Part shown: positions 1 through 64,000 of the stretch, piece by piece
Position numbering within the stretch: the first letter of the stretch is position 1
Layout of the letters: every line of letters starts with the position of its first letter
Assembly: GCA_035474135.1 (NCBI GenBank)
Contig: DATINP010000044.1
Span: 4,295 to 68,294 of the forward strand
Direction of reading: 5' to 3'
Length of the DNA stretch: 64,000 bases
From: Chloroflexia bacterium
Lineage (GTDB): Bacteria > Chloroflexota > Chloroflexia > QHBQ01 > JADMIH01
Translations under genes and position numbers: made by a program
Notes under the pieces: generated by a model
Databases searched by the model: none
Seen by the model: only the letters and a program-made list of their open reading frames with translations
Told to the model about the DNA's origin: nothing

Positions 1-87
1 CCTGAGAGGCACAGAGTCTCTAAGAACGGTAGGGGACAATAATTCGTAGCTGAAGACAAAGAAGTATCAGCATAAATTCTCGGACAT

Positions 88-103
88 TTTTGTCGTGACA
101 AAA
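88..103. repeat. TTTTGTCGYGACAAAA palindrome (copy 1, CGTG centre) in aroF leader
   Basis: Near-perfect 16-bp palindrome about 20 nt upstream of aroF ATG. Confidence 0.8.
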
Positions 104-122
104 AAGAAAGGACGTACAAACC

Positions 123-1169
123 ATGATCATAGTAATGCGAATGGGGGCAGAGGCTCACGAAGTGGGCGGGGTCATACAGCGGATACAGGGGCTTGGGTAT
201 CGCCCGCACGTCTCCAGCGGGTCAGAGAGAGTAATCGTGGGCGTGATCGGCAACGTCAGGCCCCTCGACCCCGAGGACTTCCTGTCGCTGAGCGGTGTCG
301 AGAAGGTGATACCTATCCTCCAGCCCTACAAGCTGGCGAGCCGCGACTTTAAGCCCAGCGACACTGTCATCCGGGTGAACGACGCGCTGATCGGAGGAGA
401 TAACGTCACCTTTATGGCGGGGCCGTGCTCGGTGGAAAGCCGGGAACAAACGTTCGAGGTGGCGCGGCAGTTACGCGATATGGGCGTGAAGATCATGCGC
501 GGCGGTGCCTTCAAGCCTCGTACCTCGCCCTACAGCTTCCAGGGCATGGGCGAAGAGGGCCTCCAGATTCTGGCCGACGTACGTGACCAACTAGGCATGT
601 CGATAATCACCGAGGTCATGGCGCCCGACGAGGTGGGGCTCGTGGCACGCTACGCCGACATACTGCAGATCGGCACCCGCAATATGCAAAACTACAGGCT
701 CCTTGAAGAGGCCGGCAGGCAAAGCAAGCCGGTATTGCTGAAGCGGGGGATGAGTTCCACTATAGAGGAATTGTTGCTTGCCGCCGAATATATACTGGCG
801 CAAGGCAACACACAGGTGATGTTGTGCGAGCGTGGCATACGCACCTTCGAGAAGGCCACGCGCTCCACCTTCGACATTAACGCTATCCCTGTCCTCAAAG
901 GGCTGACCCATCTACCCGTGATAGCCGACCCCAGCCACGGTACTGGGCGCTGGGATCTCGTAACGCCCGTATCGCTGGCGGCGGTAGCAGCGGGCGCCGA
1001 CGGCATAATCATCGAGGTGCACAGCCACCCCGAACTGGCGATGTCGGATGGGGGACAATCACTGCGCCCTGAAAGATGCAACGTCTTGATAGAAGACATA
1101 CGCAGGGTTGCGCAGGCTATCGGACGTGGGCTTGATGTGGCCCACGGGGCTGGAGTGTATGCGGCTTAG
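123..1169 (+). CDS. aroF: DAHP synthase (3-deoxy-7-phosphoheptulonate synthase), type I-beta with N-terminal ferredoxin-like regulatory domain
   Basis: 348 aa, collinear with Thermotoga-type DAHPS (MIVV N-terminus, [40 protein letters not shown] motifs); AAGGA RBS upstream. Confidence 0.9.
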
Positions 1170-2016
1170 CGAGACCACTATCGCTATTGTGGGCCTGGGG
1201 CTGATGGGCGGCTCGCTTGCCATGTCGCTGCGCGGGCATTGTGCGCGGCTGGTGGGCGTAGCACGCGACTCTGCGGTGGGCCAGTGGGCATTAGAGCAGG
1301 GAGTGGTGGACGTTGTATGCGAGCTAGAGCAGGCGGCGAGCGAGGCCGATATAGTAGTGCTGGCAACACCTGTGCGCCACATCATCGCGACCATACCAGG
1401 CACGGCAGCACTGATGCATCCGGGCGCACTTCTGCTCGACCTGGGCAGCACGAAGGCAGAAGTGGTCGAGATGATGAACGCTATCCCGCATGAGTTGGGA
1501 GTGGCGGCCATAGGCGGGCATCCTATGTGCGGCAAAGAGGTGGGTGGTCTTGGCAGCGCGGATGCTACCCTCTACAATGGGGCGACCTTTGTGCTCACCC
1601 CCACGCTACGCACCACGCATGAAGCCCTGGTGCTGGCACGCGAGCTTGTGAGCGCGGTAGGAGCGCGAGCCGTAGTGCTGGAGGCTGAACAGCACGACAG
1701 GGCAGTGGCGGTTATCAGCCACCTCCCATATCTGTTGGCAAGCATGCTGGTGCAGGCCGAGGCAGAGGCAAGCATCAAGGACCCCGTTACGGGCACACTG
1801 GCGGCGAGCGGCTTCCGCGATACGAGCCGCCTTGCAGCCAGCCAGACCGGGATGATGTTGGACATACTACGCACCAACGGGCCGAGCGTGGAGGCAGCGC
1901 TTGACCTGTTTGAGGCGCAGTTGAGGCAGGTAAGGGCGCTATTGGGGAACGAAGACGAAGCAGGGCTGAAAGAGTGGATGGTAAAGGCCAGGAAGCGGCG
2001 AAGGGAGATGTTCTGA
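1159..2016 (+). CDS. tyrA: prephenate dehydrogenase
   Basis: Rossmann motif [12 protein letters not shown] and conserved HLPYLLA core; ORF opens at 1108 but ATG at 1159 overlaps aroF stop, so the shorter start is preferred. Confidence 0.8.
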
Positions 2017-3326
2017 TGGGCGCAACAGGAACGTCAAAGACGATGGTGATACAGGGCGGGAGAGAAAACCTTGTGGGAAGAGTCGAGGTGCCAGGCGACA
2101 AGTCAATCTCGCACCGGGCGACGATGCTGGGGGCGCTGGGCGAGGGTACAACGCGCATACGGAACTTCCTGCCCGCCAGCGACTGCCTGAGCACACTGGA
2201 AGTAGTGCGCGGGTTGGGAGTCGAAGTGGTGTATAGCCAGGACGAGGTGCTGGTGCGTGGGCTAGGGCTGAAGGGCTGGCGCCAACCCACGAGGTCGCTG
2301 GAGTGCGGCGGGTCGGGCACGACTATGCGTCTCATGGCGGGCCTACTGGCGGGATTGCCGTTGTACAGCATACTGGCTGGCAATACCCAATTGAGCCGTA
2401 GACCGATGGATAGGGTAGCTGTGCCCCTGCGGCAGATGGGCGCAACCATCCTCGGCGATGATGACGGCAAGTACCCGCCGTTGTCCATTCTCGGAGGCGA
2501 CCTGAGAGCGATCCGGTACGAGATGCCCATCGCCAGTGCGCAGGTGAAGTCTGCTGTTCTGCTGGCAGGACTGTTCGCGCAGGGGGTCACTTCGGTGGTA
2601 GAAGCGGCTGTCACGCGCGACCACACCGAGAGGATGCTGACCGCAATGGGCGTGCGAGTAGAGAGTGAGGCCGGCATGGTTCAGGTGCACCCGTCGCCGC
2701 ATTTGGAACCTCTGGACCTGCGCGTACCGGCGGACATGTCGTCGGCGGCGTTTCTGCTGGCAATAGCAGCAGTGGTGCCCGGTTCGCGTGTGATGGTGCC
2801 GGGCGTGGGCATTAACCCGGGCCGGGTGGGCATCTTGCACGTTCTGCGGAAGATGGGAGCCGAGGTGTGCCTTCACAACCAGCGTGTCGATGCAGGCGAA
2901 CCTGTGGCCGATATCGAGGTGAGGTATGGCACTCTCAGGGGCATTTCGATAGGGGCGGAGGACGTGCCCACAATGATAGACGAGTTGCCCGTGTTGGCGG
3001 TGATTGCGACCCAGGCCGAAGGGGTGACCGAGGTGCGGGGGGCAGCCGAATTGCGGGTAAAGGAGACCGACAGGATAGCTACCACGGTATCCGAACTGAG
3101 GCGCATGGGAGCGCGTATCGAAGCTCTGGAAGATGGGTTCGTGGTGGAAGGGCCAACGAGACTACACGGGGCACACGTCGAGAGTCACGACGACCACCGG
3201 CTTGCTATGTCGCTGGCGGTGGCGGCACTGGCGGCGAGCGGTGAAACGACGATAGAGGGCGCAGCTTGCCTTAGCGACAGCTTCCCGGGCTTTGAAGAGC
3301 AAGTTGCACAACTCATCGGTTATTGA
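2016..3326 (+). CDS. aroA: 3-phosphoshikimate 1-carboxyvinyltransferase (EPSP synthase)
   Basis: KSISHR, LGALGEGTT, GNTQLSRRPMDR, LAVIATQAEG motifs; ATG overlaps tyrA TGA (ATGA coupling); ORF-track start at 1974 is upstream of the likely start. Confidence 0.9.
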   Translation: MGATGTSKTMVIQGGRENLVGRVEVPGDKSISHRATMLGALGEGTTRIRNFLPASDCLSTLEVVRGLGVEVVYSQDEVLVRGLGLKGWRQPTRSLECGGSGTTMRLMAGLLAGLPLYSILAGNTQLSRRPMDRVAVPLRQMGATILGDDDGKYPPLSILGGDLRAIRYEMPIASAQVKSAVLLAGLFAQGVTSVVEAAVTRDHTERMLTAMGVRVESEAGMVQVHPSPHLEPLDLRVPADMSSAAFLLAIAAVVPGSRVMVPGVGINPGRVGILHVLRKMGAEVCLHNQRVDAGEPVADIEVRYGTLRGISIGAEDVPTMIDELPVLAVIATQAEGVTEVRGAAELRVKETDRIATTVSELRRMGARIEALEDGFVVEGPTRLHGAHVESHDDHRLAMSLAVAALAASGETTIEGAACLSDSFPGFEEQVAQLIGY

Positions 3327-3375
3327 GACGTGAAACGCAAAGATCGCAGAGAGCGCAAAGTTTTAAGAGGTCGGG

Positions 3376-3393
3376 TTTTTGTCGCGACAAAAA
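3376..3393. repeat. TTTTTGTCGCGACAAAAA perfect palindrome (copy 2)
   Basis: 18-bp perfect palindrome between aroA and aroE. Confidence 0.85.
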
Positions 3394-3394
3394 A

Positions 3395-3438
3395 GACGTA
3401 TGACGCATGACGCATGACGCATGACGCATGACGTATGA
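3395..3438. repeat. (GACGYAT)6 tandem heptamer array
   Basis: gacgtat gacgcat x4 gacgtat read directly. Confidence 0.9.
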
Positions 3439-3444
3439 GATACC

Positions 3445-4314
3445 ATGGCACCTGACGACCACCAAGACACATCAACTGTCACACATCACGTCGGCCTCAT
3501 CGGCTACCCCGTGGAGCACAGCCTGTCGCCCGCAATGCACAACGCAGCATTCACGCATTTGGGGTTGGAATACCGATATGTGCTATTGCCTACACCTCCT
3601 AGCGAGTTGGAGAGGCGCGTGAGAGAGTGCGTGGAGCGAGGGTTCGCGGGGTGGAACGTGACGGTACCCCACAAGGAGGGGATGGCACGAATGCTTGACG
3701 AGATGAGCGACGAGGTGAAGGCAACCGGCGCGTGCAACACTGTGCTGGTGGAGGGTGGCAAACTGCAGGGCTTCAATACTGACACAATAGGGTTTATACG
3801 AGGGCTAGAGGAAGCGGGCGGTATCTCGGCAGGCTCGAAGGCGGTCGTGCTGGGCGCAGGCGGGGCGGCGCGCGGCGTGGCGTGGGCATTGAGGCAAGCC
3901 GGGCACCGGGTGATTATTTTGTCGCGGAAGCCGGAGCAAGCGCGAGAGGTCGCCGAGGCTATAGGGGTAGAAGCCGGTCTGCTTGATGCGGAAACGCTAG
4001 AGGGCGAACTTGAAGTGGCGCAGCTACTCGTGAACTGCACGCCCGCGGGTATGTGGCCTCATGTGGAGGAGAGTCCTGTGCCGGACGGTGCGCGGATACC
4101 GGCAAACATGCTGGTGTACGACCTGGTGTACAGGCCAAGGCCGACATTGATGCTGCGGAAGGCGGCGGAGGCGGGCTGCCGTACGCAGAATGGGCTGGCG
4201 ATGCTGGTGTACCAGGGAGCAGCAGCGTTCGAAATATGGACGGGCCGTCCTGCCCCAATAGAGATGATGAGAAGGGCGTGCGTCAGGGGCGAGGGATTAG
4301 GGGTTAGGGGTTAG
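3445..4314 (+). CDS. aroE: shikimate dehydrogenase
   Basis: GLIGYPVEHSLSP, NVTVPHK, NTDTIGF, GAGGAARG motifs; C-terminal residues GLGVRG are encoded by the GGGGTTA heptamer repeat. Confidence 0.85.
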   Translation: MAPDDHQDTSTVTHHVGLIGYPVEHSLSPAMHNAAFTHLGLEYRYVLLPTPPSELERRVRECVERGFAGWNVTVPHKEGMARMLDEMSDEVKATGACNTVLVEGGKLQGFNTDTIGFIRGLEEAGGISAGSKAVVLGAGGAARGVAWALRQAGHRVIILSRKPEQAREVAEAIGVEAGLLDAETLEGELEVAQLLVNCTPAGMWPHVEESPVPDGARIPANMLVYDLVYRPRPTLMLRKAAEAGCRTQNGLAMLVYQGAAAFEIWTGRPAPIEMMRRACVRGEGLGVRG

Positions 4315-4368
4315 TAAGACGTCGTAAAACGCATAACTTCTAACACCTGACCCCTCACCCCTAACACC
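4287..4368. repeat. GGGGTTA-based composite inverted repeat
   Basis: ggggcgagggattaggggttaggggttag ... ctaacacctgacccctcacccctaacacc; left arm encodes the AroE C-terminus. Confidence 0.75.
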
Positions 4369-4389
4369 TACAGGAAGGATAACGCAACA

Positions 4390-5529
4390 ATGATACACAG
4401 GTTTCTTACGGGCGGAGAGTCACACGGGCCGGGGCTAACCACGATAGTGGAGGGGTTCCCGGCGGGGCTGGCATTGGACGTGGAGGCGATCAACCACGAG
4501 TTGACCCGTCGCCAAGGGGGCTATGGACGCAGCGGGCGCCAGCATATCGAGCGTGACGAGGTGCAGTTCTGGGGCGGAGTGGAGAATGGCGTCACCACAG
4601 GCGGGCCAATCGTCATGCAGATCGCCAACCGCGACTACGCCAACTTCATCAAGAAGGAGCACCCACGCCTCACCGCGCCACGGCCAGGCCACGCAGATCT
4701 CGTGGGGGCCATCAAGTATGGCTACAGCGACATGAGGACGGCGCTTGAACGCTCAAGCGCGCGGGAGACGGCGGCTCGAACAGCGACGGGCGCCCTCGCC
4801 AAGCAGTTGCTGGGGCAGTTCGGGGTGAAGGTGGGCAGTGTCGTCACAGAGATCGGGGGCGAACAGGCCGACGTGGACCTGTCGTCCCCGGAGTCGCTCC
4901 TGGAGGCCACAGAAGCCTCGCCCGTGCGGTGTCCTGATACGGAGGCCACGGAGCGAATGAAAGCGCGCATAGACTACGCCAGGCGCACCGGTGACACGTT
5001 GGGTGGGGTGTTCGTGGTGTGGGCGACAGGGCTTCCAATAGGGTTGGGAAGCTATGTGCACTGGGACCGCCGCCTCGACGGTCTGCTCGCGTGGGCGGTG
5101 ATGAGTATCCAGGCGATCAAGGGGGTGGAGATCGGCGAAGGCTTCGAGAACGCCCGCATGAACGGGCGGGACGTGCACGACCAGATTTATGTCGGCGAGC
5201 GGGGGTTGGAGAGGCACACGAACCGTGCGGGTGGGCTGGAAGGCGGCGTGACTAATGGGCAGCCGCTGATCGTGCGTGCCGCGATGAAGCCGATCTCTAC
5301 TACGATCAACCCGTTGCAGACGGTGGACGTGGCAACGGGCGAGGCGGCCAGCACGCAGTACCAGCGCTCGGACTTCTGCGCCGTGCCCGCAGCGGGCGTA
5401 GTGGGCGAGGCAATGGTGGCGTGGATACTGGCCGACGTGCTGCACGAGAAGCTGGGCGGCGACAGCCTGAGTGAGATGCGCGCACGGACGACGGACGACG
5501 GACGACCGACGACGGGCAGTGCCCGGTGA
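4390..5529 (+). CDS. aroC: chorismate synthase
   Basis: GESHGPGL, RRQGGYGRSGRQ, RPGHADL, SARETAART signatures; C-terminal TTDDGRPTTG is encoded by the left arm of a GGACGAC hairpin element. Confidence 0.9.
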   Translation: MIHRFLTGGESHGPGLTTIVEGFPAGLALDVEAINHELTRRQGGYGRSGRQHIERDEVQFWGGVENGVTTGGPIVMQIANRDYANFIKKEHPRLTAPRPGHADLVGAIKYGYSDMRTALERSSARETAARTATGALAKQLLGQFGVKVGSVVTEIGGEQADVDLSSPESLLEATEASPVRCPDTEATERMKARIDYARRTGDTLGGVFVVWATGLPIGLGSYVHWDRRLDGLLAWAVMSIQAIKGVEIGEGFENARMNGRDVHDQIYVGERGLERHTNRAGGLEGGVTNGQPLIVRAAMKPISTTINPLQTVDVATGEAASTQYQRSDFCAVPAAGVVGEAMVAWILADVLHEKLGGDSLSEMRARTTDDGRPTTGSAR

Positions 5530-5559
5530 CCAGCAGGCGTCGTCCGTCGTCCGTCGTCC
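5484..5559. repeat. (GGACGAC)n / (GTCGTCC)n hairpin element spanning the aroC-aroK junction
   Basis: Left arm acggacgacggacgacggacgaccgacgacgg, 22-nt loop, right arm cgtcgtccgtcgtccgtcgtcc. Confidence 0.85.
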
Positions 5560-6086
5560 GTCGTCCTACCAGGAATCTGGTGCTGGTAGGATTTATGGGC
5601 ACTGGCAAGACTACTGTGGGCGCGCTTGTGGCCGAGCGGCTGGGGTGGTCGTTCGTGGATACGGACGCACTGGTCAAGGTAGCGACGGGGATGTCCGTAG
5701 CCGAGATCTTCGCGACGCAAGGAGAGGTCGCGTTCCGAGCGCTGGAGAGAGAGGCGTGCCGGGAGGCAAGCGCACGCCAACACGTCGTTATAAGCGTGGG
5801 AGGCGGAGCCGTGATGGACCCGGAGAACAGGCGTGCGCTTGAAGCGAGCGGGATGCTTGTGCTGTTGACGTGCGAGCGCGACAGGCTGATCGAGCGATTG
5901 GAGGAGTCTGTGCGCCGAGGCGAGCGGCCCCTGCTTACCGGCGACATTGGGAAACGTATAGACACACTCGCCGCGAGCCGGGCGCAGGTGTATGGGTCAA
6001 TCGCGATGAAGGTGGACACTACGAGGCTGACGCCGGAAGAGGTTGTAGAGATTTTGGTCAGGGATTGTAACCCTTTACTCTCGTAA
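5526..6086 (+). CDS. aroK: shikimate kinase
   Basis: Walker A GFMGTGKTT and shikimate-kinase core; GTG start overlaps aroC stop; N-terminal [11 protein letters not shown] is encoded by the right arm of the hairpin element, so the true start is uncertain. Confidence 0.8.
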   Translation: MTSRRRPSSVVRRPTRNLVLVGFMGTGKTTVGALVAERLGWSFVDTDALVKVATGMSVAEIFATQGEVAFRALEREACREASARQHVVISVGGGAVMDPENRRALEASGMLVLLTCERDRLIERLEESVRRGERPLLTGDIGKRIDTLAASRAQVYGSIAMKVDTTRLTPEEVVEILVRDCNPLLS

Positions 6087-6097
6087 AAGGAAGCATT

Positions 6098-7234
6098 ATG
6101 CAGGACATACAAGCCGACACTATTCGAGTGCAGACGCTCGATGGAGGGTACGATATCGTGCTGGGGAACGGATTGCTTGAAAGTGTGGGAAGGCTGGCGA
6201 GCAAGTTGGGGCTGGGCCGGAGGGTGGTGGTCGCCAGCGACACAAATGTGGCTCCTCTGTATGCCGAGCGAGCTATCCAGCCGCTGAAAGGCGCTGGTTT
6301 CGACGCTACACTGGCGGTTATGCCTGCTGGCGAGAAGCATAAGCGGTGGCCGTCGGTCGAGATGTTCGTGGAGTCCTTTCTGGACGCTGGCCTCGACCGG
6401 GGAGGTTGGGTGGCGGCGCTGGGCGGGGGCGTGGTGGGCGACACTGCCGGGTTCGCCGCATCTGTCTACATGCGCGGGGTGGACTTTGTACAACTGCCAA
6501 CCAGCCTGCTGGCTATGGCCGATTCGAGCATCGGGGGCAAAGTGGGCGTGGACCACGAGCGTGGCAAGAACCTGCTTGGCGCGTTCAAACAGCCCCGACT
6601 GGTGGTGGCCGACCTGGACGTGCTGGCGACCCTGCCACAGAAAGAGGTCGCGTGCGGCATGGCCGAGGTGATCAAGGCAGAGGTGATAGGGGGAATTGAC
6701 GACGGACGACGGACGACAGACGACAGCAATCGACTAACGTCCTCGGTCGTCCGTCGTCCGTCGTCCGTCGTCTCTCCTACGATCTACGACTCGCTGCGCC
6801 GGGCTATCGAAGTGAAGCGAGGGATCGTGGAGCGCGACCCGCACGAGGCGGGGGAGAGGGCGCTGCTGAACCTGGGTCATACGTTCGGGCACGCTTTCGA
6901 GAAATGCACAGGGTATAATAGGCCTCACGGCTACGCGGTGGCGCAGGGGATGGTAGTGGCGTGCAGGCTGGCGGCGGCGCTCGGTATGTGCGACGAGGGG
7001 TTGGCTGAGAGCGTTGAGCGCGCGCTCGCAGCGTGGGACCTGCCCATCAGGTGGGGTGCGCCCGATCTTGAGGACGAGGGTGCTGTGGAGCGCGTGTGGG
7101 AGGCGATGAGGCTGGACAAGAAGCGCGTGGACGGGAGATTACGCTTGGTTTTGCCGGAGGCAATTGGCAGGGTGTGCATTGTTGACGATGCGCCCGAAGT
7201 TGTTATCAAGAGGGTATTGAGGGAGACGAAGTGA
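6098..7234 (+). CDS. aroB: 3-dehydroquinate synthase (carries an in-frame palindromic-repeat insertion)
   Basis: DHQS motifs [27 protein letters not shown]; residues DDGRRTTDD...[11 protein letters not shown] (nt 6698-6772) are encoded by a perfect heptamer hairpin element. Confidence 0.85.
6698..6772. repeat. (GGACGAC)n / (GTCGTCC)n perfect hairpin element inside aroB
   Basis: gacgacggacgacggacgacagacgac - 21-nt loop - gtcgtccgtcgtccgtcgtccgtcgtc; 75 nt, a multiple of 3. Confidence 0.9.
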
Positions 7235-7235
7235 A

Positions 7236-7703
7236 ATGGAGCTGAAGGACGACCGGAACGGGCGCACGAGGCTGCTGGTGCTGCACGGGCCGAACCTCAA
7301 TCTACTCGGGCTACGCGAACCGCACATCTACGGCACGCTGAGCCTGCCCGAAATAAACAGCGCGCTGAAGGAACAGGCAGCAGAAAATAAAGTGGAATTG
7401 CGGATTGTGCAGTCGAACCACGAGGGCGCGCTGATTGACGAGATACACTCGGCCAGAGATTGGGCAGCGGGGATATTGATCAACGCGGGCGCGTACACGC
7501 ACACCAGCTATGCCCTGCGCGATGCGATCTCGGCGGTGGGCCTACCCACGGTGGAGGTGCACCTGTCGAACATTTACGCGCGTGAGGAGTTCCGGCATCA
7601 CTCAGTGCTGGCAGCGGTGTGCAATGGGCAGATTTCGGGCTTCGGACAGGACAGCTACCTGCTGGGGTTGCAGGCGTTGTTAGGTGTAATTGACAGGCAA
7701 TAG
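7236..7703 (+). CDS. aroQ: 3-dehydroquinate dehydratase, type II
   Basis: [20 protein letters not shown] and [14 protein letters not shown] signatures. Confidence 0.9.
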
Positions 7704-7715
7704 GAGCTTCCCCGC

Positions 7716-8552
7716 TCAGAACGAGGTACGCACAGCGCGAATGAGGTTTATTGGAGAGGCGTGGGGTGTCGCTATCAGGTGAGCAAGTGCGCCGGCGTGC
7801 TCATCAATGCGGCGCATCACATCCGCTTCATCGTCTTCGCACGTACAGCCGACCAGGTCGAGACAGTGAGCCCAGGCAGATTCGCGCGCTCTGTCCACCA
7901 TCAAGCAGGAGAACTCCTCATCCCACTGACCGAAAATCTCGTCGAGAAATCGGAGGGCGGGAGAATAGAGGCGCTCCACATGCTCCTGTAGTGTGTTGGC
8001 AGTACGCTTGAGCACCTCGTTTACGCCTGTATGGTCGTCGTAGCGCATGGGACGATCCGGATCAATCCCGGAGCGCATGAGAGCGATTGCCAGGTCGTGG
8101 TTGATATGAGCATTGACGCCGAGCAGGAGATGTTGTATTGCCAGCCCCTCACCATTCGCGCTTAACTCAAATGCAACCCGCCAGGCAGTCGGCACGTGCT
8201 CCAGGTCTCCCCGCTCGAAGGCTCGGAAAGCCTCCATATAGAGTTGTGCAAAATTCACAAGATAGCTTTGCACCCATGGGCCGTCCCTGAACTCACCTGC
8301 CTCTATAGCCTCGTCCATAGCCGACGTGATCGTCAGATAAGCCCCAACAAATATTGCCCGCCGGTCATTCGCGGCTCGGAGTTCCTCTTCAAGAGCAGTA
8401 AAACCGGCTCGTGCCGCAGCCGGTGTGGAGTAGTCGCCGTCCATGTGGAAGGTGATACGCACCGTGCCGTCGGCGCCTGAAAGCAGGGGCTGATCCATAT
8501 CACCCATAGTGCTACTGTCGTCCTCGATTGGGAACTCAACAGAGTGGTTCAT
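7716..8552 (-). CDS. hypothetical protein (possibly DUF5995-like)
   Basis: 278-aa ORF convergent with aroQ; conserved-looking LLGVNAHINHDL stretch; function unknown. Confidence 0.4.
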   Translation of the reverse strand: MNHSVEFPIEDDSSTMGDMDQPLLSGADGTVRITFHMDGDYSTPAAARAGFTALEEELRAANDRRAIFVGAYLTITSAMDEAIEAGEFRDGPWVQSYLVNFAQLYMEAFRAFERGDLEHVPTAWRVAFELSANGEGLAIQHLLLGVNAHINHDLAIALMRSGIDPDRPMRYDDHTGVNEVLKRTANTLQEHVERLYSPALRFLDEIFGQWDEEFSCLMVDRARESAWAHCLDLVGCTCEDDEADVMRRIDEHAGALAHLIATPHASPINLIRAVRTSF

Positions 8553-8810
8553 CTAGGCTTCCTGCAGGAATACCGGCTCGTAAGCTCACCCGGGTATTGT
8601 AATGTTCGCTAAGAGTAGGCTGAACGGTGTCACTGAGTCGGCGGTCTAGCAACACTGTCTAAAGCAGACGGAAATACTATGTGTAATGGACGGCTGCACA
8701 TTCGCACAGCCTTATAGGTGGGCAAATTATACTGCCTGACCAACGCGTAAGTCAATGGTAGATTTCAGGGTAAGCGTTTGCATACCGCTGAGGATAATTG
8801 GGCGTGATGC

Positions 8811-8832
8811 CTTTTTTGCCGCGACAGAAATC
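8811..8832. repeat. degenerate copy of the TTTGTCGCGACAAA palindrome
   Basis: cttttttgccgcgacagaaatc downstream of cydB. Confidence 0.5.
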
Positions 8833-8986
8833 CACCGTCAGTTCTGATCAAGCCCGACCTCTTTACGCAGTTCGTCTGCGGTTTTGGGTTCGACCACGCC
8901 GTGCTCCGAACCTCCAGAGCCGGACGCAATCGGGCGGTTGGTAATGGGCGGAACATAGGTTCCGAGCGTCCGCATCCATCTGCGTT

Positions 8987-10018
8987 TTAGGCTTTGCCGT
9001 TCAAGTCCGCGGCTTCGGGGTTGTGCCCTTTGAACACAGTAAAAAGCAGCCACAACGATGGTATCAGCAGCAAAGCGCCTACCGGAGCGGTCGCCAGTAG
9101 GAAGCCGAGCGTGGCGTCGGGCGCAGCCGAGGCATCGATAGTTAGATCCGGGTAGATGAGATAAGGCCATTGCGCCAGCGCCCATCCCCAGAGTAGCATC
9201 ACCACCTCGGCCACGGCTGTGACGCGCGCCACTGCGAAGCGCCTGTTCAGCACAGCCCACAGCGATAAGAGCGCAAATACAACGCCGAGAGCGAGCACGG
9301 GCAACGCCCTCAAGCTCAACAGGTTCTCGGCCAACCTCGGAGCCTGCCACACAAGCAGGGGAATCAACAGCACCGAAATGGCCACCACCACGCCGCCCGA
9401 CACCAGTGTGCGCCGCCGGAAGTCCTCGCGCAAGTCACCTTCCGTTTCTAACGTAAGGTAGACCGCGGCGAGATAGGCGAACAGAGCCAGTGCCAGGGCG
9501 CCGCAGGCCCACGACAGTGGGGTGAGCCAGGCTGTAAAGTAGTTCACTTGTACGGTACCGCCCGCCGCAACCTTGATTTCGCCTGCGGACACTGCGCCGA
9601 GGCACATGCCAAGCAAGACAGGCGTAATAACACTCGCGCTCCCGAATGCACGCGCCCACACACGCTGCGGGCCAACTTCCTCCGATCCGTGTGCCCTGAA
9701 CACAAACGCCGCCCCGCGCAGAATGATCCCCAGCAACAATAAGTGGAACGGGATAAAGAAAGCCTCGCTCAAGGCCGAAAAGGCAATAGGAAAGGCCGTG
9801 AACAGAATCACAAGTAGAAAGATCAGCCAGACGTGGTTCGATTCCCAGACAGGCCCCATCGCATCGGAAATGGCGCGTCTTTGAGCGTTAGCTCGTGGGC
9901 CTCTCGCGAAGAAATCCCACACACCGCCACCAAAATCGGCTCCGGCGAGCACCGTATAGGCGGTGAGGGCGAGCAACGCCAGCCCTGCCGCCAGGGTACT
10001 AAGCGACAGCGACACCAC
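8987..10018 (-). CDS. cydB: cytochrome bd ubiquinol oxidase subunit II
   Basis: Multi-TM protein with CydB N-terminus (ADFGGGVWDFF...) immediately downstream of cydA. Confidence 0.85.
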   Translation of the reverse strand: MVSLSLSTLAAGLALLALTAYTVLAGADFGGGVWDFFARGPRANAQRRAISDAMGPVWESNHVWLIFLLVILFTAFPIAFSALSEAFFIPFHLLLLGIILRGAAFVFRAHGSEEVGPQRVWARAFGSASVITPVLLGMCLGAVSAGEIKVAAGGTVQVNYFTAWLTPLSWACGALALALFAYLAAVYLTLETEGDLREDFRRRTLVSGGVVVAISVLLIPLLVWQAPRLAENLLSLRALPVLALGVVFALLSLWAVLNRRFAVARVTAVAEVVMLLWGWALAQWPYLIYPDLTIDASAAPDATLGFLLATAPVGALLLIPSLWLLFTVFKGHNPEAADLNGKA

Positions 10019-11351
10019 CTACCTCCTTCCCGCCGCTCGCGGATGTTTTCTGGTCCTCGTCGTCAACAGGACGGCCCGTAGCAAGCCTGAGCAAAAGCCA
10101 TACCAGTGTTACAGCCAGTACGATATACAGCCCGATGAACCCGGCGAAAGTATACCAGACGCCAGGTGCCGGCGTCACCGCATCTGCCGTACGCATCACG
10201 TTGTAAATGATCCAGGGTTGGCGGCCCACCTCGGTAACGATCCATCCCGCTTCCAGCGCCGCCACGCCCAGGACGCCGCTCAGCACCAGGGCACGAAGGA
10301 TCCATTTCCCGTGCTCTCGCTTCCGCCACCGCACGAACCAGTAAATCAGAGCGAACAAAAGTATGGCGAGTCCGCTACCAACCATTACCTGGAACGATAT
10401 ATGCACCAGCCCAACCACAGGCCAATCGGTTCTCGGCACCGCATCCAGACCCTGTATCTCGGCATTCGGGTCGTGGGTCGCCAGGAAACTCAGACCATAA
10501 GGTATTTCTAAGGAGAAAGGCACAGTCTCGTTGTTGATGTCAGGTATGCCCCCGATCCGGAGAGGTGCGCCCTTTTCAGTTTTGAACTGCGACTCCATCG
10601 CTGCGAGCTTGACGGGCTGCGTCTGCGCCACCAGCCTTGCCGCAGCATCGCCACTAATTGGCTGTGCGACAGCGGTTATCGTGCCCAGTATCATCGCGAG
10701 CGCCAGCCCCACCTTGTGATAGGTGTCGCGCCTGCCCTTCAGCAGACCCCAGGCATACACGCCGGCCACCATAAACGCGGTTGCCATATAAGAGGCAAGA
10801 GTAAGGTGCACCGCCAGCACGGCCCAGGAGGGATTAATTAGCGCCTTCACGGGGTCAATGTTGGTGGCCTGTCCGTTTACGAGGTCGAAGCCGGTGGGAT
10901 CCTGCATCCAGGAGTTGGCCGACATGACCAGCACCCCTGACATCGCTCCGCTCACCGCCACGGGTATGCCGCAAAGCCAGTGGGCCGTGGGCTTTAGGCG
11001 CTTCCAGCCGTAGAGGTAGAGCCCCAGGAATATGGCCTCTATGAAGAAAGCGTATCCCTCAAGGGCGAAGGCCGGACCAATCAAAGGACCTGCGAGTTTC
11101 ATGAATGGCGGCCAGAGCAGGCCCAGTTCGAACGACAGAGCGGTGCCGCTGACAGCACCAATAGCGAACAGGATGCCCGTAGCTTTGGCCCACTTGTGTG
11201 CCAGATCGAGATAAACCGCCTTCTTCGTGCGCAGCCCTAGCCCCTCAGCCACCAGCATCAAGAGCGGCATGCCAATACCAAGCGCCGCAAAGACCATGTG
11301 AAATCCCAGAGAAATCGCCATCTGTAGTCGCGCAGCTATCAGATTTTCCAT
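9999..11351 (-). CDS. cydA: cytochrome bd ubiquinol oxidase subunit I
   Basis: CydA N-terminus and Q-loop region (GFHMVFAALGIGMP, WAKATGILFAIGAVSG, EGYAFFIEAIFLGLYLYGW). Confidence 0.9.
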   Translation of the reverse strand: MENLIAARLQMAISLGFHMVFAALGIGMPLLMLVAEGLGLRTKKAVYLDLAHKWAKATGILFAIGAVSGTALSFELGLLWPPFMKLAGPLIGPAFALEGYAFFIEAIFLGLYLYGWKRLKPTAHWLCGIPVAVSGAMSGVLVMSANSWMQDPTGFDLVNGQATNIDPVKALINPSWAVLAVHLTLASYMATAFMVAGVYAWGLLKGRRDTYHKVGLALAMILGTITAVAQPISGDAAARLVAQTQPVKLAAMESQFKTEKGAPLRIGGIPDINNETVPFSLEIPYGLSFLATHDPNAEIQGLDAVPRTDWPVVGLVHISFQVMVGSGLAILLFALIYWFVRWRKREHGKWILRALVLSGVLGVAALEAGWIVTEVGRQPWIIYNVMRTADAVTPAPGVWYTFAGFIGLYIVLAVTLVWLLLRLATGRPVDDEDQKTSASGGKEVGGVAVA

Positions 11352-11491
11352 CCAGTCACCCGACCTTTTCGGTTATGTCCTCGCCTATTTCCCGTATGGC
11401 AGTAAAATCTGTTCCCCTTTAATAGTACTCCTTGACCCATGTAAAGTGTAGAGGAATGTGATTAATTTCACATATATATTTGCCCTGTGCG

Positions 11492-12577
11492 TTAATCTCC
11501 AAGATCCTTTTCCACGCCGAACATGACGTATAGCTTACGGGCGATCACGCAAATGGTTGCAAGGTCAAGGCGCTCTTCGAGGGAGAGGTTGGCGTCGGCG
11601 TCCACGCTGTCGGCGAAGCTTTGCATCATAGCGGAAATGCGAGCCAACTTGGAGCGCCGCGCCCGACGGTTGGCACGCGCCATCAGCATCAGGCGGTGCA
11701 TCTGGCCTGCGGGAGTATCCTCTTTAGCCAAACGCTCAAGGTCGCGCTTCAGCTTGCGGTCGATCTGTACCTCTACGCCGTCCACCAGCACCGTCTCCAT
11801 GGTTGAGGTCGAAGAAGTGTCGCCTTCATCCTCGCCGACGAAGTCGGATTCGCCGCGCTTCTCTTTTAGCTGGCGGATGTACGTGGGGAGGTCGTCGGTG
11901 GTGATCTCGCCCGCGAGAAGCTGGCGGATCATATCTGCACGGTCGTCTGCGTCCGCCACTTTAATCAGGTTGGCGACAGCACGCAGGCTGTCGGGCTTGG
12001 CCTCGATCAGGGCCTGTATATCAGCGGGCGCTCTGGCGGCGCGTACCCTGTTGTAAACGTAGCCAAGCTTCTTGCCCACCTCGCGTGCGATCTGCTCCAG
12101 TGTGAAGCCCATCTCGGCGCTCATCAGCAGATAAATACGGCCTTCTTCGAGAGGCGAGAGGTCTTCGCGCTGGATATTCTCGGTGATGGCGAGAGTGACC
12201 ATCTCCTCGTCTGTGAGTTCCTTGACGATGACGGGCAGGGTAGAAAGACCGATCATGCGTGAGGCCTCACGCCTGCGGTGGCCGGCGGTAAGCTGGTAGT
12301 GGCCCTTGAGCTCGGGGTGAGGACGAGCGGTAAGGACGCCCTGAAAGCCCTGGGCGCGTATTACGGAGGCTAGTTCTTCGAGAGCCACACCACCTGTGCT
12401 GCTGCGAGGCTGGTAGGGGTTGTCGTGCAGGCGGTCGAGGGGCAACATGGTTGTACGGCGCTCGCCGTGTTGGCCCGAAGAGTCGGGCGAGAGGCTGGAC
12501 GCGAACAGCCGCGACATATCTTTGCCCGGCTCATCCAGGTCCAGTTCAACAGGTTTGAGAGTTCGTTTGCCGCTCAT
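11492..12577 (-). CDS. parB: ParB/Spo0J-family partition protein
   Basis: ParB N-terminal domain with LTAGHRRREAS (box II GHRR) and LPVIV motif; start chosen at MSGKRTL (ORF track extends to 12691). Confidence 0.8.
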   Translation of the reverse strand: MSGKRTLKPVELDLDEPGKDMSRLFASSLSPDSSGQHGERRTTMLPLDRLHDNPYQPRSSTGGVALEELASVIRAQGFQGVLTARPHPELKGHYQLTAGHRRREASRMIGLSTLPVIVKELTDEEMVTLAITENIQREDLSPLEEGRIYLLMSAEMGFTLEQIAREVGKKLGYVYNRVRAARAPADIQALIEAKPDSLRAVANLIKVADADDRADMIRQLLAGEITTDDLPTYIRQLKEKRGESDFVGEDEGDTSSTSTMETVLVDGVEVQIDRKLKRDLERLAKEDTPAGQMHRLMLMARANRRARRSKLARISAMMQSFADSVDADANLSLEERLDLATICVIARKLYVMFGVEKDLGD

Positions 12578-12861
12578 GTGTGCTCCGATCCGTTGATAGG
12601 TGTGAGAATTCGTCCTATGGTTGCCGGTGCCAATGCCGATTTTGGAAATGCTTGTGGGTGATAGTATAGCCCCACGTTGTTGCGGAGGCAAATCGTGCGG
12701 GTGTATTTTACTTCATAGCAAAGTCGCGCTGATTTTGCTTGCCGGGGGACCGATCTTCATGTGGAAGCGGACACCAGGTCTAACAAAATGGGCTAAAATG
12801 AATTACGTGTCGCCGATGAGCGCCGGCACTTTAGGGACTGAGCCGGAAAGGGGTAGCCAGG

Positions 12862-13773
12862 ATGAACGAGAAAGATATTAGCCTGCCTGTTGATGGAGGA
12901 GCACAGCGCCCCTCGCCTTTTGAGCAAATACGCCGTGAAACGGACGACGGCAGCGAGTTTTGGTCTGCCCGGGAACTGGCGAAGATACTTGGGTACACCG
13001 AGTTCGGCAAGTTCCGCAATGCACTTCAGAAGGCAGAGGTAGCCTGCGAGAACAGCGGACAGGAGATAGAGGATCATTTCGCCCATGTGAGCGATATGAT
13101 CACCATAGGCAAAGGCGGCAAGCGCAAGGTCGAGGATGTGAGGATGTCGCGCTATGCCTGCTATCTGGTCGTGCAAAACGCCGACCCTTCCAAAGAGATA
13201 GTAGCCATCGGGCAGACCTATTTCGCCGTACAGACCCGCAGGCAAGAACGCTCGGACGAGCTGGCGAGCCTCACCGCCGAGCAACGCCGTTTGTACCTGC
13301 GCGGCGAACTATCGAGCCATAACCGCAGGCTGGCCGAGGCCGCGAACCAGGCGGGCGTAGTAGAGCCGGTAGATTTTGCGGTATTTACCGACCACGGCTA
13401 CCAGGGTCTTTACGGAGGGCTGAAGCACCGCGACATCCACAAGCGCAAGGGTCTGAAGAAGTCACAGCACATACTCGATTACATGGATGGAGAAGAACTG
13501 GGCGCGAATATATTTCGCGTAACCCAGACAGAGGCCAAGCTAAGGCGCGAAGGCGTGCAGGGTAAGCAACAGGCCAACAAGGCTCACTTCGACGTGGGTA
13601 GGGAAGTTCGCGACACGATCGAACGGTTGGGAGGCACGATGCCAGAAGAACTTCCGACGCCCCAAGAGAGCGTGCAACAATTGCGCCGGAAGGAAGAGAA
13701 ACGCCTTGCGCAAGGGCCTCAGCTTTCGCTTATTGAAGGCGATACGGATGGAGACGATGACAGCGGCGAGTAG
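12862..13773 (+). CDS. dinD: DNA-damage-inducible protein D (DinD-like)
   Basis: Strong collinearity with E. coli DinD as recalled (EFWSARELA, RYACYLVVQNADP, QTYFAVQTRRQE). Confidence 0.75.
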   Translation: MNEKDISLPVDGGAQRPSPFEQIRRETDDGSEFWSARELAKILGYTEFGKFRNALQKAEVACENSGQEIEDHFAHVSDMITIGKGGKRKVEDVRMSRYACYLVVQNADPSKEIVAIGQTYFAVQTRRQERSDELASLTAEQRRLYLRGELSSHNRRLAEAANQAGVVEPVDFAVFTDHGYQGLYGGLKHRDIHKRKGLKKSQHILDYMDGEELGANIFRVTQTEAKLRREGVQGKQQANKAHFDVGREVRDTIERLGGTMPEELPTPQESVQQLRRKEEKRLAQGPQLSLIEGDTDGDDDSGE

Positions 13774-13814
13774 GCCTGGCGCTTAGCACAACATACGATA
13801 GAAAGAGATATAAC

Positions 13815-14273
13815 TTGGCTAACAAGAACGAAGAGATCATCGACAGCCCAACAGGGTGGGTCGCAAAGCATATTCGCACCTACGTCGAGAGCGGGGGCAC
13901 GGAAGGACAAAAGTACGCCGGCAGAGATTTACTGCTGCTGACTACGAGGGGTCGTAAGAGCGGCAAGCTTCGCCGTACCGCGCTCTACTATGGTGTTGAT
14001 AACGGACGCTACATACTCATAGCTTCAAATGGCGGCAGTCCGAAGCATCCGCTATGGTACCTGAACTTGCAAGAAGAGCCGAAAGTGGAGGTGCAGGTCG
14101 GCCCCGAAGTTTTCAGCGCGGTCGCACGTCCCGCAACGGAGAAGGAGAAGCCGCGCTTATGGGAGATGATGGTCAGTATATTCCCTAACTATGCAGCATA
14201 TCAAAAGAAAGCAACCAGAGATATCCCGGTGGTTGTCGTAGAGCGGAGTAACAAGCCGGGTTCGACTGAATAA
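13815..14273 (+). CDS. deazaflavin (F420)-dependent nitroreductase-family oxidoreductase (Ddn/DUF385-like)
   Basis: TTRGRKSGKLRRTAL and HPLWYLNL motifs typical of the Ddn family. Confidence 0.75.
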   Translation: MANKNEEIIDSPTGWVAKHIRTYVESGGTEGQKYAGRDLLLLTTRGRKSGKLRRTALYYGVDNGRYILIASNGGSPKHPLWYLNLQEEPKVEVQVGPEVFSAVARPATEKEKPRLWEMMVSIFPNYAAYQKKATRDIPVVVVERSNKPGSTE

Positions 14274-14346
14274 CCGGTGATCCCCTGTTTGGACACGAGG
14301 GATGGTTAAGAATCATTTCCCCCACGCCGGGGAAATGATCGTCTTG

Positions 14347-15015
14347 CTAGCTTTCTTCCGGCTCCATGAAGTTGCGAGCTACTCCGCAGGTGGTCGTCCA
14401 TACGATGGCGGCGAACCAACCCGCAAGCACATCTGTGGGATAATGCACCTCCAGGTACACACGACTTGCTCCTATGAGCGCGCAGAATGGCAGCACGGGC
14501 ACCCATACCAGCCGTGCGATCGGGTGCCCTGTCAGGTTACCCCGGCGGCTGACAATGTAGGCCAGGGTGCCGTAGGTAGCAAGCGTGGTCATCGCGTGAC
14601 CGCTGGGAAAGCTATAGCCTGTGGCGTGGGCACGGCGGAGCTTTAGAGCAGGACGCGCCCTGTGAAACCTGCGTTTCAGAAGTTCATTGAGAATTCCGCC
14701 CCCGATCAAACCGGACGCCCAGGTTACCAGGTCAGCCTTGCGGTCATGTGCCAGCAACGCCAGACCGACAAGCACTCCGGATGTGCCCAGAAACCAGGGC
14801 TCACCGAGAGCAGTAGCTGCCGACATGATCCTGTCGAGGGCAGGGCTGCGCATCTCGCGAGCCTCTTCAACCAGGCGTGTGTCGATGGCCATGGATTCGT
14901 TCTCAAGAATCTCGTCGGCAAGCTTACCGAACAGGAAGACGCTGCCCAGACTGACGCCAATGCCAGCGACCAGTACTGCCGGCACGGGCAGAACCTGCCC
15001 CCGCTTTCTACCCAT
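14347..15015 (-). CDS. PAP2-family phosphatase
   Basis: YSFPSGHAM and SRVYLEVHYPTDVLAG acid-phosphatase motifs; N-terminal TM helix. Confidence 0.85.
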   Translation of the reverse strand: MGRKRGQVLPVPAVLVAGIGVSLGSVFLFGKLADEILENESMAIDTRLVEEAREMRSPALDRIMSAATALGEPWFLGTSGVLVGLALLAHDRKADLVTWASGLIGGGILNELLKRRFHRARPALKLRRAHATGYSFPSGHAMTTLATYGTLAYIVSRRGNLTGHPIARLVWVPVLPFCALIGASRVYLEVHYPTDVLAGWFAAIVWTTTCGVARNFMEPEES

Positions 15016-15250
15016 AAATCCGCACCTCCCTGTTCACAATTGCGTTTTGCCCGCTGCGCTGACAAGGAAATGCTTACTCGCAAAATGCGTGCCAGGATCC
15101 GGCAGGGTAGGATAAATGTAGACACAGATCACGCCTCTATGATGGCATCGGACTCTGTGGAAGCGTATTATCGGAGGCGGACACGATGCATCCGCCAGGA
15201 CATAGCTGGACCGGTCTTGCGCCCGTCAGGTGACATACAGGAGTCCGTAG

Positions 15251-16336
15251 CTAATCGTCGCCGGTTGCTTCGGAGATTGGCACATTACTCCCAGCGTGAG
15301 GTGTGTTTGGTACAAGTTTTGAAATGCGGTCGAGGGCAGGCCCGCCTATTACGCGTAGAAGTTCTGCCAGCAGATTGCGGTAGGCCTGGGTGTGCTCGCT
15401 ACGGGGGTGGAGGGTGACCATCACCTGCCGCAGCATGGAGGCTTCGCCATATTTGGTGCTGCGCTTAATAGTGGTCTTGAAGGCGCGTATATTGCGCTTT
15501 TGGAGGGCTTGCCGCAGGCTCTCTTCCATTGCCCGGGCCACGTTGGTGCTGGACTGCACCATCATCGCCACCGCGCCAGCCACCTGCAAGCGCGGGTTGA
15601 AGTCTTTGCGCGTTTCGTCTACGCGCTTCAAGAGCAGTTGCAGACCCTTGAGGGAGAGCATCTCGAGTTCCGTAGGGATCACCAGGTAATCGGCAGCGTA
15701 CAGGGCGTTGATGGTGAGGGAGCTAAGGTTGGGGCCGGGATCGAGCAGGATGTAGTCGTAGCGACCGCGTATCCCGCGCATGGCGTTGGACAACCGGCTC
15801 CCCCAGTTGGGTTTGCCGCGCAGGTAGTCCTCGGCTTCACTGCTGACAATGTTGTTGGGCACGAGGTCGGGGCCGAAGGCGGTGTGCAGGATGACATCCT
15901 CTAGCTCACAATCGCCGATCATAGCGTCATAGACCGTGGCCTGGAGGCCCTCAGGGTTGTGACCCAGCGACCATGTGAGATGGCCCTGCGGGTCGAGGTC
16001 GACCGCCAGCACTCGCACCCCCAGCCCTGAGAGCAACACCGCAAGGTTGGCGGTGGCGGTGGTTTTGCCCACCCCTCCCTTCTGGTTGACGAGCGCGATC
16101 ACCACAGCGCCGTGGTTGCGGTCGAGCGACATGCCCGCGAGAAAGGCGTCCACATCGGCCTCGTAGACTCGGTAATGGCCGCCGGAGGTGGAGTTGGCAG
16201 GCAGGAGGCCTTCGCGGATGTACTGGGCCACAGTGCCTGTATGCACACCCAGGCGCTCGGCTACCTCGGAGGTTCGGAGCAGGCGGCTATGTTCCCTGGC
16301 GTCGCGGTTGTCGCGCGTATCGCGTGCGTCTCTCAT
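15251..16336 (-). CDS. parA: ParA/Soj-family ATPase with N-terminal MerR/excisionase-type HTH
   Basis: Deviant Walker A NQKGGVGKTT plus N-terminal HTH (LLRTSEVAERLGVHTGTVAQYIREG); N-terminus carries an (RDx) tripeptide repeat. Confidence 0.8.
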   Translation of the reverse strand: MRDARDTRDNRDAREHSRLLRTSEVAERLGVHTGTVAQYIREGLLPANSTSGGHYRVYEADVDAFLAGMSLDRNHGAVVIALVNQKGGVGKTTATANLAVLLSGLGVRVLAVDLDPQGHLTWSLGHNPEGLQATVYDAMIGDCELEDVILHTAFGPDLVPNNIVSSEAEDYLRGKPNWGSRLSNAMRGIRGRYDYILLDPGPNLSSLTINALYAADYLVIPTELEMLSLKGLQLLLKRVDETRKDFNPRLQVAGAVAMMVQSSTNVARAMEESLRQALQKRNIRAFKTTIKRSTKYGEASMLRQVMVTLHPRSEHTQAYRNLLAELLRVIGGPALDRISKLVPNTPHAGSNVPISEATGDD

Positions 16337-16631
16337 CGTCGTCCTTTCAGTTGGAGAGCAGCCCAGATGTCCCCTTGTAGTACAGTGGTGGAAGACCCTT
16401 CTCCTGCACCATTCATACTCTACGTGCGTTACGACCGATTATTGCGTTTCGTGCGTTAGATGGGTAATATATCATGAAATCGTGTAAGTGCGAAGTTTAT
16501 CCACAATCGAAACCAGGATGACTTCCTGGTGAAACGTAACACAAACAGCGATTGATACGTATGATCTGGTAGACTGGATGGTGTAGTCCGGTATCACAGC
16601 CTGGGAGTTTACAGGCAAAGGCGATAAAGCA

Positions 16632-17048
16632 ATGTTAATAGCGTTACATCCACCTGCGTTCTTGTGGTTTTTCAGCGGGTTCCGTGGGAACTGGACCTTC
16701 ATTATAGGGTTCATCGTTATCATGCTGGTGTTGCGGGTTGCATTACGCAGCTTCTTCCCTAGAGGGGGCATGAGGCGCGGCGGGGGGCCTCGTTATAACA
16801 AGTACAACCAACCGCAACCACCGAAACCTGATCAAGGCCAAATCACCGACAAACCCTACTACGGAGCGCCGGGAACCAATAGCGAAGGACAGGGTACGGG
16901 AGCAGAAACTGTGCGCACCGGCGGGGTCGACACGCGCCGCGTGGATAACTGGAGCAGTGAAACGCCCTCGGCCTACGGCGAGCCTACCCGCCCGCTGGAG
17001 AGCAAATCTGAGATGCCGAGAGAAGATACCGACCAGACCTCTTCTTAA
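16632..17048 (+). CDS. hypothetical small membrane protein with disordered C-terminus
   Basis: 138-aa ORF with two predicted TM helices then a G/P/Q-rich tail; sits in an AT-richer intergenic block. Confidence 0.35.
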   Translation: MLIALHPPAFLWFFSGFRGNWTFIIGFIVIMLVLRVALRSFFPRGGMRRGGGPRYNKYNQPQPPKPDQGQITDKPYYGAPGTNSEGQGTGAETVRTGGVDTRRVDNWSSETPSAYGEPTRPLESKSEMPREDTDQTSS

Positions 17049-17058
17049 TCTCGGGCAA

Positions 17059-18762
17059 CTATGTGATCTTCGGTACTGAGCGGCGCAGACACGCGAAGAA
17101 GTAGGCCATTTTATTCGTCAGGCCTATCGCGCCGTGCTTGCCCTGTCCTTCGCGCGTGGTACGCTTCGCAGTGTACATGAGGTCCACGAACGCCTCGGCT
17201 TGCAGCCCCGACGTGCGCCATAACCGCATTGCTTGGCCTACATTTTCCAGCACGTGATCAGCATCTCCCAGTTCGTATGAGAAGTCTGCAACTACCCTCG
17301 AGATAAAGGGCGAATAGGCCGGGTCGCGAGCTTCTCCGGGTTCGTTCCCAGAAGCCTTTTTGACCAAGTTATGACTCGAGTCAGCCTTCATAATTTGTTC
17401 TGGATGATCTGCTTCTATTTCGTGTTCACCGCGCGTCACCGGGGGCTGTGCACTGCCTGTCATGGGACGCGGTGTCTTCCGCTTTACAGGGGCTAGCAAC
17501 TGCGCGTCACCTGGGCGTGCATACTGTACGTCGTTGGGGCCTGTCAACTGTGCGTCACTACCCACCTTATACTGTACGTCACTGGTGGCAATAAACTGGG
17601 TGTCACCGGGAAGAGGATACTGTATGTCACCAGGGGGTGTATACTGCGCGTCACCGGGATGCGCATACCCGCCGTCACGACCCATTGTATGTATCTGTGC
17701 GCCTGCACGGTCGCGTCGAGCCTGTGCCGCGAGGCTGCCGCGACGGGCTTTCTTGACTGGAAGGGTCGTGCTTGCTTCCTGCAAAGCTCCTGCTGTAGCG
17801 TCGGCTTCTGTGTCGTCTCCGGTTGGGGTTTGTCCGTTCTTCCCCGGTTTGAGCAGGTTGCGGATCTCGTCCAAGAGGGGGCTGAAGTCGTAGGCGTTCG
17901 AGTCTTGCCCGCCGTCGCTCTTGGTGCGGCGTACCAGCCGAAGCGAGCCGCGCTCGACCAGTCCCGTCTTGATGCGGTGCAGATAGGCGGCTGTGTAACC
18001 CGTCTGCAAGGCCATACGCACTATGCTGGGATAGGGCAGGGATGTGTCCCACTGGTATGAGAAAATGTAGGCCACGAACCACACCTGCTGTGGGGTCATG
18101 TCCAGTTCTTTACTGTATGTAAACAGGGCGCGTGGCACCGCTGCCACTCCGTAGCGGGTCAGTACCCTGCCGTAGCGGGCCACAAAGCTTGGGTCGTGCT
18201 GGGCGCGCTCGATCTCTTCGATGCCGCGCTCGTACCCGTTCTCATGCCCGTTGCGTTGGGGGAAATCTGGGACGCGTGTGGGGTCGTAAATCGAGCTTAT
18301 GGGATTGCTGTTGATCCTGCTTTTGACGTGCTCGGTAATGCACGATTCGAGCCTCTCGAACAGGGCGGCGAAGTCGTAGTAGTTCGACTCTTGCCCGCGC
18401 TCCTGCGACCTCCTGGGCAGGACCAGCAGGTAGCCCATGCCCTGTAGCTCGTCGCTGTATCGTTGTAACTGCCTCTTGCTCATGCCCGATGCGCGGGACA
18501 TCACGCCCAGGCTGGGGTAGGGGAGGTCTTCGTCCCATTTATGTGACAGGATGTAGGAGATGAACCATACATGCTGGGCGTAGAGGTCGAGCTTACCACC
18601 GAAGTGGTACAGCGCCGACGGCAGGGCCGCGATCCCGTGTTGCAGGATCACTCTGCCGAAACGCGCCGCGAAGCTATTGCCTGTCCCGGCAAAGGTGCCC
18701 GGGTTGACCTCTATATCGCCGTTTTGTCCTACCCTGCCCCTCTGTTCTATATTTTTGGGCAT
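17059..18762 (-). CDS. putative replication-initiator-like DNA-binding protein with tandem winged-helix domains and an octapeptide repeat
   Basis: Two roughly 110-aa paralogous domains (ARFGRVILQHGIAALP... and ARYGRVLTRYGVAAVP..., each ending SN.YDF); 8 x (xGDxQYxx) repeat; GGAGG RBS 8 nt upstream of ATG at 18762. Confidence 0.45.
   Translation of the reverse strand: MPKNIEQRGRVGQNGDIEVNPGTFAGTGNSFAARFGRVILQHGIAALPSALYHFGGKLDLYAQHVWFISYILSHKWDEDLPYPSLGVMSRASGMSKRQLQRYSDELQGMGYLLVLPRRSQERGQESNYYDFAALFERLESCITEHVKSRINSNPISSIYDPTRVPDFPQRNGHENGYERGIEEIERAQHDPSFVARYGRVLTRYGVAAVPRALFTYSKELDMTPQQVWFVAYIFSYQWDTSLPYPSIVRMALQTGYTAAYLHRIKTGLVERGSLRLVRRTKSDGGQDSNAYDFSPLLDEIRNLLKPGKNGQTPTGDDTEADATAGALQEASTTLPVKKARRGSLAAQARRDRAGAQIHTMGRDGGYAHPGDAQYTPPGDIQYPLPGDTQFIATSDVQYKVGSDAQLTGPNDVQYARPGDAQLLAPVKRKTPRPMTGSAQPPVTRGEHEIEADHPEQIMKADSSHNLVKKASGNEPGEARDPAYSPFISRVVADFSYELGDADHVLENVGQAMRLWRTSGLQAEAFVDLMYTAKRTTREGQGKHGAIGLTNKMAYFFACLRRSVPKIT
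17487..17680. repeat. 8 x 24-bp tandem repeat inside the Rep-like gene (iteron-like; encodes xGDxQYxx)
   Basis: Each unit ends ACTG(Y)(R)(Y)GTCAC with exact 24-bp period (GTCAC ends at 17510, 17534, ... 17678). Confidence 0.8.
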
Positions 18763-18781
18763 AGAAAACCTCCTGTACCCC

Positions 18782-18810
18782 TTGACAGGAGGATGGCCCG
18801 GTGCTACAAT
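18782..18810 (+). promoter_or_regulatory. consensus sigma70-type promoter (TTGACA-17-TACAAT)
   Basis: TTGACA 18782-18787, 17-nt spacer, TACAAT 18805-18810; points away from the Rep-like gene. Confidence 0.55.
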
Positions 18811-18816
18811 GCTTTT

Positions 18817-18909
18817 GAGCATACATTGTGCCGGTGATCCTCCTCCCAAGAGGGCCACACCGACGGAATCTTCAAAGCCTGACTGTTACCAGCAGTCGGG
18901 TTTTTATTT
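18817..18909 (+). ncRNA. putative small RNA of about 90 nt (promoter plus terminator defined), divergent from the Rep-like gene
   Basis: Consensus promoter at 18782-18810 and an 8-bp-stem hairpin followed by TTTTTATTT at 18878-18909; no ORF in between. Confidence 0.4.
18878..18909 (+). terminator. rho-independent terminator
   Basis: CCTGACTG/CAGTCGGG stem (one G-U pair), 7-nt loop, then TTTTTATTT. Confidence 0.6.
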
Positions 18910-19131
18910 GTCCGTCGTAAGTTCACCTGTGATGTGGAAGCCATTGAACCGGGCTGCCTTGTGTGCCTCGTGGGCTGAGCTGTCGCGTTCCCAGGCGCTC
19001 TTGCTCGTTCCCCGCACACCTCCCGATCTCTGTACTTCCATCATTGTCTGATTGCTAGGTCATCGTGTTATTCCTCCCGCGTAACCCGAAAAAACGGCTC
19101 GAAAAAAGGATACAAAAATGCTCCATGCCTA

Positions 19132-19160
19132 TTGACAGGGAGTTGGTAGTCTGGTATATT
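19132..19160 (+). promoter_or_regulatory. consensus sigma70-type promoter (TTGACA-17-TATATT) with upstream A-tracts
   Basis: TTGACA 19132-19137, 17-nt spacer, TATATT 19155-19160; preceded by GAAAAAACGGCTCGAAAAAAGG A-tracts. Confidence 0.45.
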
Positions 19161-19428
19161 GAGGTTACGCAATCGAATATACAGCTACAACACCCCTGCA
19201 AGGGTCCTTGTGGCGGAACCTGAAGCCTCTTAGACTGCAATCTTCGAGGTTTCGATATTTAAGCCGCCCCTTTGTATTTATGTCGGAGCAAGTTCGCTCC
19301 CGGTTGTTGGTTTATTAGTGCGGTCTGTTTTCTCCCTGTTGCATGTGGCTCATGGTTGCTCTTTGGCCTGTATCATGGCGTGGGTCGCTGCGTCTCCACG
19401 GTCTGCAAACCAGGAGACACATCATACC

Positions 19429-19674
19429 CTAGCCCTCTGTACCCGTGCGCTGTTGCGCCGGCACCTGGATGGTGTCGCGGCCTCTTTGCAACTGCTCAAG
19501 CTGTTCGAGGCGCTCGACGATATCGTCGTAGCTGTCGGCGTCCAACACCACGAACCTCTGCCTCCCCTTGACCACCAGCACAGGCCGCCCATTGGACGCC
19601 TGTTCCAGCTGTGGGCCGGGATTCATCCTGAAGCTCTTGTAGTCCACCACATCTCTCAACTGTATCTTCGCCAT
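19429..19674 (-). CDS. Phd/YefM-family type II antitoxin (orphan)
   Basis: MAKIQLRDVVDYKSF...VVLDADSYDDIVERLEQLEQLQ matches the Phd/YefM fold; GGAGG RBS; no toxin ORF detected downstream. Confidence 0.6.
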   Translation of the reverse strand: MAKIQLRDVVDYKSFRMNPGPQLEQASNGRPVLVVKGRQRFVVLDADSYDDIVERLEQLEQLQRGRDTIQVPAQQRTGTEG

Positions 19675-20045
19675 GAGCGACCTCCGTTCGTCTGAGCTTT
19701 CCAGTATCTGGCTTGAGATGCTATGCTGTATCTGCAATATTACTACTTAACGTATGCGCGAAGCACATATCTACGTAGAAATCTCCAACTTTCTTACGCA
19801 CAGAATCTCCAACCTACCGGATGATAGCGGATGTTGCGCCGGATAGCAATAGGTTTTTACACATCCTTTGGTTTCTCGGCCCGTCTCTTGCTTACATTCT
19901 AGTATGCCAGGGATCCTTGTCGCGAGAAAAAAATGGACATAGGACTCGGGGACGGAACACGGATCACGAAGATAACCAGGAAGCCTATGAGAGCGAGTAA
20001 GAGAACTCCAAGATATTCAAGGATCAAGCGTTTGAACTACGACTT

Positions 20046-21494
20046 ATGACTTACGATCCACGACTCCCCATGACTATCGTGGGCGCGGGGCCGAACGGGC
20101 TGGCTGCCGCCATCACGCTGGCTCGCGCCGGGCGGCAGGTGCTGGTGGTCGAGGCCAACCATGACATTGGTGGTGGCGTACGCTCGTCTGAACTGACCTT
20201 GCCCGGATTCGTGCACGACGTATGCTCGGCCATCCATCCTCTCGGCGTGGCCTCTCCCTTCTTCCGCGCCCAGCCTCTACAGAACTTCGGCTTGGAGTGG
20301 ATACAGCCTCCCGCCTGTATGGCGCACCCCCTGGACGACGGCACCGCAGTCATGCTCTACCGCTCGATAGGCAAGACGGCCAGGGGACTGGGGGGTGACG
20401 GCACGGCCTACCGCAGGCTGATATCGCCCATCGTGCGCAACTGGCGAGGGATCGAGCGATACGTGCTGGGTCCCTTCCGTCTACCGTTGCGTCTGGACCG
20501 GCTACTGGCGCTCGCGTGGTTCGGTGTGTGCGCGTTGCCGCCCACCCGCCTGGTGGCCTCTATTGCCTTCAGGGGCGAGAAGGCACGTGCGCTATGGGCG
20601 GGCTGTGCCGCGCACTCGATGCTGCCTCCCGACCGCCTCGCCAGTTCAGCCGCCGCTACTCTGCTCACCACTCTGGCTCATGTCGCGGGGTGGCCTATGG
20701 CGCGGGGAGGGTCGCAGCAGATCGCCAACTCGATGTCGGCCTACCTGCGTAGTATGGGGGGCGAGATTCGGACCGATACGCGCATTGACAGTATGAGCGA
20801 CTTGCCCGCGTCGGAGGCTGTGCTGTTCGATGTTAGTCCGCAGCAGTTATTAGGAATAGCGGGCGATGCCCTGCCGGATCGCTACAGGCGGCAGTTGAAG
20901 AAGTATCGGTATGGACCGGGCGTGTTCAAGATAGACTACGCGCTGAACGGCCCGGTGCCCTGGCGCGCCGAGGAGTGCAAGCAGGCGGGTACGCTCCACC
21001 TGGGGGGCACGTTCGAGGAGATCGCGCACAGCGAGAGCCAGGTGGGTAGAGGTATTCCCGCCGACCGCCCCTTCGTGCTGGCCGCGCAACAGAGCCTGTT
21101 CGACCCCACGCGCGCCCCGGCAGGCAAGCATACCTTCTGGGCCTACTGCCACGTGCCCAACGGCTCGACATTCGACATGACCGAGCGCATCGAGGCCCAG
21201 ATCGAGCGGTTCGCGCCCGGCTTCCGCGAGCGTGTGCTGGCCCGACACATTACCACGCCCGCCCAATTCGAGGCGCATGACGCGAACTACATCGGCGGCG
21301 ACATCAACGGCGGCATACAGGACATCCGCCAGCTTTTCACGCGTCCCGTGCCGTCGCTGAACCCTTACAGGACGCCCGCGCCCGGCATCTATATTTGCTC
21401 GGCGTCCACCCCTCCCGGCGGCGGCGTACATGGCATGTGCGGCCTCCACGCGGCTCGCGTGGCGCTACGCGAGCATAGATCTACGACTCGCTGA
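20046..21494 (+). CDS. NAD(P)/FAD-dependent oxidoreductase, phytoene-desaturase (CrtI)-like amine-oxidase family
   Basis: N-terminal dinucleotide-binding motif IVGAGPNGLAAAITLARAG and CrtI-like length and architecture. Confidence 0.65.
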   Translation: MTYDPRLPMTIVGAGPNGLAAAITLARAGRQVLVVEANHDIGGGVRSSELTLPGFVHDVCSAIHPLGVASPFFRAQPLQNFGLEWIQPPACMAHPLDDGTAVMLYRSIGKTARGLGGDGTAYRRLISPIVRNWRGIERYVLGPFRLPLRLDRLLALAWFGVCALPPTRLVASIAFRGEKARALWAGCAAHSMLPPDRLASSAAATLLTTLAHVAGWPMARGGSQQIANSMSAYLRSMGGEIRTDTRIDSMSDLPASEAVLFDVSPQQLLGIAGDALPDRYRRQLKKYRYGPGVFKIDYALNGPVPWRAEECKQAGTLHLGGTFEEIAHSESQVGRGIPADRPFVLAAQQSLFDPTRAPAGKHTFWAYCHVPNGSTFDMTERIEAQIERFAPGFRERVLARHITTPAQFEAHDANYIGGDINGGIQDIRQLFTRPVPSLNPYRTPAPGIYICSASTPPGGGVHGMCGLHAARVALREHRSTTR

Positions 21495-22401
21495 GGCTGA
21501 TCACACCACGCGAGGAGAGCCGCCACAGCAGTAGGTGGTAATAGAGCATCCCACGCCAGGGTCCAAGCGCCTCCAGGATCGCGGCCCCTTCCGAGTCGGG
21601 GCCGGCGGCTTCTGTGCCGAACAGCCCCCTCATGTTGCGCTGCGCACCACTATCCCCTGCGGGAAACACTTCAAGCCTGCCCAGCCCCCGCAACATCACC
21701 ACGGCTGCCGTCCAGGGTCCGATCCCACGCAGCCGGGTAAGCACGGCCATTGCGTCTGCTGTGGGCAGAGCGTCCAATTCCGCCTCGGTCAGCCGCTCCT
21801 CCAATATTGCGCGGGCGGCCTCCTGTAGCGTTCTTACCTTCGCGGCGCTCAGCCCCAGCGAACGCAGGGTATCAGGATCAGCTTCCAGTACTTGCTCTGC
21901 CGAGGGGAAAGGGTAGAGCGTGACCTCGCCGAACGCGAGCGGCGTGCCGAAGTGGGCGATCACTCTTCTAATGATGGACATGGCCGACTCCAGGCTCACC
22001 TGCTGGAAAGTGACCGCCATGCATAGGGCCTCCCACATGGAGGCGTGCCGTGGAGGCTTTACCCCACGTGCCCGCGCCACCAGCGCCCCCATCTCGGGCA
22101 CTTTCTCGGCGGCGGCGTAAAAGCCCCCAAGCTCCACTCGCGCGCCCAGCATCAGGGGGATTCGCGTAGTGAGCTTTGCATCCGTCCTCTCGTTCTGCTT
22201 ACTGTCCACCGGGCGGTAGAGCGCGACCTCCAGCGTGTCTGTGCCTGCAGGCTGGCGGGCCACGCACACTCTTATATCTTCCCCATTAACAAAGGCCCTC
22301 ATATAGAGGCCGTCCTGAGTGAGCAGGTCTACCAGGTTGCTGGGGATGCGCCGCAATACAGTGGCGGTCAGGTCGAGCCGGTAGGGCGGGGCGCATTGCA
22401 C
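21481..22401 (-). CDS. alkA: DNA-3-methyladenine glycosylase II (AlkA-like, HhH-GPD)
   Basis: AlkA N-terminal domain plus HhH-GPD segment (LRGIGPWTAAVVMLRGLG, catalytic-Asp region). Confidence 0.7.
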   Translation of the reverse strand: MQCAPPYRLDLTATVLRRIPSNLVDLLTQDGLYMRAFVNGEDIRVCVARQPAGTDTLEVALYRPVDSKQNERTDAKLTTRIPLMLGARVELGGFYAAAEKVPEMGALVARARGVKPPRHASMWEALCMAVTFQQVSLESAMSIIRRVIAHFGTPLAFGEVTLYPFPSAEQVLEADPDTLRSLGLSAAKVRTLQEAARAILEERLTEAELDALPTADAMAVLTRLRGIGPWTAAVVMLRGLGRLEVFPAGDSGAQRNMRGLFGTEAAGPDSEGAAILEALGPWRGMLYYHLLLWRLSSRGVISLSES

Positions 22402-22469
22402 GACGAAGCGCTCGATTTGTATCCAGCCGGGCGGCGTGGCAATTGACGCTACAGGCTTTATGATCTTGC

Positions 22470-22952
22470 CTACCCTTCCTGCGATGCGACGCTCAACTGT
22501 GCGGCCATGTCGAGCAGGGCCGCTTCGGGCACGGCGCTCTCTATCAGTGGGAAGACCACGTCCTCCTCGTAGCGGATGTGCGCCCGGAATAGCTCGGCCA
22601 GAGCCTGCATGGTATCAACTGACGGCCCGTCACCCCTGGCCTGACGGCTCAGGTCGTCCACCATGCGGCGAATCTGCACGTGCTCCATTAGCATACGTAT
22701 AATGGGTTCCGCCGAGGGGTCGCCGTAGCGCGAGAAGGCGGGCAGCATGATCTCCTCCTCCTCGCGAAAGTGGCGCACGGTGTGTTCCGCCCAGAAGGCG
22801 AGGAACTCGGTCACTATTTGCTCGGTGTTGATGGACTTTGCACCTTCCCCACCGCCCAGGGTTTCGGCGCCCTGCTTCAGGTGGCGGGCGTGCACCAACC
22901 CCTGGTGGTGGTCGGAAGAGAGGTCGCGCAGGGCGGGGTGGCGCTTGACCAT
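22470..22952 (-). CDS. hemerythrin HHE cation-binding domain protein
   Basis: HH..G, H..EE and FP.IE spacing typical of hemerythrin-like domains. Confidence 0.55.
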   Translation of the reverse strand: MVKRHPALRDLSSDHHQGLVHARHLKQGAETLGGGEGAKSINTEQIVTEFLAFWAEHTVRHFREEEEIMLPAFSRYGDPSAEPIIRMLMEHVQIRRMVDDLSRQARGDGPSVDTMQALAELFRAHIRYEEDVVFPLIESAVPEAALLDMAAQLSVASQEG

Positions 22953-23281
22953 TAGCGCCCCCCCGTTTCAGCCAGCCCCTTTTGGCTCATTACGAGGTCG
23001 CGTCCTGAGGGCGTGATGCGGTAGATGGGCAGGTTCGCCAGGTTGGGTATCTGCACGATCAGGGGCTTGTCAAACGGTTTGTTGTGGGCTACCGGGTCGA
23101 GCAGGCTTATTACAGCAGCGCGTATCTGCTCCTCGGTATGCTCCACAGCCAGGTAGCGCAGTTCGCTGAAGCTAAGCGTCATCTTGCGCAGTTGGTCCAA
23201 TGCGTCGTACAGGAGATAAAGTACCTCCCACTCTGCCGCTGTGAGGCCGCCTACAGATTGTGCCGAGTAGTATCTGTCCAT
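22952..23281 (-). CDS. hypothetical protein
   Basis: 109-aa ORF translationally coupled to the hemerythrin gene. Confidence 0.4.
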   Translation of the reverse strand: MDRYYSAQSVGGLTAAEWEVLYLLYDALDQLRKMTLSFSELRYLAVEHTEEQIRAAVISLLDPVAHNKPFDKPLIVQIPNLANLPIYRITPSGRDLVMSQKGLAETGGR

Positions 23282-23295
23282 GGTGGGGTCCTTGG

Positions 23296-23350
23296 GAGTT
23301 CTGAGTTCTGAGTTCTAGGGTAAACTTCTTTGTCGCTACAGAAATCGCGT
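23296..23350. repeat. (GAGTTCT)3 array plus degenerate TTTGTCGCTACAGAAA palindrome
   Basis: gagttctgagttctgagttct aggg taaacttctttgtcgctacagaaatcgcg. Confidence 0.75.
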
Positions 23351-23596
23351 TTATGGCTTATCTGGTGGCGGGGTTGTTCCGCGGCTCTTGACGAATGCGA
23401 ACGCTATCACGCCTGCGGCGATCAGCAGGCAGACGAACGATATACCCACGTAGAGCCAAGTTTGATCGAACTCAAGCGAGAGGGTGCTGTTGATGGTGGC
23501 TTGCAGGAGCACCAGTTGTATGCCGTTGAGCACCATTAGCCCTATGATCAGCCAGCGCATGACGCCATGTGGTACCCTGGGTACACGTCCCAACAT
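23351..23596 (-). CDS. hypothetical small membrane protein
   Basis: 81 aa with two TM helices; 1-nt overlap with the Rieske gene. Confidence 0.4.
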   Translation of the reverse strand: MLGRVPRVPHGVMRWLIIGLMVLNGIQLVLLQATINSTLSLEFDQTWLYVGISFVCLLIAAGVIAFAFVKSRGTTPPPDKP

Positions 23597-24168
23597 CAGG
23601 CTTCCCTCCCCACGGCGAAGATCTCGGTGCCGCGTATCTCAAGCTTGATCTTGTTGAGGGGGCGCGGTGGCGGACCTGCCAGCCGTTCGCCGGTGGCCGG
23701 CTCGAACACGCCGTCGTGGCAGGGACAGTAGATGCGCCCCTTGTCGCCCTGGTAGAGCACGGGGCATAGCAGATGGGTACAGCGCTGTTCGTAGGCCACG
23801 AAGTCGCCGCCGGGCAAATGGATCAGGATGGCAGGATAGTCGCCCTCCGGATAGTGGAAATTGAGGGACTGCCCCTCGGCCACGTCGCCCACCGAGGCGA
23901 CCCGCATTTCGGGCAGGTCTACCGTGCGTTGTTGCTCGTAGGCCCCCTTGAGTGCCACGCCCAGCGTGCCCGTGAAGAAGGCGAGCGAGGTCAGCCCCAG
24001 GAACTTGAGGAACTGCCGCCTGCTGTTGTCCATTTCCTCTGACCTGTTGATCGGGAAGTCCTGCTGCCATAGGGGGTCGCCGTCCTTGGGCGGGATCTTG
24101 ATTGCTTCGCCCGCCTGGCTGGCCGTGATCGCGTCTTTCTCACTTGATCTGCTATCGCTCTGAGTCAT
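23596..24168 (-). CDS. Rieske [2Fe-2S] protein with Tat signal
   Basis: RRQFLKF twin-arginine motif; CTHLLC and CPCH Rieske boxes. Confidence 0.85.
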   Translation of the reverse strand: MTQSDSRSSEKDAITASQAGEAIKIPPKDGDPLWQQDFPINRSEEMDNSRRQFLKFLGLTSLAFFTGTLGVALKGAYEQQRTVDLPEMRVASVGDVAEGQSLNFHYPEGDYPAILIHLPGGDFVAYEQRCTHLLCPVLYQGDKGRIYCPCHDGVFEPATGERLAGPPPRPLNKIKLEIRGTEIFAVGREA

Positions 24169-24203
24169 GTATGGCCTCCGTACTTGCCGTGTCTACCTGG
24201 CTC

Positions 24204-24912
24204 CTACTTGGCTCCATTGTAGCCCTCCAGGGCGCTCCAACCTTCCCAATCGCGGTTCTCCCAGCCTTCCCACACGTCCTCTGCGCTCTCGCCCTTGATT
24301 TCCTCTTGGCCGCCAGCCAGCCCAGCATCGGACGAGTAGCCCGCTTCTTCGCGGTAGTTGAACAGGTGCAGGACCTCGAACTTGGGGGTCTGGGGAGGGG
24401 CGAACACGTGCACGTTGGTCTCAAGCACCTGGTCACCGAACTGCCACTGGTTGATCGCCTGGCCGGGGTGGCGTTGGATCACCTCGTCGTACTCGCCGTA
24501 GTCGAGTGCGCCCGTGGGGCAGGCGGTCACGCACCACGGCTTCTTACCCTGGCTGGTGCGGTCGTAGCACTGGTCGCACTTGATCATAAGTGCCTGCTTG
24601 GCCTGGTATTTGGGGATGCCGAAGGGGCAGGCGTAGAGGCAATTGCGGCAGTAGATGCACCTGTCGGCGAGTGCCATCAGCACAATTCCCTCGACGGTCA
24701 GCTTGATGGCGTCGGCGGGGCAAACATTGGCGCAAGGCGGATTGACACAGTGCATGCACACGGTGGGGCTGGTTTGGGGCGACCAGAATGTATCAAGCGT
24801 ATCTATGTAGATCATTGACACTCCCCGGTGGGTGTCGCACTCCTGACAGGCCGCCACGCAGGCGCGACAGCCGATGCATCTCTGTGGGTCCATGAAGTAT
24901 TTTCGTGCCACT
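24204..24912 (-). CDS. 4Fe-4S dicluster ferredoxin-type subunit (CISM beta-subunit-like)
   Basis: Four Cys clusters (CIGCRACVAAC, CMHCVNPPC, CIYCRNCLYACP, CDQC...CVTACP); GTG start at 24912 preceded by GGAGG. Confidence 0.75.
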
Positions 24913-24983
24913 ATTTGCCTCCTTTTAGCAGTGCCTACATCCGGCCAAGGCACTCCCGCGCGCCCCATCCGCATATGCCGGTT

Positions 24984-25391
24984 CTATCGGTGCTCCGCGC
25001 TGTTAATCAGGCACACGGTCAGCAGCATCGCGCTCTTCTTTGCAGCTTCTACGCTGTGCCTCACGTTGGGTGCCAGCATTACCATCATGTCGGCGTCAAG
25101 CTTGTACTCCTGCGCATCGGTGCGCACAACCAATTCGCCTTCTATGGCATGGATGGTCACGACACCGTCGGCTTTGTGGTCCTTGAGGGCGCCGCCCTCG
25201 TCGAATGCGAACAGCACCACGGTAACAGGCCCGTACTGGTCGAGCGTGATCTGCTTGTGGCCTGCCCGCTCAGGCGAGTCCTCGTGCCGCAGCTTGCGCA
25301 GCGCGTCCTTCATATCGAACATGTTCTCGGCTGCTCCGAACCGCATTTTGGGGCTTTCGCGAAGTCGTTCTTCTTCCGGCCTGTTGTTCAT
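24984..25391 (-). CDS. cupin-domain protein
   Basis: Cupin beta-barrel signature (HKADGVVTIHAIEGE...); GGAGG RBS. Confidence 0.55.
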   Translation of the reverse strand: MNNRPEEERLRESPKMRFGAAENMFDMKDALRKLRHEDSPERAGHKQITLDQYGPVTVVLFAFDEGGALKDHKADGVVTIHAIEGELVVRTDAQEYKLDADMMVMLAPNVRHSVEAAKKSAMLLTVCLINSAEHR

Positions 25392-25401
25392 GTGTACCTC
25401 C

Positions 25402-25495
25402 GGAGTTCTGAGTTTTGAGTTCTGAGGGATTAGGGGTTAGTGATTCGTTATGCGTGGTCGGTCGTCGGTCGTCGGTCGTCCTCCTAACCCCTACG
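25402..25495. repeat. composite heptamer element: (GAGTTCT)3 + (GGGGTTA)2 + (GGTCGTC)3-4 + CCTAACCCCTAC
   Basis: Read directly between the cupin and Mo-subunit genes. Confidence 0.8.
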
Positions 25496-27733
25496 TCACG
25501 TGAGTTGTTCCCCTGAAGTGGCCCTGGGGAGGGGCATCTCGCGCATCACGTCCAGGGTGAGGGGAGTGCCTTCGGGGGCTAGCTCTACCTGTACTGCGCA
25601 CACCTTGTATTCCGGTATACGGCTCAGTGGGTCGAATGCGCGGATCGTTAGCTGGTTGGCTGACTGCTTGCCGCCCCAGTGATAGGGGATGAAGACGGTG
25701 TCGGGGCGAATGGCGCGGGTGATCTTGCCCGGCACCACTATCTCGCCACGGCGGCTGCGCACGCGCACGGGGTCGCCGGCCTTGATGCCGAGCTTCTTCG
25801 CCGTCAGAGGGTGAAGCTCCACGTACGGCTCAGGCGCGTTCTCTACCAGCGTACCGATGCGCCGCGTCTGGTTGCCGCTCAGGTAGTGGAAGATCAGGCG
25901 TCCGGTCGTGTAGAAGAAGGGGTACTCCTCGTCGGGCACCTCGGCGGGGGGCTTGTAGGGCAGGGCGTGGAAGACAGCTTTGCCGTCGGGGTGGTAGAAG
26001 CGGTCCTCGAACAGGCGCGGGGTGCCTTTGCTCTCCAGTGTAGGGCAAGGCCAGAATACGCCGTCCTGCTCGTCTATCTTCTCGTAGGTAATGCCGTAGT
26101 AATCAGCCTTGCCCCCCTTTGAGGCCAACCGAAGCTCGTCCCAGATATCGCGGGCCGACTTGTAGGGGAACTGCTCGGCGTGGCCCAGGCGAGCCGCCAA
26201 GTCGCAGATGATCTCCCAGTCTACTCGCGCCTCGCCGGGAGGATCGGAGGCCTTATTGATCTTGATCACGCGCCCCTCGACGTTGGTGGTTGTGCCTTCA
26301 TCCTCGGCCCACACGCTGCCCGGCAGTACGATGTCGGCCAACTGCGCGCTCTCCGACATAAAGAAGTCGATCACAGCATACATATCGAGCGACAACAGTG
26401 CCTTCTTGATCGTGCCGATGTCGGGCAGAGACACCATGGGGTTACTGCAGATCTGCAACATGGCGCGGATCTCGCCCTTAAGGATAATGCCTATCTGGTC
26501 GGTGATGGCGTAGCCTGCCGGGGGGAAGTCTTCGGGCTTGAGACCCCAGATGCCGCCCACGTACTCACGCGCTTCGGGGTCGTCGTACTTGCGCTGGCCG
26601 GGCAGTTGGTCGGCCTTCTGGCCGTGTTCGCGTCCTCCCTGCCCGTTGCCCTGTCCCGTGAGCGTGCCGTAGCCGCAACCCGGCCTGCCGATGCGCCCAC
26701 TCGCGAGCACCATGTTGATATAGGAGAGGACGTTGTTCACTCCGTTGGTCGAGTGCTCAATGCCACGGGCGTGCATAAGGAAGCTGGTTTTGGCAGTGCC
26801 CCAAAGCTCAGCGGCCTCCTCGATACGCGCCGCCGGGATGCCGCACAGCACGGCCACCTTCGCGGGGGTGTACGCGCTCACCAGCGCGGCTAGTTCGTCG
26901 AAGCCGTTGGTGCGCGTGTTGATAAAGTCGTGGTCCAGCCAGTCGTGCTTCACCATCTCGTGTACGATGGCGTTGCCGAGGGCCGTGTCGGTGCCGGGCC
27001 TGATCTGGAGGTGTATGTCGGCTGTGCGGGCCGCGGGGGTCACTCGCGGGTCTACCATGATCAGTTTGCCGCCGCGGTCACGCGCTTCCCAGATGTAGGG
27101 CATGGTGAGTGGGTGGCACTCTGCCGTGTTGGTGCCCGCGGCGAAGATCACCTCGGCCAGCGCAATGTCGCTCCAGGGGTTGGCGGCGCGGTCCACACCG
27201 AAAGCCTTGTTGTTACCATAGGCTGCGCTCACCATGCACAGCCGCCCATTATAGTCCACGTTGCCCGTTCCCACCGCCACGCGAGCAAACTTGCCCATCA
27301 GGTAGGTCTTCTCGGTGGTAAGCGAGCTTCCTGAGTAGATGCTCACCGCGTTCTGGCCATACTTGGCGCGGGTCTCGCGGAAACTGCGTGCTATGGCGTC
27401 CAGAGCCTCGTCCCAGGTACAGCGTTCGAGTGGACTGTTCTTACCGCCCTTGCGCATCATGGGGTAGGTGAGGCGCTGAGGGTGGTTGACCTGCTGGTAA
27501 GCGGTGACCCCTTTGGGACACATCCGTCCCTTGTTTACCGGGAAGTCGCGCGCCTCAACCCCGAACACCTTTCCTTCGGCATCCACCTTCAGGTACATGC
27601 CACATTGCATCCCGCAGTAGGAACAATGGGTGGGCACCAACCTGATGCTTTCCGTGGTGCTCCACTCGGCAGTAGGCGCGTCGTACACCGACGTCAATTC
27701 GCCTTCGTCGGTTCTCTTCATAACGTCAGTCAT
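25496..27733 (-). CDS. molybdopterin (Mo-bisPGD) oxidoreductase catalytic subunit, cytoplasmic NasA/NarB/Fdh-like
   Basis: N-terminal C-x2-C-x3-C-x27-C FeS motif (CSYCGMQCG...CPKG), MGD-binding domains, no Tat signal. Confidence 0.7.
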
Positions 27734-27744
27734 GTCAATACCTC

Positions 27745-27840
27745 AATTCTGAGTGCTGAGTGACCAGTGCGTCATACGTTGTCAGTCGTCGGTCGTCCCG
27801 ACTTACGATCTAAGATCTATGATCTAAGATCTTAGACTCC
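27745..27840. repeat. composite element: GAGTGCT/GAGTGAC, GTCGTCG units and (GATCTAA)-type palindromic array
   Basis: ctgagtgctgagtgaccagtgcgtcatacgttgtcagtcgtcggtcgtcccgacttacgatctaagatctatgatctaagatcttagac. Confidence 0.75.
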
Positions 27841-28994
27841 CCCTCGTCAGCCTCGGGCACAGGGGATGTGGGACGGGCGAAGGGGCTTTGGCTGACATGG
27901 TTGGGGCCGGGATTCACCCAGTCGCGGCCTGCCAGCGCTACGTAGGCCTCTGCCCGGATTACGCGTTTACAGCGGGCGCAGTAGTCCTGCCAGTGGTGAC
28001 CTTCTCTGGGCAGCCAGAAGTTGTAGCCCACTCCGTTCAGCGCACTCTTCACGTCCTCTACATGCAGTTGCATACCGAAGGGACGGCCACAGCGCGCGCA
28101 GTTCTTCATTCCCTGCTCGGTGCCTACGGCGTAATAAAGTTCTACACCCAGGCTGGCGGGACGCTCGATGATGTGGAACAGCTTGCCGAAGGGCAGATAC
28201 AGGATCAGCATGATCACCACGAACTGGTGCGTCAGCGTGATCGGCCAGTGCTGCCACCCCTCGAAGAAGACGTCCACTATAGTCAACATGATGCCCGTGA
28301 TCGAGACGGCCATCAGCAAGTGGAGGGGGAGCATATCGAACAGCACGCGCTGGATGGGCTTCACGGCTCTGTCATTTAGGCGCCGCCAGTATGCGATGCT
28401 GACGCCTATGATCACCAGGACGGCCGTGTAGTCGAGCGCGTGGAAGGTGTTGAAGCCGATAGGGCCGAGGGCGTCGAACTCGGCTACGGGGAAGCCAAAG
28501 AAGTAGGCTCGGTAGTGGTTAGCGGCGAGAGCATCAAAGTAGATCCAGCCGAAGGTGAGGGGGAGGGTAATAGCGAAGCTGAGGATGACACCCCAGAAGA
28601 GGCATTGGTGCATGACCCAGCGCAGAGTAGAGCGCTGGCGGATAAAAGTCTGGAAGAGCAGGTTGCGCACGAACGTAACCGGGATCACCCAGAAGTAGCG
28701 CTTGAAGTTCTTCCAGGAGAGGAAGAATTGCCAGCTCCGCCGCCACATAATGCGCGTGCTGGGCCGCATGAGCCAGGTGCCGTAGTGGAAGCCGATGGCA
28801 AACGCCGAGAAGAGGGTGGCGATGGCATAGCCCGTGAGCGCGGGGTCGAAGTGCGCCAACATCCGCGACCCGATCATGATGAGGAGCGCCAACCCGACCA
28901 TACACGCCAGCCCTATCAATGATGAGCGTAGAGCAGTGCTTCGTCGCGAGTAGACAGTGGTAATGGGTCGAGTGTGTATGTTGGTACTTTGCAT
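27810..28994 (-). CDS. NarI/DsrM-like membrane cytochrome b subunit with C-terminal Cys-rich domain
   Basis: Multi-TM with LYLPFGKLFHII (NarI-like) and a C-terminal CARCGRPF...CARCKR cluster. Confidence 0.5.
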   Translation of the reverse strand: MQSTNIHTRPITTVYSRRSTALRSSLIGLACMVGLALLIMIGSRMLAHFDPALTGYAIATLFSAFAIGFHYGTWLMRPSTRIMWRRSWQFFLSWKNFKRYFWVIPVTFVRNLLFQTFIRQRSTLRWVMHQCLFWGVILSFAITLPLTFGWIYFDALAANHYRAYFFGFPVAEFDALGPIGFNTFHALDYTAVLVIIGVSIAYWRRLNDRAVKPIQRVLFDMLPLHLLMAVSITGIMLTIVDVFFEGWQHWPITLTHQFVVIMLILYLPFGKLFHIIERPASLGVELYYAVGTEQGMKNCARCGRPFGMQLHVEDVKSALNGVGYNFWLPREGHHWQDYCARCKRVIRAEAYVALAGRDWVNPGPNHVSQSPFARPTSPVPEADEGESKILDHRS

Positions 28995-29032
28995 ACTGCC
29001 CCCTTTTGACCGGCGGTCATGCGTGATAGGTC

Positions 29033-29100
29033 AAGCGCTGTCGCGACAATAAAGTGATTGTCAGCCGACCAGTTGGTCACGTATCACCTGTGACCCATTG
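29033..29100. repeat. GCTGTCGCGACAATAAAG palindrome copy plus GGTCAC-N9-GTGACC inverted repeat in divergent promoter region
   Basis: tgtcgcgaca core at 29036-29045; ggtcacgtatcacctgtgacc at about 29076-29096. Confidence 0.6.
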
Positions 29101-29368
29101 CGTGCGCGTTCCGCGTCTGGCCACAGGCCGCTAACCAGCGTACGATGGCCCTATTATACTTAGCTAAGGGTGAATTACAAGGTAAAACCAGGTGAACAAG
29201 CATTAATATAAGCGCTATTTGTGTGTGAACGCGCCTGTGTGTCGAGTTTTCACCTTTCTTTTACCTACTGCAACGCTCCCGTTGACAACTCTCCTGTAGA
29301 CTGGCATAGTGCTTGCAATTCTTACCGCGACCTGTCTGCTTCTATGACCATGGCGTTCCTTCCATCCT

Positions 29369-30511
29369 ATGCTCAGTGATATTCTCATTTCGCCGATAAC
29401 CCAGTTACTGCTCTTGTTGACCGTCTCATTGTTGGTGCGCCGGCTGTGGCTTCAGCCTGCCGAGCCTCCCACCGCAGCAGGCGCGCCCGTCATGGCTGTG
29501 GGCATCTTTGCGCTTGCCGCCCTTCAGAAGTTACCGGGGCCTGTCGAGCCGGTTACCCGTCTGCTGTGCCTCGAACTGGTACTGGTCTGGCTCTATATAG
29601 GCGGTGGCCTGCTGGCATCGTATCGTCGCGGCACTTTTCACGTTCACACCGATGACCCGGTCGGCCTCTTCGCTATAGGCACATGGGTGGCCGCCACATC
29701 GACTCTGGGCACCCTCGTGGGCATGGCCTTCCCCGAGTGGGACGTGCTTGTGGCGTTCATGGGCGTGCTCATGGTGGCAATGTGGGTCTGGTATATCACG
29801 TTGATCATGCCCGCGTTTCGACAGTTGTTCACCCCTGGCGGCAATCGCCCTGTTACCGGGCGTATCCTCCTCGCCACTGTCGCCACGCAGTCTCTGATTG
29901 TGCTGTGGGCGGCGGTCTATCCTCATACGGTTATAACGTGGCTGGCGCAAGGCGTAATAGCTCTAGGCATCCTGTTCTATCTGCTCGGCTTCGTGCTGCT
30001 CGTCCGGCGGTATGTTGGCATGCGCGGCTGGAGCCTGGCCACCGACTGGGATAACACCAACTGCATCATCCACGGCGCGATGTCTATCACGGGCAATGCG
30101 GCACTCCGCAGTGGTGTCCTCCCACCCGAGATCGTGATCGCCATCTGGCTGTGGACCGCTCTCATGTTCGTGCTGGTGGAGGGGGTAGAGATTGTGCGGC
30201 TGGTCGTGCGCGTGAGACAGTATGGGTGGGGGCAGGGCGTGTTCAGCTACAACGTCTCCCAGTGGGCGCGCAACTTCACCTTCGGTATGTTCTATATTTT
30301 CACTCTCCTTTTGCAGTCGCACCTGGGCGCACACGAGGTGGGCCTGCCTTTGCTCGTAGCGATACAGGACGTCATAGTAGCCTGGGGCCAGTATGTGGTG
30401 CTATTCATGCTGGCAGTAGAGGTATTCATCTTTCTACTCCGTAGCGCTGGTCTGAGGCTCCAGGCGAGGGCGTCCAGCAACAGACAACGAACCGTGGCGC
30501 CGACCGTCTAG
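29369..30511 (+). CDS. polytopic membrane protein (TDT/TehA-like transporter?)
   Basis: 380 aa, about 10 TM helices; weak resemblance only. Confidence 0.35.
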   Translation: MLSDILISPITQLLLLLTVSLLVRRLWLQPAEPPTAAGAPVMAVGIFALAALQKLPGPVEPVTRLLCLELVLVWLYIGGGLLASYRRGTFHVHTDDPVGLFAIGTWVAATSTLGTLVGMAFPEWDVLVAFMGVLMVAMWVWYITLIMPAFRQLFTPGGNRPVTGRILLATVATQSLIVLWAAVYPHTVITWLAQGVIALGILFYLLGFVLLVRRYVGMRGWSLATDWDNTNCIIHGAMSITGNAALRSGVLPPEIVIAIWLWTALMFVLVEGVEIVRLVVRVRQYGWGQGVFSYNVSQWARNFTFGMFYIFTLLLQSHLGAHEVGLPLLVAIQDVIVAWGQYVVLFMLAVEVFIFLLRSAGLRLQARASSNRQRTVAPTV

Positions 30512-31698
30512 CTTTGAGCGTCGCCTGTTTGGCTGGTTTCGTGCGCGATGAAAGTTTGCTTGCGGCCGGTGGCGGCGCGTGCGCCCGACAGTACGGCGAG
30601 GCCCGTGTTGCCCATGAACAACAACAGGGCGAACACACTCAAGAGGCCGCCCCACTGTCTGCCGTCCACCCAACCCAGCAAGTCGCTTGCCACGCGCAAG
30701 GCTAGAGCGGTATGCAGAAGCGCGAGGTGCGCGTAGAAGGCTTGTCTGTAAGGGACGCTCAGCCCGGTCACTGCGGGCAATATAATGGGAGCGTGAGCGA
30801 AGATCATAGACATTACGAAGCCCAGGAAGATCGAGTGCAGGAGGGCATCGTAGCGCGGACCTGCCGTGACCGCGCCGAACGCCAGAGCCAGCCCTCCCGC
30901 CACCAGCATCCAGGCGTAGCCCGCCAGCAGTCCTGTCGCGATGTAGCGGGTGAGGCCCTGGCCGCGCACGGTGCGGCGCGCGATATCGTAGCGCCCCAGC
31001 CACAGCGCCAGCGCCACCAACCCTACGCTCATAAGCCGGGTGCCCGCGTCCTGCCAGGGTACAGAGGTCGCCAATCCCCCTAAGAACACCGCTATTGCGG
31101 CCATGAACAGGGGACTGCTCGCGAGCGACCGTGGCAGCATCCGCGTCAGTTCCAGCCGCTCGCCTGCTATCGTTAGGATCAGGAAGCCCGCCCACCAGAG
31201 CGAGGTCTGGTAGATGGGCAGCCACACCAGCCACAGGATGTTACCGCACGCCCACACTACCGCGCCCAGAGCCATGGTCGCGATAAAGAGGGTGGGCTGT
31301 ACACGCAGCACCGACACATAAAGGACCACCAGCGTGATACTGCTCAGAGTAAGCAGCACAGGTCCGACGATCCCCAGTGGGTAAGGCATACCGAGCAGAA
31401 CCAGGAGCGCCACCACGCCTAGAGCACTCAACGCCGGTGCGACATATCCCCAGCCCTTACGCAGGGCCACAGCCCTCTCAAGGCCGATCACAGTGCCGAG
31501 AAAGCCGCCCACCATGAGCGCGCCATGCGCCCCGGGCAGAGTCGGGTTCAGCATGGGCAGGCTAAAGCCGAGCCGCATCAACCCGGCCCACATGGCCGCT
31601 ACCAGGGCGATCATGCCAAGTCCCATGAGTGGGAACCGCAAATGTGAAACGGTCATTGAAGTCCTTCTGGGGGAGAGGGGCGAGACATGATGCGTCAT
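30508..31698 (-). CDS. nnrS: NnrS-family membrane protein (NO-response)
   Basis: About 390 aa and 12 TM with conserved His; positioned directly downstream of nirK as in many denitrifiers. Confidence 0.5.
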   Translation of the reverse strand: MTHHVSPLSPRRTSMTVSHLRFPLMGLGMIALVAAMWAGLMRLGFSLPMLNPTLPGAHGALMVGGFLGTVIGLERAVALRKGWGYVAPALSALGVVALLVLLGMPYPLGIVGPVLLTLSSITLVVLYVSVLRVQPTLFIATMALGAVVWACGNILWLVWLPIYQTSLWWAGFLILTIAGERLELTRMLPRSLASSPLFMAAIAVFLGGLATSVPWQDAGTRLMSVGLVALALWLGRYDIARRTVRGQGLTRYIATGLLAGYAWMLVAGGLALAFGAVTAGPRYDALLHSIFLGFVMSMIFAHAPIILPAVTGLSVPYRQAFYAHLALLHTALALRVASDLLGWVDGRQWGGLLSVFALLLFMGNTGLAVLSGARAATGRKQTFIAHETSQTGDAQS

Positions 31699-31735
31699 GC
31701 GCTATGCGTCATGCGTCGTCTTAGTAACCCCTCGC
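31684..31735. repeat. (ATGCGTC)n array (reverse orientation of the GACGCAT family) plus TAACCCC unit
   Basis: gacatgatgcgtcatgcgctatgcgtcatgcgtcgtcttagtaacccctcgcc. Confidence 0.75.
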
Positions 31736-31747
31736 CTTCTCCTCTAC

Positions 31748-33208
31748 TTAAGGCTGAAACAGGTCTGGTCTCGGGCCGCCCTCTACGATAAGGTAGCCAG
31801 ACAGACCTCGGTCGGCTCGCGAGAGAGAGTGATCTACCAGCATGTACTTGCCCGGCACCTCGACCTTCATTTCGACCACAGTCGAGCCGCCCGCGGGCAC
31901 GAGCGTGGTTTGCACATCGGTCAGCGGAGGCGAGGTGAGTGACCCCTGGTTATACACCCTATCGAAGATCTCGCCGATCATGTGGAAGGACGACGTGAAG
32001 TTGGGGCCTCCCACCCCGAAGAAGATGCGTACTGTTTGCCCTGCCGTCGCCTGCAGCGGGTGCTCGTTGGTCAGCGCGCCCACAGCGCCGTTGAACACGA
32101 AGTACTCAGGCTTTTCGTCGAACAGCTTTTCGTCGCTGGGCGCGAGCAGGCCCGTGGAACCGAACGGTTGTTGGGTATACACCTCGCCCTGCATCACGTA
32201 GAACTCGCGGTCCACAGGAGGTAGGCCGCCCTCAGGTTCAACCAGGATCATGCCATACATACCGCTGGCTATATGCTGGGCGATCAGAGGCGTGGCGCAA
32301 TGATACACGAACAGGCCCGGACTAAGCGCCTTGAAAGTGAAGCTCTTCTCTTCGCCCGGCGCTACCTGCGTCACGGTCGCGCCCCCGCCAGGCCCGGTCA
32401 CGGCGTGCAGGTCAATCGAGTGGGTCATGGCGCTATCTGCGCGGTTTTTGAGCGTGACCTGTACGGTGTCGCCCACCCGCACCCGGATGAAGGGGCCGGG
32501 CACCGTGCCGTTAAAGGTCATGTACTTATAAGTCGCGCCGTCGGCCAGCCGTCCCTCTACCTCCACGGCCTCGAGGCTGATCTTCATAAGCTGGGGCGGA
32601 CGATTGCCTATGGGCGGTGGCAGATCGTCGGGCGCGTGCACGATACTCACTCCCTGTGCGGTCGGTGTTCCCGACGCGGCGGTTGTGGCTGTGTCGCCCA
32701 CGACGACTATACCCTCCATGCCCGCCATGCGATGCCCCGATATGGTGCAGTAGTAGGGGAACTGGCCGCTCTTGGTGGCGATGAACTGCACCATTGTCTG
32801 CGACCCAAGACCGCGCAGGTGGTCGGAATGCGCGTCGAAGTCGGGGAAGGTGATGTCGTGCTCGGACGGCTCCTCATTTACGAGCTTCACTACTACCAGG
32901 TCGCCCACTGCCGCGTGTAGCGAAGGATTGACTTGTCCGTCTATGTCCCCGCCCACGCCCACGAAGTCGAGGCCGCCATTCCGCGCCACGGTACGGAGAT
33001 CGTACGTCACGGTCGCCCCGTGGTCAGACATAGCCATGCCCGCATGATGCTCGTGGGGGTTGGTGGTTTGGCCCGTTTGGACAGAGACCATATCGGCGCA
33101 GCCCACGAGCAACAGCAGGCACAGCACTACAGGCAGTGCAGAGGTGCAGGTACGTATACCGATAGTGATGCGCCTGCTGTTGCTCGCGGTTCGACGCTCC
33201 CGGTTCAC
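31748..33208 (-). CDS. nirK: copper-containing nitrite reductase with N-terminal cupredoxin extension (three-domain NirK), lipoprotein signal
   Basis: HSIDLHAV, VYHCATP type-1/type-2 Cu ligands; extra N-terminal cupredoxin (YYCTISGHRMAGM); LLVGC lipobox. Confidence 0.85.
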   Translation of the reverse strand: MNRERRTASNSRRITIGIRTCTSALPVVLCLLLLVGCADMVSVQTGQTTNPHEHHAGMAMSDHGATVTYDLRTVARNGGLDFVGVGGDIDGQVNPSLHAAVGDLVVVKLVNEEPSEHDITFPDFDAHSDHLRGLGSQTMVQFIATKSGQFPYYCTISGHRMAGMEGIVVVGDTATTAASGTPTAQGVSIVHAPDDLPPPIGNRPPQLMKISLEAVEVEGRLADGATYKYMTFNGTVPGPFIRVRVGDTVQVTLKNRADSAMTHSIDLHAVTGPGGGATVTQVAPGEEKSFTFKALSPGLFVYHCATPLIAQHIASGMYGMILVEPEGGLPPVDREFYVMQGEVYTQQPFGSTGLLAPSDEKLFDEKPEYFVFNGAVGALTNEHPLQATAGQTVRIFFGVGGPNFTSSFHMIGEIFDRVYNQGSLTSPPLTDVQTTLVPAGGSTVVEMKVEVPGKYMLVDHSLSRADRGLSGYLIVEGGPRPDLFQP

Positions 33209-33939
33209 AGTGACGGGGTCTCCCGCCGGCCGATCTTCACCCTCCAGGTTGCCGGACCTTTTTCAAGGTAGTCCCAGGTGAACTCGCCGGGGTGTTCGGC
33301 GCTGAACTGGTAGTAAAGGGGCTTGGGGTCGTGGTCGTTGACCAGTACGAAGGTTTCGCCCGTTCCCAGCGCGGCGTAAGTATCGAAGATCAATTCGTGC
33401 CGTTCCCGAGGAGCTATCACACGTACGTCAAGCTGTAGCTCTGACGTTTCGTCATATGCATCGTGCATGCCGTTGAGGATGCGCTCCTGCTCGCTGGCGA
33501 GCATATACTTCTCGAGCAGAGGAATGTACACGCGCTCCTCTTTATCGAGATGGGGCACCAGCACGGCCTCCAGTTGCAGGCAGAGTCGCTGCAAAGTGGC
33601 CTGCAGGGCTGGTTTTTCTTCCGCGTTCGCCGCGCTCAGTGTCCTAACGACCCTCTCGATTTCCTCTATGTATCTGGTTATGTATTCGTGGTCTATTACC
33701 ATCGTTGCGGTGGCACTGCCGTGCTTTTTCACGAGGTGGTCAATCGCCGGATAGAGGTGTGCTTCTTCGCCCTGAGCGTGGGGCAGCAGGTCACCCTTGA
33801 GGAAGGTGACTAGGCCGGTGGGATCAGCCTGTGTGCCGGCTACTATTGCATTCACGTATCCGGCAAATGTGTCCAGGATCTCCTGATGGTGGCTGTGGAT
33901 CGCTTCGGCCACGTTGGTGTGTTCCATAGTATCTTCCAT
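33205..33939 (-). CDS. hemerythrin-like domain / DUF2249 fusion protein
   Basis: N-terminal HHE-type helices; C-terminal FVLVNDHDPKPLYYQF...WRV matches DUF2249; 4-nt overlap with nirK. Confidence 0.6.
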   Translation of the reverse strand: MEDTMEHTNVAEAIHSHHQEILDTFAGYVNAIVAGTQADPTGLVTFLKGDLLPHAQGEEAHLYPAIDHLVKKHGSATATMVIDHEYITRYIEEIERVVRTLSAANAEEKPALQATLQRLCLQLEAVLVPHLDKEERVYIPLLEKYMLASEQERILNGMHDAYDETSELQLDVRVIAPRERHELIFDTYAALGTGETFVLVNDHDPKPLYYQFSAEHPGEFTWDYLEKGPATWRVKIGRRETPSL

Positions 33940-33984
33940 GTTGTTTGTCCCTCCATTGTCTTTGCTTGCTTCTTTACCTGTGTG

Positions 33985-34332
33985 TCACCAGCCTAGTTGG
34001 TACTTGGCCCGGCCCGACATCATATCGGGGTTCCAGGGGGGTTTGAATGTCAGGTCTACCTCGACATCGCGTATAGCGGGCATGGCCTCACGGATGGCAT
34101 CCGTAACGCCGGTGGTCATGTAGGTGTGCAGGGGGCAGGCGGGCGTGGTCATCGTCATCTCGACCCTTGCTACATCGCCCTCTATGTCGAGACTGTACAC
34201 CAGGCCGAGGTCCACTATGTTCACGCCCAACTCGGGATCTATGACCGAGTAGAGACATTCCAGCGCCTGCAAATGGTCGTCGCTGGCCTCGCCCATGTCC
34301 ATCGGGTCGAGCAATGCGTTGCTGATTTTCAC
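33985..34332 (-). CDS. DUF59 (MIP18/SufT-like) Fe-S cluster assembly-associated protein
   Basis: VIDPELGVNIVDLGLVY...MTTPACPL signature. Confidence 0.75.
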   Translation of the reverse strand: MKISNALLDPMDMGEASDDHLQALECLYSVIDPELGVNIVDLGLVYSLDIEGDVARVEMTMTTPACPLHTYMTTGVTDAIREAMPAIRDVEVDLTFKPPWNPDMMSGRAKYQLGW

Positions 34333-34586
34333 CCTGTGACGTTCCTGTTTGTATGCTTGTTGGTGGCCGCATATGGAACATCGCCATCCTGGGCAGTTTC
34401 GATTGACCGGCGCAGCTTTTGTAGGAAGCCGTCTGGGTCAAGCCCGTAGCTGGACACCACCTCAGAGATGCTCTCAAAGCGGGAAAGAGGGCAGCCGATA
34501 CATGCTAACCGGTAGCTCAGGAAGACCGAGGCTGTGCTGGGCCATCGAGATAGGACGTCGCCTACGGTCCGGTCGATGATAGCCAT
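34329..34586 (-). CDS. DUF1858 domain protein (hybrid-cluster-protein-associated redox disulfide)
   Basis: LACIGC motif; roughly 85 aa from internal Met; 4-nt overlap with the DUF59 gene. Confidence 0.55.
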   Translation of the reverse strand: MAIIDRTVGDVLSRWPSTASVFLSYRLACIGCPLSRFESISEVVSSYGLDPDGFLQKLRRSIETAQDGDVPYAATNKHTNRNVTG

Positions 34587-34729
34587 TGTCGCTTGCTCGG
34601 TTTGTAGTATCAACTGCCCCAAGACTTTCCCTCCTTCACTATCAAATGTACAGCAGACGGCGAGGGGGAAGTGTGCGCAACCGCAACTTGTGGGGGATTC
34701 GTTACTTATACAATGGTGATAGGTGGCGA

Positions 34730-35473
34730 CTAGACTGATCCGGCAGGGGGAAGGTCTTCCGCAATCACCACCAGGTCGTGGGGCTGCTTGATCAGCACGC
34801 GTCCCCGGCCTGCCTTGACGAGGCCGCGCTGTTCCCACTCGCTCAACATGCGGCTGATCGTGTAGCGGGTGGTGCCGGTCATCTCGGCGAGATCCTGCTG
34901 GGTGAGCGCGACGTCGATCAATATGCCGTCTGCCGACCTGCGTCCGACCTGGTTCGCCAGCCTCAGCATGGCGCGGGCCACTCTGCGCTCGACGCGCTCG
35001 GTCGCGAGTTCGCGATAGCGGTCCTGGAACTCGATTACGTGGGCCGACACGACGCGCAGCATGTTGAGCGCCAGATGGGGGAAGCGCAGCATGAGTGCAA
35101 GCATTGAGTCGCTATCCCACGCCAGTAACCGGCATTCGTCCGCCGCCTGTGCCGTGGCGGGGTAGAGTGCCTTATCCACGACAGCGATAGCCCCGATGGT
35201 CTCGCCGGGACTGGCCACGCGCAGGAGCACCTGATGGCCTTCGGGCGTGATCTGTGTCATCTTGATCTGCCCTGCGACCAGTACGTAGAGGGTGGTGGCG
35301 GGGGCGCCCTGTCGGAAGAGGTAGGCGTTGGGCTTCAATCGCCGCGTGCGCCCCGCCCGCGCTACGCCCTCCAATTCGCTCGGCTCAAGTCCCTTGAACA
35401 GGTCGTTGCTCTCCAAATAGCCGACGTCTTGCAATCCGGGCCGAGTAGGGTTCATACTTGAATTGTACACCAA
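34730..35473 (-). CDS. Crp/Fnr-family transcriptional regulator (NnrR/Dnr-like by context)
   Basis: cNMP-binding beta-roll and C-terminal HTH (QQDLAEMTGTTRYTISRML); heads the NO-metabolism cluster. Confidence 0.8.
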   Translation of the reverse strand: MVYNSSMNPTRPGLQDVGYLESNDLFKGLEPSELEGVARAGRTRRLKPNAYLFRQGAPATTLYVLVAGQIKMTQITPEGHQVLLRVASPGETIGAIAVVDKALYPATAQAADECRLLAWDSDSMLALMLRFPHLALNMLRVVSAHVIEFQDRYRELATERVERRVARAMLRLANQVGRRSADGILIDVALTQQDLAEMTGTTRYTISRMLSEWEQRGLVKAGRGRVLIKQPHDLVVIAEDLPPAGSV

Positions 35474-35493
35474 AGAGGAGGAGGTTATCTCGC

Positions 35494-36039
35494 ATGGAAC
35501 AGGGTACGCTGTTCAACCAGCGGCTGGCCGAGGCGATTGCCTGGTGCAACATCCATGCTTCCATCGATAAGCCCGCCACGAGTTTGCGCTCGCCTGAATT
35601 GAATCCTATCGCTCCGGGGAGCGAGGTCGAGGTGGGCGCCAAGTGGGAGGGTGAGCAGGGGCCGGTCGAAACACTGGTTGCCCTGAGAAGCCGCCGCCTT
35701 CGTGAGATGGAGATATATCCTACTCTGCCCGCAGCACCACTAAATGATGGCCGTCTGCTGGTGTATTTCCCCTATGCAAATCTGACGGATGGGACCGCCG
35801 CCGATGTCAGCATGGGTTTCCTGGATGGTCTGGACGCGCCTCCATGGGATACCTGGGTCTGGTTTGGCTATGACCCTGGCCGGGTGGAACCTAGCGGCGA
35901 TTATTCCGACGCATACTATCTGGTGGCCTGGATACCGCAAATGTTCGTTGCGCTCGTTGATGCAGGCATCCGAGTCAGCTTGTACGATCTATTCTGGCTA
36001 TCCGATATGCCGGATCTGGCCCTGCCCATTCCCCATTAG
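35494..36039 (+). CDS. hypothetical protein
   Basis: ORF with AGGAGGAGG RBS 9 nt upstream of ATG 35494. Confidence 0.45.
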   Translation: MEQGTLFNQRLAEAIAWCNIHASIDKPATSLRSPELNPIAPGSEVEVGAKWEGEQGPVETLVALRSRRLREMEIYPTLPAAPLNDGRLLVYFPYANLTDGTAADVSMGFLDGLDAPPWDTWVWFGYDPGRVEPSGDYSDAYYLVAWIPQMFVALVDAGIRVSLYDLFWLSDMPDLALPIPH

Positions 36040-36167
36040 GCCGGTTGCTGTCTATCCGTTCCCCTCCCCTCGCGTACTCGTTGTCGGTCACGAGCCGTAT
36101 ACGGTACCATTAATGGAGTAGTAGTGAGCTTTCCGATGCTCAGGACTTTGAAGGAAATTCATACGCA

Positions 36168-37052
36168 ATGCTGAAAACTGACGCCACACCGCAGGCGGCA
36201 CGACGGGACGACCGGCTATACCTGGGTGCGCCACCAATACCCGACGATCATGGTGCCTACGCCATGCTTCTCCTGCCCATGGTGATAGGCTTCATACTGG
36301 GCATCGTGCGCGGCGTCGCGCCTTCAGCCGGAGCGTTGGAAGTGGCCATGGCCTGCGTGCTGTTCGCGGTGGCGCTGGTGGCGCTCTTCTTCGCCAGTGA
36401 GCCTCTTAGCGTGGCGTTCAAGCCAAAGGCGAGCACGGGTGCCCGACGTAGGGCCGCGCGCTGGCTGGCGATCTACCTCGCGGTAGCAGCGTGTGCGGGC
36501 GCACCTCTGCTGTTCGTGTGGGGGTTGTGGGGGTTGCGCTGGTTCCTGGTGGTGGCGGGCGTATTGATGCTGGCGTTCCTGGTTGCCGTGAAGATGCGGA
36601 AACAGCGCAGTATGGCCCTGCGCCTGCCCGGCATCCTCTGCCTGACGTTAAGCGGTCCCGCCGCCTATTACGTCACGACGGGCAGGCTCGACGCCCAGGC
36701 ATGGGGGCTGGGAGTGGCGTGCGCGGTGTACTTCGTGGGCACGATCTTCAACGTGCGCGCCTGGTTTGAGATCAACCGCCAGAAGAAAAGTGGCATATCG
36801 CCCACACGTCTACCTGGCTGGCTCGTCACTGCGATCTGGCTGTACCTCGCGGGCGGAGCGCTTGCGGTCGCACTCACCGTATTGGCGGACGCGCTCCCGT
36901 GGGCCGCTTACATCGCGCTGGTGCCCTCGCTGCTCCGCGCCATCTGGACTCTATGGAGCACCCCCGCCCACATCCCTATCAAGCGCATCGGCCTGATAGA
37001 GTTCGCACAGAGCTTTGCCTTTGCCATTCTGCTGGTGGCTGTGATGGCTTAG
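36168..37052 (+). CDS. hypothetical membrane protein (YwiC-like?)
   Basis: 294 aa, about 8 TM helices. Confidence 0.4.
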   Translation: MLKTDATPQAARRDDRLYLGAPPIPDDHGAYAMLLLPMVIGFILGIVRGVAPSAGALEVAMACVLFAVALVALFFASEPLSVAFKPKASTGARRRAARWLAIYLAVAACAGAPLLFVWGLWGLRWFLVVAGVLMLAFLVAVKMRKQRSMALRLPGILCLTLSGPAAYYVTTGRLDAQAWGLGVACAVYFVGTIFNVRAWFEINRQKKSGISPTRLPGWLVTAIWLYLAGGALAVALTVLADALPWAAYIALVPSLLRAIWTLWSTPAHIPIKRIGLIEFAQSFAFAILLVAVMA

Positions 37053-37075
37053 GGATCTTAGATCTTAGATCGTAA
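37050..37075. repeat. (GATCTTA)n palindromic array
   Basis: agggatcttagatcttagatcgtaag. Confidence 0.7.
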
Positions 37076-37088
37076 GTTGTGGTAAGAA

Positions 37089-38945
37089 TTAGCGGTTCGG
37101 GAGGCGCAGCACCTTCAGATGCAGCACTCTCTCTCGTGTGCGCTCCTCCGCGAGGTTGCGCTCCCTGGCCTTGAGCAGGTCGTTTAGCGACACCATGCCC
37201 TCCAACCTGGGGTCGCTGCCTCTGCTCACAACGGGGAAGCGGGTGAGGCCGCTCTCGGCCATCCTATATACGACCGCGCGTAGTGGCTCGTCGGGGTAGG
37301 CCACTACGGGGTCGTGCTTCACCACGTCGGCCAGCGTTTGCGCCTTGCCTTCCGTGTTAATATGCTTACCCGCCAGCCTCAATAAGTCCTGTCGCGTTAC
37401 GACACCCTGCAAAATACCTTGCTCGTCCACAATAGGGTAGAGGTGTTGCCCGCGTGAGATGCGCGCTCCGTCGGCGCCCATGATCTCCTCCTGCGTAAGA
37501 CGGGGCAGGGGCAGTCCGGCGGGCAGAGCTATCACGTTGGTGCGCATCACCTCGCGCACCGCCAGAATCTCCAGCGGGTCCACCGCGTACTCGCGGCTCA
37601 GGTGGAAGCCACGGCGGCTCACCTTCTCGGTCAGGATCGAGCGGCGCAGGGTCAGCACCGTGAAGCTGTGAGCAATGAACACCGCCACCACCAGGGGTAG
37701 CAGCATATTCACATCATGGGTGAGTTCGAGCGCGAATAACACCCCCGTGAAAGGCGAGCGCATCGTGCCGCCCAGGATCGCGCCCATACTCACGAGAGGC
37801 CAGAAACCTGCACCCTCGTTGGGTAGGAACGTGGCCTCCAGCCCGCCGAGCGCCCCGCCTATCATTAGCAGAGGCGCGAGCACGCCGCCCGACGTGCCCG
37901 AACCGAGGGACACGGCCCAGATTATGGACTTCACCAGCAGAATGCCCAGGATCATTTGGCTGGGCACCGCACCCTGCAACAGGTCGCCGATGGTGTCGTA
38001 GCCCACGCCCAGGGCCTGCGGGAAGATCAGGCCGCCGATGCCAATCACCAACCCACCAATGGCGGGCCACCACATCCAGTGGATGGGCAATTTGTGGAAC
38101 GCGTCTTCGGACAGATACACCATCTGGGTCAGCACAATGGAGAGCGCGCCCGCCAGCAAACCCACCAGCACGCAGCTAAGCACGCCTGCGAAGCCAATGT
38201 AGGCGGGGTGGGGCGGGGTCGGGAAGAGGGGGCCAAGACCCAGGATGTTGTTGCGCACGACCGTGGCAGCCACACTAGCCATCGCTACGGGCACCACGCT
38301 GCGCGGCCTCCACTCAAAAAGCAGTAGCTCGACCGCGAGCAGGATCGCCGCCACAGGTGTGGCAAAAGTAGCCGCCATGCCGCCCGCCGCGCCCGCCACG
38401 AGCAGGGTCTTGCGTTCGTTGCTGGTAAGGTGGAAGAACTGGGCGATCATAGAGCCGAATGCGCCGCCCGTCATGATAATAGGGCCTTCCGCTCCGAAAG
38501 GCCCGCCCGTACCTATAGAGATCGCCGATGCGAGCGGTTTCAGGAATGCTACGCGGGGCTGCACTTTGCTGCCGTTGATCAGGATGGCCTCGATGGCTTC
38601 GGGTATGCCGTGGCCTCGTATGCGCTCTGAGCCGTAGCGCGCCATCAGACCGATGATTATGCCGCCGATTATGGGTACGATCAGCAGAAAGGGGCCGAGT
38701 TGGTTGTTGGCGGGCGACACCAGCGTCAGGTCGATACGCTGGTAAAAGAAGAGGTTGGTGAAGAAGCCGATCATCCTGAGCAGTATTAGCGCCACGAATG
38801 CGCTTAGCACGCCCACCACTACCGCCAGTAGCGAGATCACTATGACCCTGGGGTTGGATATGAAGTCGCCCAGCTTGTTTGTGGCTCCCGGGTTCGACCC
38901 ACTATCCAGCGCGTTCACGACGCGCGAACCAATGCCTGCCCTCAT
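37089..38945 (-). CDS. ClC-family voltage-gated chloride channel with C-terminal CBS pair
   Basis: GSERIRGHGIPE, GTGGPFGAEGP, GGAFG ClC selectivity motifs; two CBS domains. Confidence 0.85.
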   Translation of the reverse strand: MRAGIGSRVVNALDSGSNPGATNKLGDFISNPRVIVISLLAVVVGVLSAFVALILLRMIGFFTNLFFYQRIDLTLVSPANNQLGPFLLIVPIIGGIIIGLMARYGSERIRGHGIPEAIEAILINGSKVQPRVAFLKPLASAISIGTGGPFGAEGPIIMTGGAFGSMIAQFFHLTSNERKTLLVAGAAGGMAATFATPVAAILLAVELLLFEWRPRSVVPVAMASVAATVVRNNILGLGPLFPTPPHPAYIGFAGVLSCVLVGLLAGALSIVLTQMVYLSEDAFHKLPIHWMWWPAIGGLVIGIGGLIFPQALGVGYDTIGDLLQGAVPSQMILGILLVKSIIWAVSLGSGTSGGVLAPLLMIGGALGGLEATFLPNEGAGFWPLVSMGAILGGTMRSPFTGVLFALELTHDVNMLLPLVVAVFIAHSFTVLTLRRSILTEKVSRRGFHLSREYAVDPLEILAVREVMRTNVIALPAGLPLPRLTQEEIMGADGARISRGQHLYPIVDEQGILQGVVTRQDLLRLAGKHINTEGKAQTLADVVKHDPVVAYPDEPLRAVVYRMAESGLTRFPVVSRGSDPRLEGMVSLNDLLKARERNLAEERTRERVLHLKVLRLPNR

Positions 38946-38998
38946 TCTCGGATTCCTCCTGGTTTTCGATGTTGCCTGGATGTTATCGGTGTTGTGAC

Positions 38999-39451
38999 TT
39001 AGCGTTGTTCGAGGTCCTGGCTCTCATTCTCTCGACGTACCTGAAACAGCTTGGTCAATGAGCGCACCAGCGCCGGGCCGTTCGACCTCAACTCCTCAAG
39101 GTGGTGTATCGAAAGCTCGCGCAACACTTTTTCGCCCCGCTCTGTCAGGCGCACATACACATGCCTGCGGTCGTCCTCTGCGCGTGCGCGCTCCACCAGC
39201 CCGCTGGCTTCAGCGCGGTTGACAAGCTCCCCGGCGCTGTGGTGGCGGACCTTCAGCCTCTTGGCCAGTTCGCCTATAGTTAGTCTTCCATCGTGGCCGA
39301 AGCCCTCGACGATCAGCAGTAATTGGTGCTGCTGCGGCTCTAGCCCGATAGCGTGTGCGCTCTGCTCGCTGAACGAGAGAAAGGCACGAATCCGGTAGCG
39401 GAACTCGGCCAAAGCCTGGTAATCGTTCTTGTCTAGCTTGTGCGATTGCAT
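38999..39451 (-). CDS. MarR-family transcriptional regulator
   Basis: Winged-helix MarR core (LTIGELAKRLKVRHHSAGELVNRAEASGLVER). Confidence 0.8.
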   Translation of the reverse strand: MQSHKLDKNDYQALAEFRYRIRAFLSFSEQSAHAIGLEPQQHQLLLIVEGFGHDGRLTIGELAKRLKVRHHSAGELVNRAEASGLVERARAEDDRRHVYVRLTERGEKVLRELSIHHLEELRSNGPALVRSLTKLFQVRRENESQDLEQR

Positions 39452-39725
39452 ATGTTCTCTTGCCCTTCTTTATATCGTAGCACGATATTCCTTCAATAGC
39501 ATACAGGACGAATACCTGCCTTGTCAACGTGGCCGGGATGGTTCGTAGCATGTAAGTCACCAGTCGTGCCTCACCTTAGGCATCGCCGCCGGTCGCCCGA
39601 AACTGTGCCCGAAAGGACTACACAAAATATGTCCCGTTTTGCCTACCATACGTCATTAAGATAGTAGAACACTTATCAAGCACGACGTATGACGTATTAC
39701 GTCCCGCCCCTGTTATAATGTCCCC

Positions 39726-40268
39726 ATGAAACGCATGATCGCTTTTCTGCGCGCCATCAATGTTGGCGGGCACACCGTCAAGATGGACCGCCTGCGAGCA
39801 CTTTTCGAGGAAATGGGGTTTTCTAATGTGGAGACCTTCATCGCGAGTGGTAACGTTATTTTCGAGGCTCCCTCGGGGGATGCACGTACGCTTGAAGAGA
39901 GGATCGAGAAGCACCTGAACGAGGCGCTGGGATACAAGGTGGCGACTTTCCTGCGCACCTCAACCGAACTGGTCGCCGTCGCAGACCATCATCCCTTCCC
40001 CGACGAGGATGCTTCGCAAGAGGGTACGATCTACGTGGCGTTTCTACCGAGCGCACCCAACAAAGAGGCCCAAGAAAAGCTGATGGCCTTACGGACACCT
40101 GCCGACGACTTCCACGTCCACGAGCGCGAGATCTACTGGCTGTGTCGCACGAGGATGAGCGAGTCGGCGTTCTCGGGTGGCCTGCTCGAAAAGACTATAG
40201 GTCTGCCCGCGACTATGCGCAACATCAGCACAGTCAGCAAGTTGGCCGCGAAGTATGGTGAGGGGTAG
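39726..40268 (+). CDS. DUF1697-domain protein
   Basis: MIAFLRAINVGGHTVKM N-terminus typical of DUF1697. Confidence 0.7.
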   Translation: MKRMIAFLRAINVGGHTVKMDRLRALFEEMGFSNVETFIASGNVIFEAPSGDARTLEERIEKHLNEALGYKVATFLRTSTELVAVADHHPFPDEDASQEGTIYVAFLPSAPNKEAQEKLMALRTPADDFHVHEREIYWLCRTRMSESAFSGGLLEKTIGLPATMRNISTVSKLAAKYGEG

Positions 40269-40294
40269 GCGCATTCGCAAAGGAGGGAGACTAG

Positions 40295-40630
40295 ATGGGA
40301 GTGAGCCAGGCATATCGAGAGCGCGTTATGGAACAGTTAGCCCCAGTGGGTACAATTCGCGCACGGAGTTTGTTCGGGGAGGTAGCGCTGTATGCCGATG
40401 ACCAGCTTTTTGGCATGATCGTGGACGATGGAGTCTACTTCAAGGTAGATGACACGAACCGGGCGACCTACGAGGCCGAGGGCATTGGGCCTTTTGTCGC
40501 GCCCTGGACGGGCAAGCCCACGTCGTACTACGGTGTACCCGAAGCTGTGCTTGCGGACCCTGCGCGGCTGGGAGAGTGGGTTGAGCAGGCAGTGGCCGTA
40601 GCGGAACGCAAGCCGAAGAAAAAGAAGTAG
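40295..40630 (+). CDS. TfoX/Sxy N-terminal-domain protein
   Basis: LFGEVALYADDQLFGMIVDDGVYFKVDD signature. Confidence 0.65.
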   Translation: MGVSQAYRERVMEQLAPVGTIRARSLFGEVALYADDQLFGMIVDDGVYFKVDDTNRATYEAEGIGPFVAPWTGKPTSYYGVPEAVLADPARLGEWVEQAVAVAERKPKKKK

Positions 40631-40646
40631 CAGGGGACGTAATCTT

Positions 40647-41240
40647 ATGGCAACAGACCAACCAAAGCCCGACAACCCCTGGCTCGCGAGGGCGGGTGTC
40701 TCGGGTGATGATTACGACAAGACCTATGAGACAAGGGCTGAGGCAGGTGAGAATGTGCATGGCGAGGCCGACTTCGTAGAGGCTTTTGCTCCCGCTTCAG
40801 TGCTGGACGCGGGCTGTGGCACGGGACGCATAGCTATTGAGCTTGCGCGGCGCGGTATGGACGTGGCGGGCGTTGACCTCGATACGAGACTGTTGGACAG
40901 GGCACGCTTCAAAGCCCCGCACCTGGCGTGGTATCTGGACGACCTGGCGACGGTGGATCTGGGCCGGCAGTTCGACGTGGTGCTGATGGCAGGCAACGTG
41001 ATGATATTCCTCACACCCGGCACGTAAGGCGCTGTGTTGAAGAATATGGCCCACCACCTGGCACCGGATGGGCATCTTGTGGCTGGCTTCCAACTGGGTG
41101 CGGACCGTCTCTCTCTTAGCGAATACGACCGTCTGGCCTCGGAGGCCGGGCTGAAGCTTGATACGCGCTATGCCACCTGGGAGCGCGACCCCTGGTACGC
41201 GGAGAGTGGCTACGCAGTATCTGTGCATAGCCACTCCTGA
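40647..41240 (+). pseudogene. class I SAM-dependent methyltransferase interrupted by a single in-frame TAA (41025-41027)
   Basis: ORFs 40647-41027 and 41034-41240 are in the same frame; TAA sits where MTase post-motif Glu (GAA) is expected (FLTPGT*GAVLKNMAHHLAPDGHLV). Confidence 0.6.
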
Positions 41241-41256
41241 CCTTAGCAAACGGTAA

Positions 41257-42270
41257 CTATGGCTTGCCGGGCGCAGATGGGGGATCCGGGGTTGGAGTTT
41301 GTTCTTCGACCAGGACCGCCCCCTCCGGCAACTTGAAGGTGAAGAAGTCCGCCGGGAAATTGCTCCTTGGGAGCAGTTCGTCCAGCGCGATCTTGTTCAC
41401 AACCGTATCTTTAAGCCCATCTTGCGTGCCACCTATCGTCGTAGTTTCTGCCGAATATTTAAGTAGCTGGTTGGCTTCGTGGTCTATCCAGTAGGTGACG
41501 ACAACGTGCTTGTATGATGTGAGGTCCTTTGGCGTTGGGCTGGGGGTGACATCGTTTTCCGTCGTAATGACCACGACAGGGCGGCCATCAAGCGTGTCAT
41601 TGCCGACGAGATGGGCGTTTTCCAGCCGCAGCGTCCTGGTGATTATGTTGGGGTCGGGAAGAAGGCTTACAACTAATCGCGGATCATATTCAGATCGGTT
41701 GATCATGTTGCCGTTCGCAGGGTCGTACTCGTAGTAGCCGCTGTCGTCCAGCCAGTTTGTCATGCTGACCGGCACGGTGACAACATCCTTCATCAGTGGG
41801 TGGTTCTGGCCTTGCGTGAGCCAGAACTCCTCGTTGTGCTCTTCTGTGGTCGTAACAGGCCCGCCGAGGGCAGTGCCGTCGGTTGTAAGACTGCCCGTGA
41901 GCACCATATGGCGTACCATGCCTGCCGGCAGGAATTCTCTGCCTGTTGGCGTTGGTACTCCCATCATGGGTAGAGGGTCGGCGATGGGTCGGTTCATGAC
42001 GACTAATGAGATAGTTAGTCCGGCGAGCACCACCAACGCGACCAGGGCCATCGCGGCATTGACCCTGAACTTGCGTGCACCCGGTTGGATGCGTGCCTGT
42101 GGCGGCTTCGCGATCATACTCTCGGCGGTGCGCCCGAGCGTGGGCGTCGTTGCGTGCTCCGCGCTACCTTCCGGCAGCATTGCCCTGATTATGGGCCAGG
42201 GGTCTTTCTTGTCGGGCATATCGCCCTCTATATATTCCTTCAATACGCTTCGCACAACGTCATCTTTCAT
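41257..42270 (-). CDS. putative anti-sigma factor (membrane-anchored, extracytoplasmic beta-rich domain)
   Basis: Downstream of the ECF sigma gene; N-terminal cytoplasmic helix, one TM, extracellular domain. Confidence 0.5.
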   Translation of the reverse strand: MKDDVVRSVLKEYIEGDMPDKKDPWPIIRAMLPEGSAEHATTPTLGRTAESMIAKPPQARIQPGARKFRVNAAMALVALVVLAGLTISLVVMNRPIADPLPMMGVPTPTGREFLPAGMVRHMVLTGSLTTDGTALGGPVTTTEEHNEEFWLTQGQNHPLMKDVVTVPVSMTNWLDDSGYYEYDPANGNMINRSEYDPRLVVSLLPDPNIITRTLRLENAHLVGNDTLDGRPVVVITTENDVTPSPTPKDLTSYKHVVVTYWIDHEANQLLKYSAETTTIGGTQDGLKDTVVNKIALDELLPRSNFPADFFTFKLPEGAVLVEEQTPTPDPPSAPGKP

Positions 42271-42353
42271 GATTGTTCTCCTTTTCGGGCTGGCCTTTCC
42301 AGCCGTTGGGTCGTGCTCTGGTGGGCACGTTTATGGCTTTACAAGGGGGCGGG

Positions 42354-42902
42354 CTATTCGGAGCCTCCGGTGGGCAGAAGCTTTCTCAGCCGCTCGCGGG
42401 CATCGTGCAGACGCCGTCTGACTGTGCCGGGCGGCACCTCTAGCCGCCTCGACGCCTCGGCATCGCTGATGTCCAGGTAATACTTCATGAACACGGCTGC
42501 ACGCTGGGCGGGCGACAGTTTGTGGAGGGCGGCCAGCACTTCTTCCCTGGTTTCTGCGGCTTCCAGCGCCGCGACCACGTCCAGTTCGGGTCCGGCGATC
42601 TCAGAGTGGGCCACGCCGTCCTGTGTATCGAGAGATAGGTCGTGTCTGCCTGCGGCCACCTTGAGCGCGCTGTTTATCACGCTGCGCAGAAACCAGGGGC
42701 CAAAGGGTCGCGAGCTATCGAAGCCGCCTATTCGCTCGTAAGCGTTCAGGAAAGCCGACTGGGCCACGTCCTCGGCCAGCGACCAATCGTCCAGTACGAG
42801 GTAGGCCGACTTCGCCGCCTGCGTGTAATAGCGATGCACGAGCGCTTCCAGCCCGCTTATGTCCTTTGCCTTGAGCCGTGCGATGGCTTCCTGCTCGGTC
42901 AT
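42354..42902 (-). CDS. ECF-subfamily RNA polymerase sigma-70 factor
   Basis: Region 2 (FLNAYERIGGFD) and region 4 (LSPAQRAAVFMKYYLDISDAEASRRLEVPPGTVRRRL). Confidence 0.9.
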   Translation of the reverse strand: MTEQEAIARLKAKDISGLEALVHRYYTQAAKSAYLVLDDWSLAEDVAQSAFLNAYERIGGFDSSRPFGPWFLRSVINSALKVAAGRHDLSLDTQDGVAHSEIAGPELDVVAALEAAETREEVLAALHKLSPAQRAAVFMKYYLDISDAEASRRLEVPPGTVRRRLHDARERLRKLLPTGGSE

Positions 42903-43026
42903 GTTTCCTCCGCGTGTTTGTGTGATTGCCGGGTGAAGGTCCCTTCGCTATACAATATCCGCAAGCAGGCGATTCTGTTCGGGTTAAGCCGGTCCAAGAC
43001 CACGATTGTGGTAGAATTAAAGCTCA

Positions 43027-43308
43027 ATGAAGGAGCACACCATGATCCCTGACGAAATTAGAGAACGGCTGGACGAGAACGAACTCGAGTTCCTTGAGGC
43101 TGCGCTTGAACTCTATGGCGAGCAGGCAGACCACAGCCAACCCCTCCTTGCCGGGGGCATTGCACGTTCGCTGCGCTGGCGCATGTCACCAGCCGAGCTG
43201 AACAAATTTGTACGCAGGCTCTACAGCCGGTCTTTTGTCCTCAGCCCCAAGAACGTAAGTGGCGGCCCCGCATTCTATCTCGTCCCGCAAATAACAGGCG
43301 AGGAGTAA
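43027..43308 (+). CDS. hypothetical protein
   Basis: 93-aa ORF with no recognisable motifs. Confidence 0.35.
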   Translation: MKEHTMIPDEIRERLDENELEFLEAALELYGEQADHSQPLLAGGIARSLRWRMSPAELNKFVRRLYSRSFVLSPKNVSGGPAFYLVPQITGEE

Positions 43309-43352
43309 CCATCGCCTGTAGGCTTAGTAGTGACCTTCCTCTGGGGTTGAGA

Positions 43353-43673
43353 CTAATCCAGGTTCAGCAACGGTACACCGGGAATACCCAATCCATCCGA
43401 GCCTGGCAATTCGTTGCTCGGACCGTACACAATTGCCCAACGTTTCCCGAAATCTCGCTGCGTAGTCTGATATGCGCCCCCGGACACCACATAGGTCATC
43501 CGCTCGTGAACTAACTGCCGTACTCGAGCATGCAGAATCTCCAGATTTGGCTGCTCCTGCCTCAGTGCCATGGTAATGTCGTAGGCGGTAAAGTCCGCTT
43601 CGGCGAGGATGTGGGCCTCCAATTGCTTTTCCACCAGTGCCGTTAGCAGTTCTTCGGTGATTGGGATACGCAT
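43353..43673 (-). CDS. hypothetical protein (co-operonic with the PARP-like gene)
   Basis: 106-aa ORF 42 nt downstream of the PARP-like gene on the same strand. Confidence 0.4.
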   Translation of the reverse strand: MRIPITEELLTALVEKQLEAHILAEADFTAYDITMALRQEQPNLEILHARVRQLVHERMTYVVSGGAYQTTQRDFGKRWAIVYGPSNELPGSDGLGIPGVPLLNLD

Positions 43674-43715
43674 GAGTTTCTCCTTTTGCTATGAGGTACG
43701 CTGGAAGCCTGGGCG

Positions 43716-44942
43716 CTAGCGGTCAAACGTCACAAGGTATCGAATAGTCTGCTGCGCGGGCGAGTAAATTACGAATTCATCGTTTAGAAGTGTCTGCTGC
43801 GCCTGCGCTGCAAGCCGGGTGTGTCCAGCCTTGCCCCACACCGAATCATATCCTCGCGGCGGCTCCTTCACTTGCGCTGTGGGCGCTTCGTATCGCTTGC
43901 CCAGGGCGGCCTCCACGACCAGCAGCATTTTCGGCACGTCCCGCTTGCTTGACGAGCAGTAGTTGGTGCTCTTGGTAGATTTGTTGGCTAGATAGATACC
44001 ATTGCCCAGCATGCGCCCGTTAGAAGGGGCTTTGGGGCAGATCAGCCCTGAGCGCAGGATATGGCGCACGTTGCGCGTATGTGTGCCGTGAAAGAGTAAC
44101 TCGCGGTGGGATGTGCCGCGCTTGTTCGCCTCGTAAGCGCTGCGCTCGGCCGGTATCTCCACCTCGAACACGTCGCGCACTTTTATTTCGTAGCCGTGGG
44201 CCTGTGTGCGCTTGATGTAGTCGAGGAGGGATACGCGCACCTCATCCTCTGCACTGAGCACGGCCAGCCGCGCCCCCAGCATCTGGTAGCGAGTGTGGTT
44301 GGGGTGCAGGCGCTTCTCCTTCAAGGTAGAGATAGCGGCCTCCAACTGGTTGAGGCGCTCTTCCTGCTCGGAGAACTCGTTGCAGAAGCGCTTCACGACC
44401 TCCTCGCGGTCAATACGCGCGGGAAGGCGCGTGGGTATCGAATTATAGTAGGCCTGGATGGTGGCGGACAATGACTCCAGATTCTGTTCGCGCCTGAACG
44501 GGTTGATGCGATAGTGGAGGAGTTGGTTCTGCGCCTGCGCGAGCAACCTTCTCCCTTCAGCCACTTGCGCCTGGCTGAGCGCGTCGACAGGCACCGCCAG
44601 GTATGATTGGATGTGCTCACCCGCTTCCGAGAACACCCATTCCACCAACTGTGAAATAGTAGGGTGGATCTGTGGGACGTTCGCGTCCGGCTGGCTTCCC
44701 GCCGTGCTATCGGAGTCTGCCGCAGGTTCGTGTAGCTCTACCCGGCGATAGCCCTTGCGCACCTTCTCGCCGATTTGCCGCTCTACCTCGCGCCTTGTAG
44801 CCGACTTTTCCTTAACCTGCGGTTTGGTGCCCACCCGGCCCCACGTGGCACGAAAGAGTACACTGCCGTCCTGTTGTGGCCAAAGCTCGACCATGTAGAA
44901 CTTGTTGTGGTTGTCCGTAAGGTCCGTTAGCTGGTACATCAT
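43716..44942 (-). CDS. bacterial poly(ADP-ribose) polymerase homolog (WGR domain plus PARP catalytic domain)
   Basis: WGR signature NKFYMVELW...ATWGRVGT; catalytic H-Y-E positions (LLFHGTHTRNV, GNGIYLANKSTKSTNYC, LNDEFVIYSPAQQTIRYL) align with PARP1; ORF track extends to 45068, MMYQL start preferred. Confidence 0.75.
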   Translation of the reverse strand: MMYQLTDLTDNHNKFYMVELWPQQDGSVLFRATWGRVGTKPQVKEKSATRREVERQIGEKVRKGYRRVELHEPAADSDSTAGSQPDANVPQIHPTISQLVEWVFSEAGEHIQSYLAVPVDALSQAQVAEGRRLLAQAQNQLLHYRINPFRREQNLESLSATIQAYYNSIPTRLPARIDREEVVKRFCNEFSEQEERLNQLEAAISTLKEKRLHPNHTRYQMLGARLAVLSAEDEVRVSLLDYIKRTQAHGYEIKVRDVFEVEIPAERSAYEANKRGTSHRELLFHGTHTRNVRHILRSGLICPKAPSNGRMLGNGIYLANKSTKSTNYCSSSKRDVPKMLLVVEAALGKRYEAPTAQVKEPPRGYDSVWGKAGHTRLAAQAQQTLLNDEFVIYSPAQQTIRYLVTFDR

Positions 44943-45198
44943 ACGCTCGGCGGGCGCGTCGGTATTCGGCGAGGTAGAGATCGCGTCGGGTTGGGTGGGA
45001 TCACTGCCCGTCTGTTGCGTGGTCACAAGGCCTCCTTTGTGGCGATTGCTTGGTGGCGGATGTGGCACAGGGTTCTGCTGATTACCTCTATATTTTACTC
45101 GATTTTTTGATTGACGGGGCGAACCGCGCGTGCTACGATATTGTTGTGTGAAGCATCAATAGCGTGGGTGCGCGTTCATCCAGCAGCCCAGGAGAGAC

Positions 45199-46038
45199 AT
45201 GGTAACTATCATTAAAGAGCAGACAGAGCTTCGGCAGAGAGTGATACCGGTGGGGGTTGTAGAGCAACTCAACAGGTATCCGGTCAAGTCGATGCTGGCG
45301 GAGCCGCTGACCGAGGCCGATGTCAACCTGCACGGGGTGGTGGGCGACCGCCGTTTCGCCTTCATACAGAGCGGCAATCACACCCGGTTCCCCTGGCTGA
45401 CCGCGCGCGAGGTTCCGCGTATGATGCTGTACAGGGCCGAACATGTTGACCCCTCCGACCCAGACATTTCCGGGGTACTCGTGACGACGCCCGAAGGCAG
45501 GCAGTTGGACCTGTTCAGCGCCGAGCTACTCGATGAACTGCGGGAGCAGTTGAAGCCGAGATTGCGCAAACACCCGATCTTCCCTGTGCACTTGAGCAGT
45601 GCGTTTGACTCGGCTCACATTTCGATCTTGACCCCACACGCTGTGCAGAAGCTATCAGACCTGATGGGCGGTGACGTCGAGCCGCGGCGCTTCCGGTCCA
45701 ACCTCTACGTCAATACAGACGGCAGCGAACAGCCCGATGAGCAGACATGGATCGGCAGCCAGGTAGTGATAGGCGATGGCGATCAGGCAACGGTGGTGGC
45801 GATCACCAAGGGTATTCCGCGCTGTATGATGCCCAATCTGCACCCCGATACCGCCGTGCAAGACCCCCGCATCCTGCGCACTATCGCCCGTAAGCAGGAT
45901 AATTTGATGGGCATATACGGCACCGTGGTAAAGCGAGGCAGGATCCATGTGGGCGACACAGTGCGCCTGTTGGTCGACGAAGGGCGGCAGGTAATCGACG
46001 ACCAACCGCACGTGAAGAGTGTGATGCGGTTGAAGTAA
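45199..46038 (+). CDS. MOSC-domain protein (YcbX-like) with N-terminal beta-barrel
   Basis: MOSC core (RFRSNLYV, IPRCMMPNL) and N-terminal MOSC_N region. Confidence 0.7.
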   Translation: MVTIIKEQTELRQRVIPVGVVEQLNRYPVKSMLAEPLTEADVNLHGVVGDRRFAFIQSGNHTRFPWLTAREVPRMMLYRAEHVDPSDPDISGVLVTTPEGRQLDLFSAELLDELREQLKPRLRKHPIFPVHLSSAFDSAHISILTPHAVQKLSDLMGGDVEPRRFRSNLYVNTDGSEQPDEQTWIGSQVVIGDGDQATVVAITKGIPRCMMPNLHPDTAVQDPRILRTIARKQDNLMGIYGTVVKRGRIHVGDTVRLLVDEGRQVIDDQPHVKSVMRLK

Positions 46039-46157
46039 GGCTACGTCATGCGTGGTAGATCTCTCTACTGATGGCTGCATCTCAGATGTTGTCTGGGTGA
46101 AGTCGGCGCTCCGGCTACAACTTGCATCGCTAAACGCAGAGTGATACAGGTATTACC

Positions 46158-46832
46158 ATGAGCAGAACTTACACTTATATTGCGGCACTCATTGGCGTGG
46201 TATGCGCCTATTTCATCATCCGCTCATTCATCTTTGGCAACTTCTTTGACAACACGAGAACGGTGCCTAGTGACGTGGTGCAGGGCATTCTCATCGGCTT
46301 CGGACTGGCGTTTGTCACGGCCCAGGTTTACGCGAGGATCAAGGCCACGAGGGTCAACGGGTGGATCACTATGTTTGGATTGGGCGAGCCTGGCAACGGC
46401 ATGTTGCTGCGCGCCGCGCACGCCCAATTATTTCCCGGCCCGGTGAACGTTCCGCAAGAGGCCATGTATTGGTGGACGAACGCGGATGGCGCAGGCCATA
46501 CGCTCTCCGGAGATAGCGACTATATCATGCACTTTCCGCCAGGTGGGCTTCCGCCGAACAATGCATTCTGGTCGCTAACTATGGGTACTTCGAAGAATCA
46601 TTTTGTGCCAAATCCGATCAATCGCTACAGCGTCAGCGATCGTTCCGGCCTCGCGCAAAACCCGGACGGTTCGGTCGACATTTACCTTCAGCACGCTGCC
46701 CCGGCCGGTCACGAGTCCAACTGGCTGCCGGCCTCTTCGGACAATTTCATACTCTGGCTGCGCGTGTACATACCCGGCGAGGCCATTCTCCGTGGCGAGT
46801 ACAAAGTGCCGCCGGTTGCCAAAGTGAGATGA
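46158..46832 (+). CDS. DUF1214-domain membrane-anchored protein
   Basis: FWSLTMG...NPINRYS...NWLP...LRVYIP pattern; N-terminal TM. Confidence 0.55.
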   Translation: MSRTYTYIAALIGVVCAYFIIRSFIFGNFFDNTRTVPSDVVQGILIGFGLAFVTAQVYARIKATRVNGWITMFGLGEPGNGMLLRAAHAQLFPGPVNVPQEAMYWWTNADGAGHTLSGDSDYIMHFPPGGLPPNNAFWSLTMGTSKNHFVPNPINRYSVSDRSGLAQNPDGSVDIYLQHAAPAGHESNWLPASSDNFILWLRVYIPGEAILRGEYKVPPVAKVR

Positions 46833-46836
46833 TGTA

Positions 46837-47415
46837 ATGAACTACGAACATTTGCTTATCTTCGGTGGGCTTTGTGTCGCGACATGGTGCCTTGTTATCT
46901 ACTTTTGGCCACGCATGCTTCTGTTCGTGTACAAGAGGGCGATCCTCGTTAAAGGGTTCGGTGACGGCCCTATCCCGGTCAATACGCTCTATACAGAGCC
47001 CCAGAAGCTCTTTGCAGAACCTCTCGCTTCGCAAACCGTCTCGAGCTCGAATTTAATGACTGTTGGCGTGAACCACGACACGCTCCCTACGGTCGGCTGG
47101 CTTGATCTCTCCAACGGACCGCAGGTCCTGCACGTCCCGGATATGTCAAATCGCTACTACAGCGTGCAATTTACGAATCCGTCGAAAAACACTACGTTTG
47201 CCTACGTCGGCACACGCACCACGGGAACCGCGGCCGGCGACTACCTCGTGAGCGGCCCCGGCTGGAAAGGAGTCATGCCGCAGGGAATGGCCCAGATCTC
47301 CGCACCGAATAATTCCGTGCTCGTCCTCGGCCGCGTGCTCGTGTACAACGACCAGGATCTCCCGACCGCCTATGGTCTCGCAAAGCAGATACAGCTGAGT
47401 AAGTTTGCTGCATGA
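46837..47415 (+). CDS. DUF1254-domain membrane-anchored protein
   Basis: NRYYSVQF...YVGTRTTG...SGPGWKG pattern; N-terminal TM; 4 nt after the preceding gene. Confidence 0.55.
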   Translation: MNYEHLLIFGGLCVATWCLVIYFWPRMLLFVYKRAILVKGFGDGPIPVNTLYTEPQKLFAEPLASQTVSSSNLMTVGVNHDTLPTVGWLDLSNGPQVLHVPDMSNRYYSVQFTNPSKNTTFAYVGTRTTGTAAGDYLVSGPGWKGVMPQGMAQISAPNNSVLVLGRVLVYNDQDLPTAYGLAKQIQLSKFAA

Positions 47416-47629
47416 GCAACATGACTAGCCTCTCCAAGCCGCCGGCGCGTCTGCGGCATAAGTACTACGCACACCAAGACTGCCTCGCTCAGTGTGCATG
47501 AGAACACTACCAACCATCTATGCAGCACCCAGTAACTTAATGACGTAAGCAGACCAAAATTGGACAGCTTTTGTGTAGTCCATTCGGGTATATTTGGGGA
47601 GCACACGGATGCCCCCTACTAACCAACCA

Positions 47630-47715
47630 ATCCTTCTGCTTCCTTCGTGTGCTTCGTGCCCTTCGTGATCCTCGTGTCCCATATTCACTTGCCACGCGTG
47701 ACGCATGACGTAAGA
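47630..47715. repeat. (CTTCGTG)4 array plus GACGCAT units
   Basis: ccttcgtgtgcttcgtgcccttcgtgatcctcgtg ... cacgcgtgacgcatgacgtaag. Confidence 0.75.
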
Positions 47716-47729
47716 GATCGTGAGGCTAT

Positions 47730-48362
47730 ATGACCTACCTGGTAATCGAGGGCGTGATAGGCGTAGGGAAGACGGCCCTGACCCGCTTGCTGGGTGAGCA
47801 GTTTGGTGTGCCCACGCTGTTCGAGCAGTTCGAGGAGAATCCGTTTCTCGGGAAGTTCTACGCCGACCGCGAACAGTATGCGTTCCAGACCGAGGTGTTC
47901 TTCCTGCTAAACCGCTACCGCCAGCAGGAGGCAGTAGTTAAGCATGCTCTCGCCGGGGGCGATGGGCACTCTCTTGTGGGCGATTATTTGTTTGCCAAGA
48001 CGCGTCTGTTCGCGGGGTTGAATCTGCGGGGAGCCGAACTGGCGCTGTTCGACGAGATATACGAGGCGTTGTCGCGGCAGGTGGCCGTCCCCGACCTCGT
48101 GGTCTACCTGACCGCGTCGGTAGATACTCTCATGTCGCGCATCTACCAGCGCGATCGATCGATCGAGCGCGCCATGCAGCGCGAATATATAGCAGACCTG
48201 GCGCGCCTGTACGACTCGTTCTTCGATGGGTACCAAGACACGCCCCTGGCCAAGATCGACACTGACAGCCTCGACTTTATGCGTAGTACTGCGGCTTTGC
48301 AGGAAGTTGTCAGAACGATCTTGCAGGCGGCGGGGGTCGGTAGTTTACGGTCAAAGAGATAG
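47730..48362 (+). CDS. deoxynucleoside kinase (dCK/dGK family)
   Basis: P-loop IEGVIGVGKT, ERS-like and LID motifs of dNK family. Confidence 0.8.
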   Translation: MTYLVIEGVIGVGKTALTRLLGEQFGVPTLFEQFEENPFLGKFYADREQYAFQTEVFFLLNRYRQQEAVVKHALAGGDGHSLVGDYLFAKTRLFAGLNLRGAELALFDEIYEALSRQVAVPDLVVYLTASVDTLMSRIYQRDRSIERAMQREYIADLARLYDSFFDGYQDTPLAKIDTDSLDFMRSTAALQEVVRTILQAAGVGSLRSKR

Positions 48363-48370
48363 GGTGGAAA

Positions 48371-48804
48371 TGAATTTGGGTAAGACGGTGAGAGACAAAA
48401 TATCGCGCGATGGAGATATAATCACACTAGGAGATATACAAGTTCTAGTCCAAGAAATTTGGTATGTGGAGGTGGTTTTTCGTCCTCCAAGGGGCTTCAT
48501 TGTCCTTAGTACTATCGCAGTAATATTATTTGCTGTAGTGCTGCTAGCCATGATCGTGGGAGCAGTAGGCAGTATTTTCTACTGGGACGCTAATTCTCCG
48601 GTTGTCGGACGGATAATAGGCATTATATTCGCAGTGGGAATGGTTGGTTGCTTTGGTACGTTCGCGTTCGCAATGATTGCCTATCGCGTGGAGTGGCAAG
48701 TAGAGATTGCCACTCCCTCCGGGACACATGTTGTTCACAGCGAACCAAGCAGAATGGGTGCGAATATCTATGCCAAGCGTTTGAGGCGTGTAATAGGTAT
48801 ATAG
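48371..48804 (+). CDS. hypothetical membrane protein on an AT-rich islet
   Basis: 144 aa with 2-3 TM; visibly AT-richer (roughly mid-40s % GC by eye) than the surrounding >60% GC. Confidence 0.45.
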
Positions 48805-48869
48805 CCGCGAGAGCTTCAACAGAATTGAGTTTCTAACAGTTAGCCTACTAAAACTCATATACCAACGAA

Positions 48870-49589
48870 CTAAGCGCCATTCCTCCGCGCCGCTCTGCCA
48901 GGACGCTTGGGGCTGATCTCTATCCCAAACTGCTGTAGCCACGACAGGTCGAGTGTCCACTCGTGCTGGGAGCGGCGCGACCACTGCTCGAACTCGGCTT
49001 CGAGGTATAGCTCGACGCTGTCCATGCTCCAGCCGTTGATATGGGCGAGGTGGGTGCGGGCCTGGCTCGACCTGCCCGTGCTCGTTGCGTAGCCGATGTG
49101 CTTGCTTTCGTGGCAGGCAGGGCACAGAGCGACGAGCCCCGCCAGTCGCTGCACGTGGTGAACGTCGTCGTATTCCCACACCTCGTGGCACTCGACAGGG
49201 TGCGCGCTCCCTCTTTGGCCGCACACCTCACAGCGTTGGCCTGCGCGCTCGTAGGTGGCATGCCTGAGGCGATCCCAGTCCTGCTGGCTCAGTTCGGAGC
49301 GCAGGTTGGAGAACCAGCAGGTGCTTGGCACAAGTTCAACCGTGAGCCGTGTGCGGGGCAGGAGGATCTCGCCGTCCTCGCCGATCTCCATTTCGTGAAT
49401 GGCACGAGGGGATGCGTCAAGGCTGGGTGCTTCGCCTACCAGCCCGGCCAGTTGAAGTTCTTGCAGTTCGTTGGCGAGGCCTTTTTCGCGACAGAGGTGG
49501 TAGAGCCAGCCTTCGCGGTAGCCGCGCTTGCGCCGCAGGTTCTCCAGCGAGAGCACCTGGCGGTGACGGGCGGTCAATTCGATGTCCAT
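48870..49589 (-). CDS. HNH-type nuclease domain protein
   Basis: C-x2-C ... ECHEVWEYDD ... LCPACHESKH fits the HNH (C-x2-C/H-H/N/C-x2-C-H) layout. Confidence 0.5.
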   Translation of the reverse strand: MDIELTARHRQVLSLENLRRKRGYREGWLYHLCREKGLANELQELQLAGLVGEAPSLDASPRAIHEMEIGEDGEILLPRTRLTVELVPSTCWFSNLRSELSQQDWDRLRHATYERAGQRCEVCGQRGSAHPVECHEVWEYDDVHHVQRLAGLVALCPACHESKHIGYATSTGRSSQARTHLAHINGWSMDSVELYLEAEFEQWSRRSQHEWTLDLSWLQQFGIEISPKRPGRAARRNGA

Positions 49590-49602
49590 GCCTAATTATA
49601 GC

Positions 49603-49950
49603 TTAGATACGCCCCTCCAGGTACTCCTTCAGGGCGAGGGCGGCGTTGTGCTCGGTGTCGTGGGCACTGTAGAGGAGAGTGACCGTGCCCTTGCGGGCGG
49701 CATCGAGGATAGGCTGCCAGGCGTCGGGGTGGGAGTCCAGTTCGGCGTGATAGCGTTGCTGGAACTCGGCCCATTTCGCGGGGTCGTGCGCGAACCATTT
49801 ACGGAGGTCCGTGCTGGGAGCTACGTCCTTCAGCCAGCCGTCAAGCACCAGCGTCTCTTTGCGCATCCCTCTCGGCCACAGCCTCTCCACCAGGAATCGG
49901 GTGCCGTCCGAGGGGTCGGCGGGTTCGTATGCGCGCTTGGTTGTGATCAT
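49603..49950 (-). CDS. DUF488-family protein
   Basis: YEPADPSDGTRFLVERLWPRG...TLLYSAHD pattern. Confidence 0.65.
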   Translation of the reverse strand: MITTKRAYEPADPSDGTRFLVERLWPRGMRKETLVLDGWLKDVAPSTDLRKWFAHDPAKWAEFQQRYHAELDSHPDAWQPILDAARKGTVTLLYSAHDTEHNAALALKEYLEGRI

Positions 49951-49969
49951 GTCGTTGCCTCCGAGTGAC

Positions 49970-50059
49970 GAGGGGCGAGGGGTTAGGGGTTAGCAGAGAT
50001 ATGATGCGTCATACGCGTTTCGTCGGTCGTCGTACTAACCCCCAACCTCTCGCCCCTCG
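49970..50059. repeat. large composite palindrome: GGGGTTA arms enclosing GACGCAT and GTCGTCG units
   Basis: gaggggcgaggggttaggggttag ... atgatgcgtcatacgcgtttcgtcggtcgtcgtac taacccccaacctctcgcccctc. Confidence 0.8.
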
Positions 50060-50346
50060 TTAGCGAAGCGCCACCATCTCTCGAAGCGGGCTTGGTCCCA
50101 GGGGTCGAACACGATGGCTTGCATGTGGTATACGAGCGTGGGGGTGATCTGATAGCCGCCCGTCACGAACTCGACACCCTGTGCTGCCGCTTCGTCCTGC
50201 TCGATGTCCACCTCTTCGTATTCTATCTGCTCGGCCTTGAAATAGGCCACTGCCGCATCGCTGTCCTCGCACCATGAGCGCCTGTAAATTACTATCGGTC
50301 CCGACTGCATTTCTTCTCCCTGGTTGGTCGTGATTAGTGACGACAC
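50035..50346 (-). CDS. glutaredoxin-like (monothiol C-x2-S) protein
   Basis: IVIYRRSWCEDSDAAVAYF thioredoxin-fold N-terminus. Confidence 0.5.
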   Translation of the reverse strand: MSSLITTNQGEEMQSGPIVIYRRSWCEDSDAAVAYFKAEQIEYEEVDIEQDEAAAQGVEFVTGGYQITPTLVYHMQAIVFDPWDQARFERWWRFANEGREVGG

Positions 50347-50429
50347 GCGTCATGCGTCATCGCCTCGTAATCCCACGTGAACTTCATGATCCATCTTCGT
50401 TCGCCATGCATGACCCGTCACGCCGTCCA

Positions 50430-51902
50430 TCAAACGCTGACCACCGGCTCGAAGTTCTGGATGTCTTCTCGCGATCCGCCCTGTCCCTCGCCGTAGTGGG
50501 CATAGCTCTCTATGAAGTCAATGGATTGCAGCCATTTTACCATCTTGAAGCCTACCTGCGTCTCCACGCGCAGACGTAAAGGCGCGCCGTGGGGAACGGA
50601 TAGCGGCTCGTAGTTCATCTCGTAGGCCAGAATAGTCTGAGGCAGCCGCGCCATCTCAATGGGGAGCGACTCGTGGAAGGGACGGCCACGCGCGTCGAGG
50701 CCGATGGACACGAACATCATGTAGCGCGCGCCCGCCTTTGGGTGACAGCGGTTAAGGATGTCGCTCAACGCCACGCCTCCCCACTGGGCTGTACCTGTCC
50801 AGCCCTGAATGCAGTGGTGCTTGGTTATCTGTGTATGCTTGGTCATGGCTTGCAGGTCGGCCAGGGTCAGGTGCAGGGGCTTGTCCACGAGGCCCTTTAC
50901 TTCAAGTGCCCAGTCCTTGTATTCACTGTCTACCAACTGTTGGTACTGGGCGGTCTCGGGTGGGTAGCCGTTGAGGATCAAGGTAGGCGAGATTTCGTCG
51001 GGGCGGTAGGTCTGGCGCGAACGCATGCGAAGCGACAGCAACCGCAGGCCAGGCCTGATAATCCAGCCCAGGATGTGCTGTACGGTGCGAGGGGATTTGC
51101 GCGAGTACCAGGTCGTGATGCCCCAGATAACAATGCCTGCGGCGATGATTCCCAGGCCGATAGCGATAGCCAGACCCTGATCGTGGTCATGTTGGCCCAG
51201 CACGATGTTGCCCATGTTGTTGCCGAACCCCGTCAGCACGACCAGTGTGACGTGGATGGCGATAAAGACCAGGAAGGCCACCAGTCCAATGAAGTGGAGG
51301 CTGCGCGCGGTTTGCCTGCCGCCGAACAACCGGGCATACCAGGGGAATTGCGCCTCGACCGCGGGCGACTGGGCCGCGCCTGTCAATATCAGGAAGGGCG
51401 CGAGGATGAATATCACCCCGGCGTAGGCCAATTGCTGGAGCGGGTCGAAGGGCTGGAACGCATCGGGAGGCGGTACGCGGAAGCTCACGTAGCCCACGAG
51501 GGTGTCCCACGCCTCGGGGATGACCGACCACGAGGTGGGGATCAGGCGCGTCCAGCCGCCAGTAGCGAAAAGGAGGACGACGTAAATCAACCCGTTGAGC
51601 ACCCAGAAACCGAGCGCCGCGAAGTGCCAATGGCGACCCAACCCCAGGCTATTGCCAGGCTGGGCGATCAGGGGCGACCAGTCCTCCTCCTGTTCGCGAG
51701 CGATCCATGGTCGTTCAGGGTGGATCACTTTCTTAGTGAACTTGGCCCACTCTGTGCCAGGTATGCAGTGGTCATTCCAGTAGAGGCGGGGGTAGGCCGC
51801 CAATATCTGTATGCCCGCCCTGATGACGAAGCCTATCAGCAGAAAGTTCACCCAGTGGGCCATGCGTATCCATAGTGGGAAACCTTGTGCTGCATCGTTC
51901 AT
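50430..51902 (-). CDS. fusion of membrane cytochrome b-type domain (MsrQ/YedZ-like) with sulfite-oxidase-family molybdopterin oxidoreductase (MsrP/YedY-like)
   Basis: N-terminal 5-6 TM with conserved His; C-terminal HHCIQGWTG and NYEPLSVPHGAPLRLRV Moco-binding signatures. Confidence 0.7.
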   Translation of the reverse strand: MNDAAQGFPLWIRMAHWVNFLLIGFVIRAGIQILAAYPRLYWNDHCIPGTEWAKFTKKVIHPERPWIAREQEEDWSPLIAQPGNSLGLGRHWHFAALGFWVLNGLIYVVLLFATGGWTRLIPTSWSVIPEAWDTLVGYVSFRVPPPDAFQPFDPLQQLAYAGVIFILAPFLILTGAAQSPAVEAQFPWYARLFGGRQTARSLHFIGLVAFLVFIAIHVTLVVLTGFGNNMGNIVLGQHDHDQGLAIAIGLGIIAAGIVIWGITTWYSRKSPRTVQHILGWIIRPGLRLLSLRMRSRQTYRPDEISPTLILNGYPPETAQYQQLVDSEYKDWALEVKGLVDKPLHLTLADLQAMTKHTQITKHHCIQGWTGTAQWGGVALSDILNRCHPKAGARYMMFVSIGLDARGRPFHESLPIEMARLPQTILAYEMNYEPLSVPHGAPLRLRVETQVGFKMVKWLQSIDFIESYAHYGEGQGGSREDIQNFEPVVSV

Positions 51903-51920
51903 GTTTGTATCTCCAGGAGT

Positions 51921-52043
51921 GGGTGATCGGTGACCGGTGAGCGGTGACCAGGGACCAGTGACCAGTGACCAGTGACCAGGGTTAGTAGGACAACAGATGA
52001 CGTATCACGTATCACTACTGGCCACTGGTCACTGGTCACTCAC
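51921..52043. repeat. (GTGACCR)n / (TGGTCAC)n long hairpin element
   Basis: About 8 GTGACC-type heptamers at 51921-51979, 40-nt centre, (CTGGTCA)3 at 52019-52043. Confidence 0.85.
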
Positions 52044-53722
52044 ATCTCCCCCAGCCTCATATTCTCGGCGTTGTCTATCGGCACCTCGATCAGGGTGGGT
52101 TCGTCCATGTCGAGGGCGCGGCGGAGCAGGGGTGCGAAGTCCTCTGCCTGTTCCACTCGCCAGGCGGGGATGCCGAACGAGCTTGCATATTGCACCAGAT
52201 CGGGGTTGGTGAAGTCTACACCAAAGGTGCGTCCGAAGCGGCGCTTCTGGTTTAGCTCGATCACGCCGTAATGTCCGTCGGTCCACACCACGTTCACGTA
52301 GGGCAGGCGGAGGCGGTGGGCCGTCTCCAACTCCTGAGAGTTCATCATGAAGCCGCCGTCGCCGCTCACCGCCACCACCTTGCGGTCCGGCAGAGCGAGT
52401 TTCGCCGCCAACCCACCAGGCACCGCGATGCCCATCGTGGCGAAGCCGTTGGAGATGATCACGGTGTTGGGGCGGGCGGCGGGGTAGAGGAGGGACAGCC
52501 ATAACTTGTGCGCGCCCACGTCGCTTACCAGGATGTCATCGTCGCCGAGCGCCTGCCTGATCTCCCACACCACTCTTTGCGGCTTCACGGGCATACTGCT
52601 GTCCGTTGCGTAGCTTTGCAGGCCGGATAGTGCGCTCTCTTCGCCCTGCTCGGGCTGACTGTTGGCCCCTTTCCACCACGAATGTGCGCGTTCCCGGCAC
52701 AGGCCGGCCAGGGCTTGCAGAGCATGAGCGATCTCGCCCACTACTTCCAGCGCGGGCAGGTAATGGCCATCGATCTCGGCAGGGGTGCTGTCAACGTGGA
52801 TGATTTCTTTGTCGCGGTGCGGGTTCCATAGCACGGGTGACCACTCCACAAGGTCGTACCCTACGGTCATCACGAGGTCGGCTTCGGCCAGTTGGGGAAC
52901 GGCGGCCAGGTCAGCGCCGGGTCTTTGCAGACCTACGGTGGCGAGGGAGTGGGGGTCGCGGTAGTCGATGCACCCCTTGCCCATGTAGGTATGGGCTACG
53001 GGCAAATCGAGCGCGTGGATCATGGCGACGAGGGCGTCGGCGGCCCCATGCCCGCTGGCCTGCCTGCGCACGACCCCGTTGCCCACCAGCACAAGGGGGC
53101 GTTTTGCACGACATAGGAGTTCCGCCGCCTTTTCCAACACGGCAGGCCCCGCCTGCGGGTAGGTAGTGCGGCGTATGGGCATTGGCTCGGTATCGGGTGG
53201 GACTGGAGTGGAGGCCACGTCCTCGGGCAGTTCGAGGTGGGTGGCGCCCGGCTTTTCGAGCCGCGCCAGCCGGAAGGCCTTGCGCACCATCTCGGGTACG
53301 GCTTCAGGTTGTTCTATGCGGGCGTTCCACTTGGTGATGGGCCGGAGCATCTGCACCACGTCAATGTACTGGTGCGACTCTTTATACACGCGCTCGAGGC
53401 CCGCCTGCCCTGTGATCGCCACGAGGGGGGCGCGGTCGAGGTTGGCGTCTGCTATGCCCGTAATGAGGTTGGTCGCGCCCGGGCCGAGAGTCGCCAGGCA
53501 CACGCCGGGGTAGGTGGTAAGGCGTCCGTACACATCGGCCATGAATGCGGCACCCTGCTCGTGGCGGGTGGTAATGAACTTGATACTTTTGCTGTGCGAA
53601 AGGGCGTCGAGCAGGTCGAGAATTTCCTCGCCCGGCACGCCGAAGACGTACTTGACGCCTTCGTTTTCAAGGCAGCGCACCAAAAGTTCGGCGGCGTTGG
53701 TAGGATCTTTCATAAGGGTCAT
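52040..53722 (-). CDS. alsS: acetolactate synthase-type thiamine-diphosphate enzyme
   Basis: TPP-enzyme N-terminal (YVFGVPGEEILDLLDAL), central and C-terminal TPP-binding (GDGGFMMN) domains; start at MTLMKDP. Confidence 0.65.
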   Translation of the reverse strand: MTLMKDPTNAAELLVRCLENEGVKYVFGVPGEEILDLLDALSHSKSIKFITTRHEQGAAFMADVYGRLTTYPGVCLATLGPGATNLITGIADANLDRAPLVAITGQAGLERVYKESHQYIDVVQMLRPITKWNARIEQPEAVPEMVRKAFRLARLEKPGATHLELPEDVASTPVPPDTEPMPIRRTTYPQAGPAVLEKAAELLCRAKRPLVLVGNGVVRRQASGHGAADALVAMIHALDLPVAHTYMGKGCIDYRDPHSLATVGLQRPGADLAAVPQLAEADLVMTVGYDLVEWSPVLWNPHRDKEIIHVDSTPAEIDGHYLPALEVVGEIAHALQALAGLCRERAHSWWKGANSQPEQGEESALSGLQSYATDSSMPVKPQRVVWEIRQALGDDDILVSDVGAHKLWLSLLYPAARPNTVIISNGFATMGIAVPGGLAAKLALPDRKVVAVSGDGGFMMNSQELETAHRLRLPYVNVVWTDGHYGVIELNQKRRFGRTFGVDFTNPDLVQYASSFGIPAWRVEQAEDFAPLLRRALDMDEPTLIEVPIDNAENMRLGEM

Positions 53723-53988
53723 AGATCTTAGGTCTAAGTCATGAGCTATGCATGACTTGTCCTGTATTGAAGGTTGGGTAGTTGATACTAACAGTATACA
53801 TCCGTTGGGGATGGCGAACGAGGAAGGGGAGGTCAGAGACCCGGCTATACGTTGACGTGACCACATCGTCTGGTGTGAAGTGGGCCTTTCTGTTATGATT
53901 TTGCTGACTAGTGGATCACTTGTGGCGTATGACGCATGACATACGAGCTGCGGCTTCTATTTTCTCCCAGAAAGACAGGTACAACTAC

Positions 53989-56019
53989 ATGGCTGACAAT
54001 GTGACTACCAAGATTATCAAGTCCCACTTGATGGGGGGCGATCTCGTGCCGGGACAAGAGATAGCATTGAGGGTAGATCAGACCCTGCTGCAGGACGCCA
54101 CGGGCACGATGGCCTCTTTACAGTTCGAAGAGCTGGGGATCCAGCGCGTATCGGTACCGCTCGCGGTGCAATACGTGGATCACAACATGATCGCGCTCGA
54201 CTTCAAGAACCCCGACGATCATCGCTTCTTGCAGTCCTTTGCGGCCAGATACGGTCTGCACTTTTCGCACCCCGGCAACGGCATCTCGCACTATGTCCAC
54301 CTGGAGCGTTTCGGCAAGCCGGGAGCCGTGATGGTCGGAGCCGACAGCCACACCACCACCGCGGGCGCTCTCGCTATGATCGCTATCGGGGCGGGGGGTC
54401 TCGATGTGGCCGTGTGCATGTCGGGCCAGGCCTTCGAGTTCGAGAGCCCCCTTATCGTGGGGGTCGAGTTGCGCGGCCACCTGTCGCCGTGGGTGCAGGC
54501 CAAGGACGTGATCCTCGAACTGCTGAGGCGGCGCGGGGTGCGTAACGGCCTGGGCCGCATATTCGAGTTCTATGGCGAGGGCGTCGCCACTCTGAACGTG
54601 ACCCAGCGCGGCACGATCTGCAATATGATTGTCGAGATGGGCGCGACCACAGGCCTGTTCCCCTCGGACGAGCAAACCCGCGAATGGCTCGAGTTCCAGC
54701 AGAGGCCCGGCGACTGGACAGAGCTCGTGGCCGACGAAGGCGCCACCTACGACGAGTACGAGTTGATAGAATTGGACAAACTGGAACCCCTGATCGCCAA
54801 ACCTTCCAGCCCCGGCAACGTGGTGCCCGTACGTGAAGTGGCCGGAATCCCGGCGGCGCAGGTGTGCGTCGGCTCGTCGGTCAATTCGGGTTACCAGGAC
54901 CTGGCGATAGTGGCGGCGGTGTTGCGTGACAAGTCGGTGGCCGAAAGTGTGGTGATGACGGTTACTCCCGGCTCGCGCCAGATCCTCTCTACGTTGACCC
55001 GGAGCGGCATTTACAACGACCTGATGGTGGCGGGCGGACGTATGCTCGAGCCGGCGTGCGGGCCGTGCGTAGGCATGGGGCAGGCGCCGCCCTCGGGTGC
55101 TGCTTCGGTGCGCACCTTCAACCGCAATTTCCCGGGACGCAGCGGCACACAGAACGACCAGGTTTACCTGTGCAGTCCGGCTACCGCGGCGGCCACTGCC
55201 CTCTATGGCGTGATTACCGACCCTCGCGACCTGGGAGTGGAGGAGCCTACATTCCCACCGCCGGTGTTCGACCCCGCAGCGGGCGCACGCCAGATCACCC
55301 CGCCCATACCGGCGGAAGAGGCTCGGTCTATCGTGATCTCGCGCGGGCCGAACATCAAGCCACCCCCGGCGGAGACTCCCCTATCCGAATCGCTGGAAGG
55401 GTGCGTACTGATCGTCGTTGGCGATGATATATCAACTGGCGACCTGTCGCCCGATGGGGCTGAGGTGATGGCCTTCAGGTCGAACGTGGCCGCTATGTCG
55501 AAGTTCGTATTCCGCCGTATTGACCCAGATTTCGCGTCGCGGGCGCAAGAGTGGGGAGGCGGATTTATCGTGGGAGGGCACAATTACGGGCAAGGGTCTT
55601 CACGCGAGCATGCAGCGCTGGCTCCCAAGCAGTTGGGGGTGCGGGCCGTGATAGCCCGGAGCTTTGCGCGCATCCATCGCCGTAACCTGATAGCCCAGGG
55701 CATACCACCACTCAGCTTTGTTGACGACGCCGGCTATGATCTGGCGTGTCAGGGCGACAGGTGGGAGATCCCGGGCATCCGAGAGGCACTGGCAAATGGG
55801 CGTGAGGAGATCACTGTTCGGATTGCCGAACGAGGGGTGGAATTCAAGCTACAACTTCACTTCTCGCCGCGAGAGCGCGAGGTGCTGCTGAGCGGGGGCT
55901 TGCTGGCGCACATCCGCGAGGGTGGCGGCAATCTCAGTGCAGGCCAGGCGGTCAGCGCCGCCGTAGATCAGGGCTCGCCCTTCAATAATCCCCTGCCGCA
56001 AGAGCCTCCTGTGGCTTAA
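53989..56019 (+). CDS. aconitase-family hydratase/dehydratase
   Basis: GADSHTTTAGA, CGPCVGMGQ, SGTQND and swivel-domain GHNYGQGSSREHAAL motifs; start at MADNVTT. Confidence 0.65.
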   Translation: MADNVTTKIIKSHLMGGDLVPGQEIALRVDQTLLQDATGTMASLQFEELGIQRVSVPLAVQYVDHNMIALDFKNPDDHRFLQSFAARYGLHFSHPGNGISHYVHLERFGKPGAVMVGADSHTTTAGALAMIAIGAGGLDVAVCMSGQAFEFESPLIVGVELRGHLSPWVQAKDVILELLRRRGVRNGLGRIFEFYGEGVATLNVTQRGTICNMIVEMGATTGLFPSDEQTREWLEFQQRPGDWTELVADEGATYDEYELIELDKLEPLIAKPSSPGNVVPVREVAGIPAAQVCVGSSVNSGYQDLAIVAAVLRDKSVAESVVMTVTPGSRQILSTLTRSGIYNDLMVAGGRMLEPACGPCVGMGQAPPSGAASVRTFNRNFPGRSGTQNDQVYLCSPATAAATALYGVITDPRDLGVEEPTFPPPVFDPAAGARQITPPIPAEEARSIVISRGPNIKPPPAETPLSESLEGCVLIVVGDDISTGDLSPDGAEVMAFRSNVAAMSKFVFRRIDPDFASRAQEWGGGFIVGGHNYGQGSSREHAALAPKQLGVRAVIARSFARIHRRNLIAQGIPPLSFVDDAGYDLACQGDRWEIPGIREALANGREEITVRIAERGVEFKLQLHFSPREREVLLSGGLLAHIREGGGNLSAGQAVSAAVDQGSPFNNPLPQEPPVA

Positions 56020-56025
56020 TACAGT

Positions 56026-57220
56026 CTAGAGCGTGTTATGAACTATGAGCAATGAAATGGGCGAGTTGAACGAAACGAGCAGCCGTCAGAATAGCGAAGG
56101 CAACCAAATCAACCCTGCCAGCGTTTCGGGCAACCGCTCGTAGTCACGCTCCAGCCGCCGAAAGCGTGCCGCCCACGCGAAACTGCGCTCTGCCACCCAC
56201 CTACGGGGCAGCAGCACGAACCCTCTCTTTGCCCCGCCGGCTATCCGGCCCCGGCCAGGTGCTCCAGCCGGGAAACCATCATGTGATCGAGATCCGTCGG
56301 GTAGACCACGCCGTGGGCCTGGGCTAGCTCAGACGCCAATTCCCGGTAGAAGTCGACGATGAGACCGGCTGCCTTAAGCATGGCGCTTCGTTCCAACGGA
56401 CACAAGGTCGATGCCAACGGCGCCAGTTGACTGACGGGAAGTGCGTATTCCACCTTTTCATAACCATCGAGCGCCGCCGCGGGGTTGTGACGCAGGCGAG
56501 CCAGATCCACACAGGTGCGCCGCATTTCATCCAGATATCCGTAGGCGCCCCATAGTTCGCCGCGGGCCAACGGTGTGATGAAATGGTGGGACAGGTCATG
56601 CCAGAACCAGTAGATCTGGCGGTGTACCGTCGCGCGCTGCGCCGCGGGGTCCACGGTGGGCTCGGGGAACACGGCGCTCGCCAGTATACCCTGCTTGTCC
56701 AGCAGGACCCGATACGGGCCGGTATGGATATGCGCGAAGTGGCTCTCCTGGCCCAGCGCAAGCTCGCCCTCAACCCCATCGGGAAAGATGAAGAAAAGCA
56801 CATCGGCGCCGGAACCGTTCCAGTCTTCCAGGAACAGTGGGACGCCCAGCACGCGGATAAAAGCCTCGCGCTCGGCGAAGAAGTCGGCATAGGCCGCGTC
56901 GGTGGTGATCAGGCCGAGATCCAGGTCTGAGTAGGCGTCGGCCGTGCCCCGCGCATAGGAGCCACCAAGAAAGGCCGCCACCACTCGCGCATCGGCCCGG
57001 CACGCGGCGACAAAGCGATTCAGGACCTCCTGGTAGTTCGGCGGCAGGGCTGCTTCGGGTGCATCCATGATATGGGTTCTCCTCTGGCTATTCTTTAGTC
57101 GCCGTGCCGCCGGCAAAGGCATCTCGCTCCGTGGCTATGCTTTCGACACTTTCATTGTAATGGCTGGGCGTTTCGTTCAACTTGCTCGCCTACTTGCCGA
57201 ATGTTCATAACACGCTCTAG
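56026..57220. mobile_element. inverted-repeat-flanked cassette (non-autonomous) carrying a nucleotidyltransferase gene
   Basis: Perfect 18-bp terminal inverted repeats CTAGAGCGTGTTATGAAC (56026-56043) and GTTCATAACACGCTCTAG (57203-57220), extended imperfectly to about 50 bp (shared GGCGAG..TTGAACGAAACG); no transposase inside. Confidence 0.45.
56241..57068 (-). CDS. nucleotidyltransferase (Pol-beta superfamily; ANT/Lnu-like)
   Basis: [21 protein letters not shown] nucleotidyltransferase motif; start at MDAPEAAL. Confidence 0.6.
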
Positions 57221-58770
57221 GGCTCGTTGTCCTTGGGTTGCACGAACGTGCCGTCTTTGTAGATCAGCCTGTGCCGGGATGTCGGGTGAGCACGCTGTTG
57301 TTCGGCGTGTCGTTCGCGCTGGGCGCGGCTGCTGCGGAGCAGTTGCTTGATGAAGCGCTGCGCCCAGGGGGTCACGTCGTATTCCCTCAGCCTGTTCTGC
57401 ATCGACCTGTTGCGGCGAATCTGCTCACTGGTGGGCGTTTCCAGCGCGGTAAGCAGGGCTTCGGCGATTTCCTCTTTGCTGTTGGGGTTGATCTGCACTG
57501 CCTCGGTTAATTCGTTAGCCGCGCCCGCGAAGATGCTAAGGACGAGCACACCCGTGCTGTCGGTACGGCAGGCGAGATACTCTTTCGAGATCAGGTTCAT
57601 GCCGTCGCGCAGGGGAGTGACCAGCGCCACGTCGCCCATGCTGTACAGGGTCACAAGAGGCACGAGCGGGATGAAGGCGTACTGGTATCGTATGGGTACC
57701 CAGCCGATGTTGCCGAATTCGCCGTTGATCTGGCCCACCATAGTCTCGATCTGCGTCTTAGTCTCAGAATAGTGTTGCACACCTACTCTGGAAGGGGTCA
57801 CCACCAGCGCAAGCACTACCTTCTCATGCCAGTTGGGGTTCTGCTCCAGAAACAACTCGTACCCGCGCAGACGGTTGACTATGCCCTTGGTGTAATCGAG
57901 CCTGTCTATGGAGAGGACGAGCCTGCAGCCTTGCAGGGTGCTCTTGAGGTCGGCCTTGGCCCGCTGCACTTCGTCGCTAACGGCGGCCTGGGCGTACTTC
58001 TCGTAGTCGATGCCCATCGGGTAGGTGCCCGCGCTCACGATGCGGTCGCCCACGCTGATACCCGCTTCTGAGTGCTTGTATCCGAGCATGCGCGTCACGG
58101 TATCGATGAAGTGGTCGGTGTAGTCTTTCGAGTGGAAACCGACCACGTCCGATCCCAGCAGGCCGTTGAGTATCTGTTGTCCCCAGGTGCGGGGCATCAT
58201 CCTGAAAAGCTCGTAGCCGGGGAAGGGGATGTGGAGGAAGAAGCCGATGGGCGTATCGGGTAGTTGCTCACGCAGGAGGCCGGGCAACAGCATCAGGTGG
58301 TAATCGTGCACCCACACGATGTCGCCCGGCTTTACGACCTTCATGACCGCGTCGCAGAACTGGCGGTTCACCTCTTTGTAGACAGACCAATACTCCTCGT
58401 CGTAGGCCACATAGGCCTGAAAATAGTGGAATAGAGGCCAGATGGTCCTGTTGCAAAAGCCCTGGTAGAACTGGTTCATCTCCTCGTCAGTGAGGTAGAC
58501 GGGGTGGGCGTTAAAGCGCGTCTCTGCAACGCTTTCCAGTTCCCCCCGCAACTCGGACGGCACCGAAATGCCGGGCCACCCGATCCAGGCATAGCTGTAT
58601 GTGCGGCGCGATCCGAGCGTGGCGAGCCAGGCACTTAATCCCGAAACCAATCCGCCCCCGCTCTGCTCGAAACTGAGCACATCACCATCTCTGCTTACCG
58701 TGAAAGGCAGCCTGTTGGACACTATGATGACCCGTTGTTCGGCGGGTTGTTGCTCGGGTTGAGCAGGCAT
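57217..58770 (-). CDS. otsA: alpha,alpha-trehalose-phosphate synthase
   Basis: GT20 OtsA signatures (VVSNRLP, IWPLFHY, VWVHDYHLMLLP, GFFLHIPFP). Confidence 0.9.
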   Translation of the reverse strand: MPAQPEQQPAEQRVIIVSNRLPFTVSRDGDVLSFEQSGGGLVSGLSAWLATLGSRRTYSYAWIGWPGISVPSELRGELESVAETRFNAHPVYLTDEEMNQFYQGFCNRTIWPLFHYFQAYVAYDEEYWSVYKEVNRQFCDAVMKVVKPGDIVWVHDYHLMLLPGLLREQLPDTPIGFFLHIPFPGYELFRMMPRTWGQQILNGLLGSDVVGFHSKDYTDHFIDTVTRMLGYKHSEAGISVGDRIVSAGTYPMGIDYEKYAQAAVSDEVQRAKADLKSTLQGCRLVLSIDRLDYTKGIVNRLRGYELFLEQNPNWHEKVVLALVVTPSRVGVQHYSETKTQIETMVGQINGEFGNIGWVPIRYQYAFIPLVPLVTLYSMGDVALVTPLRDGMNLISKEYLACRTDSTGVLVLSIFAGAANELTEAVQINPNSKEEIAEALLTALETPTSEQIRRNRSMQNRLREYDVTPWAQRFIKQLLRSSRAQRERHAEQQRAHPTSRHRLIYKDGTFVQPKDNEP

Positions 58771-58789
58771 TTGGTTGCTCCGAGGGGCG

Positions 58790-58880
58790 TAGGTCGTGCG
58801 TCATGAGTAATTCTCTTTTGTCGCGACAAAAGAGCGCCTAGCTTATACAGAACAAGTTCTCATGACATATGACGTATGGC
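58790..58880. repeat. composite: GACGCAT-type units flanking a perfect 22-bp palindrome CTCTTTTGTCGCGACAAAAGAG
   Basis: Palindrome at 58813-58834; flanks cgtcatgag ... ctcatgacatatgacgtatg. Confidence 0.85.
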
Positions 58881-58887
58881 CGCGCAC

Positions 58888-61392
58888 TCACGGCCCGTAA
58901 ATCTGCCGGTATAGCTGTGTACCTAGAAGGCCGAGTTGTACCTCGAAGGGGGTGCCTGCCTGCTCCGGGTGTAGCTCAAAGCGATTGCGCTCGAAGTATT
59001 GCACGGTGTAGTCTTTGCCGTCTATGGGGTTGGTCTCGGTGCGTTCCTCGGTTATGGGGTAGCCGAACACCGGCAGGCCGCCGGTGGCGTTCCAGTATGC
59101 GAGGAAGGTGGGTGACACGTTATGTCCGGTCTCGGTGAAGAAGGTGTAGCCCTCTTTCTGCTGGGCCGGCGGCTCAGGTTCCTGCACGAGCGCGCCCAGC
59201 CTACCCAGCACCACCTGGTTGCCTGTTGATGGGTGCTGCTCGAAACGCGCCCGCTCGAAGTACTGGGCGGTATATGTCTCGCCTGTGTCCTTGTTTGTCT
59301 CCTGCACGAGGTCAGAGATAGGGTAACCAAACAAGCCCAACGCGCCGTTATCCTGCCAGTACTTCAGGAAGGGCTGGCTCACGAAGTAACCCGTTTCGGG
59401 AAAGTAGACGTGGTCAGCATCGGGCGCTATGGCCGAGAAGGTCCACTGCGACGAATGTGTGCTCGAGTCAGCCCTCACGAGGTCGAGGCGCAGGGTATGT
59501 GGTCCGGCAGCGACGGCGGGCGATGTGGCGCTGGCCCTGAACCTGTTCTCGGCATCGCTCACGGGCGCTATCTGTGTGTCCAGCGCCTTGCCGTCGAGCA
59601 TGATGGTGGCGCTAAGGGGAGATTGCGTGTCGGTAATGTCCACGCTCACCGCGACCTCACCCGCACCGGCCTGCACCAGGCCACCGGGAGAGGGGCGCAT
59701 GCGGGCGGTGTCCACGGGCGCGGCGGGTGGTGGCTGTGAGGTGGGTTGTGCGCCTGCCACAAGGGTGGGAGTGGGCGCAACAGCACGCGAATCGACGTTG
59801 AACCTCCACTGGGTACTCTTACGATCGCCGCTTTCTGTGACCGCGTTGATGCGGGCGGTGTGCGCGCCCAACGTCAGCCCGGTTACGTTCGCGGTGGCGG
59901 TCTGGGTCATGGGCGATGCACCGCTCAGTGTGGTTTCGAGCACGTTGCCGTCGAGGGTAATAGTGGCGCTGACGACGGGGCTGTTGGATGCGATCTGCAC
60001 GCTGATCGTCTGTGCGCCCAGCCCAATTATGTCTCCGTCGGCTGGGGTGAAGTTGTTGAAGGTGATAACCGCCTCGGGCGCGGTGGGTGGCTCCTGTAGG
60101 TCTACGGGGTCGGTGTGCAGAGCGATATTGCCCAGAATTGCCATACCGGCCAGCACAAGCACGACGGGTATGAGCGACGCCAACCAGCCGACCCAGCTTG
60201 CTCGTTTCTCGCCGGAGGCGGGGCCAAGCGCCTCCTCTACCTGGAACTGGCGGCCCGTATCCTCGAATAGCTGGAGTCGGGTGGGATTTATACTGCCCAC
60301 GAGGGTCTTATCATCTATCACCGCGATGTTCGGTACGTCGCCGGACGGCAGAGCGCTGCTCGCCATGTGCTTTTGTGCAACAGCCAGCACGTCCACCAGC
60401 GGTGTGTTGGGGCCAACCGAGTCGAGCGCATTGACAGGGGTGGTTATTGAGCGAACGGGAGTAGTGGGCCAGTTGCCTTGCAAGAGGGCATCGGTGGCGG
60501 CCAGTGTGGTAACGCCGTTGAGGTTCCCCTTGGTGTCCACAACAGCGAGGGGAGTATTGGGTGGGAAGCGTGGGTGGGCCTTGACCATCTGGGCTACAGT
60601 TTGCGACTCGTCGACAATATCGTCGGGCCTGCTGGTTTCCATCAGGTCGGTGGCTTTCAGTTGTAAGAATAGTTCGCGGAGGGCTTTGCGCTGGGTGCCG
60701 GCGGTGGCGGCTTCATTGGCGGCCCACGCTGCCACCACGAGGGCCAAGGCTTGCAGCCACACGTTGCTGGTGAGGCCGCGCCATGCCCCTGCAAGCACGA
60801 GCAGGAGAGTAGCGATCCTGCCTATAGACTGAGCGGCGCTCAACGCGGCTTCGCGGTCGTTCGAGAAGAAGTAGAGGGCCGCAGACAACGCCATGCCGCC
60901 ATCGAAGGGGCTGCCAGGTATGAGGTTGATCAGGCCCACCCAGATGTTGAGCCAGCCCAGTGGCACAAGCACGGCGGCCAGCCAGGCAAGCGCGTTGCCG
61001 GGACTCATGAGGGCGTTGCCCCCCAGCACGAGTATTCCACCCAATGCAAGGTTGAATATGGGCGCGGCCAGGGCCGCTACGATGGCGCGTACCAGCGTTA
61101 TGTCTTGCATCCTGAAGGAGGGTGCCGCGCCGAAGGGGAAGAAGGTTACATGGTGGGGAGATGTAGGGGCTATCAGTTCGTGTATAAACTCATGCGCGAT
61201 GACGCAGACCACGTAGAGCAAGACCACGATCACGGCAACCAGCCAGTAGAAATTGGATGCCCAACTGGGGAAGTTTTCGGGCAGCCAGAGCAGCGCCACC
61301 CACCATAGCACCAGTATGGAAGCAAAAATCCAGGTGTAGTGCAGACTGATTGTTAACGGTCCGATTCGTCCTAGCCTTAGCCCCGGTCGCAT
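58888..61392 (-). CDS. site-2 protease (M50) family metalloprotease with CBS pair and C-terminal Ig-like / LGFP-type repeats
   Basis: HEFIHEL HExxH in TM3, second zinc site PFDGG, CBS region, repeated GYP...QYFER LGFP-like units. Confidence 0.7.
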   Translation of the reverse strand: MRPGLRLGRIGPLTISLHYTWIFASILVLWWVALLWLPENFPSWASNFYWLVAVIVVLLYVVCVIAHEFIHELIAPTSPHHVTFFPFGAAPSFRMQDITLVRAIVAALAAPIFNLALGGILVLGGNALMSPGNALAWLAAVLVPLGWLNIWVGLINLIPGSPFDGGMALSAALYFFSNDREAALSAAQSIGRIATLLLVLAGAWRGLTSNVWLQALALVVAAWAANEAATAGTQRKALRELFLQLKATDLMETSRPDDIVDESQTVAQMVKAHPRFPPNTPLAVVDTKGNLNGVTTLAATDALLQGNWPTTPVRSITTPVNALDSVGPNTPLVDVLAVAQKHMASSALPSGDVPNIAVIDDKTLVGSINPTRLQLFEDTGRQFQVEEALGPASGEKRASWVGWLASLIPVVLVLAGMAILGNIALHTDPVDLQEPPTAPEAVITFNNFTPADGDIIGLGAQTISVQIASNSPVVSATITLDGNVLETTLSGASPMTQTATANVTGLTLGAHTARINAVTESGDRKSTQWRFNVDSRAVAPTPTLVAGAQPTSQPPPAAPVDTARMRPSPGGLVQAGAGEVAVSVDITDTQSPLSATIMLDGKALDTQIAPVSDAENRFRASATSPAVAAGPHTLRLDLVRADSSTHSSQWTFSAIAPDADHVYFPETGYFVSQPFLKYWQDNGALGLFGYPISDLVQETNKDTGETYTAQYFERARFEQHPSTGNQVVLGRLGALVQEPEPPAQQKEGYTFFTETGHNVSPTFLAYWNATGGLPVFGYPITEERTETNPIDGKDYTVQYFERNRFELHPEQAGTPFEVQLGLLGTQLYRQIYGP

Positions 61393-61406
61393 TTGTTAGT
61401 CCTCCC

Positions 61407-61475
61407 GTGTGAGTGAGTCGTAGATCTTCGATCGCAGATCGTAAGTCATGAGTGATGAGTGGCGAGTGATACGCC
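61407..61475. repeat. composite: GAGTGAT-type units plus GATCT palindromic stretch
   Basis: gtgtgagtgagtcgtagatcttcgatcgcagatcgtaagtcatgagtgatgagtggcgagtgatacgcc. Confidence 0.65.
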
Positions 61476-61689
61476 ATTCAATGAAGCGCTTCCGCTGTAT
61501 AGCGCCTTGCACGTTGCGTGCCAGTCAGTGGTACCATTATAACCGTAACGGGGATTATGACCAGAAAAGTAGGCGGGCTTCTATATGTGTCGTGCGACGA
61601 TTGGGACCATTTAGTCTTGATGAAAAAGCTATAACTGATACCTGGTTGGCATATTACTTACTAATCAGAACACCGAAGAGAGGGTAACG

Positions 61690-62175
61690 ATGATGTCTAT
61701 TCGTATTGGGAAGCCAAAACGCGCCCTGAGGTTCGCGCTGCGATTGCCTATTTCCCTGTATCACGCGGGGTTGGGCTTTCTACTTGACCACCGCTTTTTG
61801 CTCTTGACGCACCGGGGGCGCAAGTCGGGGAAACTTTATGAGACCGTACTAGAGGTGGTTGTGTACGACCGCGCCACGAACACCGGCTACGTGGTATCCG
61901 GTTGGGGGAACAAGGCCGACTGGTATCGTAATCTTGAGGTTGAGTCTGCGGTTCGGGTTCAGATGGGGCGGCAGGACTACGCGCCTGTACACCACTTCCT
62001 CACGCAGGAGGAGGCTGTGAGGGTGTGGACATCATTCCGCCACAAGCACCCCGTCGAGGAGCGCCTGGCGCTACGTCTCTTTTCACGCCCCGGCAGGACG
62101 TACAAGAACGCGGCCGATCGCCGCAAGGAGTTCCTGAGCGACGTGCTGATGGTGTCGTTCCGGCCCAAGGGGTGA
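61690..62175 (+). CDS. deazaflavin (F420)-dependent nitroreductase-family oxidoreductase (second paralog)
   Basis: THRGRKSGKLYETVL and ADWYRNL motifs of the Ddn/DUF385 family. Confidence 0.7.
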   Translation: MMSIRIGKPKRALRFALRLPISLYHAGLGFLLDHRFLLLTHRGRKSGKLYETVLEVVVYDRATNTGYVVSGWGNKADWYRNLEVESAVRVQMGRQDYAPVHHFLTQEEAVRVWTSFRHKHPVEERLALRLFSRPGRTYKNAADRRKEFLSDVLMVSFRPKG

Positions 62176-62243
62176 GCGGCATATTATTGCGTGCTGGTAG
62201 TGCCCCGACCCTTGGACAGAGGAGATCCTCTGTCAACCAATCC

Positions 62244-62280
62244 TAATACGCAAAAAAAGAACCCTGCTCAATAGCGGGGT
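62244..62280 (-). terminator. rho-independent terminator for csbD (bidirectional with upstream gene)
   Basis: Minus strand reads AGAACCCCGC-loop-AGGGTTCTTTTTTT; a 9-bp palindrome GACAGAGGAGATCCTCTGTC lies just upstream at 62210-62233. Confidence 0.55.
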
Positions 62281-62310
62281 TCTTCTCAAGTGTGTAGAAT
62301 TGGAGTAATT

Positions 62311-62532
62311 CTAGTTTGTTGCGTCGTCAATCGCGTTCTCGACGTTCCTCTTGGCATGGCCGAGTGCGCCCTCAACGTTGCCTTTGGCCTCGTTGAAATG
62401 CCCTGCTGCTTGCTTGCCCTCGCCTCTGGCCTCCTGGTCAACGTCGCCTGTTGCGCGGCCCACTTCTTCCTCGGCCTTACCGGCTGCCTGCTGAGCCTTG
62501 CCCTTCAGCTTGTCACCTAATCCGTCGGTCAT
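62311..62532 (-). CDS. CsbD-family general stress protein
   Basis: Lys/Gly/Ala/Glu-rich CsbD repeats (KGKAQQAAGKAEE...). Confidence 0.7.
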   Translation of the reverse strand: MTDGLGDKLKGKAQQAAGKAEEEVGRATGDVDQEARGEGKQAAGHFNEAKGNVEGALGHAKRNVENAIDDATN

Positions 62533-62863
62533 TGTTTTTCTCCTTTTGGTGATATGTCAGGCTAATACGTTAATCGCCGATCGACGGCTGTCGATCTGAA
62601 CTACGATACGGACAGGAAGCAACTTCCGTGCCTCGGCTTTGTGCGCGGCAAGCAATTCCTGCGTGTGGGACTATTGTCAACCCCCACAATAGGCCAAATG
62701 GGTCTATTCAAATGCGCCTGCCTGGGAGTATTATGCCTGCAAGGTGTCATAGTGACCCCTCTTTGATGCGTGTCATATACAGCGTGACCCATGTCTATGA
62801 CAACCGGATGTGTGCAAAGTTTCTAAACATTATACGTTCGAGCCTTCTTTGCGAATGTTTCAG

Positions 62864-64000
62864 ATGACTCTACAAAAGAAAACGCTACTTATTATCGCCC
62901 TAACCCTCGGCGTTCCGATCCTGGTCCTCTATTTTACTTCCCAGGCAATCGTGTTAGGGCGCTTTTCGAGCATCGAAAACGACGAGGCCGTCCAGAACAT
63001 CCAGCGCGTGCAAAGCGCCCTGGACGATGACCTGACCGCGTTGGAGAGCACTACCCGCGATTGGTCGATGTGGGATGACACTTTCCAGTTCATTGCCGAC
63101 CGCAACCAGGACTACATCGAGTCGAACCTTACTGGCTCCCTCGCAATGGACAATAATCGTCTGGACGTCATGCTCTTCTACGACGCACAGGGTAACGAGG
63201 TCTTTGCGAAAGCATCGGATTACCAGGGTGGGTCACAGACGCCTCAACCCACAAGCCTGCTGAGTCGGATTGGGCCGGACAGCCCCCTCTTGCAGCACAC
63301 GTCAGCCGCCAGTAGCATCAAAGGCCTGATTTCTCTGCCCGAAGGTGCTATGCTGCTTGCCTCGGAGCCGATCATGCACAGTTCGGGCGAGGGCGAAATA
63401 GGCGGCACACTTATCTTCGGGCGCTTTCTAAATACAGATGCCATCGAGCATCTGGCCAAGACCACCCTGATTGGTCTGTCACTTACGCCCCTCTCCTCTC
63501 TGTCAGCGAGCGAGGACCCTGAGGGTCCTGTACCCCAGCTGTCTGTGGAAGCGCCTATGCAACTCATAGCAAGAAGTGATGATAAGCTGGACGGCTACTA
63601 TTTACTCACCGACGTGTTAGGGAATCCGGCACTGGTACTTGAGGCCGAAATGCCTCGAGTGGTCTATAACAAGGGCGTGCAAAATCTGTACTCGTACTTG
63701 CTGATCCTGCTGACTGTAGGGATCTTGCTGGGAGTGGTCATGACGCTCCTTATGAAGCGGCTGGTGCTGTCCAGACTGGCGCTGCTCAGGCACGAAATGG
63801 GCAAAATCAGCCTCAGCAGCGACATATCCCACAGGGTCAACATGCCGGGCAAGGACGAGTTTTCCGACCTGTCTATATCAATCAACGATATGCTGGCGGC
63901 ACTGCATCGCTCGCGCGAGGAACAGTGGGAGAGCGAACAGCGCTACAAGGCAGTGGTCGAACAAACGCGAGAGGCAATCTTCCTCGTTGACGCGGTAACA
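62864..64000 (+). CDS. sensor signalling protein, N-terminal CHASE4-like periplasmic domain plus HAMP/PAS (3'-truncated by window end)
   Basis: TM1, periplasmic domain (DWSMWDDTFQFI...), TM2, HAMP-like linker, start of PAS (EQRYKAVVEQTREAIFLVD); open to end of window. Confidence 0.6.
   Translation, partial: MTLQKKTLLIIALTLGVPILVLYFTSQAIVLGRFSSIENDEAVQNIQRVQSALDDDLTALESTTRDWSMWDDTFQFIADRNQDYIESNLTGSLAMDNNRLDVMLFYDAQGNEVFAKASDYQGGSQTPQPTSLLSRIGPDSPLLQHTSAASSIKGLISLPEGAMLLASEPIMHSSGEGEIGGTLIFGRFLNTDAIEHLAKTTLIGLSLTPLSSLSASEDPEGPVPQLSVEAPMQLIARSDDKLDGYYLLTDVLGNPALVLEAEMPRVVYNKGVQNLYSYLLILLTVGILLGVVMTLLMKRLVLSRLALLRHEMGKISLSSDISHRVNMPGKDEFSDLSISINDMLAALHRSREEQWESEQRYKAVVEQTREAIFLVDAVT

Follow-up and report, generated by a model that had tools for sequence, protein, structure and literature searches.

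The closest described relatives of the system analysed here are pairs of a ParB-family protein and a short palindromic site. KorB of the IncP plasmid RK2 is a ParB-family CTPase whose OB sites, 13-bp palindromes, are spread over the replicon between genes or near promoters and function in partition as well as in gene silencing. Secondary replicons, such as those with the V. cholerae ParB2/parS2 pair or the Burkholderia cenocepacia parS sites, have replicon-specific ParBs with their own 14–16-bp palindromes, several copies of which lie around the par and rep genes, together with a longer-type ParA and an adjacent plasmid-like initiator. Noc, a ParB paralogue with specificity switched to NBS sites (TATTTCCC-GGGAAATA), is not known to have a ParA partner. 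Chromosomal ParB (Spo0J) is paired with parS, consensus TGTTTCAC-GTGAAACA, in Caulobacter, B. subtilis and T. thermophilus (PDB 6T1F, 1VZ0 and 4UMK). Residue R173 of Caulobacter ParB hydrogen-bonds guanine 1 of parS, is invariant in parS-specific variants and is described as 'absolutely conserved' in ParB orthologs, and Lys or Arg at positions 179 and 184 is permissive for sites of the NBS type, in which base 6 is C (Jalal et al., PMC7383237).

Here we analyse a 16-bp palindrome, TTTTGTCGCGACAAAA, that recurs in a 64,000-nucleotide stretch of DNA from a Chloroflexia bacterium (the window). Like Spo0J-parS, it is a perfect 16-bp palindrome without spacer, with several copies around parAB. Sequence comparisons make it probable that the ParB encoded in the window uses the palindrome as a non-canonical centromere site of parS type, acting together with ParA in the partition of a replicon that has a DnaD-like Rep protein.

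The palindrome recurs in intergenic positions of the window

In the whole window the 16-mer TTTTGTCGCGACAAAA has two exact occurrences, one with a single mismatch and three with 2–3 mismatches (Table 1). These six matches at up to 3 mismatches compare with 0.18 expected, and a count of six was reached in 0 of 100 shuffles, so the recurrence described in an earlier note on this DNA holds. A weaker seventh copy adds to them: the note had listed 29033–29054 as a further palindrome, of which the 10-bp core TGTCGCGACA is indeed perfect, but the arms are degenerate, with 4 mismatches to the 16-mer and 1 to the 12-mer TTGTCGCGACAA. Searching the window with this 12-mer at up to 2 mismatches gave 11 matches against 2.08 expected; four additional ones (31275, 46874, 48069 and 49483) have two mismatches, lie within ORFs and fit the chance level of about two. 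An eighth copy of TTTTGTCGCGACAAAA, exact, comes from the same organism, 0.7 kb before the window begins (positions 407–422 of L001, a metagenome contig 99.97% identical to the window). Four of the eight copies are degenerate (2–4 mismatches), and these may bind ParB weakly or not at all.

All seven window copies fall outside the listed ORFs. As 11.6% of the window is intergenic, seven of seven copies would be intergenic by chance with P ~3e-7. With a second gene caller 19923 falls in no spacer, and its spacer table accordingly has six copies. Most copies are followed by a start codon 19–60 nt downstream. The genes beside them (DAHP synthase, shikimate dehydrogenase, DUF5995, FAD oxidoreductase, hypothetical proteins and trehalose-6-P synthase) have unrelated functions.

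Table 1. Palindrome copies and replication/partition genes of the window, and palindromes beside ParB homologues in other loci
Feature	Position	Strand	Description
Putative parS-like site TTTTGTCGTGACAAAA	88..103	none	1 mismatch (central CG -> TG); chorismate mutase-DAHP synthase spacer, 19 nt before ATG at 123
Perfect 18-bp palindrome	3376..3393	none	exact TTTTGTCGCGACAAAA at 3377-3392; EPSP synthase-shikimate dehydrogenase spacer
Degenerate site TTTTGCCGCGACAGAA	8814..8829	none	2 mismatches; downstream of cydB
ParB	11492..12577	-	361 aa, ATG at 12577; ParB_N (PF02195) + HTH_ParB (PF17762)
ParA-type Walker ATPase	15251..16336	-	KGGVGKT; AAA_31/CbiA; N-terminal HTH_17/excisionase-like (MerR-like) domain
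Rep-like protein	17059..18858	-	599 aa; two winged-helix repeats (DnaD_N/HTH_36); start codon uncertain
Degenerate site CCTTGTCGCGAGAAAA	19915..19930	none	3 mismatches; ~1 kb upstream of Rep-like gene
Degenerate site CTTTGTCGCTACAGAA	23328..23343	none	3 mismatches; co-directional spacer, 46 nt upstream of ATG 23281(-)
Weak site CGCTGTCGCGACAATA	29036..29051	none	divergent spacer 28995-29368
Perfect 22-bp palindrome CTCTTTTGTCGCGACAAAAGAG	58813..58834	none	exact TTTTGTCGCGACAAAA at 58816-58831; 45 nt upstream of trehalose-6-P synthase ATG (58770, -)
Locus L216	4874 and 11169		ParB 57% identical; helix GKKLGYVYNR; exact TTTTGTCGCGACAAAA, second copy 32 bp after parB stop; 1.15-Mb contig
Locus L221	8808 and 11154		ParB 51% identical; helix GKTIGYIYNR; exact TTTTGTCGCGACAAAA, 135 bp upstream of parA and 2 bp after parB stop
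Loci L217, L220			ParB 47-49% identical; helix G[KR]KRGY[VI]ENR; TGTTGTCATGACAACA, 2.8-7.3 kb from parAB
Locus L219			ParB 50% identical; helix GKNRGYVENR; TGTTTTCGCGAAAACA 187 bp upstream of parA and 32 bp after parB
Locus L224			helix R173, V177; TGTTTTCG/ACGAAAACA (tabulated as TGTTTTCGTGAAAACA / TGTTTTCACGAAAACA), four copies, first 4 bp after parB
Locus L222			helix GKTVSYVRNR; GTGATTCGCGAATCAC 286 bp upstream of parA and overlapping parB stop
Locus L223			helix GKKLGYVQNR; parA fragmented; GTATGTGTACACATAC, one copy, 69 bp after parB

The lack of functional coherence bears on the proposal that the palindrome coordinates the aro genes. The aro cluster does contain three of the eight copies (L001 407, window 88 and window 3377), as would be expected of an operator for a dedicated transcription factor co-regulating aromatic amino-acid genes. 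The other five copies, however, flank unrelated genes, and the aro operon already has its own attenuator, a Tyr/Trp-rich leader peptide with a terminator. A metagenome scan with DAHP synthase returned one close relative (L118, DAHP synthase 89% identical), whose orthologous chorismate mutase-DAHP synthase spacer in front of aroF contains no palindrome, so that conservation next to aro genes, suggested earlier as a check, was not seen; the other 79 loci (710 kb) contained no copy of the palindrome. Copies in relatives flank sugar-metabolism genes and parAB instead. With the site absent from L118 and associated with parAB, an aro operator appears largely refuted; we reject the idea and leave a dedicated aro regulator next to no likelihood.

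The form of the site, which the earlier note read as a loop-less, A/T-armed palindrome, is that of a 16-bp site for a dimeric helix-turn-helix protein and not that of a terminator. An intrinsic terminator was rejected, because the order of elements is reversed (T-tract, stem, A-tract) and there is no loop. An RNA element or tRNA was likewise discarded (Rfam gave 0 matches and there were no tRNAs), as was a sigma-54 site or LacI/GntR-type operator, for which spacing or centre was unsuitable on inspection by eye.

The window encodes a ParB, a ParA and a Rep-like protein

We consider the ParB encoded at 11492–12577 (minus strand) the most likely binder of the palindrome on sequence grounds, in preference to a transcription factor of the aro genes. 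It scores 123 bits with TIGR00180 (cut-off 58 bits), and it resembles Spo0J-type proteins in combining ParB_N and helix-turn-helix domains with a GxxRxxA arginine patch (GHRRREA) and an ENxQRxDL box (ENIQREDL, within ENIQREDLSPLEE); its CTPase motifs are intact, and its recognition helix is GKKLGYVYNRVR. Its sequence matches that of P0121 (100% identity), annotated as 'ParB/RepB/Spo0J family partition protein [Chloroflexia bacterium]'. Its homologues in the PDB are Spo0J, ParB and Noc (Spo0J with E = 1e-28), and KorB is also among them (8qa8, E = 3e-10). The NCBIfam Noc model gives 123 bits against a cut-off of 315, and hence the protein is not a Noc.

The window ParA is 83–87% identical to the ParAs adjoining the class-A ParBs of L216 and L221. 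Orthologs of the Rep-like protein (41–58% identity) adjoin parAB in L216, L217, L220 and L221; those of L216, L220 and L221 exceed the Pfam cut-offs for DnaD_N and/or HTH_36 and so are predicted to be Rep-like winged-helix proteins. The neighbourhood of parA, parB and Rep-like genes in relatives therefore indicates that the window carries a replication/partition module. In all eight relatives' loci parA adjoins parB (with parA fragmented in L223); in the window three unrelated genes stand between the two, and cydAB follows parB. The intervening genes mark the par locus of the window as rearranged. The site at 8814–8829 lies at the left edge of an 8.1-kb block (8757–16851) that is absent at the syntenic place in the relative L096. 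One of the homologues lies within a 7.28-Mb contig.

The canonical parS consensus TGTTNCACGTGAAACA has 0 matches at up to 3 mismatches in the window, and the palindrome, if it serves the ParB, is therefore a variant centromere site. The window motif matches canonical parS at only 6 of 16 positions and has C at base 6.

Palindromes accompany ParB homologues in other loci

Every locus with a homologue of the window ParB contains a perfect 16-bp palindrome, repeated in all of them except L223, where it is present in a single copy (Table 1). Copies occur in both of the classical places of a partition site, directly downstream of parB (0–32 bp after its stop codon in L216, L219, L221, L222 and L224) and upstream of parA (135–290 bp in L219, L221 and L222). 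The loci fall into about six classes by recognition helix and six by palindrome, and no locus contained a site of another class at up to 2 mismatches. The CG/TG variation at the centre of the window site 88–103 recurs among the L224 sites.

The TGTT...AACA arms of canonical parS are preserved in classes B, C and E, sister classes to that of the window, and in L219 a near-canonical TGTTTCGTGTGAAACA lies 164 bp from the class-C site. The arms and the near-canonical site together link this family of ParBs and palindromes to ordinary parS.

The recognition helix covaries with the first base of the site

The recognition helix of the window ParB was aligned gap-free by HMMER to Caulobacter ParB (PDB 6T1F), evGKKLGYVYNRVRaaRaP against tiGKSRSHVANTMRLLALP, residues R163, T169, A174 and G191 of the 6T1F chain being the published R173, T179, A184 and G201 (constant offset of 10). 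Arg stands at residue 173 in the four loci with T-G at bases 0–1 of the site (L217, L220, L219 and L224), and Leu, Ile or Val in the five with T at base 1 (window, L216, L221, L222 and L223). The pairing of residue 173 with base 1 is thus consistent in 9 of 9 loci, a sample of about six classes, and this agreement is consistent with the known contact between R173 and guanine 1.

Residues 179 and 184 are Arg or Lys in all classes, and base 6 is C in all except that of the single-copy L223. Two further positions follow the classes as well: at position 162, where ParB and Noc have Gln, class A has Leu and classes B and C have His, and position 177 varies by class among Tyr, Glu, Arg, Val and Gln. 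At position 201 an ungapped alignment places the invariant Arg of 'SLRAV', and the gapped HMMER alignment does not.

The window site resembles the NBS of Noc in being a 16-bp palindrome that departs from parS at bases 1 and 6: it lacks G at base 1 and has C at base 6, and the protein has Arg/Lys at 179 and 184. It differs from Noc in that residue 173 is L, I or V and not Gln, base 1 is T and not A, and the protein is paired with a ParA. It equally departs from Spo0J-type ParBs, with Leu in place of the Arg reported as absolutely conserved at 173 (PMC7383237).

The covariation also bears on two other DNA-binding proteins of the module. ParA's own helix-turn-helix could in principle read the palindrome, since ParA carries a HTH_17/MerR-like N-terminal domain and the palindrome lies 135–290 bp upstream of parA in L219, L221 and L222, as an operator for autoregulation in the style of type Ia systems would. 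Autoregulation, however, requires neither the copies directly after parB nor those that in the window lie up to 47 kb away; moreover, the site classes track the recognition helix of ParB as the ParB-parS crystal structure predicts, and the arms resemble canonical parS. We therefore judge an operator for ParA, in place of a ParB site, very improbable. Still less probable is that the palindromes mark a replication origin as iteron-like sites bound by the Rep-like protein with its DnaD_N/HTH_36 domains. A Rep-like gene is always in the neighbourhood, and the site at 19915 lies in a mostly non-coding stretch of 1.2 kb upstream of the Rep-like gene of the window; yet iterons are normally clustered direct repeats and not single palindromes scattered over 60 kb, in L219 the palindromes occur although no Rep-like gene can be recognised within +/-10 kb, and it is with residues of ParB that the sites covary.

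A probable variant parS system and its proposed mode of action

The features of a ParABS system found here are a ParB encoded on the same replicon near the sites, a partner ParA, inverted repeats of about 16 bp near parAB, and a site sequence that changes with the recognition helix of ParB. Judged by these sequences, the system would work like ParABS, all testable defining features being present except a match to canonical parS. A dimer of the ParB (11492–12577, minus strand) would recognise the 16-bp inverted repeat through its helix-turn-helix and, by analogy with ParB proteins that have been studied, would on CTP binding close to form a clamp that slides onto the adjoining DNA. Eight or more sites over about 60 kb around rep-parA-parB might jointly build a large partition complex, on which the ParA ATPase (15251–16336) would act to segregate the replicon; the complex might also load SMC. 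We infer binding by ParB, CTP-dependent spreading, a function in partition and, as the replicon served, a chromosome, chromid or megaplasmid.

Several observations stand against a parS site. No window copy is directly beside parB or parA, the nearest being 2.7 kb (8814) and 3.6 kb (19915) away, and parA and parB are themselves apart in a rearranged locus. Half of the copies (4 of 8) are degenerate. All window copies are intergenic, and canonical parS sites are often intragenic. Copies also turn over between relatives, being absent from 3 of 4 orthologous positions, and some share flanks.

Further differences separate the system from the described ones. Compared with Spo0J-parS, the window ParA has an N-terminal helix-turn-helix, ParB has a longer, unrelated C-terminal half, and the genes are linked to a DnaD-like Rep protein and not to dnaA or oriC genes. 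From the parS variants of V. cholerae and Burkholderia it differs in site sequence and in phylum (Chloroflexota).

As a candidate annotation, the palindrome would, for a Chloroflexia lineage of which little has been sampled, point to a replicon's centromere sites together with its ParB, its ParA and its Rep-like initiator. Of interest for ParB research are a natural replacement of Arg173 (by Leu, Ile or Val) and about six putative classes of cognate ParB and palindrome, which complement the engineered paths from ParB to Noc and might yield orthogonal ParB/parS pairs with which to label DNA. The case also advises caution, as promoter-proximal palindromes near biosynthetic operons need not be metabolic operators.

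Promoters near the palindromes

The clear promoters of the region are of the ordinary TTGACA-N17/18-TATAAT types. Strong sigma-70-like promoters accompany two copies, which precede the -35 by about 65–75 bp (TTGACT-18-TATAAT at window 8755 and TTGATA-17-TAGAAT in L001); the first promoter belongs to DUF5995, and the site at 8814–8829 lies about 66 bp upstream of its -35. Near other copies no promoter could be recognised. The palindrome as a promoter element was rejected, its spacing to promoters being inconsistent in a -35/-10 scan.

A ParB bound at promoter- or 5'-proximal palindromes could, like KorB, silence or tune neighbouring genes (the aro operon, DUF5995, trehalose-P synthase and others) in addition to its role in partition, with the effect on transcription as the main one, a possibility that extends the parS explanation and does not exclude it. 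As in KorB-OB (PDB 8QA8), a ParB-family protein would act on palindromes that in the window are all intergenic (P ~3e-7), most of them 19–60 nt upstream of a start codon and two of them ~65–75 bp upstream of the -35 of a strong promoter, and KorB is among the PDB homologues of the window ParB (8qa8, E = 3e-10). It is only a remote one, however (Spo0J gives 1e-28), and no KorA-like partner was identified. The distance to recognisable promoters is inconsistent, several copies lie between cistrons within operons, one relative has a copy in a convergent spacer, and the neighbouring genes lack functional coherence; besides, an A/T-armed 16-mer in a genome of 60% G+C may be tolerated only between genes. 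We hold such a dual role to be unlikely. A wider proposal is equally doubtful: that the ParB family of Chloroflexota forms a natural series of at least five to six ParB/parS classes, that in the class of the window Arg173 gave way to Leu/Ile with thymine read at base 1, that the sites multiplied into promoter-proximal spacers of housekeeping operons, and that ParB is there a KorB-like global silencer coupling partition to expression on a large replicon, a chromid, driven by a DnaD-type Rep.

Copies in relatives and across genomes

At orthologous positions in relatives the copy is missing in three of four cases. The position of site 19915 carries a perfect copy in L096 (4056–4071), the syntenic contig of MAG JBBRDO01 (~79% nucleotide identity), and the same contig has no copy upstream of its conserved DUF5995 promoter. 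A search with trehalose-P synthase found few close relatives, among them L198 (76% identical), where the spacer is 19 nt long and has no palindrome, as against 117 nt in the window. Some copies share flanks, window 79–117 with L094 (over 39 bp) and L002 2772 with 7426; one L002 copy stands in a convergent spacer, and the L094 copy is apparently in frame within a CoxL-like ORF.

Such turnover might suggest a selfish or neutral dispersed palindrome of REP/MITE type that spreads by duplication into intergenic DNA, possibly linked to heptamer arrays, much as the earlier note had offered a repeat-element system as its alternative. The presence/absence polymorphism between relatives, the one enlarged spacer (117 against 19 nt), the flanks common to some copies and the convergent-spacer copy all speak for it, as do inverted heptamer-like arrays around three copies (3 of the 14 considered). 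The palindrome had been described as often lying beside heptamer arrays: this is true at 3377 and 23328 and loosely at 58816, but it is no excess over what two features confined to spacers would show (hypergeometric P = 0.38), and we discarded the link as not significant. An extended element of REP/BIME or MITE type is not seen either, since conservation covers only 16–22 bp and flanks are common to few pairs. The window has no transposase or RAYT, and among the matches listed nothing hints at hundreds of copies per genome. A REP-like element, moreover, cannot account for a palindrome that travels with ParB, the exact 16-mer standing beside parAB in distant genomes where ParB is only 51–57% identical; it leaves the different palindromes at or near parAB of other ParB subfamilies unexplained, and equally the covariation of residue 173 with base 1. 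For these reasons we consider a dispersed repeat very unlikely, and a parS-type site remains the preferred reading.

In a GTDB scan of 185,579 species genomes, 116 stretches with the exact 16-mer were among the matches listed, against about 140 expected by chance, and nearly all of those listed were single and in unrelated taxa. The Chloroflexia MAG JBBRDO01 stood apart among them with 4 exact copies on 2 contigs: contig 51 has three exact and one near-exact copy in 8 kb, and the second contig, syntenic with the Rep-like gene of the window, has one. One further Chloroflexia MAG among the matches listed carries the 16-mer on 1 contig. From the matches listed we infer that the 16-mer forms local clusters and does not reach hundreds per genome. 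Near the other GTDB matches, a check for ParB found only a weak ParB_N-like gene, 2.3 kb off, in L074 (Peribacteria).

A scan of viruses by ParB alignment returned only remote ParB-like proteins (at most 38% identity), and viral matches of the 16-mer, an insect-virus-like contig of 174 kb and scattered phages, were set aside as unrelated to this system. A string search of the literature for the palindromes found none described as bacterial sites, the only hits being the human DREF/ZBED1 site and unrelated primers. The matches of the 16-mer in Saccharibacteria represent one orthologous coding site.

The 8.1-kb block and neighbouring genes

The 8.1-kb block is missing at the syntenic place in MAG JBBRDO01 (contig L096), where the Rep-like gene region directly abuts the DUF5995 promoter. 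The left edge of the block is the place of the degenerate palindrome site at 8814. The DUF5995 leader is about 170 nt long, is ~72% conserved in the relative and contains the hairpin aaggctgtgcgaatgtgcagcc. It may represent a structured 5′ UTR; Rfam gave no match. The promoter and leader region corresponds to window 8560-8760 (minus strand) and L096 7588-7999.

Between the Rep-like gene and the palindrome site at 19915 lies a small ORF whose Phd/YefM antitoxin match falls below the threshold, and in L216, a parAB locus encoding a ParB 57% identical to that of the window, a Phd/YefM gene adjoins parB. The presence of such genes fits a plasmid-like maintenance region. Farther along the window, a bacterial protein with WGR and PARP catalytic domains (PF05406, PF00644) is encoded at 43716-45068 on the minus strand, adjoined by a gene for an ECF-type sigma factor (42354-42902).

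Features of the window and of the same organism's contig L001
Feature	Position	Strand	Details
aro operon promoter	L001 480-790 region		TTGATA-17-TAGAAT
aro leader ORF	L001 542-706		54 codons, Tyr- and Trp-rich (…NGYGYSYYWRYYS…)
Terminator-like hairpin and T-tract	after aro leader ORF		directly 5′ of chorismate mutase
DUF5995 gene promoter	-35 at window 8755	-	near-consensus, TTGACT-18-TATAAT
8.1-kb block	window 8757-16851		cydBA, parB, DinD/Bro-N protein, F420H2-dependent quinone reductase-like protein, PAP2, parA
Small ORF	window 19429-19737	-	Phd/YefM antitoxin match below threshold (22 bits; cut-off 29.8)
Heptamer arrays, examples	window 3395-3438, 4340-4370, 5484-5566, 23296-23316, 25403-25480
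Heptamer arrays, further examples	window 27807-27836, 31690-31717, 51930-52040, 61444-61470

Palindromes in other genomes

The exact palindrome was also found in the Chloroflexia MAG CAWCNY01 (L094), where it apparently lies in frame within a CoxL/xanthine-dehydrogenase-like ORF that becomes low-complexity just past it. Here 39 bp (L094 7910-7948; 87%), flanks included, are common to window 79-117; the two copies are at non-orthologous places. On the 7.28-Mb contig L219, which encodes a ParB 50% identical to that of the window, the class-C palindrome upstream of parA has a near-canonical parS, TGTTTCGTGTGAAACA (8467-8482), at a distance of 164 bp; this ParB may read both types of site.

The 16-mer forms the core of a ~170-bp tandem repeat in the large viral contig IMGVR_UViG_641201376_000001 (174,059 bp, 35-42% G+C; L208, L210, L214), where three clusters together comprise 12 or more copies; the contig resembles an insect dsDNA virus with homologous-region repeats. 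Its core TGTCGCGACA also agrees with the human DREF/ZBED1 site (PMC7471704). Both matches are probably unrelated coincidences. Another palindrome, GGTTCCTTTTGTCGCGACAAAAGGAACC, is 28 bp long and has ~40 nt of conserved flanking sequence; it occurs on four contigs of the Peribacteria MAG CAZLUF01 (L024, L035, L074, L100) and in a second MAG (L114), one copy lying 2.3 kb from a ParB_N-like gene. It may constitute a separate repeat or partition-site family.

Heptamer arrays and the aro leader

Units of 7 nt are repeated in tandem in about 19 arrays across the window; the unit sequences are many and varied, and most of the arrays lie within intergenic spacers or at their edges. No significant link between these arrays and the palindrome was detected in the window; in the relative's sequence L002, two palindromes are flanked by heptamer arrays in inverted orientation.

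The aro operon appears to be preceded by a classical leader-peptide attenuator (L001 480-790), which in this organism lies 0.4-0.7 kb before the first base of the window.

Follow-up and report, generated by a model that had tools for sequence, protein, structure and literature searches.

Heptanucleotide repeats of cyanobacteria (STRR) were reportedly described by Mazel et al. in 1990, and the Rickettsia palindromic elements (RPE) are said to have been reported by Ogata et al. in 2000. Repeats with seven-nucleotide units are also on record as GGGAATC in Xanthomonas and GGGGAYT in Nostoc (PMC4692102), as TAACTGA in the Beggiatoaceae (PMC4679880), and as (GATAGRA)n satellites in Chloroflexus aurantiacus (PMC6749651). 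Heptanucleotide repeats are under-represented in coding sequences (PMC4692102), and stop codons within the unit limit the overlap of arrays with coding sequence (PMC4679880). RPE are mentioned in PMC1779305, and the REP and REPIN repeats can affect mRNA stability in operons (PMC3116915). Our literature search for in-frame heptamer hairpins in Chloroflexi returned no description, only the heptamer satellites of C. aurantiacus.

Here we analyse a heptamer hairpin at the junction of aroC and aroK in a 64,000-nucleotide stretch of Chloroflexia DNA (the window). In our view this hairpin is probably one member of a lineage-wide population of heptamer arrays, whose stop-free unit allows it to lie in the coding sequence around a GTGA overlap; aroK would start at GTG 5526 with translational coupling, and the hairpin would be tolerated.

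Results

A heptamer hairpin spans the aroC/aroK overlap

The chorismate synthase gene aroC (4390..5529, forward strand) encodes a protein of 379 amino acids, 100% identical to GenBank HST03627.1, with the Pfam domain Chorismate_synt (PF01264, E 1.5e-115) at residues 4-350. The gene ends within a pair of inverted repeats at 5486-5514 and 5538-5566, with arms of 29 nt that are 97% complementary and 23 nt apart; complementarity is full over a 23-nt core (5484-5506 with 5539-5561). Both arms are built of roughly four heptamers each, with the sequence GGACGAC or its complement. The left arm (5486..5514, forward strand) is (GGACGAC)n with one variant unit, GACCGAC, and corresponds to the TRF array (ACGGACG) x4.6 at 5484-5515 (period 7, 92% matches). 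The right arm (5538..5566, forward strand) is (GTCGTCC)n, reported by TRF over the same positions as (CGTCGTC) x4.1 (period 7, 100% matches). Between them, the 23-nt loop (5515..5537, forward strand; GGGCAGTGCCCGGTGACCAGCAGG) holds the aroC stop codon and an in-frame GTG, which form a GTGA overlap (5526..5529, forward strand): the stop TGA at 5527-5529 overlies the candidate aroK start GTG at 5526-5528. The left arm encodes AroC residues TTDDGRPTT, in the sole possible aroC frame, and the aroK-frame reading of the right arm is RRPSSVVRR(P).

The predicted RNA fold of 5470-5580 has a free energy of -68.6 kcal/mol, compared with -47.4 ± 3.8 kcal/mol for shuffled sequences (z -5.66), and none of 200 shuffles was as stable. 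Allowing at most one mismatch, we counted 14 matches to GGACGACGGACGAC across the window, whereas shuffled sequences would give 0.03. Since the junction hairpin is present in independent assemblies of the close relatives L208, L207 and L206 (in the latter two as part of the right arm only), it is not an assembly artefact. The hairpin is thus real, and its arms, its loop with the GTG over the aroC stop, and the reading frames through it are as a sequence-only reading of the window had described them; that reading placed the element at 5484-5559, which locates it correctly but ends 7 nt too early, as the right arm reaches 5566.

Heptamer arrays fill the spacers of the window

Tandem arrays of 7-nt units occupy nearly every intergenic spacer of the window, often as inverted pairs. 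The 64 kb contain over 20 arrays of period 7, built from 12 or more different units and nearly all lying between ORFs. Inverted array pairs lie at 4292/4340 and 51920/52012, and a nested example occurs in the relative L125. The first of these forms a hairpin in the aroE-aroC spacer (4292..4370, forward strand), made of the unit AGGGGTT and its approximate complement, and supplies the last ~7 codons of aroE together with the stop; the C-terminal residues and stop codon of aroE are array-derived in three genomes. A further array, (GACGCAT) x6 (3393..3445, forward strand), sits directly upstream of the aroE start and is preceded by the palindrome TTTTTGTCGCGACAAAAAA (3376-3394, forward strand).

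The junction hairpin had been called a repeated element, and a second hairpin of the GGACGAC heptamer does lie in frame inside aroB (6697..6773, forward strand). Its predicted fold has a free energy of -66.4 kcal/mol (z -6.0), and it encodes 25 residues that align opposite approximately residues 200-225 of the DHQS structure 5eks. The aroC, aroK and aroB ORFs, despite their in-frame palindromes, are intact and have full Pfam domains. Ribosomes must pass through the aroB hairpin, so stems of this kind are no barrier to translation.

Of 13 units seen, only GGACGAC and the variant GTCGGTC are free of stop codons in all six frames, and these are the only units found inside ORFs in the window. Whatever the frame, GGACGAC encodes one and the same cyclic peptide on a given strand: GRRTTDD when read forward and VVRRPSS when read in reverse. 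The absence of stops in six frames explains why it is GGACGAC alone that occurs in coding sequence here, at the junction and in aroB.

The heptamer occurs within genes of other Chloroflexota

A search with (GGACGAC)3 listed 120 loci, about 55 of them from Chloroflexota metagenome-assembled genomes (MAGs) as judged by record titles; around 19 of these ~55 came from a single MAG. Among 82 GGACGAC arrays, 33 lay in frames without a stop for 50 codons or more to either side. Segments of the DDGRRTTDD type were found inside ORFs with Pfam-confirmed identity as MnmG, GltB, LigA, peptidase S9, MutS2, Obg and TrpE, placing in-frame palindromic repeats within seven Chloroflexota housekeeping genes. A peptide search with (TTDDGRR)6 returned almost only ORFs of less than 75 amino acids, annotated as hypothetical proteins over arrays, and its outcome bears on short ORFs only; gene callers predict such short spurious 'hypothetical proteins' there, and metagenome assemblies break at heptamer hairpins. 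The 18-mer ACGGACGACCGACGACGG, which is also present in the aroE-aroC spacer of L125, was considered as a sign that sequence had been copied from one site to another and rejected, because alternation of GGACGAC and CGACGAC is common in unrelated Chloroflexota loci.

The AroC tail is repeat-derived

The last 16 residues of AroC lie outside the Pfam domain, and nine of the 16 are encoded by the left arm. Across ~50 Chloroflexia homologues, the C-terminus follows the pattern EM[RLQ]ER[FY]xxL plus ~10 residues. Among these homologues the ending RARTT(D/G)D(G/R)RPTTGSAR is confined to the window AroC and one relative of 97% identity (P0122), and therefore AroC has acquired a new tail. The length of the tail has nearly been kept, at 16 amino acids compared with 17. 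Judged from these alignments, the AroC tail has certainly been overwritten by repeat sequence, in agreement with the earlier suggestion that the protein adopted a new terminus. AroC orthologues sharing the tail while lacking the repeats would have spoken against that suggestion; what we observed is the opposite, as their tails differ.

Relatives with and without the hairpin

Two relatives, L003 and L125, lack the hairpin and have a plain GTGA overlap, an AroC tail of the form LERY/FxTLP... and strong Shine-Dalgarno (SD) sites (-9.5 and -10.3 kcal/mol, respectively). The GTGA overlap is common to the window, L003, L125 and L208, and is kept in all variants. Between fixed flanks, the window is 42 nt longer than L003, with AroC one codon shorter and AroK 15 codons longer. 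When the loop was aligned to L003 either as the ancestral junction or as an internal part of the ancestral AroC tail, the two alternatives scored similarly; L125 aligned poorly.

The hairpin is kept in L208 (-62.8 kcal/mol, z -3.7). Differences between the window and L208 amount to 3/29 positions in the right arm, 0/29 in the left arm and 3/23 in the loop, so that divergence in the hairpin overall is no lower than in the flanks (~8%). The L208 hairpin has two new mismatches, and pairing constraint is therefore weak. In the contig that carries P0122 and the AroK relative P0243 (JGI 3300048101, 4645 nt), a compensatory change was deduced from amino-acid replacements: D-to-G (5495 A>G) is matched by V-to-A (5557 T>C), converting an A:T pair to G:C. 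The two nucleotide changes are certain because both affect second codon positions, and they would amount to one compensatory change in the hairpin of a close relative. At this pair L208 has the A:C intermediate. A further replacement in P0122/P0243, P-to-R (5545 C>G), mends the sole C:C mismatch. A metagenome scan for AroK with a generic Walker-A pattern gave, among the matches listed, only relatives of at most 49% identity.

The start of aroK

Starting from the loop GTG, aroK (5526..6086, forward strand) encodes a shikimate kinase of 186 amino acids (Pfam PF01202 SKI, E 1.2e-42). Residues 1-16 of this long form are encoded by the hairpin or its flanks and are predicted to be disordered, and strand β1 comprises residues 17-22 (NLVLVG) in the AlphaFold model, whose mean pLDDT is 91.7 overall and 51 for residues 1-10. 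The N-terminal peptide expected with a start at 5526 is MTSRRRPSSVVR...; the residues flanking the repeat-encoded tail, MTSR...PTRN, resemble the way in which the proteins of more distant relatives begin, MSR(T/R)(S/T)PN. In the relative, the JGI gene call (P0243) is likewise the 186-residue form. GTG 5526 is in frame with aroK, for which the chance expectation is 1 in 3, and since the arm has no stops in any frame the open aroK frame proves little. GTG 5526 is preceded by a weak SD sequence (window, -5.0 kcal/mol; L208, -2.8 kcal/mol).

The sequence-only reading had also suggested that the annotated aroK start is upstream of the true one. This does not hold: the deposited start (HST03628.1, identical to P0241) is the ATG at 5595..5597 (forward strand), downstream of the hairpin, with a product of 163 amino acids beginning MGTGKTT.... 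ATG 5595 is not credible as the aroK start because it would delete the whole of β1.

A more serious alternative, which we consider possible though rather unlikely, is that the right arm is untranslated and AroK starts at GTG 5580, the hairpin being an intercistronic RNA structure or one lying 3′ of aroC. This initiation site (5571..5582, forward strand) consists of AGGA at 5571-5574, a spacing of 5 nt and GTG 5580, and would give MLVGFMGTGK.... AGGA and the GTG lie 5-14 nt 3′ of the stem base, just beyond the stem, and are conserved in L001, L206, L207 and L208; in addition, the ancestral SD ahead of the loop GTG has been lost, and a start codon in the loop, beside a stem of -68 kcal/mol, would be beyond reach for de novo initiation. 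Against this, GTG 5580 would remove N17 and L18 and replace V19 of the six-residue β1, a start that late was seen in 0 of 28 homologues with a complete 5′ end, and none of the complete homologues begins after the N of NLVLVG. The AGGA duplex with the anti-SD is also no better than -4.3 kcal/mol, a value reached by ~38% of random positions.

With a start at GTG 5580, the stem could serve in several ways. It could set the aroC:aroK ratio by blocking re-initiation, although the like hairpin in aroB must be read through by ribosomes. It could protect the upstream mRNA from 3′ exonucleases. It could also be cut by RNase III, setting free an aroK-aroB-aroQ transcript; a near-perfect duplex of 29 bp is long enough for this enzyme, but a cut in the stem would also deprive aroC of its stop codon. 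We favour translation of the right arm as a disordered AroK N-terminus, with initiation at GTG 5526 by coupling, as suggested by the homologue comparison and the structural model. The earlier suggestion that both genes adopted new termini thus stands for AroC, and for AroK it is plausible that the start was rewritten by the right arm: GTG 5526 is in frame, and the GTGA is also present in hairpin-free relatives.

Insertion, phase variation and termination

Insertion of a discrete element of the MITE, REPIN or Rickettsia-palindromic type at the junction and again in aroB, with a transposase encoded elsewhere, appears improbable. Two copies with the same arms lie within 1.2 kb, GGACGAC copies are numerous in Chloroflexota genomes, with some inside genes, and the arms could pass as terminal inverted repeats by the criterion used for MITEs. 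However, what the two window copies share is the low-complexity heptamer arms, and their loops (GGGCAGTGCCCGGTGACCAGCAGG at the junction, AGCAATCGACTAACGTCCTCG in aroB) are unrelated; at other loci, loops differ in sequence and range from ~15 to more than 90 nt. The short direct repeats ACCAGCAGG and ACCAGG count in favour, but they flank the right arm alone, and no target-site duplication brackets the whole junction hairpin; empty sites can be aligned to it in more than one way. In AroC and in aroB, the tail and the segment concerned are about as long as they were originally, as would be expected of replacement more than of pure insertion. The many different heptamers in adjacent spacers are a poor fit to a sequence-specific transposase, and where relatives have the site that matches the aroB copy, the heptamers there are different ones. 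Gain of a hairpin at the junction, as first proposed, is borne out, but "inserted element" is too simple a description, because the hairpin is part of a genome-wide population of heptamer arrays.

It is very improbable that the arms act as a phase-variation (contingency) switch in which gain or loss of one unit toggles AroC or AroK. A one-unit change does cause a frameshift, because seven is not a multiple of three, and tandem arrays are prone to slippage (PMC4692102, PMC4679880). Arm lengths are nevertheless identical in the window and L208, and by inference in P0122/P0243, where both protein termini have the same lengths; each arm has only ~4 units, and the genes affected are housekeeping or essential (aroC, aroK, aroB, obg, ligA, mnmG). 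That the hairpin serves to terminate or attenuate transcription between aroC and aroK is just as hard to credit despite the very stable GC-rich stem, as the sequence after the stem (CUACCAGGAAUCUGG / CTACCAGGAATCTGG) has no U tract, the identical hairpin lies inside aroB, and a terminator and promoter scan of the junction (5484-5580) found no site. A search of Rfam 15 gave no family at the gathering threshold; the best sub-threshold matches were generic miRNA-precursor hairpins (for example 27.8 bits against a threshold of 79).

Discussion

Our preferred reading, in which a tolerated heptamer hairpin is translated at both of its arms, implies the following course of events. In this Chloroflexia genome, seven-nucleotide arrays, usually in inverted pairs, occupy the spacers between genes and extend into the ends of the genes themselves. 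The ancestral aroC/aroK junction was probably a GTGA overlap with no spacer for arrays, so that an array pair had to sit in coding sequence, a location possible for GGACGAC/GTCGTCC only, because this unit is stop-free in six frames. The change came after the split from the plain-junction relatives. The left arm overwrote ~10 codons of a dispensable AroC C-terminal tail and the right arm would have added 9-15 codons just past the aroK start, the ancestral Shine-Dalgarno sequence GGAGG being lost along with the gain of the arms.

Translation of aroK would now most likely proceed mainly from the loop GTG 5526. A ribosome ending at the aroC stop would already have melted the 29-bp stem and could re-initiate at this codon, which would couple AroK output tightly to AroC translation and give AroK a disordered, basic N-terminal tail. 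We regard the hairpin as a tolerated, selfish or neutral sequence and not as an evolved regulator, taking neutrality as an assumption; if it influences the stability or processing of the mRNA, it would do so incidentally.

A bolder proposal, which we put forward as a tentative and rather unlikely one, is that the Chloroflexota harbour an undescribed selfish class of six-frame-open inverted heptamer pairs, with one cyclic peptide whatever the frame, that spread or are copied into housekeeping genes and gene overlaps (aroC/aroK, aroB, mnmG, ligA, obg, trpE, gltB and mutS2). Such pairs would be kept as hairpins, maintained by compensatory change or intrastrand repair, and would act as translation-dependent mRNA switches: the hairpin would form, and lead to processing or decay, only once fewer ribosomes pass along the message. 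If the wider pattern is true, the Chloroflexota would provide a second, independent and mechanistically different case, beside the Rickettsia one, of palindromic repeats that give rise to new peptide segments in essential enzymes, and would make it possible to study in a natural setting how ribosomes and coupled translation deal with 29-bp GC-rich stems.

The locus suggests that simple repeats of an intergenic type can come to encode the ends of proteins and segments on their surface, and can even occupy a stop/start overlap, if the unit is stop-free, a property that would act as a clear filter on which selfish or slippage-born sequences enter genes. Gene callers misplace starts at such sites, as illustrated by the GenBank AroK, which is short by a whole β-strand.

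The feature is kin to two known kinds of repeat, bacterial heptamer repeats and Rickettsia-type in-frame palindromes. With the former it shares a unit of 7 nt, short tandem arrays of 2-7 copies, an abundance of loci in each genome that cluster where genes meet, fast turnover in length and sequence among close relatives, and an inverted arrangement able to form stem-loops, which is occasional there and usual in this window. It differs from the intergenic heptanucleotide repeats reported so far in that one array pair lies in two ORFs, and another in a third, and from known heptanucleotide repeats in its unit, stop-free in six frames, and its uncultured Chloroflexia host, in which many different units occur side by side. 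STRR proper have a cyanobacterial host and the units STRR1-3, compared with a Chloroflexia MAG and GGACGAC here.

Like RPE, the hairpins are palindromic repeats in frame in protein-coding genes, housekeeping genes included; they add a peptide at tolerated, apparently surface positions while the ORF stays intact, and there are many copies per genome. RPE, however, are 100-150 bp long with a conserved full-length consensus, whereas here the copies have no more than the low-complexity heptamer arms in common and each locus has a loop of its own. RPE simply add sequence, in contrast to the copies described here, which replace host sequence of roughly equal length, and one of which straddles the stop/start overlap of two genes. 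The resemblance to REP/REPIN sequences (PMC3116915) lies in dispersed short hairpin repeats with many copies, often as inverted pairs, but REP sequences are extragenic, have a 20-40 nt consensus and are linked to RAYT, unlike these intragenic, varied tandem heptamers. Finally, the junction is reminiscent of coupled stop/start overlaps (ATGA, GTGA): the GTGA is conserved in relatives with and without the hairpin, and the start is predicted to lie in a fold that would be opened only by a ribosome translating the upstream gene. Classical coupling structures are modest and involve the SD, whereas here the stem is 29 bp long, derives from repeats and encloses the overlap, and the SD is gone.

A GGACGAC hairpin spans the aroC/aroK overlap

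Pfam bears out an aroE-aroC-aroK-aroB-aroQ operon on the plus strand, at 3445–4314, 4390–5529, 5526–6086, 6098–7234 and 7236–7703, respectively. Positions 5484–5566 read ACGGACGACGGACGACGGACGACCGACGACGG-GCAGTGCCCGGTGACCAGCAGG-CGTCGTCCGTCGTCCGTCGTCCGTCGTCC. A repeat finder placed the hairpin arms at 5486–5514 and 5538–5566 (29 nt, 97% complementary, spacing 23 nt), and Tandem Repeats Finder resolved both as period-7 arrays of 4.6 and 4.1 copies. The sequence-only reading had described this structure correctly apart from its end, put at 5559; the right arm extends to 5566. With at most one mismatch allowed, the window contains 14 copies of the 14-mer GGACGACGGACGAC, where 0.03 would be expected. 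The fold of the junction RNA has an energy of −68.6 kcal/mol (z −5.66 relative to shuffles). AroC residues ...TTDDGRPTT... come from the left arm, the right arm read in the aroK frame would give RRPSSVVRR, and the loop holds GTG 5526, overlapped by the aroC stop TGA 5527–5529. No Rfam family fitted the hairpin, and a promoter and terminator scan found neither a terminator-like U tract nor a promoter-like site at the junction. A minus-strand open frame of 416 aa (5306–6556), antisense to aroK and aroB and spanning both this hairpin and a second one in aroB, misled a length-based ORF picker and is almost certainly a GC-rich artefact.

Heptamer arrays are widespread in spacers and gene ends

The window holds many period-7 arrays, with units including GACGCAT, AGGGGTT, GAGTTCT, GTCGGTC, GATCTAA, GTGACCA and ACGTATC. 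On a crude ORF map nearly all fall in intergenic spacers, and several are inverted pairs, for example in the aroE–aroC spacer (4292–4370) and at 51920–52040. The latter is a large hairpin between two minus-strand ORFs, with (GTGACCA) ×7 opposite (ACTGGTC) ×3.4 and (ACGTATC)2 in the loop. In the related locus L125, the aroE–aroC spacer is a nested hairpin of (GTGACCA)n, (GGACGAC)n, a central palindrome TTTTTGTCGCGACAAAAAA and then complementary arrays. The AroE sequences of the window, L125 and a further relative, L002, diverge directly after a conserved MR(Q/R)AC, and the last residues and stop come from different arrays in the window (AGGGGTT at 4292–4314, giving ...RGEGLGVRG*) and L125 (GTGACCA at 60–80, giving ...VTSDQ*). 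With heptamer arrays across spacers and gene ends, several as inverted pairs, the junction hairpin belongs to a class found genome-wide and is no isolated device.

A perfect palindrome, TTTT(T)GTCGCGACAAAA(A), recurs in spacers adjoining heptamer arrays, both in the window (3376–3394 and 58815–58832; two against 0.01 expected) and in related Chloroflexia contigs (three sites in L004, L124 113–132, L125 109–128 and L002 ~3222–3249). It forms the centre of the L125 nested hairpin and could be a protein-binding site or a seed of heptamer hairpins. A 24-nt tandem repeat at 17595–17668 (~3 copies, 70% matches), within a long minus-strand ORF (17059–18858), is unrelated to the heptamer arrays.

A stop-free unit can lie in frame within genes

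As 7 and 3 are coprime, a heptamer array encodes one 7-residue cyclic peptide in all three frames. Two of 13 units lack a stop codon in either orientation, GGACGAC (GRRTTDD forward, VVRRPSS reverse) and its close variant GTCGGTC, and a hairpin can only be read through both arms if its unit is stop-free both ways. In agreement, only GGACGAC hairpins fall inside ORFs in the window.

Scanning one genome per species for (GGACGAC)3 gave at least 120 loci. By record title, ~55 of the 120 matches listed came from Chloroflexota MAGs, ~19 of these from a single MAG; other phyla mostly contributed single matches each among those listed. Of the 82 arrays in the listed Chloroflexota loci, 33 sit in a frame without a stop for 50 codons or more to either side; translations of these loci contain DDGRRTTDD or a 10-residue segment within long ORFs. 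Pfam identified seven array-bearing ORFs as MnmG, glutamate synthase, NAD-dependent DNA ligase, peptidase S9, MutS2, Obg and anthranilate synthase I, and in three of these (LigA, peptidase S9 and TrpE) the unit is present in both orientations, as a hairpin. Across the lineage, GGACGAC has thus colonised housekeeping genes in frame.

The aroB copy behaves like the junction copy. This second GGACGAC hairpin, in frame at 6697–6773 (−66.4 kcal/mol, z −6.0), replaces a segment aligning with approximately residues 200–225 of the DHQS structure 5eks, leaving the length about unchanged. Other heptamers, (CGTCATG)4 and (TACGATC)n, occupy the site (window 6695–6790) in L001 (1124–1190), L002 (~4460–4540) and L003 (~1690–1770), with the frame kept each time. 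In these four related genomes, this position within an enzyme is a hot spot where repeats turn over.

The junction hairpin postdates the split from L125-like genomes

The AroC of the window is 100% identical to HST03627.1 from a GenBank Chloroflexia MAG, the source of the window. Relatives show three junction states: a plain overlap, a different insertion and the GGACGAC hairpin. The overlap is plain in L003 (AroK 79% identical; AroC ending ...LERYTTLPSGVRTEAAR, GTGA, then MNLVLVGFMG) and L125 (AroC 94% identical; ...LERFATLPGAVRAEVGA, GTGA, then VSSGSDKKEKQNLVLAG), with a strong Shine-Dalgarno (SD) sequence within the AroC tail (−9.5 and −10.3 kcal/mol, respectively). L002 and L124 have a spacer of ~70–170 nt, depending on the chosen aroK start, containing other repeats and the TTGTCGCGACAA palindrome. 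The hairpin is shared by the window and its closest relatives, namely L206, L207, L208 and the contig encoding AroC P0122 and AroK P0243. AroK adjoining the 94% identical AroC of L125 is only 70% identical to that of the window, which points to very unequal rates or recombination within one operon.

Among ~50 Chloroflexia AroC homologues, the C-terminus is EM[RLQ]ER[FY]xxL plus ~10 residues, and the tail RARTT(D/G)D(G/R)RPTTGSAR is found only in the window and P0122; this repeat-encoded tail lies outside the Pfam domain (residues 4–350). The plain junctions of relatives and the restricted tail indicate that the hairpin was acquired after the split from L125-like genomes. Between fixed flanks the window exceeds L003 by 42 nt (6 heptamers, 14 codons), with one codon fewer in AroC and 15 more in AroK. 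The left arm overwrote the native AroC tail at roughly constant length, with loss of the ancestral GGAGG; alignment of the loop with the relatives' overlaps is ambiguous.

Three independent close-relative metagenome contigs begin in or just after the right arm (L001 1–10, L206 1–60, L207 1–30), L206 with ~50 nt of poly-C/G junk. Evidently, the hairpin breaks short-read assemblies.

Evidence for constraint on pairing is suggestive

L208 matches the window throughout the left arm and differs at three positions of the right arm: the only C:C mismatch is repaired by 5545 C>G, and new mismatches arise from 5552 C>A and 5557 T>C. Its fold nevertheless reaches −62.8 kcal/mol (z −3.7). The P0122/P0243 contig shares the AroK N-terminus of L208, and two residues of its AroC tail differ from the window: D is replaced by G at the codon containing 5495, and G by R at that containing 5500. 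Substitutions of D by G and of V by A arise at the second codon position, which makes 5495 A>G and 5557 T>C certain. These positions pair in the stem, so that A:T became G:C (DNA deduced from protein), passing through an A:C state as in L208. Each of the two replaces an amino acid, suggesting that pairing is more important than the encoded peptide. With one compensated pair in total, and divergence of the hairpin overall no lower than in the flanks, constraint on pairing is suggestive only.

AroK may start within the loop

We considered starts at GTG 5526, GTG 5580 and ATG 5595. In an AlphaFold2 model of AroK (mean pLDDT 91.7), residues 1–16 are a low-confidence coil and strand β1 comprises residues 17–22 (NLVLVG). 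GTG 5526 retains the GTGA overlap found in all relatives, and its product, MTSR-[RRPSSVVRR]-PTRNLVLVG, has flanks resembling the MSR(T/R)(S/T)PNLVLAG N-termini of more distant relatives. A start codon enclosed by a 29-bp stem is out of reach for de novo initiation; a ribosome terminating on the overlapping aroC stop would have access to it. GTG 5580 (V19), with a lower but appreciable probability as the AroK start, would cost two β1 residues, and no complete AroK homologue starts as late, the shortest beginning MNLVL. Neither GTG has a good SD (−5.0 kcal/mol for 5526, −4.3 for 5580). ATG 5595 (M24), where GenBank HST03628.1 begins (MGTGKTT..., 163 aa), is not credible, as it would delete β1, the strand ahead of the P-loop. 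Several gene calls from metagenomes repeat this type of error, since their contigs start within the hairpin.

With β1 retained, homologue starts, the GTGA overlap and coupled exposure taken together, we lean towards translation of AroK by coupled re-initiation at GTG 5526; both GTG codons may be in use. One of the two alternatives in the sequence-only reading put the annotated aroK start upstream of the true one and made the hairpin an intercistronic structure; its premise about the annotation is mistaken given HST03628.1, and a downstream start with such a structure is less likely yet plausible. The other alternative, that both genes gained new termini, holds for AroC, on the repeat-encoded tail among ~50 homologues, and is only probable for AroK. 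Most likely, a repeat dynamic at work across the lineage left the junction hairpin as a tolerated by-product, not as a dedicated regulator; as a side effect, the hairpin probably couples aroK tightly to aroC.

Comparison with known repeats

The STRR of cyanobacteria are heptamer tandem repeats, and Rickettsia genes are known to carry palindromic repeats in frame (RPE). Heptamer tandem repeats have also been reported in Xanthomonas and Nostoc (PMC4692102) and Beggiatoaceae (PMC4679880), along with a (GATAGRA)n satellite in Chloroflexus aurantiacus (PMC6749651); published descriptions place such repeats between genes, with under-representation inside them. Our literature search turned up no description of heptamer hairpins within genes of Chloroflexota. 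Whereas RPE (mentioned in PMC1779305) have a conserved full-length consensus, GGACGAC hairpins have only their arms in common. Both heptamer repeats and in-gene palindromes are known already; the aroC/aroK case is notable in that both arms bracket a stop/start overlap.

Follow-up and report, generated by a model that had tools for sequence, protein, structure and literature searches.

How a near-perfect palindrome of seven-nucleotide repeats can lie, translated, inside the coding sequence of an essential enzyme is the question raised by the aroB gene of an uncultured Chloroflexia bacterium, represented by the metagenome-assembled genome GCA_035474135.1. The window, i.e. the whole stretch of DNA analyzed, comprises 64,000 nt of contig DATINP010000044.1 (positions 4,295–68,294, forward strand), and coordinates below refer to it. 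The best reading of the data is that the element is a tolerated recent product of slippage together with template switching or conversion between heptanucleotide arrays.

Sequence and Structure of the Element

An inverted repeat of (GACGACG)n, with a 27-nt arm, a 21-nt loop and a second 27-nt arm, was found at 6698–6772; the 75-nt element is real, and its arms, coordinates, sequence and loop length agree with the original prediction. The 5′ arm (6698–6724, + strand), GACGACGGACGACGGACGACAGACGAC, represents (GACGACG)3.9 with one variant unit, GACGACA, and encodes DDGRRTTDD. The initial 14 nt of the loop (6725–6745, + strand), AGCAATCGACTAAC, are homologous to the spacer of related genomes, AGCAAGCGACTTAC, with 12 of 14 nt matching by hand count. 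The 3′ paired arm (6746–6772, + strand) is GTCGTCCGTCGTCCGTCGTCCGTCGTC. The hairpin had been described as perfect, but 26 of the 27 positions pair. The limits of the arms can also be drawn differently: the 3′ inverted array (6738–6772, + strand), consisting of five GTCGTCC units, the first of them degenerate, and encoding 11 residues, begins already at 6738/6739, and an alternative register gives a loop of 14 nt. Tandem Repeats Finder (TRF) reported period 7 with 3.9 copies at 6698–6724 and 5.0 copies at 6738–6772. The pattern GACGACGGACGAC, with at most one mismatch, gave 15 matches versus 0.18 expected, far above chance. The element is followed by a remnant of the second array of the clade, (CTACGAT)n (6773–6796, + strand), encoding ..PTIYDSL.

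The genome is metagenome-assembled, and the exact AroB protein is known from one contig only, as might be the case for an artefact of assembly or sequencing, e.g. a chimeric or fold-back read product. Such an origin is very improbable, given that the element is probably shorter than sequencing reads, that the frame and the downstream conservation are intact, and that the same architecture is present at several loci and in independent assemblies.

The aroB Gene and Its Product

The host gene aroB (6098..7234, + strand), encoding 3-dehydroquinate synthase (DHQS) of 378 aa, has a frame intact through the element. The protein matched the solved DHQS structures 5eks and 3okf (E = 5e-68), its fold corresponds to DHQS structures in Foldseek (TM 0.83–0.90), and the Pfam families DHQ_synthase and DHQS_C were assigned on P0001, a protein identical to AroB of the window. 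As had been proposed, the element is in frame and sits between conserved DHQS segments: position 6698 is the start of codon 201, and the 75 nt correspond to codons 201–225, encoding 25 residues, with the ORF staying open.

The metal-binding and catalytic residues of the Aspergillus nidulans enzyme are K152, N162, E194, K197, K250, R264, N268, H271, H275, H287 and K356. In AroB, residues K148, N158, K193, K240, R254, N258, H261, H265, H277 and K341/K342 are invariant in alignments of 26 and 79 sequences, while E190 is invariant in the former and at least 90% conserved in the latter. With its metal-binding and catalytic positions intact, AroB containing the element looks functional, judging by these alignments.

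In the AlphaFold model of AroB (mean pLDDT 93.5), residues 201–230 have values of only 65, 74 and 82, so that pLDDT in the repeat-coded segment is 65–82 versus more than 92 elsewhere. The 25 repeat-coded residues are predicted with the lowest confidence in a DHQS fold that is otherwise confident and has lost the native helix there; in the model of relative P0012, the native segment is predicted as a helix (201–209) and a turn with pLDDT 96–98. In the models, the site is a peripheral helix–loop flanked by two long C-terminal-domain helices and remote from the catalytic residues. The proposal that the element occupies a segment of surface-loop length is thus supported as regards a structurally permissive place, the segment length varying among DHQS structures, but the native helix is partly replaced.

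The Same Site in Related Genomes

In ten clade members (the window, P0002–P0010, L009 and L010), all sequences differ at the aroB site and all are in frame. The segment AEVIKA..RAIEVK varies from 36 to 60 aa among them, with flanks 74–94% identical. Close relatives (AroB 74–94% identical) each contain different period-7 arrays at this site, namely, (GACGACS)n, (RCGTCAT)n and (CTACGAT)n; across ten relatives, between 1 and 5 units belonging to three heptamer families were counted at the site. Judging by the sequences compared, period-7 arrays are stacked at the aroB site throughout the clade and are hypervariable there.

The seed ATT GAC GAC GG, encoding I-D-D-G, is present in all clade members, and the 5′ arm of the window extends it. 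The shortest form, GIDDGRLTIYD in L004, already has both seeds. Four direct GACGACC units without the inverted arm were found in L005 and L009, and (GTCATRC)5 with one inverted unit in L001. The nearest relative, P0002 (89% identity by BLASTP, 94% in the alignment), lacks the GACGAC hairpin, and its array, read from peptide periodicity only, is (RCGTCAT)n; its contig did not come up in a metagenome scan with AroB. The 3′ inverted array is the sole part of the element missing from all relatives. In the window and P0002, the sequence preceding the element is shorter by six codons and the native helix residues DPVLF are gone; accordingly, the element segment partly replaces native structure and is not added to it. 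Relatives with identity of at most 68% have an ordinary DPxLFxxIExxxPGxxDYxxAL segment at the site. Whether the segment is an insertion, a replacement or native, a question to be settled by alignment of orthologs, therefore receives a divided answer: the 5′ arm and the loop are the clade’s own sequence, the 3′ arm is new, and the native helix is partly replaced. No prior inverted seed (GTCGTC) was found in the sequences of relatives where the 3′ arm of the window sits, so simple quasi-palindrome correction is not evident. A scan of the genome collection with the AroB alignment had no close relative among the matches listed; at least 80 generic DHQS loci from it represent a negative control for the GACGAC tandem.

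The rapid change of unit number between relatives, which is clear, would fit a contingency (phase-variation) locus, where changes of single 7-nt units would toggle aroB and cause reversible aromatic amino-acid auxotrophy. Seven is not a multiple of three, so slippage by a single unit shifts the frame, and, as no frame of the arrays contains a stop, a frameshift arising in one arm might be undone by the other. However, all ten sequences are in frame, a housekeeping biosynthetic gene such as aroB would gain nothing obvious from switching, and there is strong exclusion of arrays from the remaining coding sequences; phase variation is accordingly improbable.

The presence of a stable hairpin in the coding sequence, whose 75 nt keep the frame either way, also brings to mind skipping in decoding (bypassing, as in T4 gene 60 or mitochondrial byps) or removal from RNA. 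This is the least probable of the explanations considered here, since there is no stop codon after a take-off site, and skipping would not need stop-free units or lengths divisible by three, both of which are obeyed by all clade members, even those with direct arrays unable to form a hairpin. With skipping, the AEVIKA..RAIEVK stretch would be ~13 residues shorter than the consensus form of ~39 residues. Translational bypass was rejected, the reading frame continuing unbroken across the element in all ten relatives. An intein or intron was also rejected, no features of either being present in a segment that is translated.

Other Heptanucleotide Arrays and Hairpins

The window contains 19 period-7 arrays of at least eight unit types. 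According to a gene map obtained with a codon-position GC filter, 17 of them lie outside CDS interiors (P = 1.9e-11) and two inside, and an excess of identity at lag 7 was seen in non-coding DNA. The same heptamer family had been thought to fill the intergenic spaces; GACGACS arrays are indeed present at 5484–5566, 25453–25482 and 27785–27798, but the other ~12 arrays use different heptamers.

A sister GACGACG hairpin is located at the aroC/aroK junction (5484..5566, + strand; arms 5484–5515 and 5538–5566), with the GTGA overlap of the aroC stop and aroK start (5526–5529) inside its loop. The loops of the two hairpins are unrelated. Their 5′ arms differ by one base at the same unit junction, and the aroB 3′ array has 30/31 identity to the reverse complement of the aroC/aroK 5′ arm, including the variant unit. 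An intergenic (GTCGGTC)4 array of the GACGACS family (25453..25482, + strand) is nested in an inverted pair, AGGGGTTAG/CTAACCCCT. An intergenic mosaic (27785..27836, + strand) consists of GTCGTCGGTCGTCC followed by CGACTTACGATCT(AAGATCT)n, and both of its heptamer families also adjoin each other at the aroB site. The string CGACTTACGATCT, shared with aroB, is exact at 27799 and has one mismatch each at 37067 and 61436; the 16-nt GATCTACGACTCGCTG from the 6773–6796 remnant recurs at 21478–21493. The loop string of the aroB hairpin is unique within the window.

Hairpins of this type are spread over several contigs of the genome. Other GACGACG hairpins have unrelated loops and unequal arms (~5 versus ~14 units; ~12 versus ~4 units), so that the copies have only the heptamer in common and differ in loop and in arm length (~4 to ~14 units). 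A small heptamer vocabulary recurs across genomes.

The GACGACG unit has no stop codons in any of six frames, being read as (DDGRRTT)n and (VVRRPSS)n, and therefore a full hairpin can survive inside an ORF. No array inside an ORF has a stop on the sense strand, and stop-bearing arrays are located at gene 3′ ends, where they supply the stop codon. A search with the idealized translated-hairpin peptide found, among the 120 matches listed, only short ORFs (37–97 aa) without a Pfam domain, and so gave no sign that in-frame hairpins are frequent in real proteins; AroB was not among the matches, and the search is accordingly insensitive to in-frame hairpins in real proteins.

The dispersal over contigs, the exact 13–16-nt non-repeat strings common to aroB and other loci, and the adjoining of the same heptamer families at different loci would be consistent with in-frame insertion of a small mobile element with heptamer arrays as its target, non-autonomous and of the MITE, RPE, REPIN or cyanobacterial SDR-like kind. 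There is a precedent in Nostoc, where mobile repeats of very small size, linked to arrays of heptamers, were reportedly described by Elhai and colleagues in 2008. This explanation is nevertheless distinctly unlikely, because the copies share the heptamer alone, the loop and 5′ arm at aroB are homologous to the relatives’ own sequence, and the flanks GGAATT...TCTCC show no target-site duplication: GGGGAATT and TCTCCTAC are not duplicated. A MITE in particular was rejected, the flanks being unduplicated and the internal sequence being the host gene’s own spacer in relatives.

Folding and Possible Function of the Hairpin

Folding of the aroB hairpin on the mRNA strand gave −60.9 kcal/mol (z = −7.8 versus shuffles); stability is equal on both strands, as expected from an origin at the DNA level. 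Such extreme stability of the stem, the recurrence of hairpins of similar architecture at gene junctions, both within this operon and outside it, and the clade-wide retention of arrays at the aroB site speak for a functional cis-element (RNA, DNA cruciform or protein-binding site), for example one tuning aroB/aroQ through RNase III processing and decay or ribosome pausing, of the same regulatory class as the operon’s gene-junction hairpins. In the L094 hairpin, moreover, the A-variant 5′ arm results in G·U pairs on the strand carrying both neighboring genes, which could indicate selection at the RNA level at some loci. At aroB, on the contrary, the single mismatch is A·C on the mRNA strand and G·U on the antisense strand only. 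The full hairpin is present only in the window, P0002 having a different heptamer and the others direct arrays only, and one hairpin of the same family separates divergently oriented genes and precedes a likely promoter. The scan for promoters and terminators found nothing at the element; with no terminator-like site and no T-tail, the 3′ flank being TCTCCTACGATC, an intrinsic terminator was rejected. The Rfam 15 scan of 3000–8500 (E up to 1) gave only sub-threshold look-alikes of miRNA precursors (20–29 bits versus gathering scores of 55–97). A regulatory role of the aroB hairpin is accordingly unlikely.

Most likely, the aroB hairpin is baggage, neutral to mildly costly and having no function of its own. 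The 27-bp mRNA stem could slow ribosomes or attract RNase III, and the persistence of arrays at the aroB site throughout the clade could reflect function instead of tolerance.

Comparison with Known Repeat Systems

Rickettsia palindromic elements (RPEs) are reported, in work of Ogata and colleagues from 2000, to be translated in frame within essential proteins, at places that the fold permits (review PMC10969869). The aroB element is similarly palindromic repeated DNA, in frame in an essential protein at a position compatible with the fold, where the frame is kept and pLDDT is the lowest in a confident model. However, RPEs are dispersed units of 100–150 bp with a conserved consensus, whereas only the 7-nt unit is shared here, the loop and one arm come from the host gene, and the arms vary independently. 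Membership in the RPEs was rejected for lack of a conserved full-length consensus, the loop being unique in the window and the other hairpins sharing the heptamer only. The original prediction of an RPE-like palindromic insertion into a native loop is not supported either, since the 5′ arm derives from the clade seed and the loop from the spacer, leaving only the 3′ arm as new sequence. REP/REPIN sequences are inverted doublets of a conserved REP sequence of 20–25 nt, in genomes that have a RAYT transposase gene; the arms here, by comparison, consist of plain 7-nt arrays differing in length and not of a fixed REP sequence.

In Borg elements, ORF-internal repeat units reportedly have lengths divisible by three. 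The likeness lies in fast-evolving ORF-internal tandem repeats that yield low-complexity protein segments of low confidence (PMC9879509); the difference is that the aroB unit is 7 nt long, so the frame is kept only through net length, and that it also forms an inverted pair.

Heptanucleotide simple sequence repeats are an over-represented class attributed to slippage (PMC4679880, PMC4692102), and long arrays of them (LSSRs) include the cyanobacterial STRR, GGGAATC in Xanthomonas, GGGGAYT in Nostoc and TAACTGA in Beggiatoaceae (PMC4692102, PMC4679880). As in these systems, the arrays are tandem 7-nt units of several families per genome, overwhelmingly intergenic or at gene ends, with copy number differing between close relatives and occasional inverted or stop-free ORF-internal copies; the aroB arrays have at least three head-to-tail copies of a 7-nt unit, belong to several families and vary in copy number at an orthologous site. 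In contrast to LSSRs and STRRs, the arrays here are habitually paired as inverted repeats with stems of 20–30 bp, one inverted pair is translated inside a housekeeping enzyme, and the lineage is Chloroflexia. The literature search found no description of heptamer repeats in Chloroflexi.

Template switching creates and perfects hairpins (PMC8794818, PMC8604942). In quasi-palindromes formed in this way, a nearby sequence is copied inverted in one step into a near-perfect stem, with a possible coding change (PMC8794818, PMC8604942, PMC7202029), and the element would be similar. The published examples are short stems of rRNA or genes, whereas at aroB the template would be a tandem array, the register of which is therefore degenerate, and the arms would then evolve by slippage.

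Proposed Origin and Significance

With a probability of about 0.6, the element arose recently and locally as an inverted pair of heptanucleotide arrays at a hypervariable site of aroB. Arrays at this site grow and shrink in situ from the short coding seeds GACGACGG and CTTACGATCTACGAC, as the forms in relatives show, probably expanding and contracting by replication slippage. Arrays of the same unit may exchange sequence, as suggested by shared variant positions, and an inverted GACGACS copy may have been placed 14–21 nt downstream by template switching or ectopic conversion, giving the hairpin. Selection on AroB purges every variant that breaks the frame or bears stops, leaving stop-free units and net lengths divisible by three, as seen throughout the clade. 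The site tolerates arrays because, in the models, it is a peripheral helix–loop distant from catalytic residues.

The shared non-repeat strings and the recurring heptamer vocabulary hint at active dispersal, which slippage does not explain. There is some chance, though the idea is doubtful, that a so far unrecognized active mechanism of this Chloroflexia lineage writes and disperses inverted heptamer arrays, either by distant array-to-array template switching or as a very small mobile element with a small shared vocabulary of units. The hairpins would then be cis-signals at gene junctions (e.g., aroC/aroK, with GTGA in the loop), and the aroB element and translated AroK–AroB linkers would be spill-over. 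If true, non-triplet repeats and palindromes would here be giving rise to new protein segments in a live system.

As the aroB element shows, a non-triplet simple repeat, even a complete 27-bp palindrome, can join an essential enzyme. Three conditions are apparently enough: the unit must be free of stops in every frame, the net length must be a multiple of three, and the site must be a permissive surface helix–loop. The relatives represent successive states of one site, namely, seed, direct array, asymmetric hairpin and full hairpin, and thus a natural series in which slippage, template switching and the origin of protein segments can be studied. The finding also offers a point of comparison for the unexplained STRR repeats of cyanobacteria. 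Period-7 arrays lead to annotation errors, such as spurious small ORFs, doubtful start codons and apparent AroK–AroB fusions. In this Chloroflexia lineage, intergenic DNA is largely made of period-7 arrays, and the process that generates these repeats reshapes gene boundaries.

Hairpin and Host Gene

The hairpin of the window, found at positions 6698–6772, is composed of GACGACGGACGACGGACGACAGACGAC / AGCAATCGACTAACGTCCTCG / GTCGTCCGTCGTCCGTCGTCCGTCGTC (5' arm / loop / 3' arm). Two arms of 27 nt each, 96% complementary and containing one A.C mismatch, were placed 21 nt apart by a repeat finder, which also gave an alternative register (6739–6765) with a 14-nt loop. TRF detected period-7 arrays at 6698–6724 (3.9 copies) and 6738–6772 (5.0 copies); 15 heptamer tandem matches were found against 0.18 expected. 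The folding energy is −60.9 kcal/mol (z = −7.8) on the mRNA strand and −65.4 kcal/mol on the antisense strand. The host ORF, aroB (6098..7234, plus strand, 378 aa), encodes 3-dehydroquinate synthase (DHQS), as indicated by its match to solved DHQS proteins (E = 5e-68) and by a predicted fold similar to DHQS structures (TM 0.83–0.90); its product is identical to an NCBI protein of a Chloroflexia MAG. The original prediction of a perfect in-frame hairpin in this gene was right as to the gene and the frame, since codon 201 begins at 6698 and all 25 codons of the element are translated in frame, but pairing is 26/27 and not perfect.

The 5' arm begins at ATT GAC GAC GG, a seed present in every member of the clade of close relatives, and is therefore an expansion of this common seed. 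The first 14 nt of the loop, AGCAATCGACTAAC, agree with the syntenic AGCAAGCGACTTAC of the relative's locus L005 at 12 of 14 positions (hand count), and the 21-nt loop has no second occurrence in the window, even at three mismatches. Sequence TCTCCTACGATCTACGAC, located 3' of the 3' arm, is a remnant of a second array. The inverted array 6738–6772 is the only part of the element without a counterpart in any relative. Just upstream, the window and its nearest relative, protein P0002, are six codons shorter, with the loss of DPVLF. The element is therefore no simple insertion, nor is it native sequence; it is a local rebuild for which the gene itself supplied one arm and the loop.

The aroB Site in Relatives

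Protein search yielded a graded series of AroB relatives. In the alignment, relatives at 68% identity or less contain an ordinary segment, GDPxLFxxIExxxPGxxDYxxALxRAIxVKR, at the site of the element, while every member of the close clade (74–94% identity) has a different repeat-like peptide exactly there. The DNA of eight close relatives was retrieved and the aroB segment extracted. The shortest form, ATC GAC GAC GGG CGA CTT ACG ATT TAC GAC, coding for GIDDGRLTIYD, was found in locus L004, and a native-looking LFELLEATDGR is retained in L006 and L010. Loci L005 and L009 contain four direct GACGACC-type units, then GGAARGCAARCGACTTAC and (GATCTAC)n; L003 contains three 14-nt units CGACTTACGATCTR; L001 contains (GTCATRC)5, one inverted unit and (CTACGAT)3. 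The peptide of P0002, the closest relative (89% identity by BLASTP, 94% in the alignment), is EASYVIRHASCVTYDLRSTIYD; judging from the peptide alone, the DNA would consist of (RCGTCAT)n and then (CTACGAT)n, translated cyclically. The site is thus a stack of period-7 arrays throughout the clade, drawing on at least three unit families, and its turnover is much faster than that of the flanking sequence. The frame is kept in 10/10 clade sequences despite the 7-nt units.

AroB Protein

The AlphaFold2 model of the window AroB, built on a 79-sequence alignment, has a mean pLDDT of 93.5 and a pTM of 0.92. The lowest internal pLDDT blocks are residues 201–210 (65), 211–220 (74) and 221–230 (82), with a tentative helix 209–217 between the long helices 181–198 and 227–246. 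In the repeat-free relative P0012, modeled in the same way, a confident helix 201–209 (PALFSLIES), a short turn and helix 217–234 have pLDDT 96–98. The repeat-coded peptide of the window protein thus takes the place of a small peripheral helix-turn; the models agree with the predicted permissive nature of the site.

The AroB positions that correspond, by A. nidulans numbering, to the metal ligands and phosphate or substrate contacts are conserved, namely K148, N158, E190, K193, K240, R254, N258, H261, H265, H277 and K341/342. All are invariant in a 26-sequence alignment and, with the exception of E190 (at least 90%), in the 79-sequence alignment. Because these key residues are conserved and ten clade sequences are in frame, aroB of the window looks functional and under selection.

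Reading Frame and Stop Codons

As 7 and 3 share no factor, three units are enough for a heptamer array to pass through all three phases; therefore, an array whose unit contains a stop triplet, read cyclically, cannot reach a length of three units inside an ORF. Neither GACGACG nor its complement has a stop in any phase, their translations being (DDGRRTT)n and (VVRRPSS)n, so that a hairpin can have two coding arms. For GTCATRC and CTACGAT, only the sense orientation is free of stops, which fits the lone inverted unit of L001 and the lack of a partner for CTACGAT. On the sense strand, no ORF-internal array of the window or of the loci of six relatives contains a stop; logic requires this, yet it explains which families occur. 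Translational bypass was rejected, since it does not agree with arrays that are without exception stop-free and in frame.

Stop-bearing arrays at gene 3' ends, formed by AGGGGTT, AGTGATG and AAGTGAT, provide the stop codons of aroE (window, 4292–4314), aroQ (L002, L003, L006) and aroA (L003), the positions in relatives being L002 4590–4614, L003 516–548 and 5178–5213, and L006 2638–2666; these arrays therefore set the C-termini of the proteins. A codon-position GC filter gave a gene map of the window with 62 genes and a coding share of 87.8%; on this map, the two aroB arms are the only CDS-interior arrays among 19 of period 7 (binomial P = 1.9e-11). At lag 7, identity within the non-coding DNA is 0.294, versus about 0.25 at lags 5, 6 and 8.

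Other Hairpins of the GACGACG Unit

Within the window, this unit forms just one more hairpin, at 5484–5515 / 5538–5566. Its 5' arm is one base (C vs. A, at an equivalent unit junction) apart from that of aroB, and the aroB 3' array matches arm 5484–5515, taken as its reverse complement, at 30 of 31 positions, variant unit included, with a shift of one register. Since the arms are near-identical and the loops unrelated, the arms, but not the elements as wholes, appear to have been copied from one another. The hairpin spans the GTGA overlap (5526–5529) of the aroC stop and aroK start, which falls in the loop; an identical junction without any hairpin is present in L003, so both arms are in-frame additions, 14 residues to the AroC tail and 16 to the AroK N-terminus. 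The aroK start of the window is uncertain, because the start GTG of L003 and L005 (GTG AAY CTG GTG) reads AGG; candidates are 5526 and an in-frame GTG just before the P-loop, preceded by AGGA.

Two further loci, L094 (2510–2692) and L095 (2508–2668), from the same assembly (GCA_035274425.1), carry GACGACG hairpins with very unequal arms: about 5 units against 14 in one, about 12 against 4 in the other. The two loops, unrelated in sequence, are built of other heptamer mini-arrays; one hairpin separates two co-oriented genes, the other a divergent pair. At L094, arm mismatches turn into G.U on the strand carrying both neighboring genes. The tiny annotated hypothetical proteins P0121 and P0123 of these loci are nothing but translated hairpins. 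The pattern fits arrays growing arm by arm and exchanging sequence, not a fixed-length mobile unit; no target-site duplication was found at the flanks of the aroB element.

The annotated AroK-AroB 'fusion' proteins of relatives, P0006–P0009, are joined via translated GACGACS arrays (L005 1806–1877, L003 3586–3613, L004 3531–3561, L006 1056–1086), the joint of L005 being a complete GACGACS hairpin. The fusions may be real or may be ORF-calling artefacts of the stop-free unit.

A dedicated function of the hairpin in aroB is argued against by the absence of a T-run or terminator-like site and of an Rfam match at the element, the lack of strand preference in stability, the lone mismatch being A.C on the mRNA strand, and the absence of the hairpin from the nearest relative. 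With 27 bp, the stem would be long enough to be cut by RNase III and to impede ribosomes, which makes a mild cost plausible. A function of the hairpin class as a whole is possible, given the GTGA overlap in the aroC/aroK loop and the G.U pairs at L094.

Shared Strings and Heptamer Mosaics

Non-repeat strings common with the aroB site, exact or near-exact, were found at 21478–21493, 20047–20066, 27799–27811, 37067–37079(−) and 61415–61448(−). The 16-nt GATCTACGACTCGCTG (aroB, 6781–6796) recurs at 21478–21493, across the stop of ORF 20046..21494; CGACTTACGATCT, from aroB of relatives, is exact at 27799–27811 and has one mismatch at 37067–37079(−) and at 61436(−). Both CGACTTACGATCT and GATCTACGACTC lie beside a start codon or the end of a gene. 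The shared strings suggest that junction sequences are dispersed between loci. In aroB and at 27785–27836, GTCGTC arrays directly adjoin ACGATCT arrays, and the same few heptamers recur across different relatives. Slippage cannot disperse sequence. Another process is required, either ectopic template switching or array-to-array conversion, or else a tiny mobile element that has gone unrecognised.

Intergenic spacers 25403–25500 and 27734–27836 are mosaics over their whole length, in which one heptamer family follows another without leaving the 7-nt phase; the units include AGATCTT, AGATCGT, AAGTCGG, GACGACC, GACAACG, TATGACG, CACTGGT and CACTCAG. The longest intergenic hairpin of the window, 51930–52040, is (GTGACCA)7 / (ACTGGTC)3.4 (−57 kcal/mol), and its loop holds an (ACGTATC)2 mini-array; the unit of this hairpin resembles cyanobacterial STRR2 TTGGTCA. 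The small palindrome TTTTTGTCGCGACAAAAAA is located upstream of aroE in the window (~3376–3394) and, adjoining AT-rich GAATTCT/TAATTTT heptamers, upstream of aroK in L002, L005 and L006; it may be a bidirectional terminator or operator. A 24-nt-period tandem repeat (17595–17668, about 3 copies, 70% matches) lies within ORF 17059..18858 (−).

Relation to Known Repeats and Origin

In many bacteria, no class of long SSRs is more abundant than heptanucleotide SSRs, which are attributed to polymerase slippage. Known examples, namely cyanobacterial STRRs, Xanthomonas GGGAATC, Nostoc GGGGAYT and Beggiatoaceae TAACTGA, lie mostly between genes; their copies inside ORFs are rare and have the stop-free orientation (PMC4679880, PMC4692102). 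The aroB element belongs with them, because its arrays show all the defining features that were tested, but differs in habitual inverted pairing and in a translated hairpin inside an enzyme.

At the protein level, the element is like Rickettsia palindromic elements (RPEs), since it is palindromic DNA that is read in frame where the protein permits it. The kinship to intergenic repeats that had been proposed also holds, whereas an RPE-like insertion is not supported: the 5' arm and loop are gene-derived, copies share no conserved full-length consensus, and neither unit insertion nor target duplication was found, so that membership among RPEs or MITEs was rejected.

The best-documented one-step route to an inverted copy is template-switch mutagenesis (PMC8794818, PMC8604942, PMC7202029). 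An active, possibly functional, hairpin-writing system is an unlikely basis of the element. Most likely, with a probability of roughly 0.6, the element is a recent local product of heptamer-array slippage combined with conversion or template switching, on which selection for a working AroB acted as a filter. The aroB arrays are a rare survivor of a process otherwise purged from genes.
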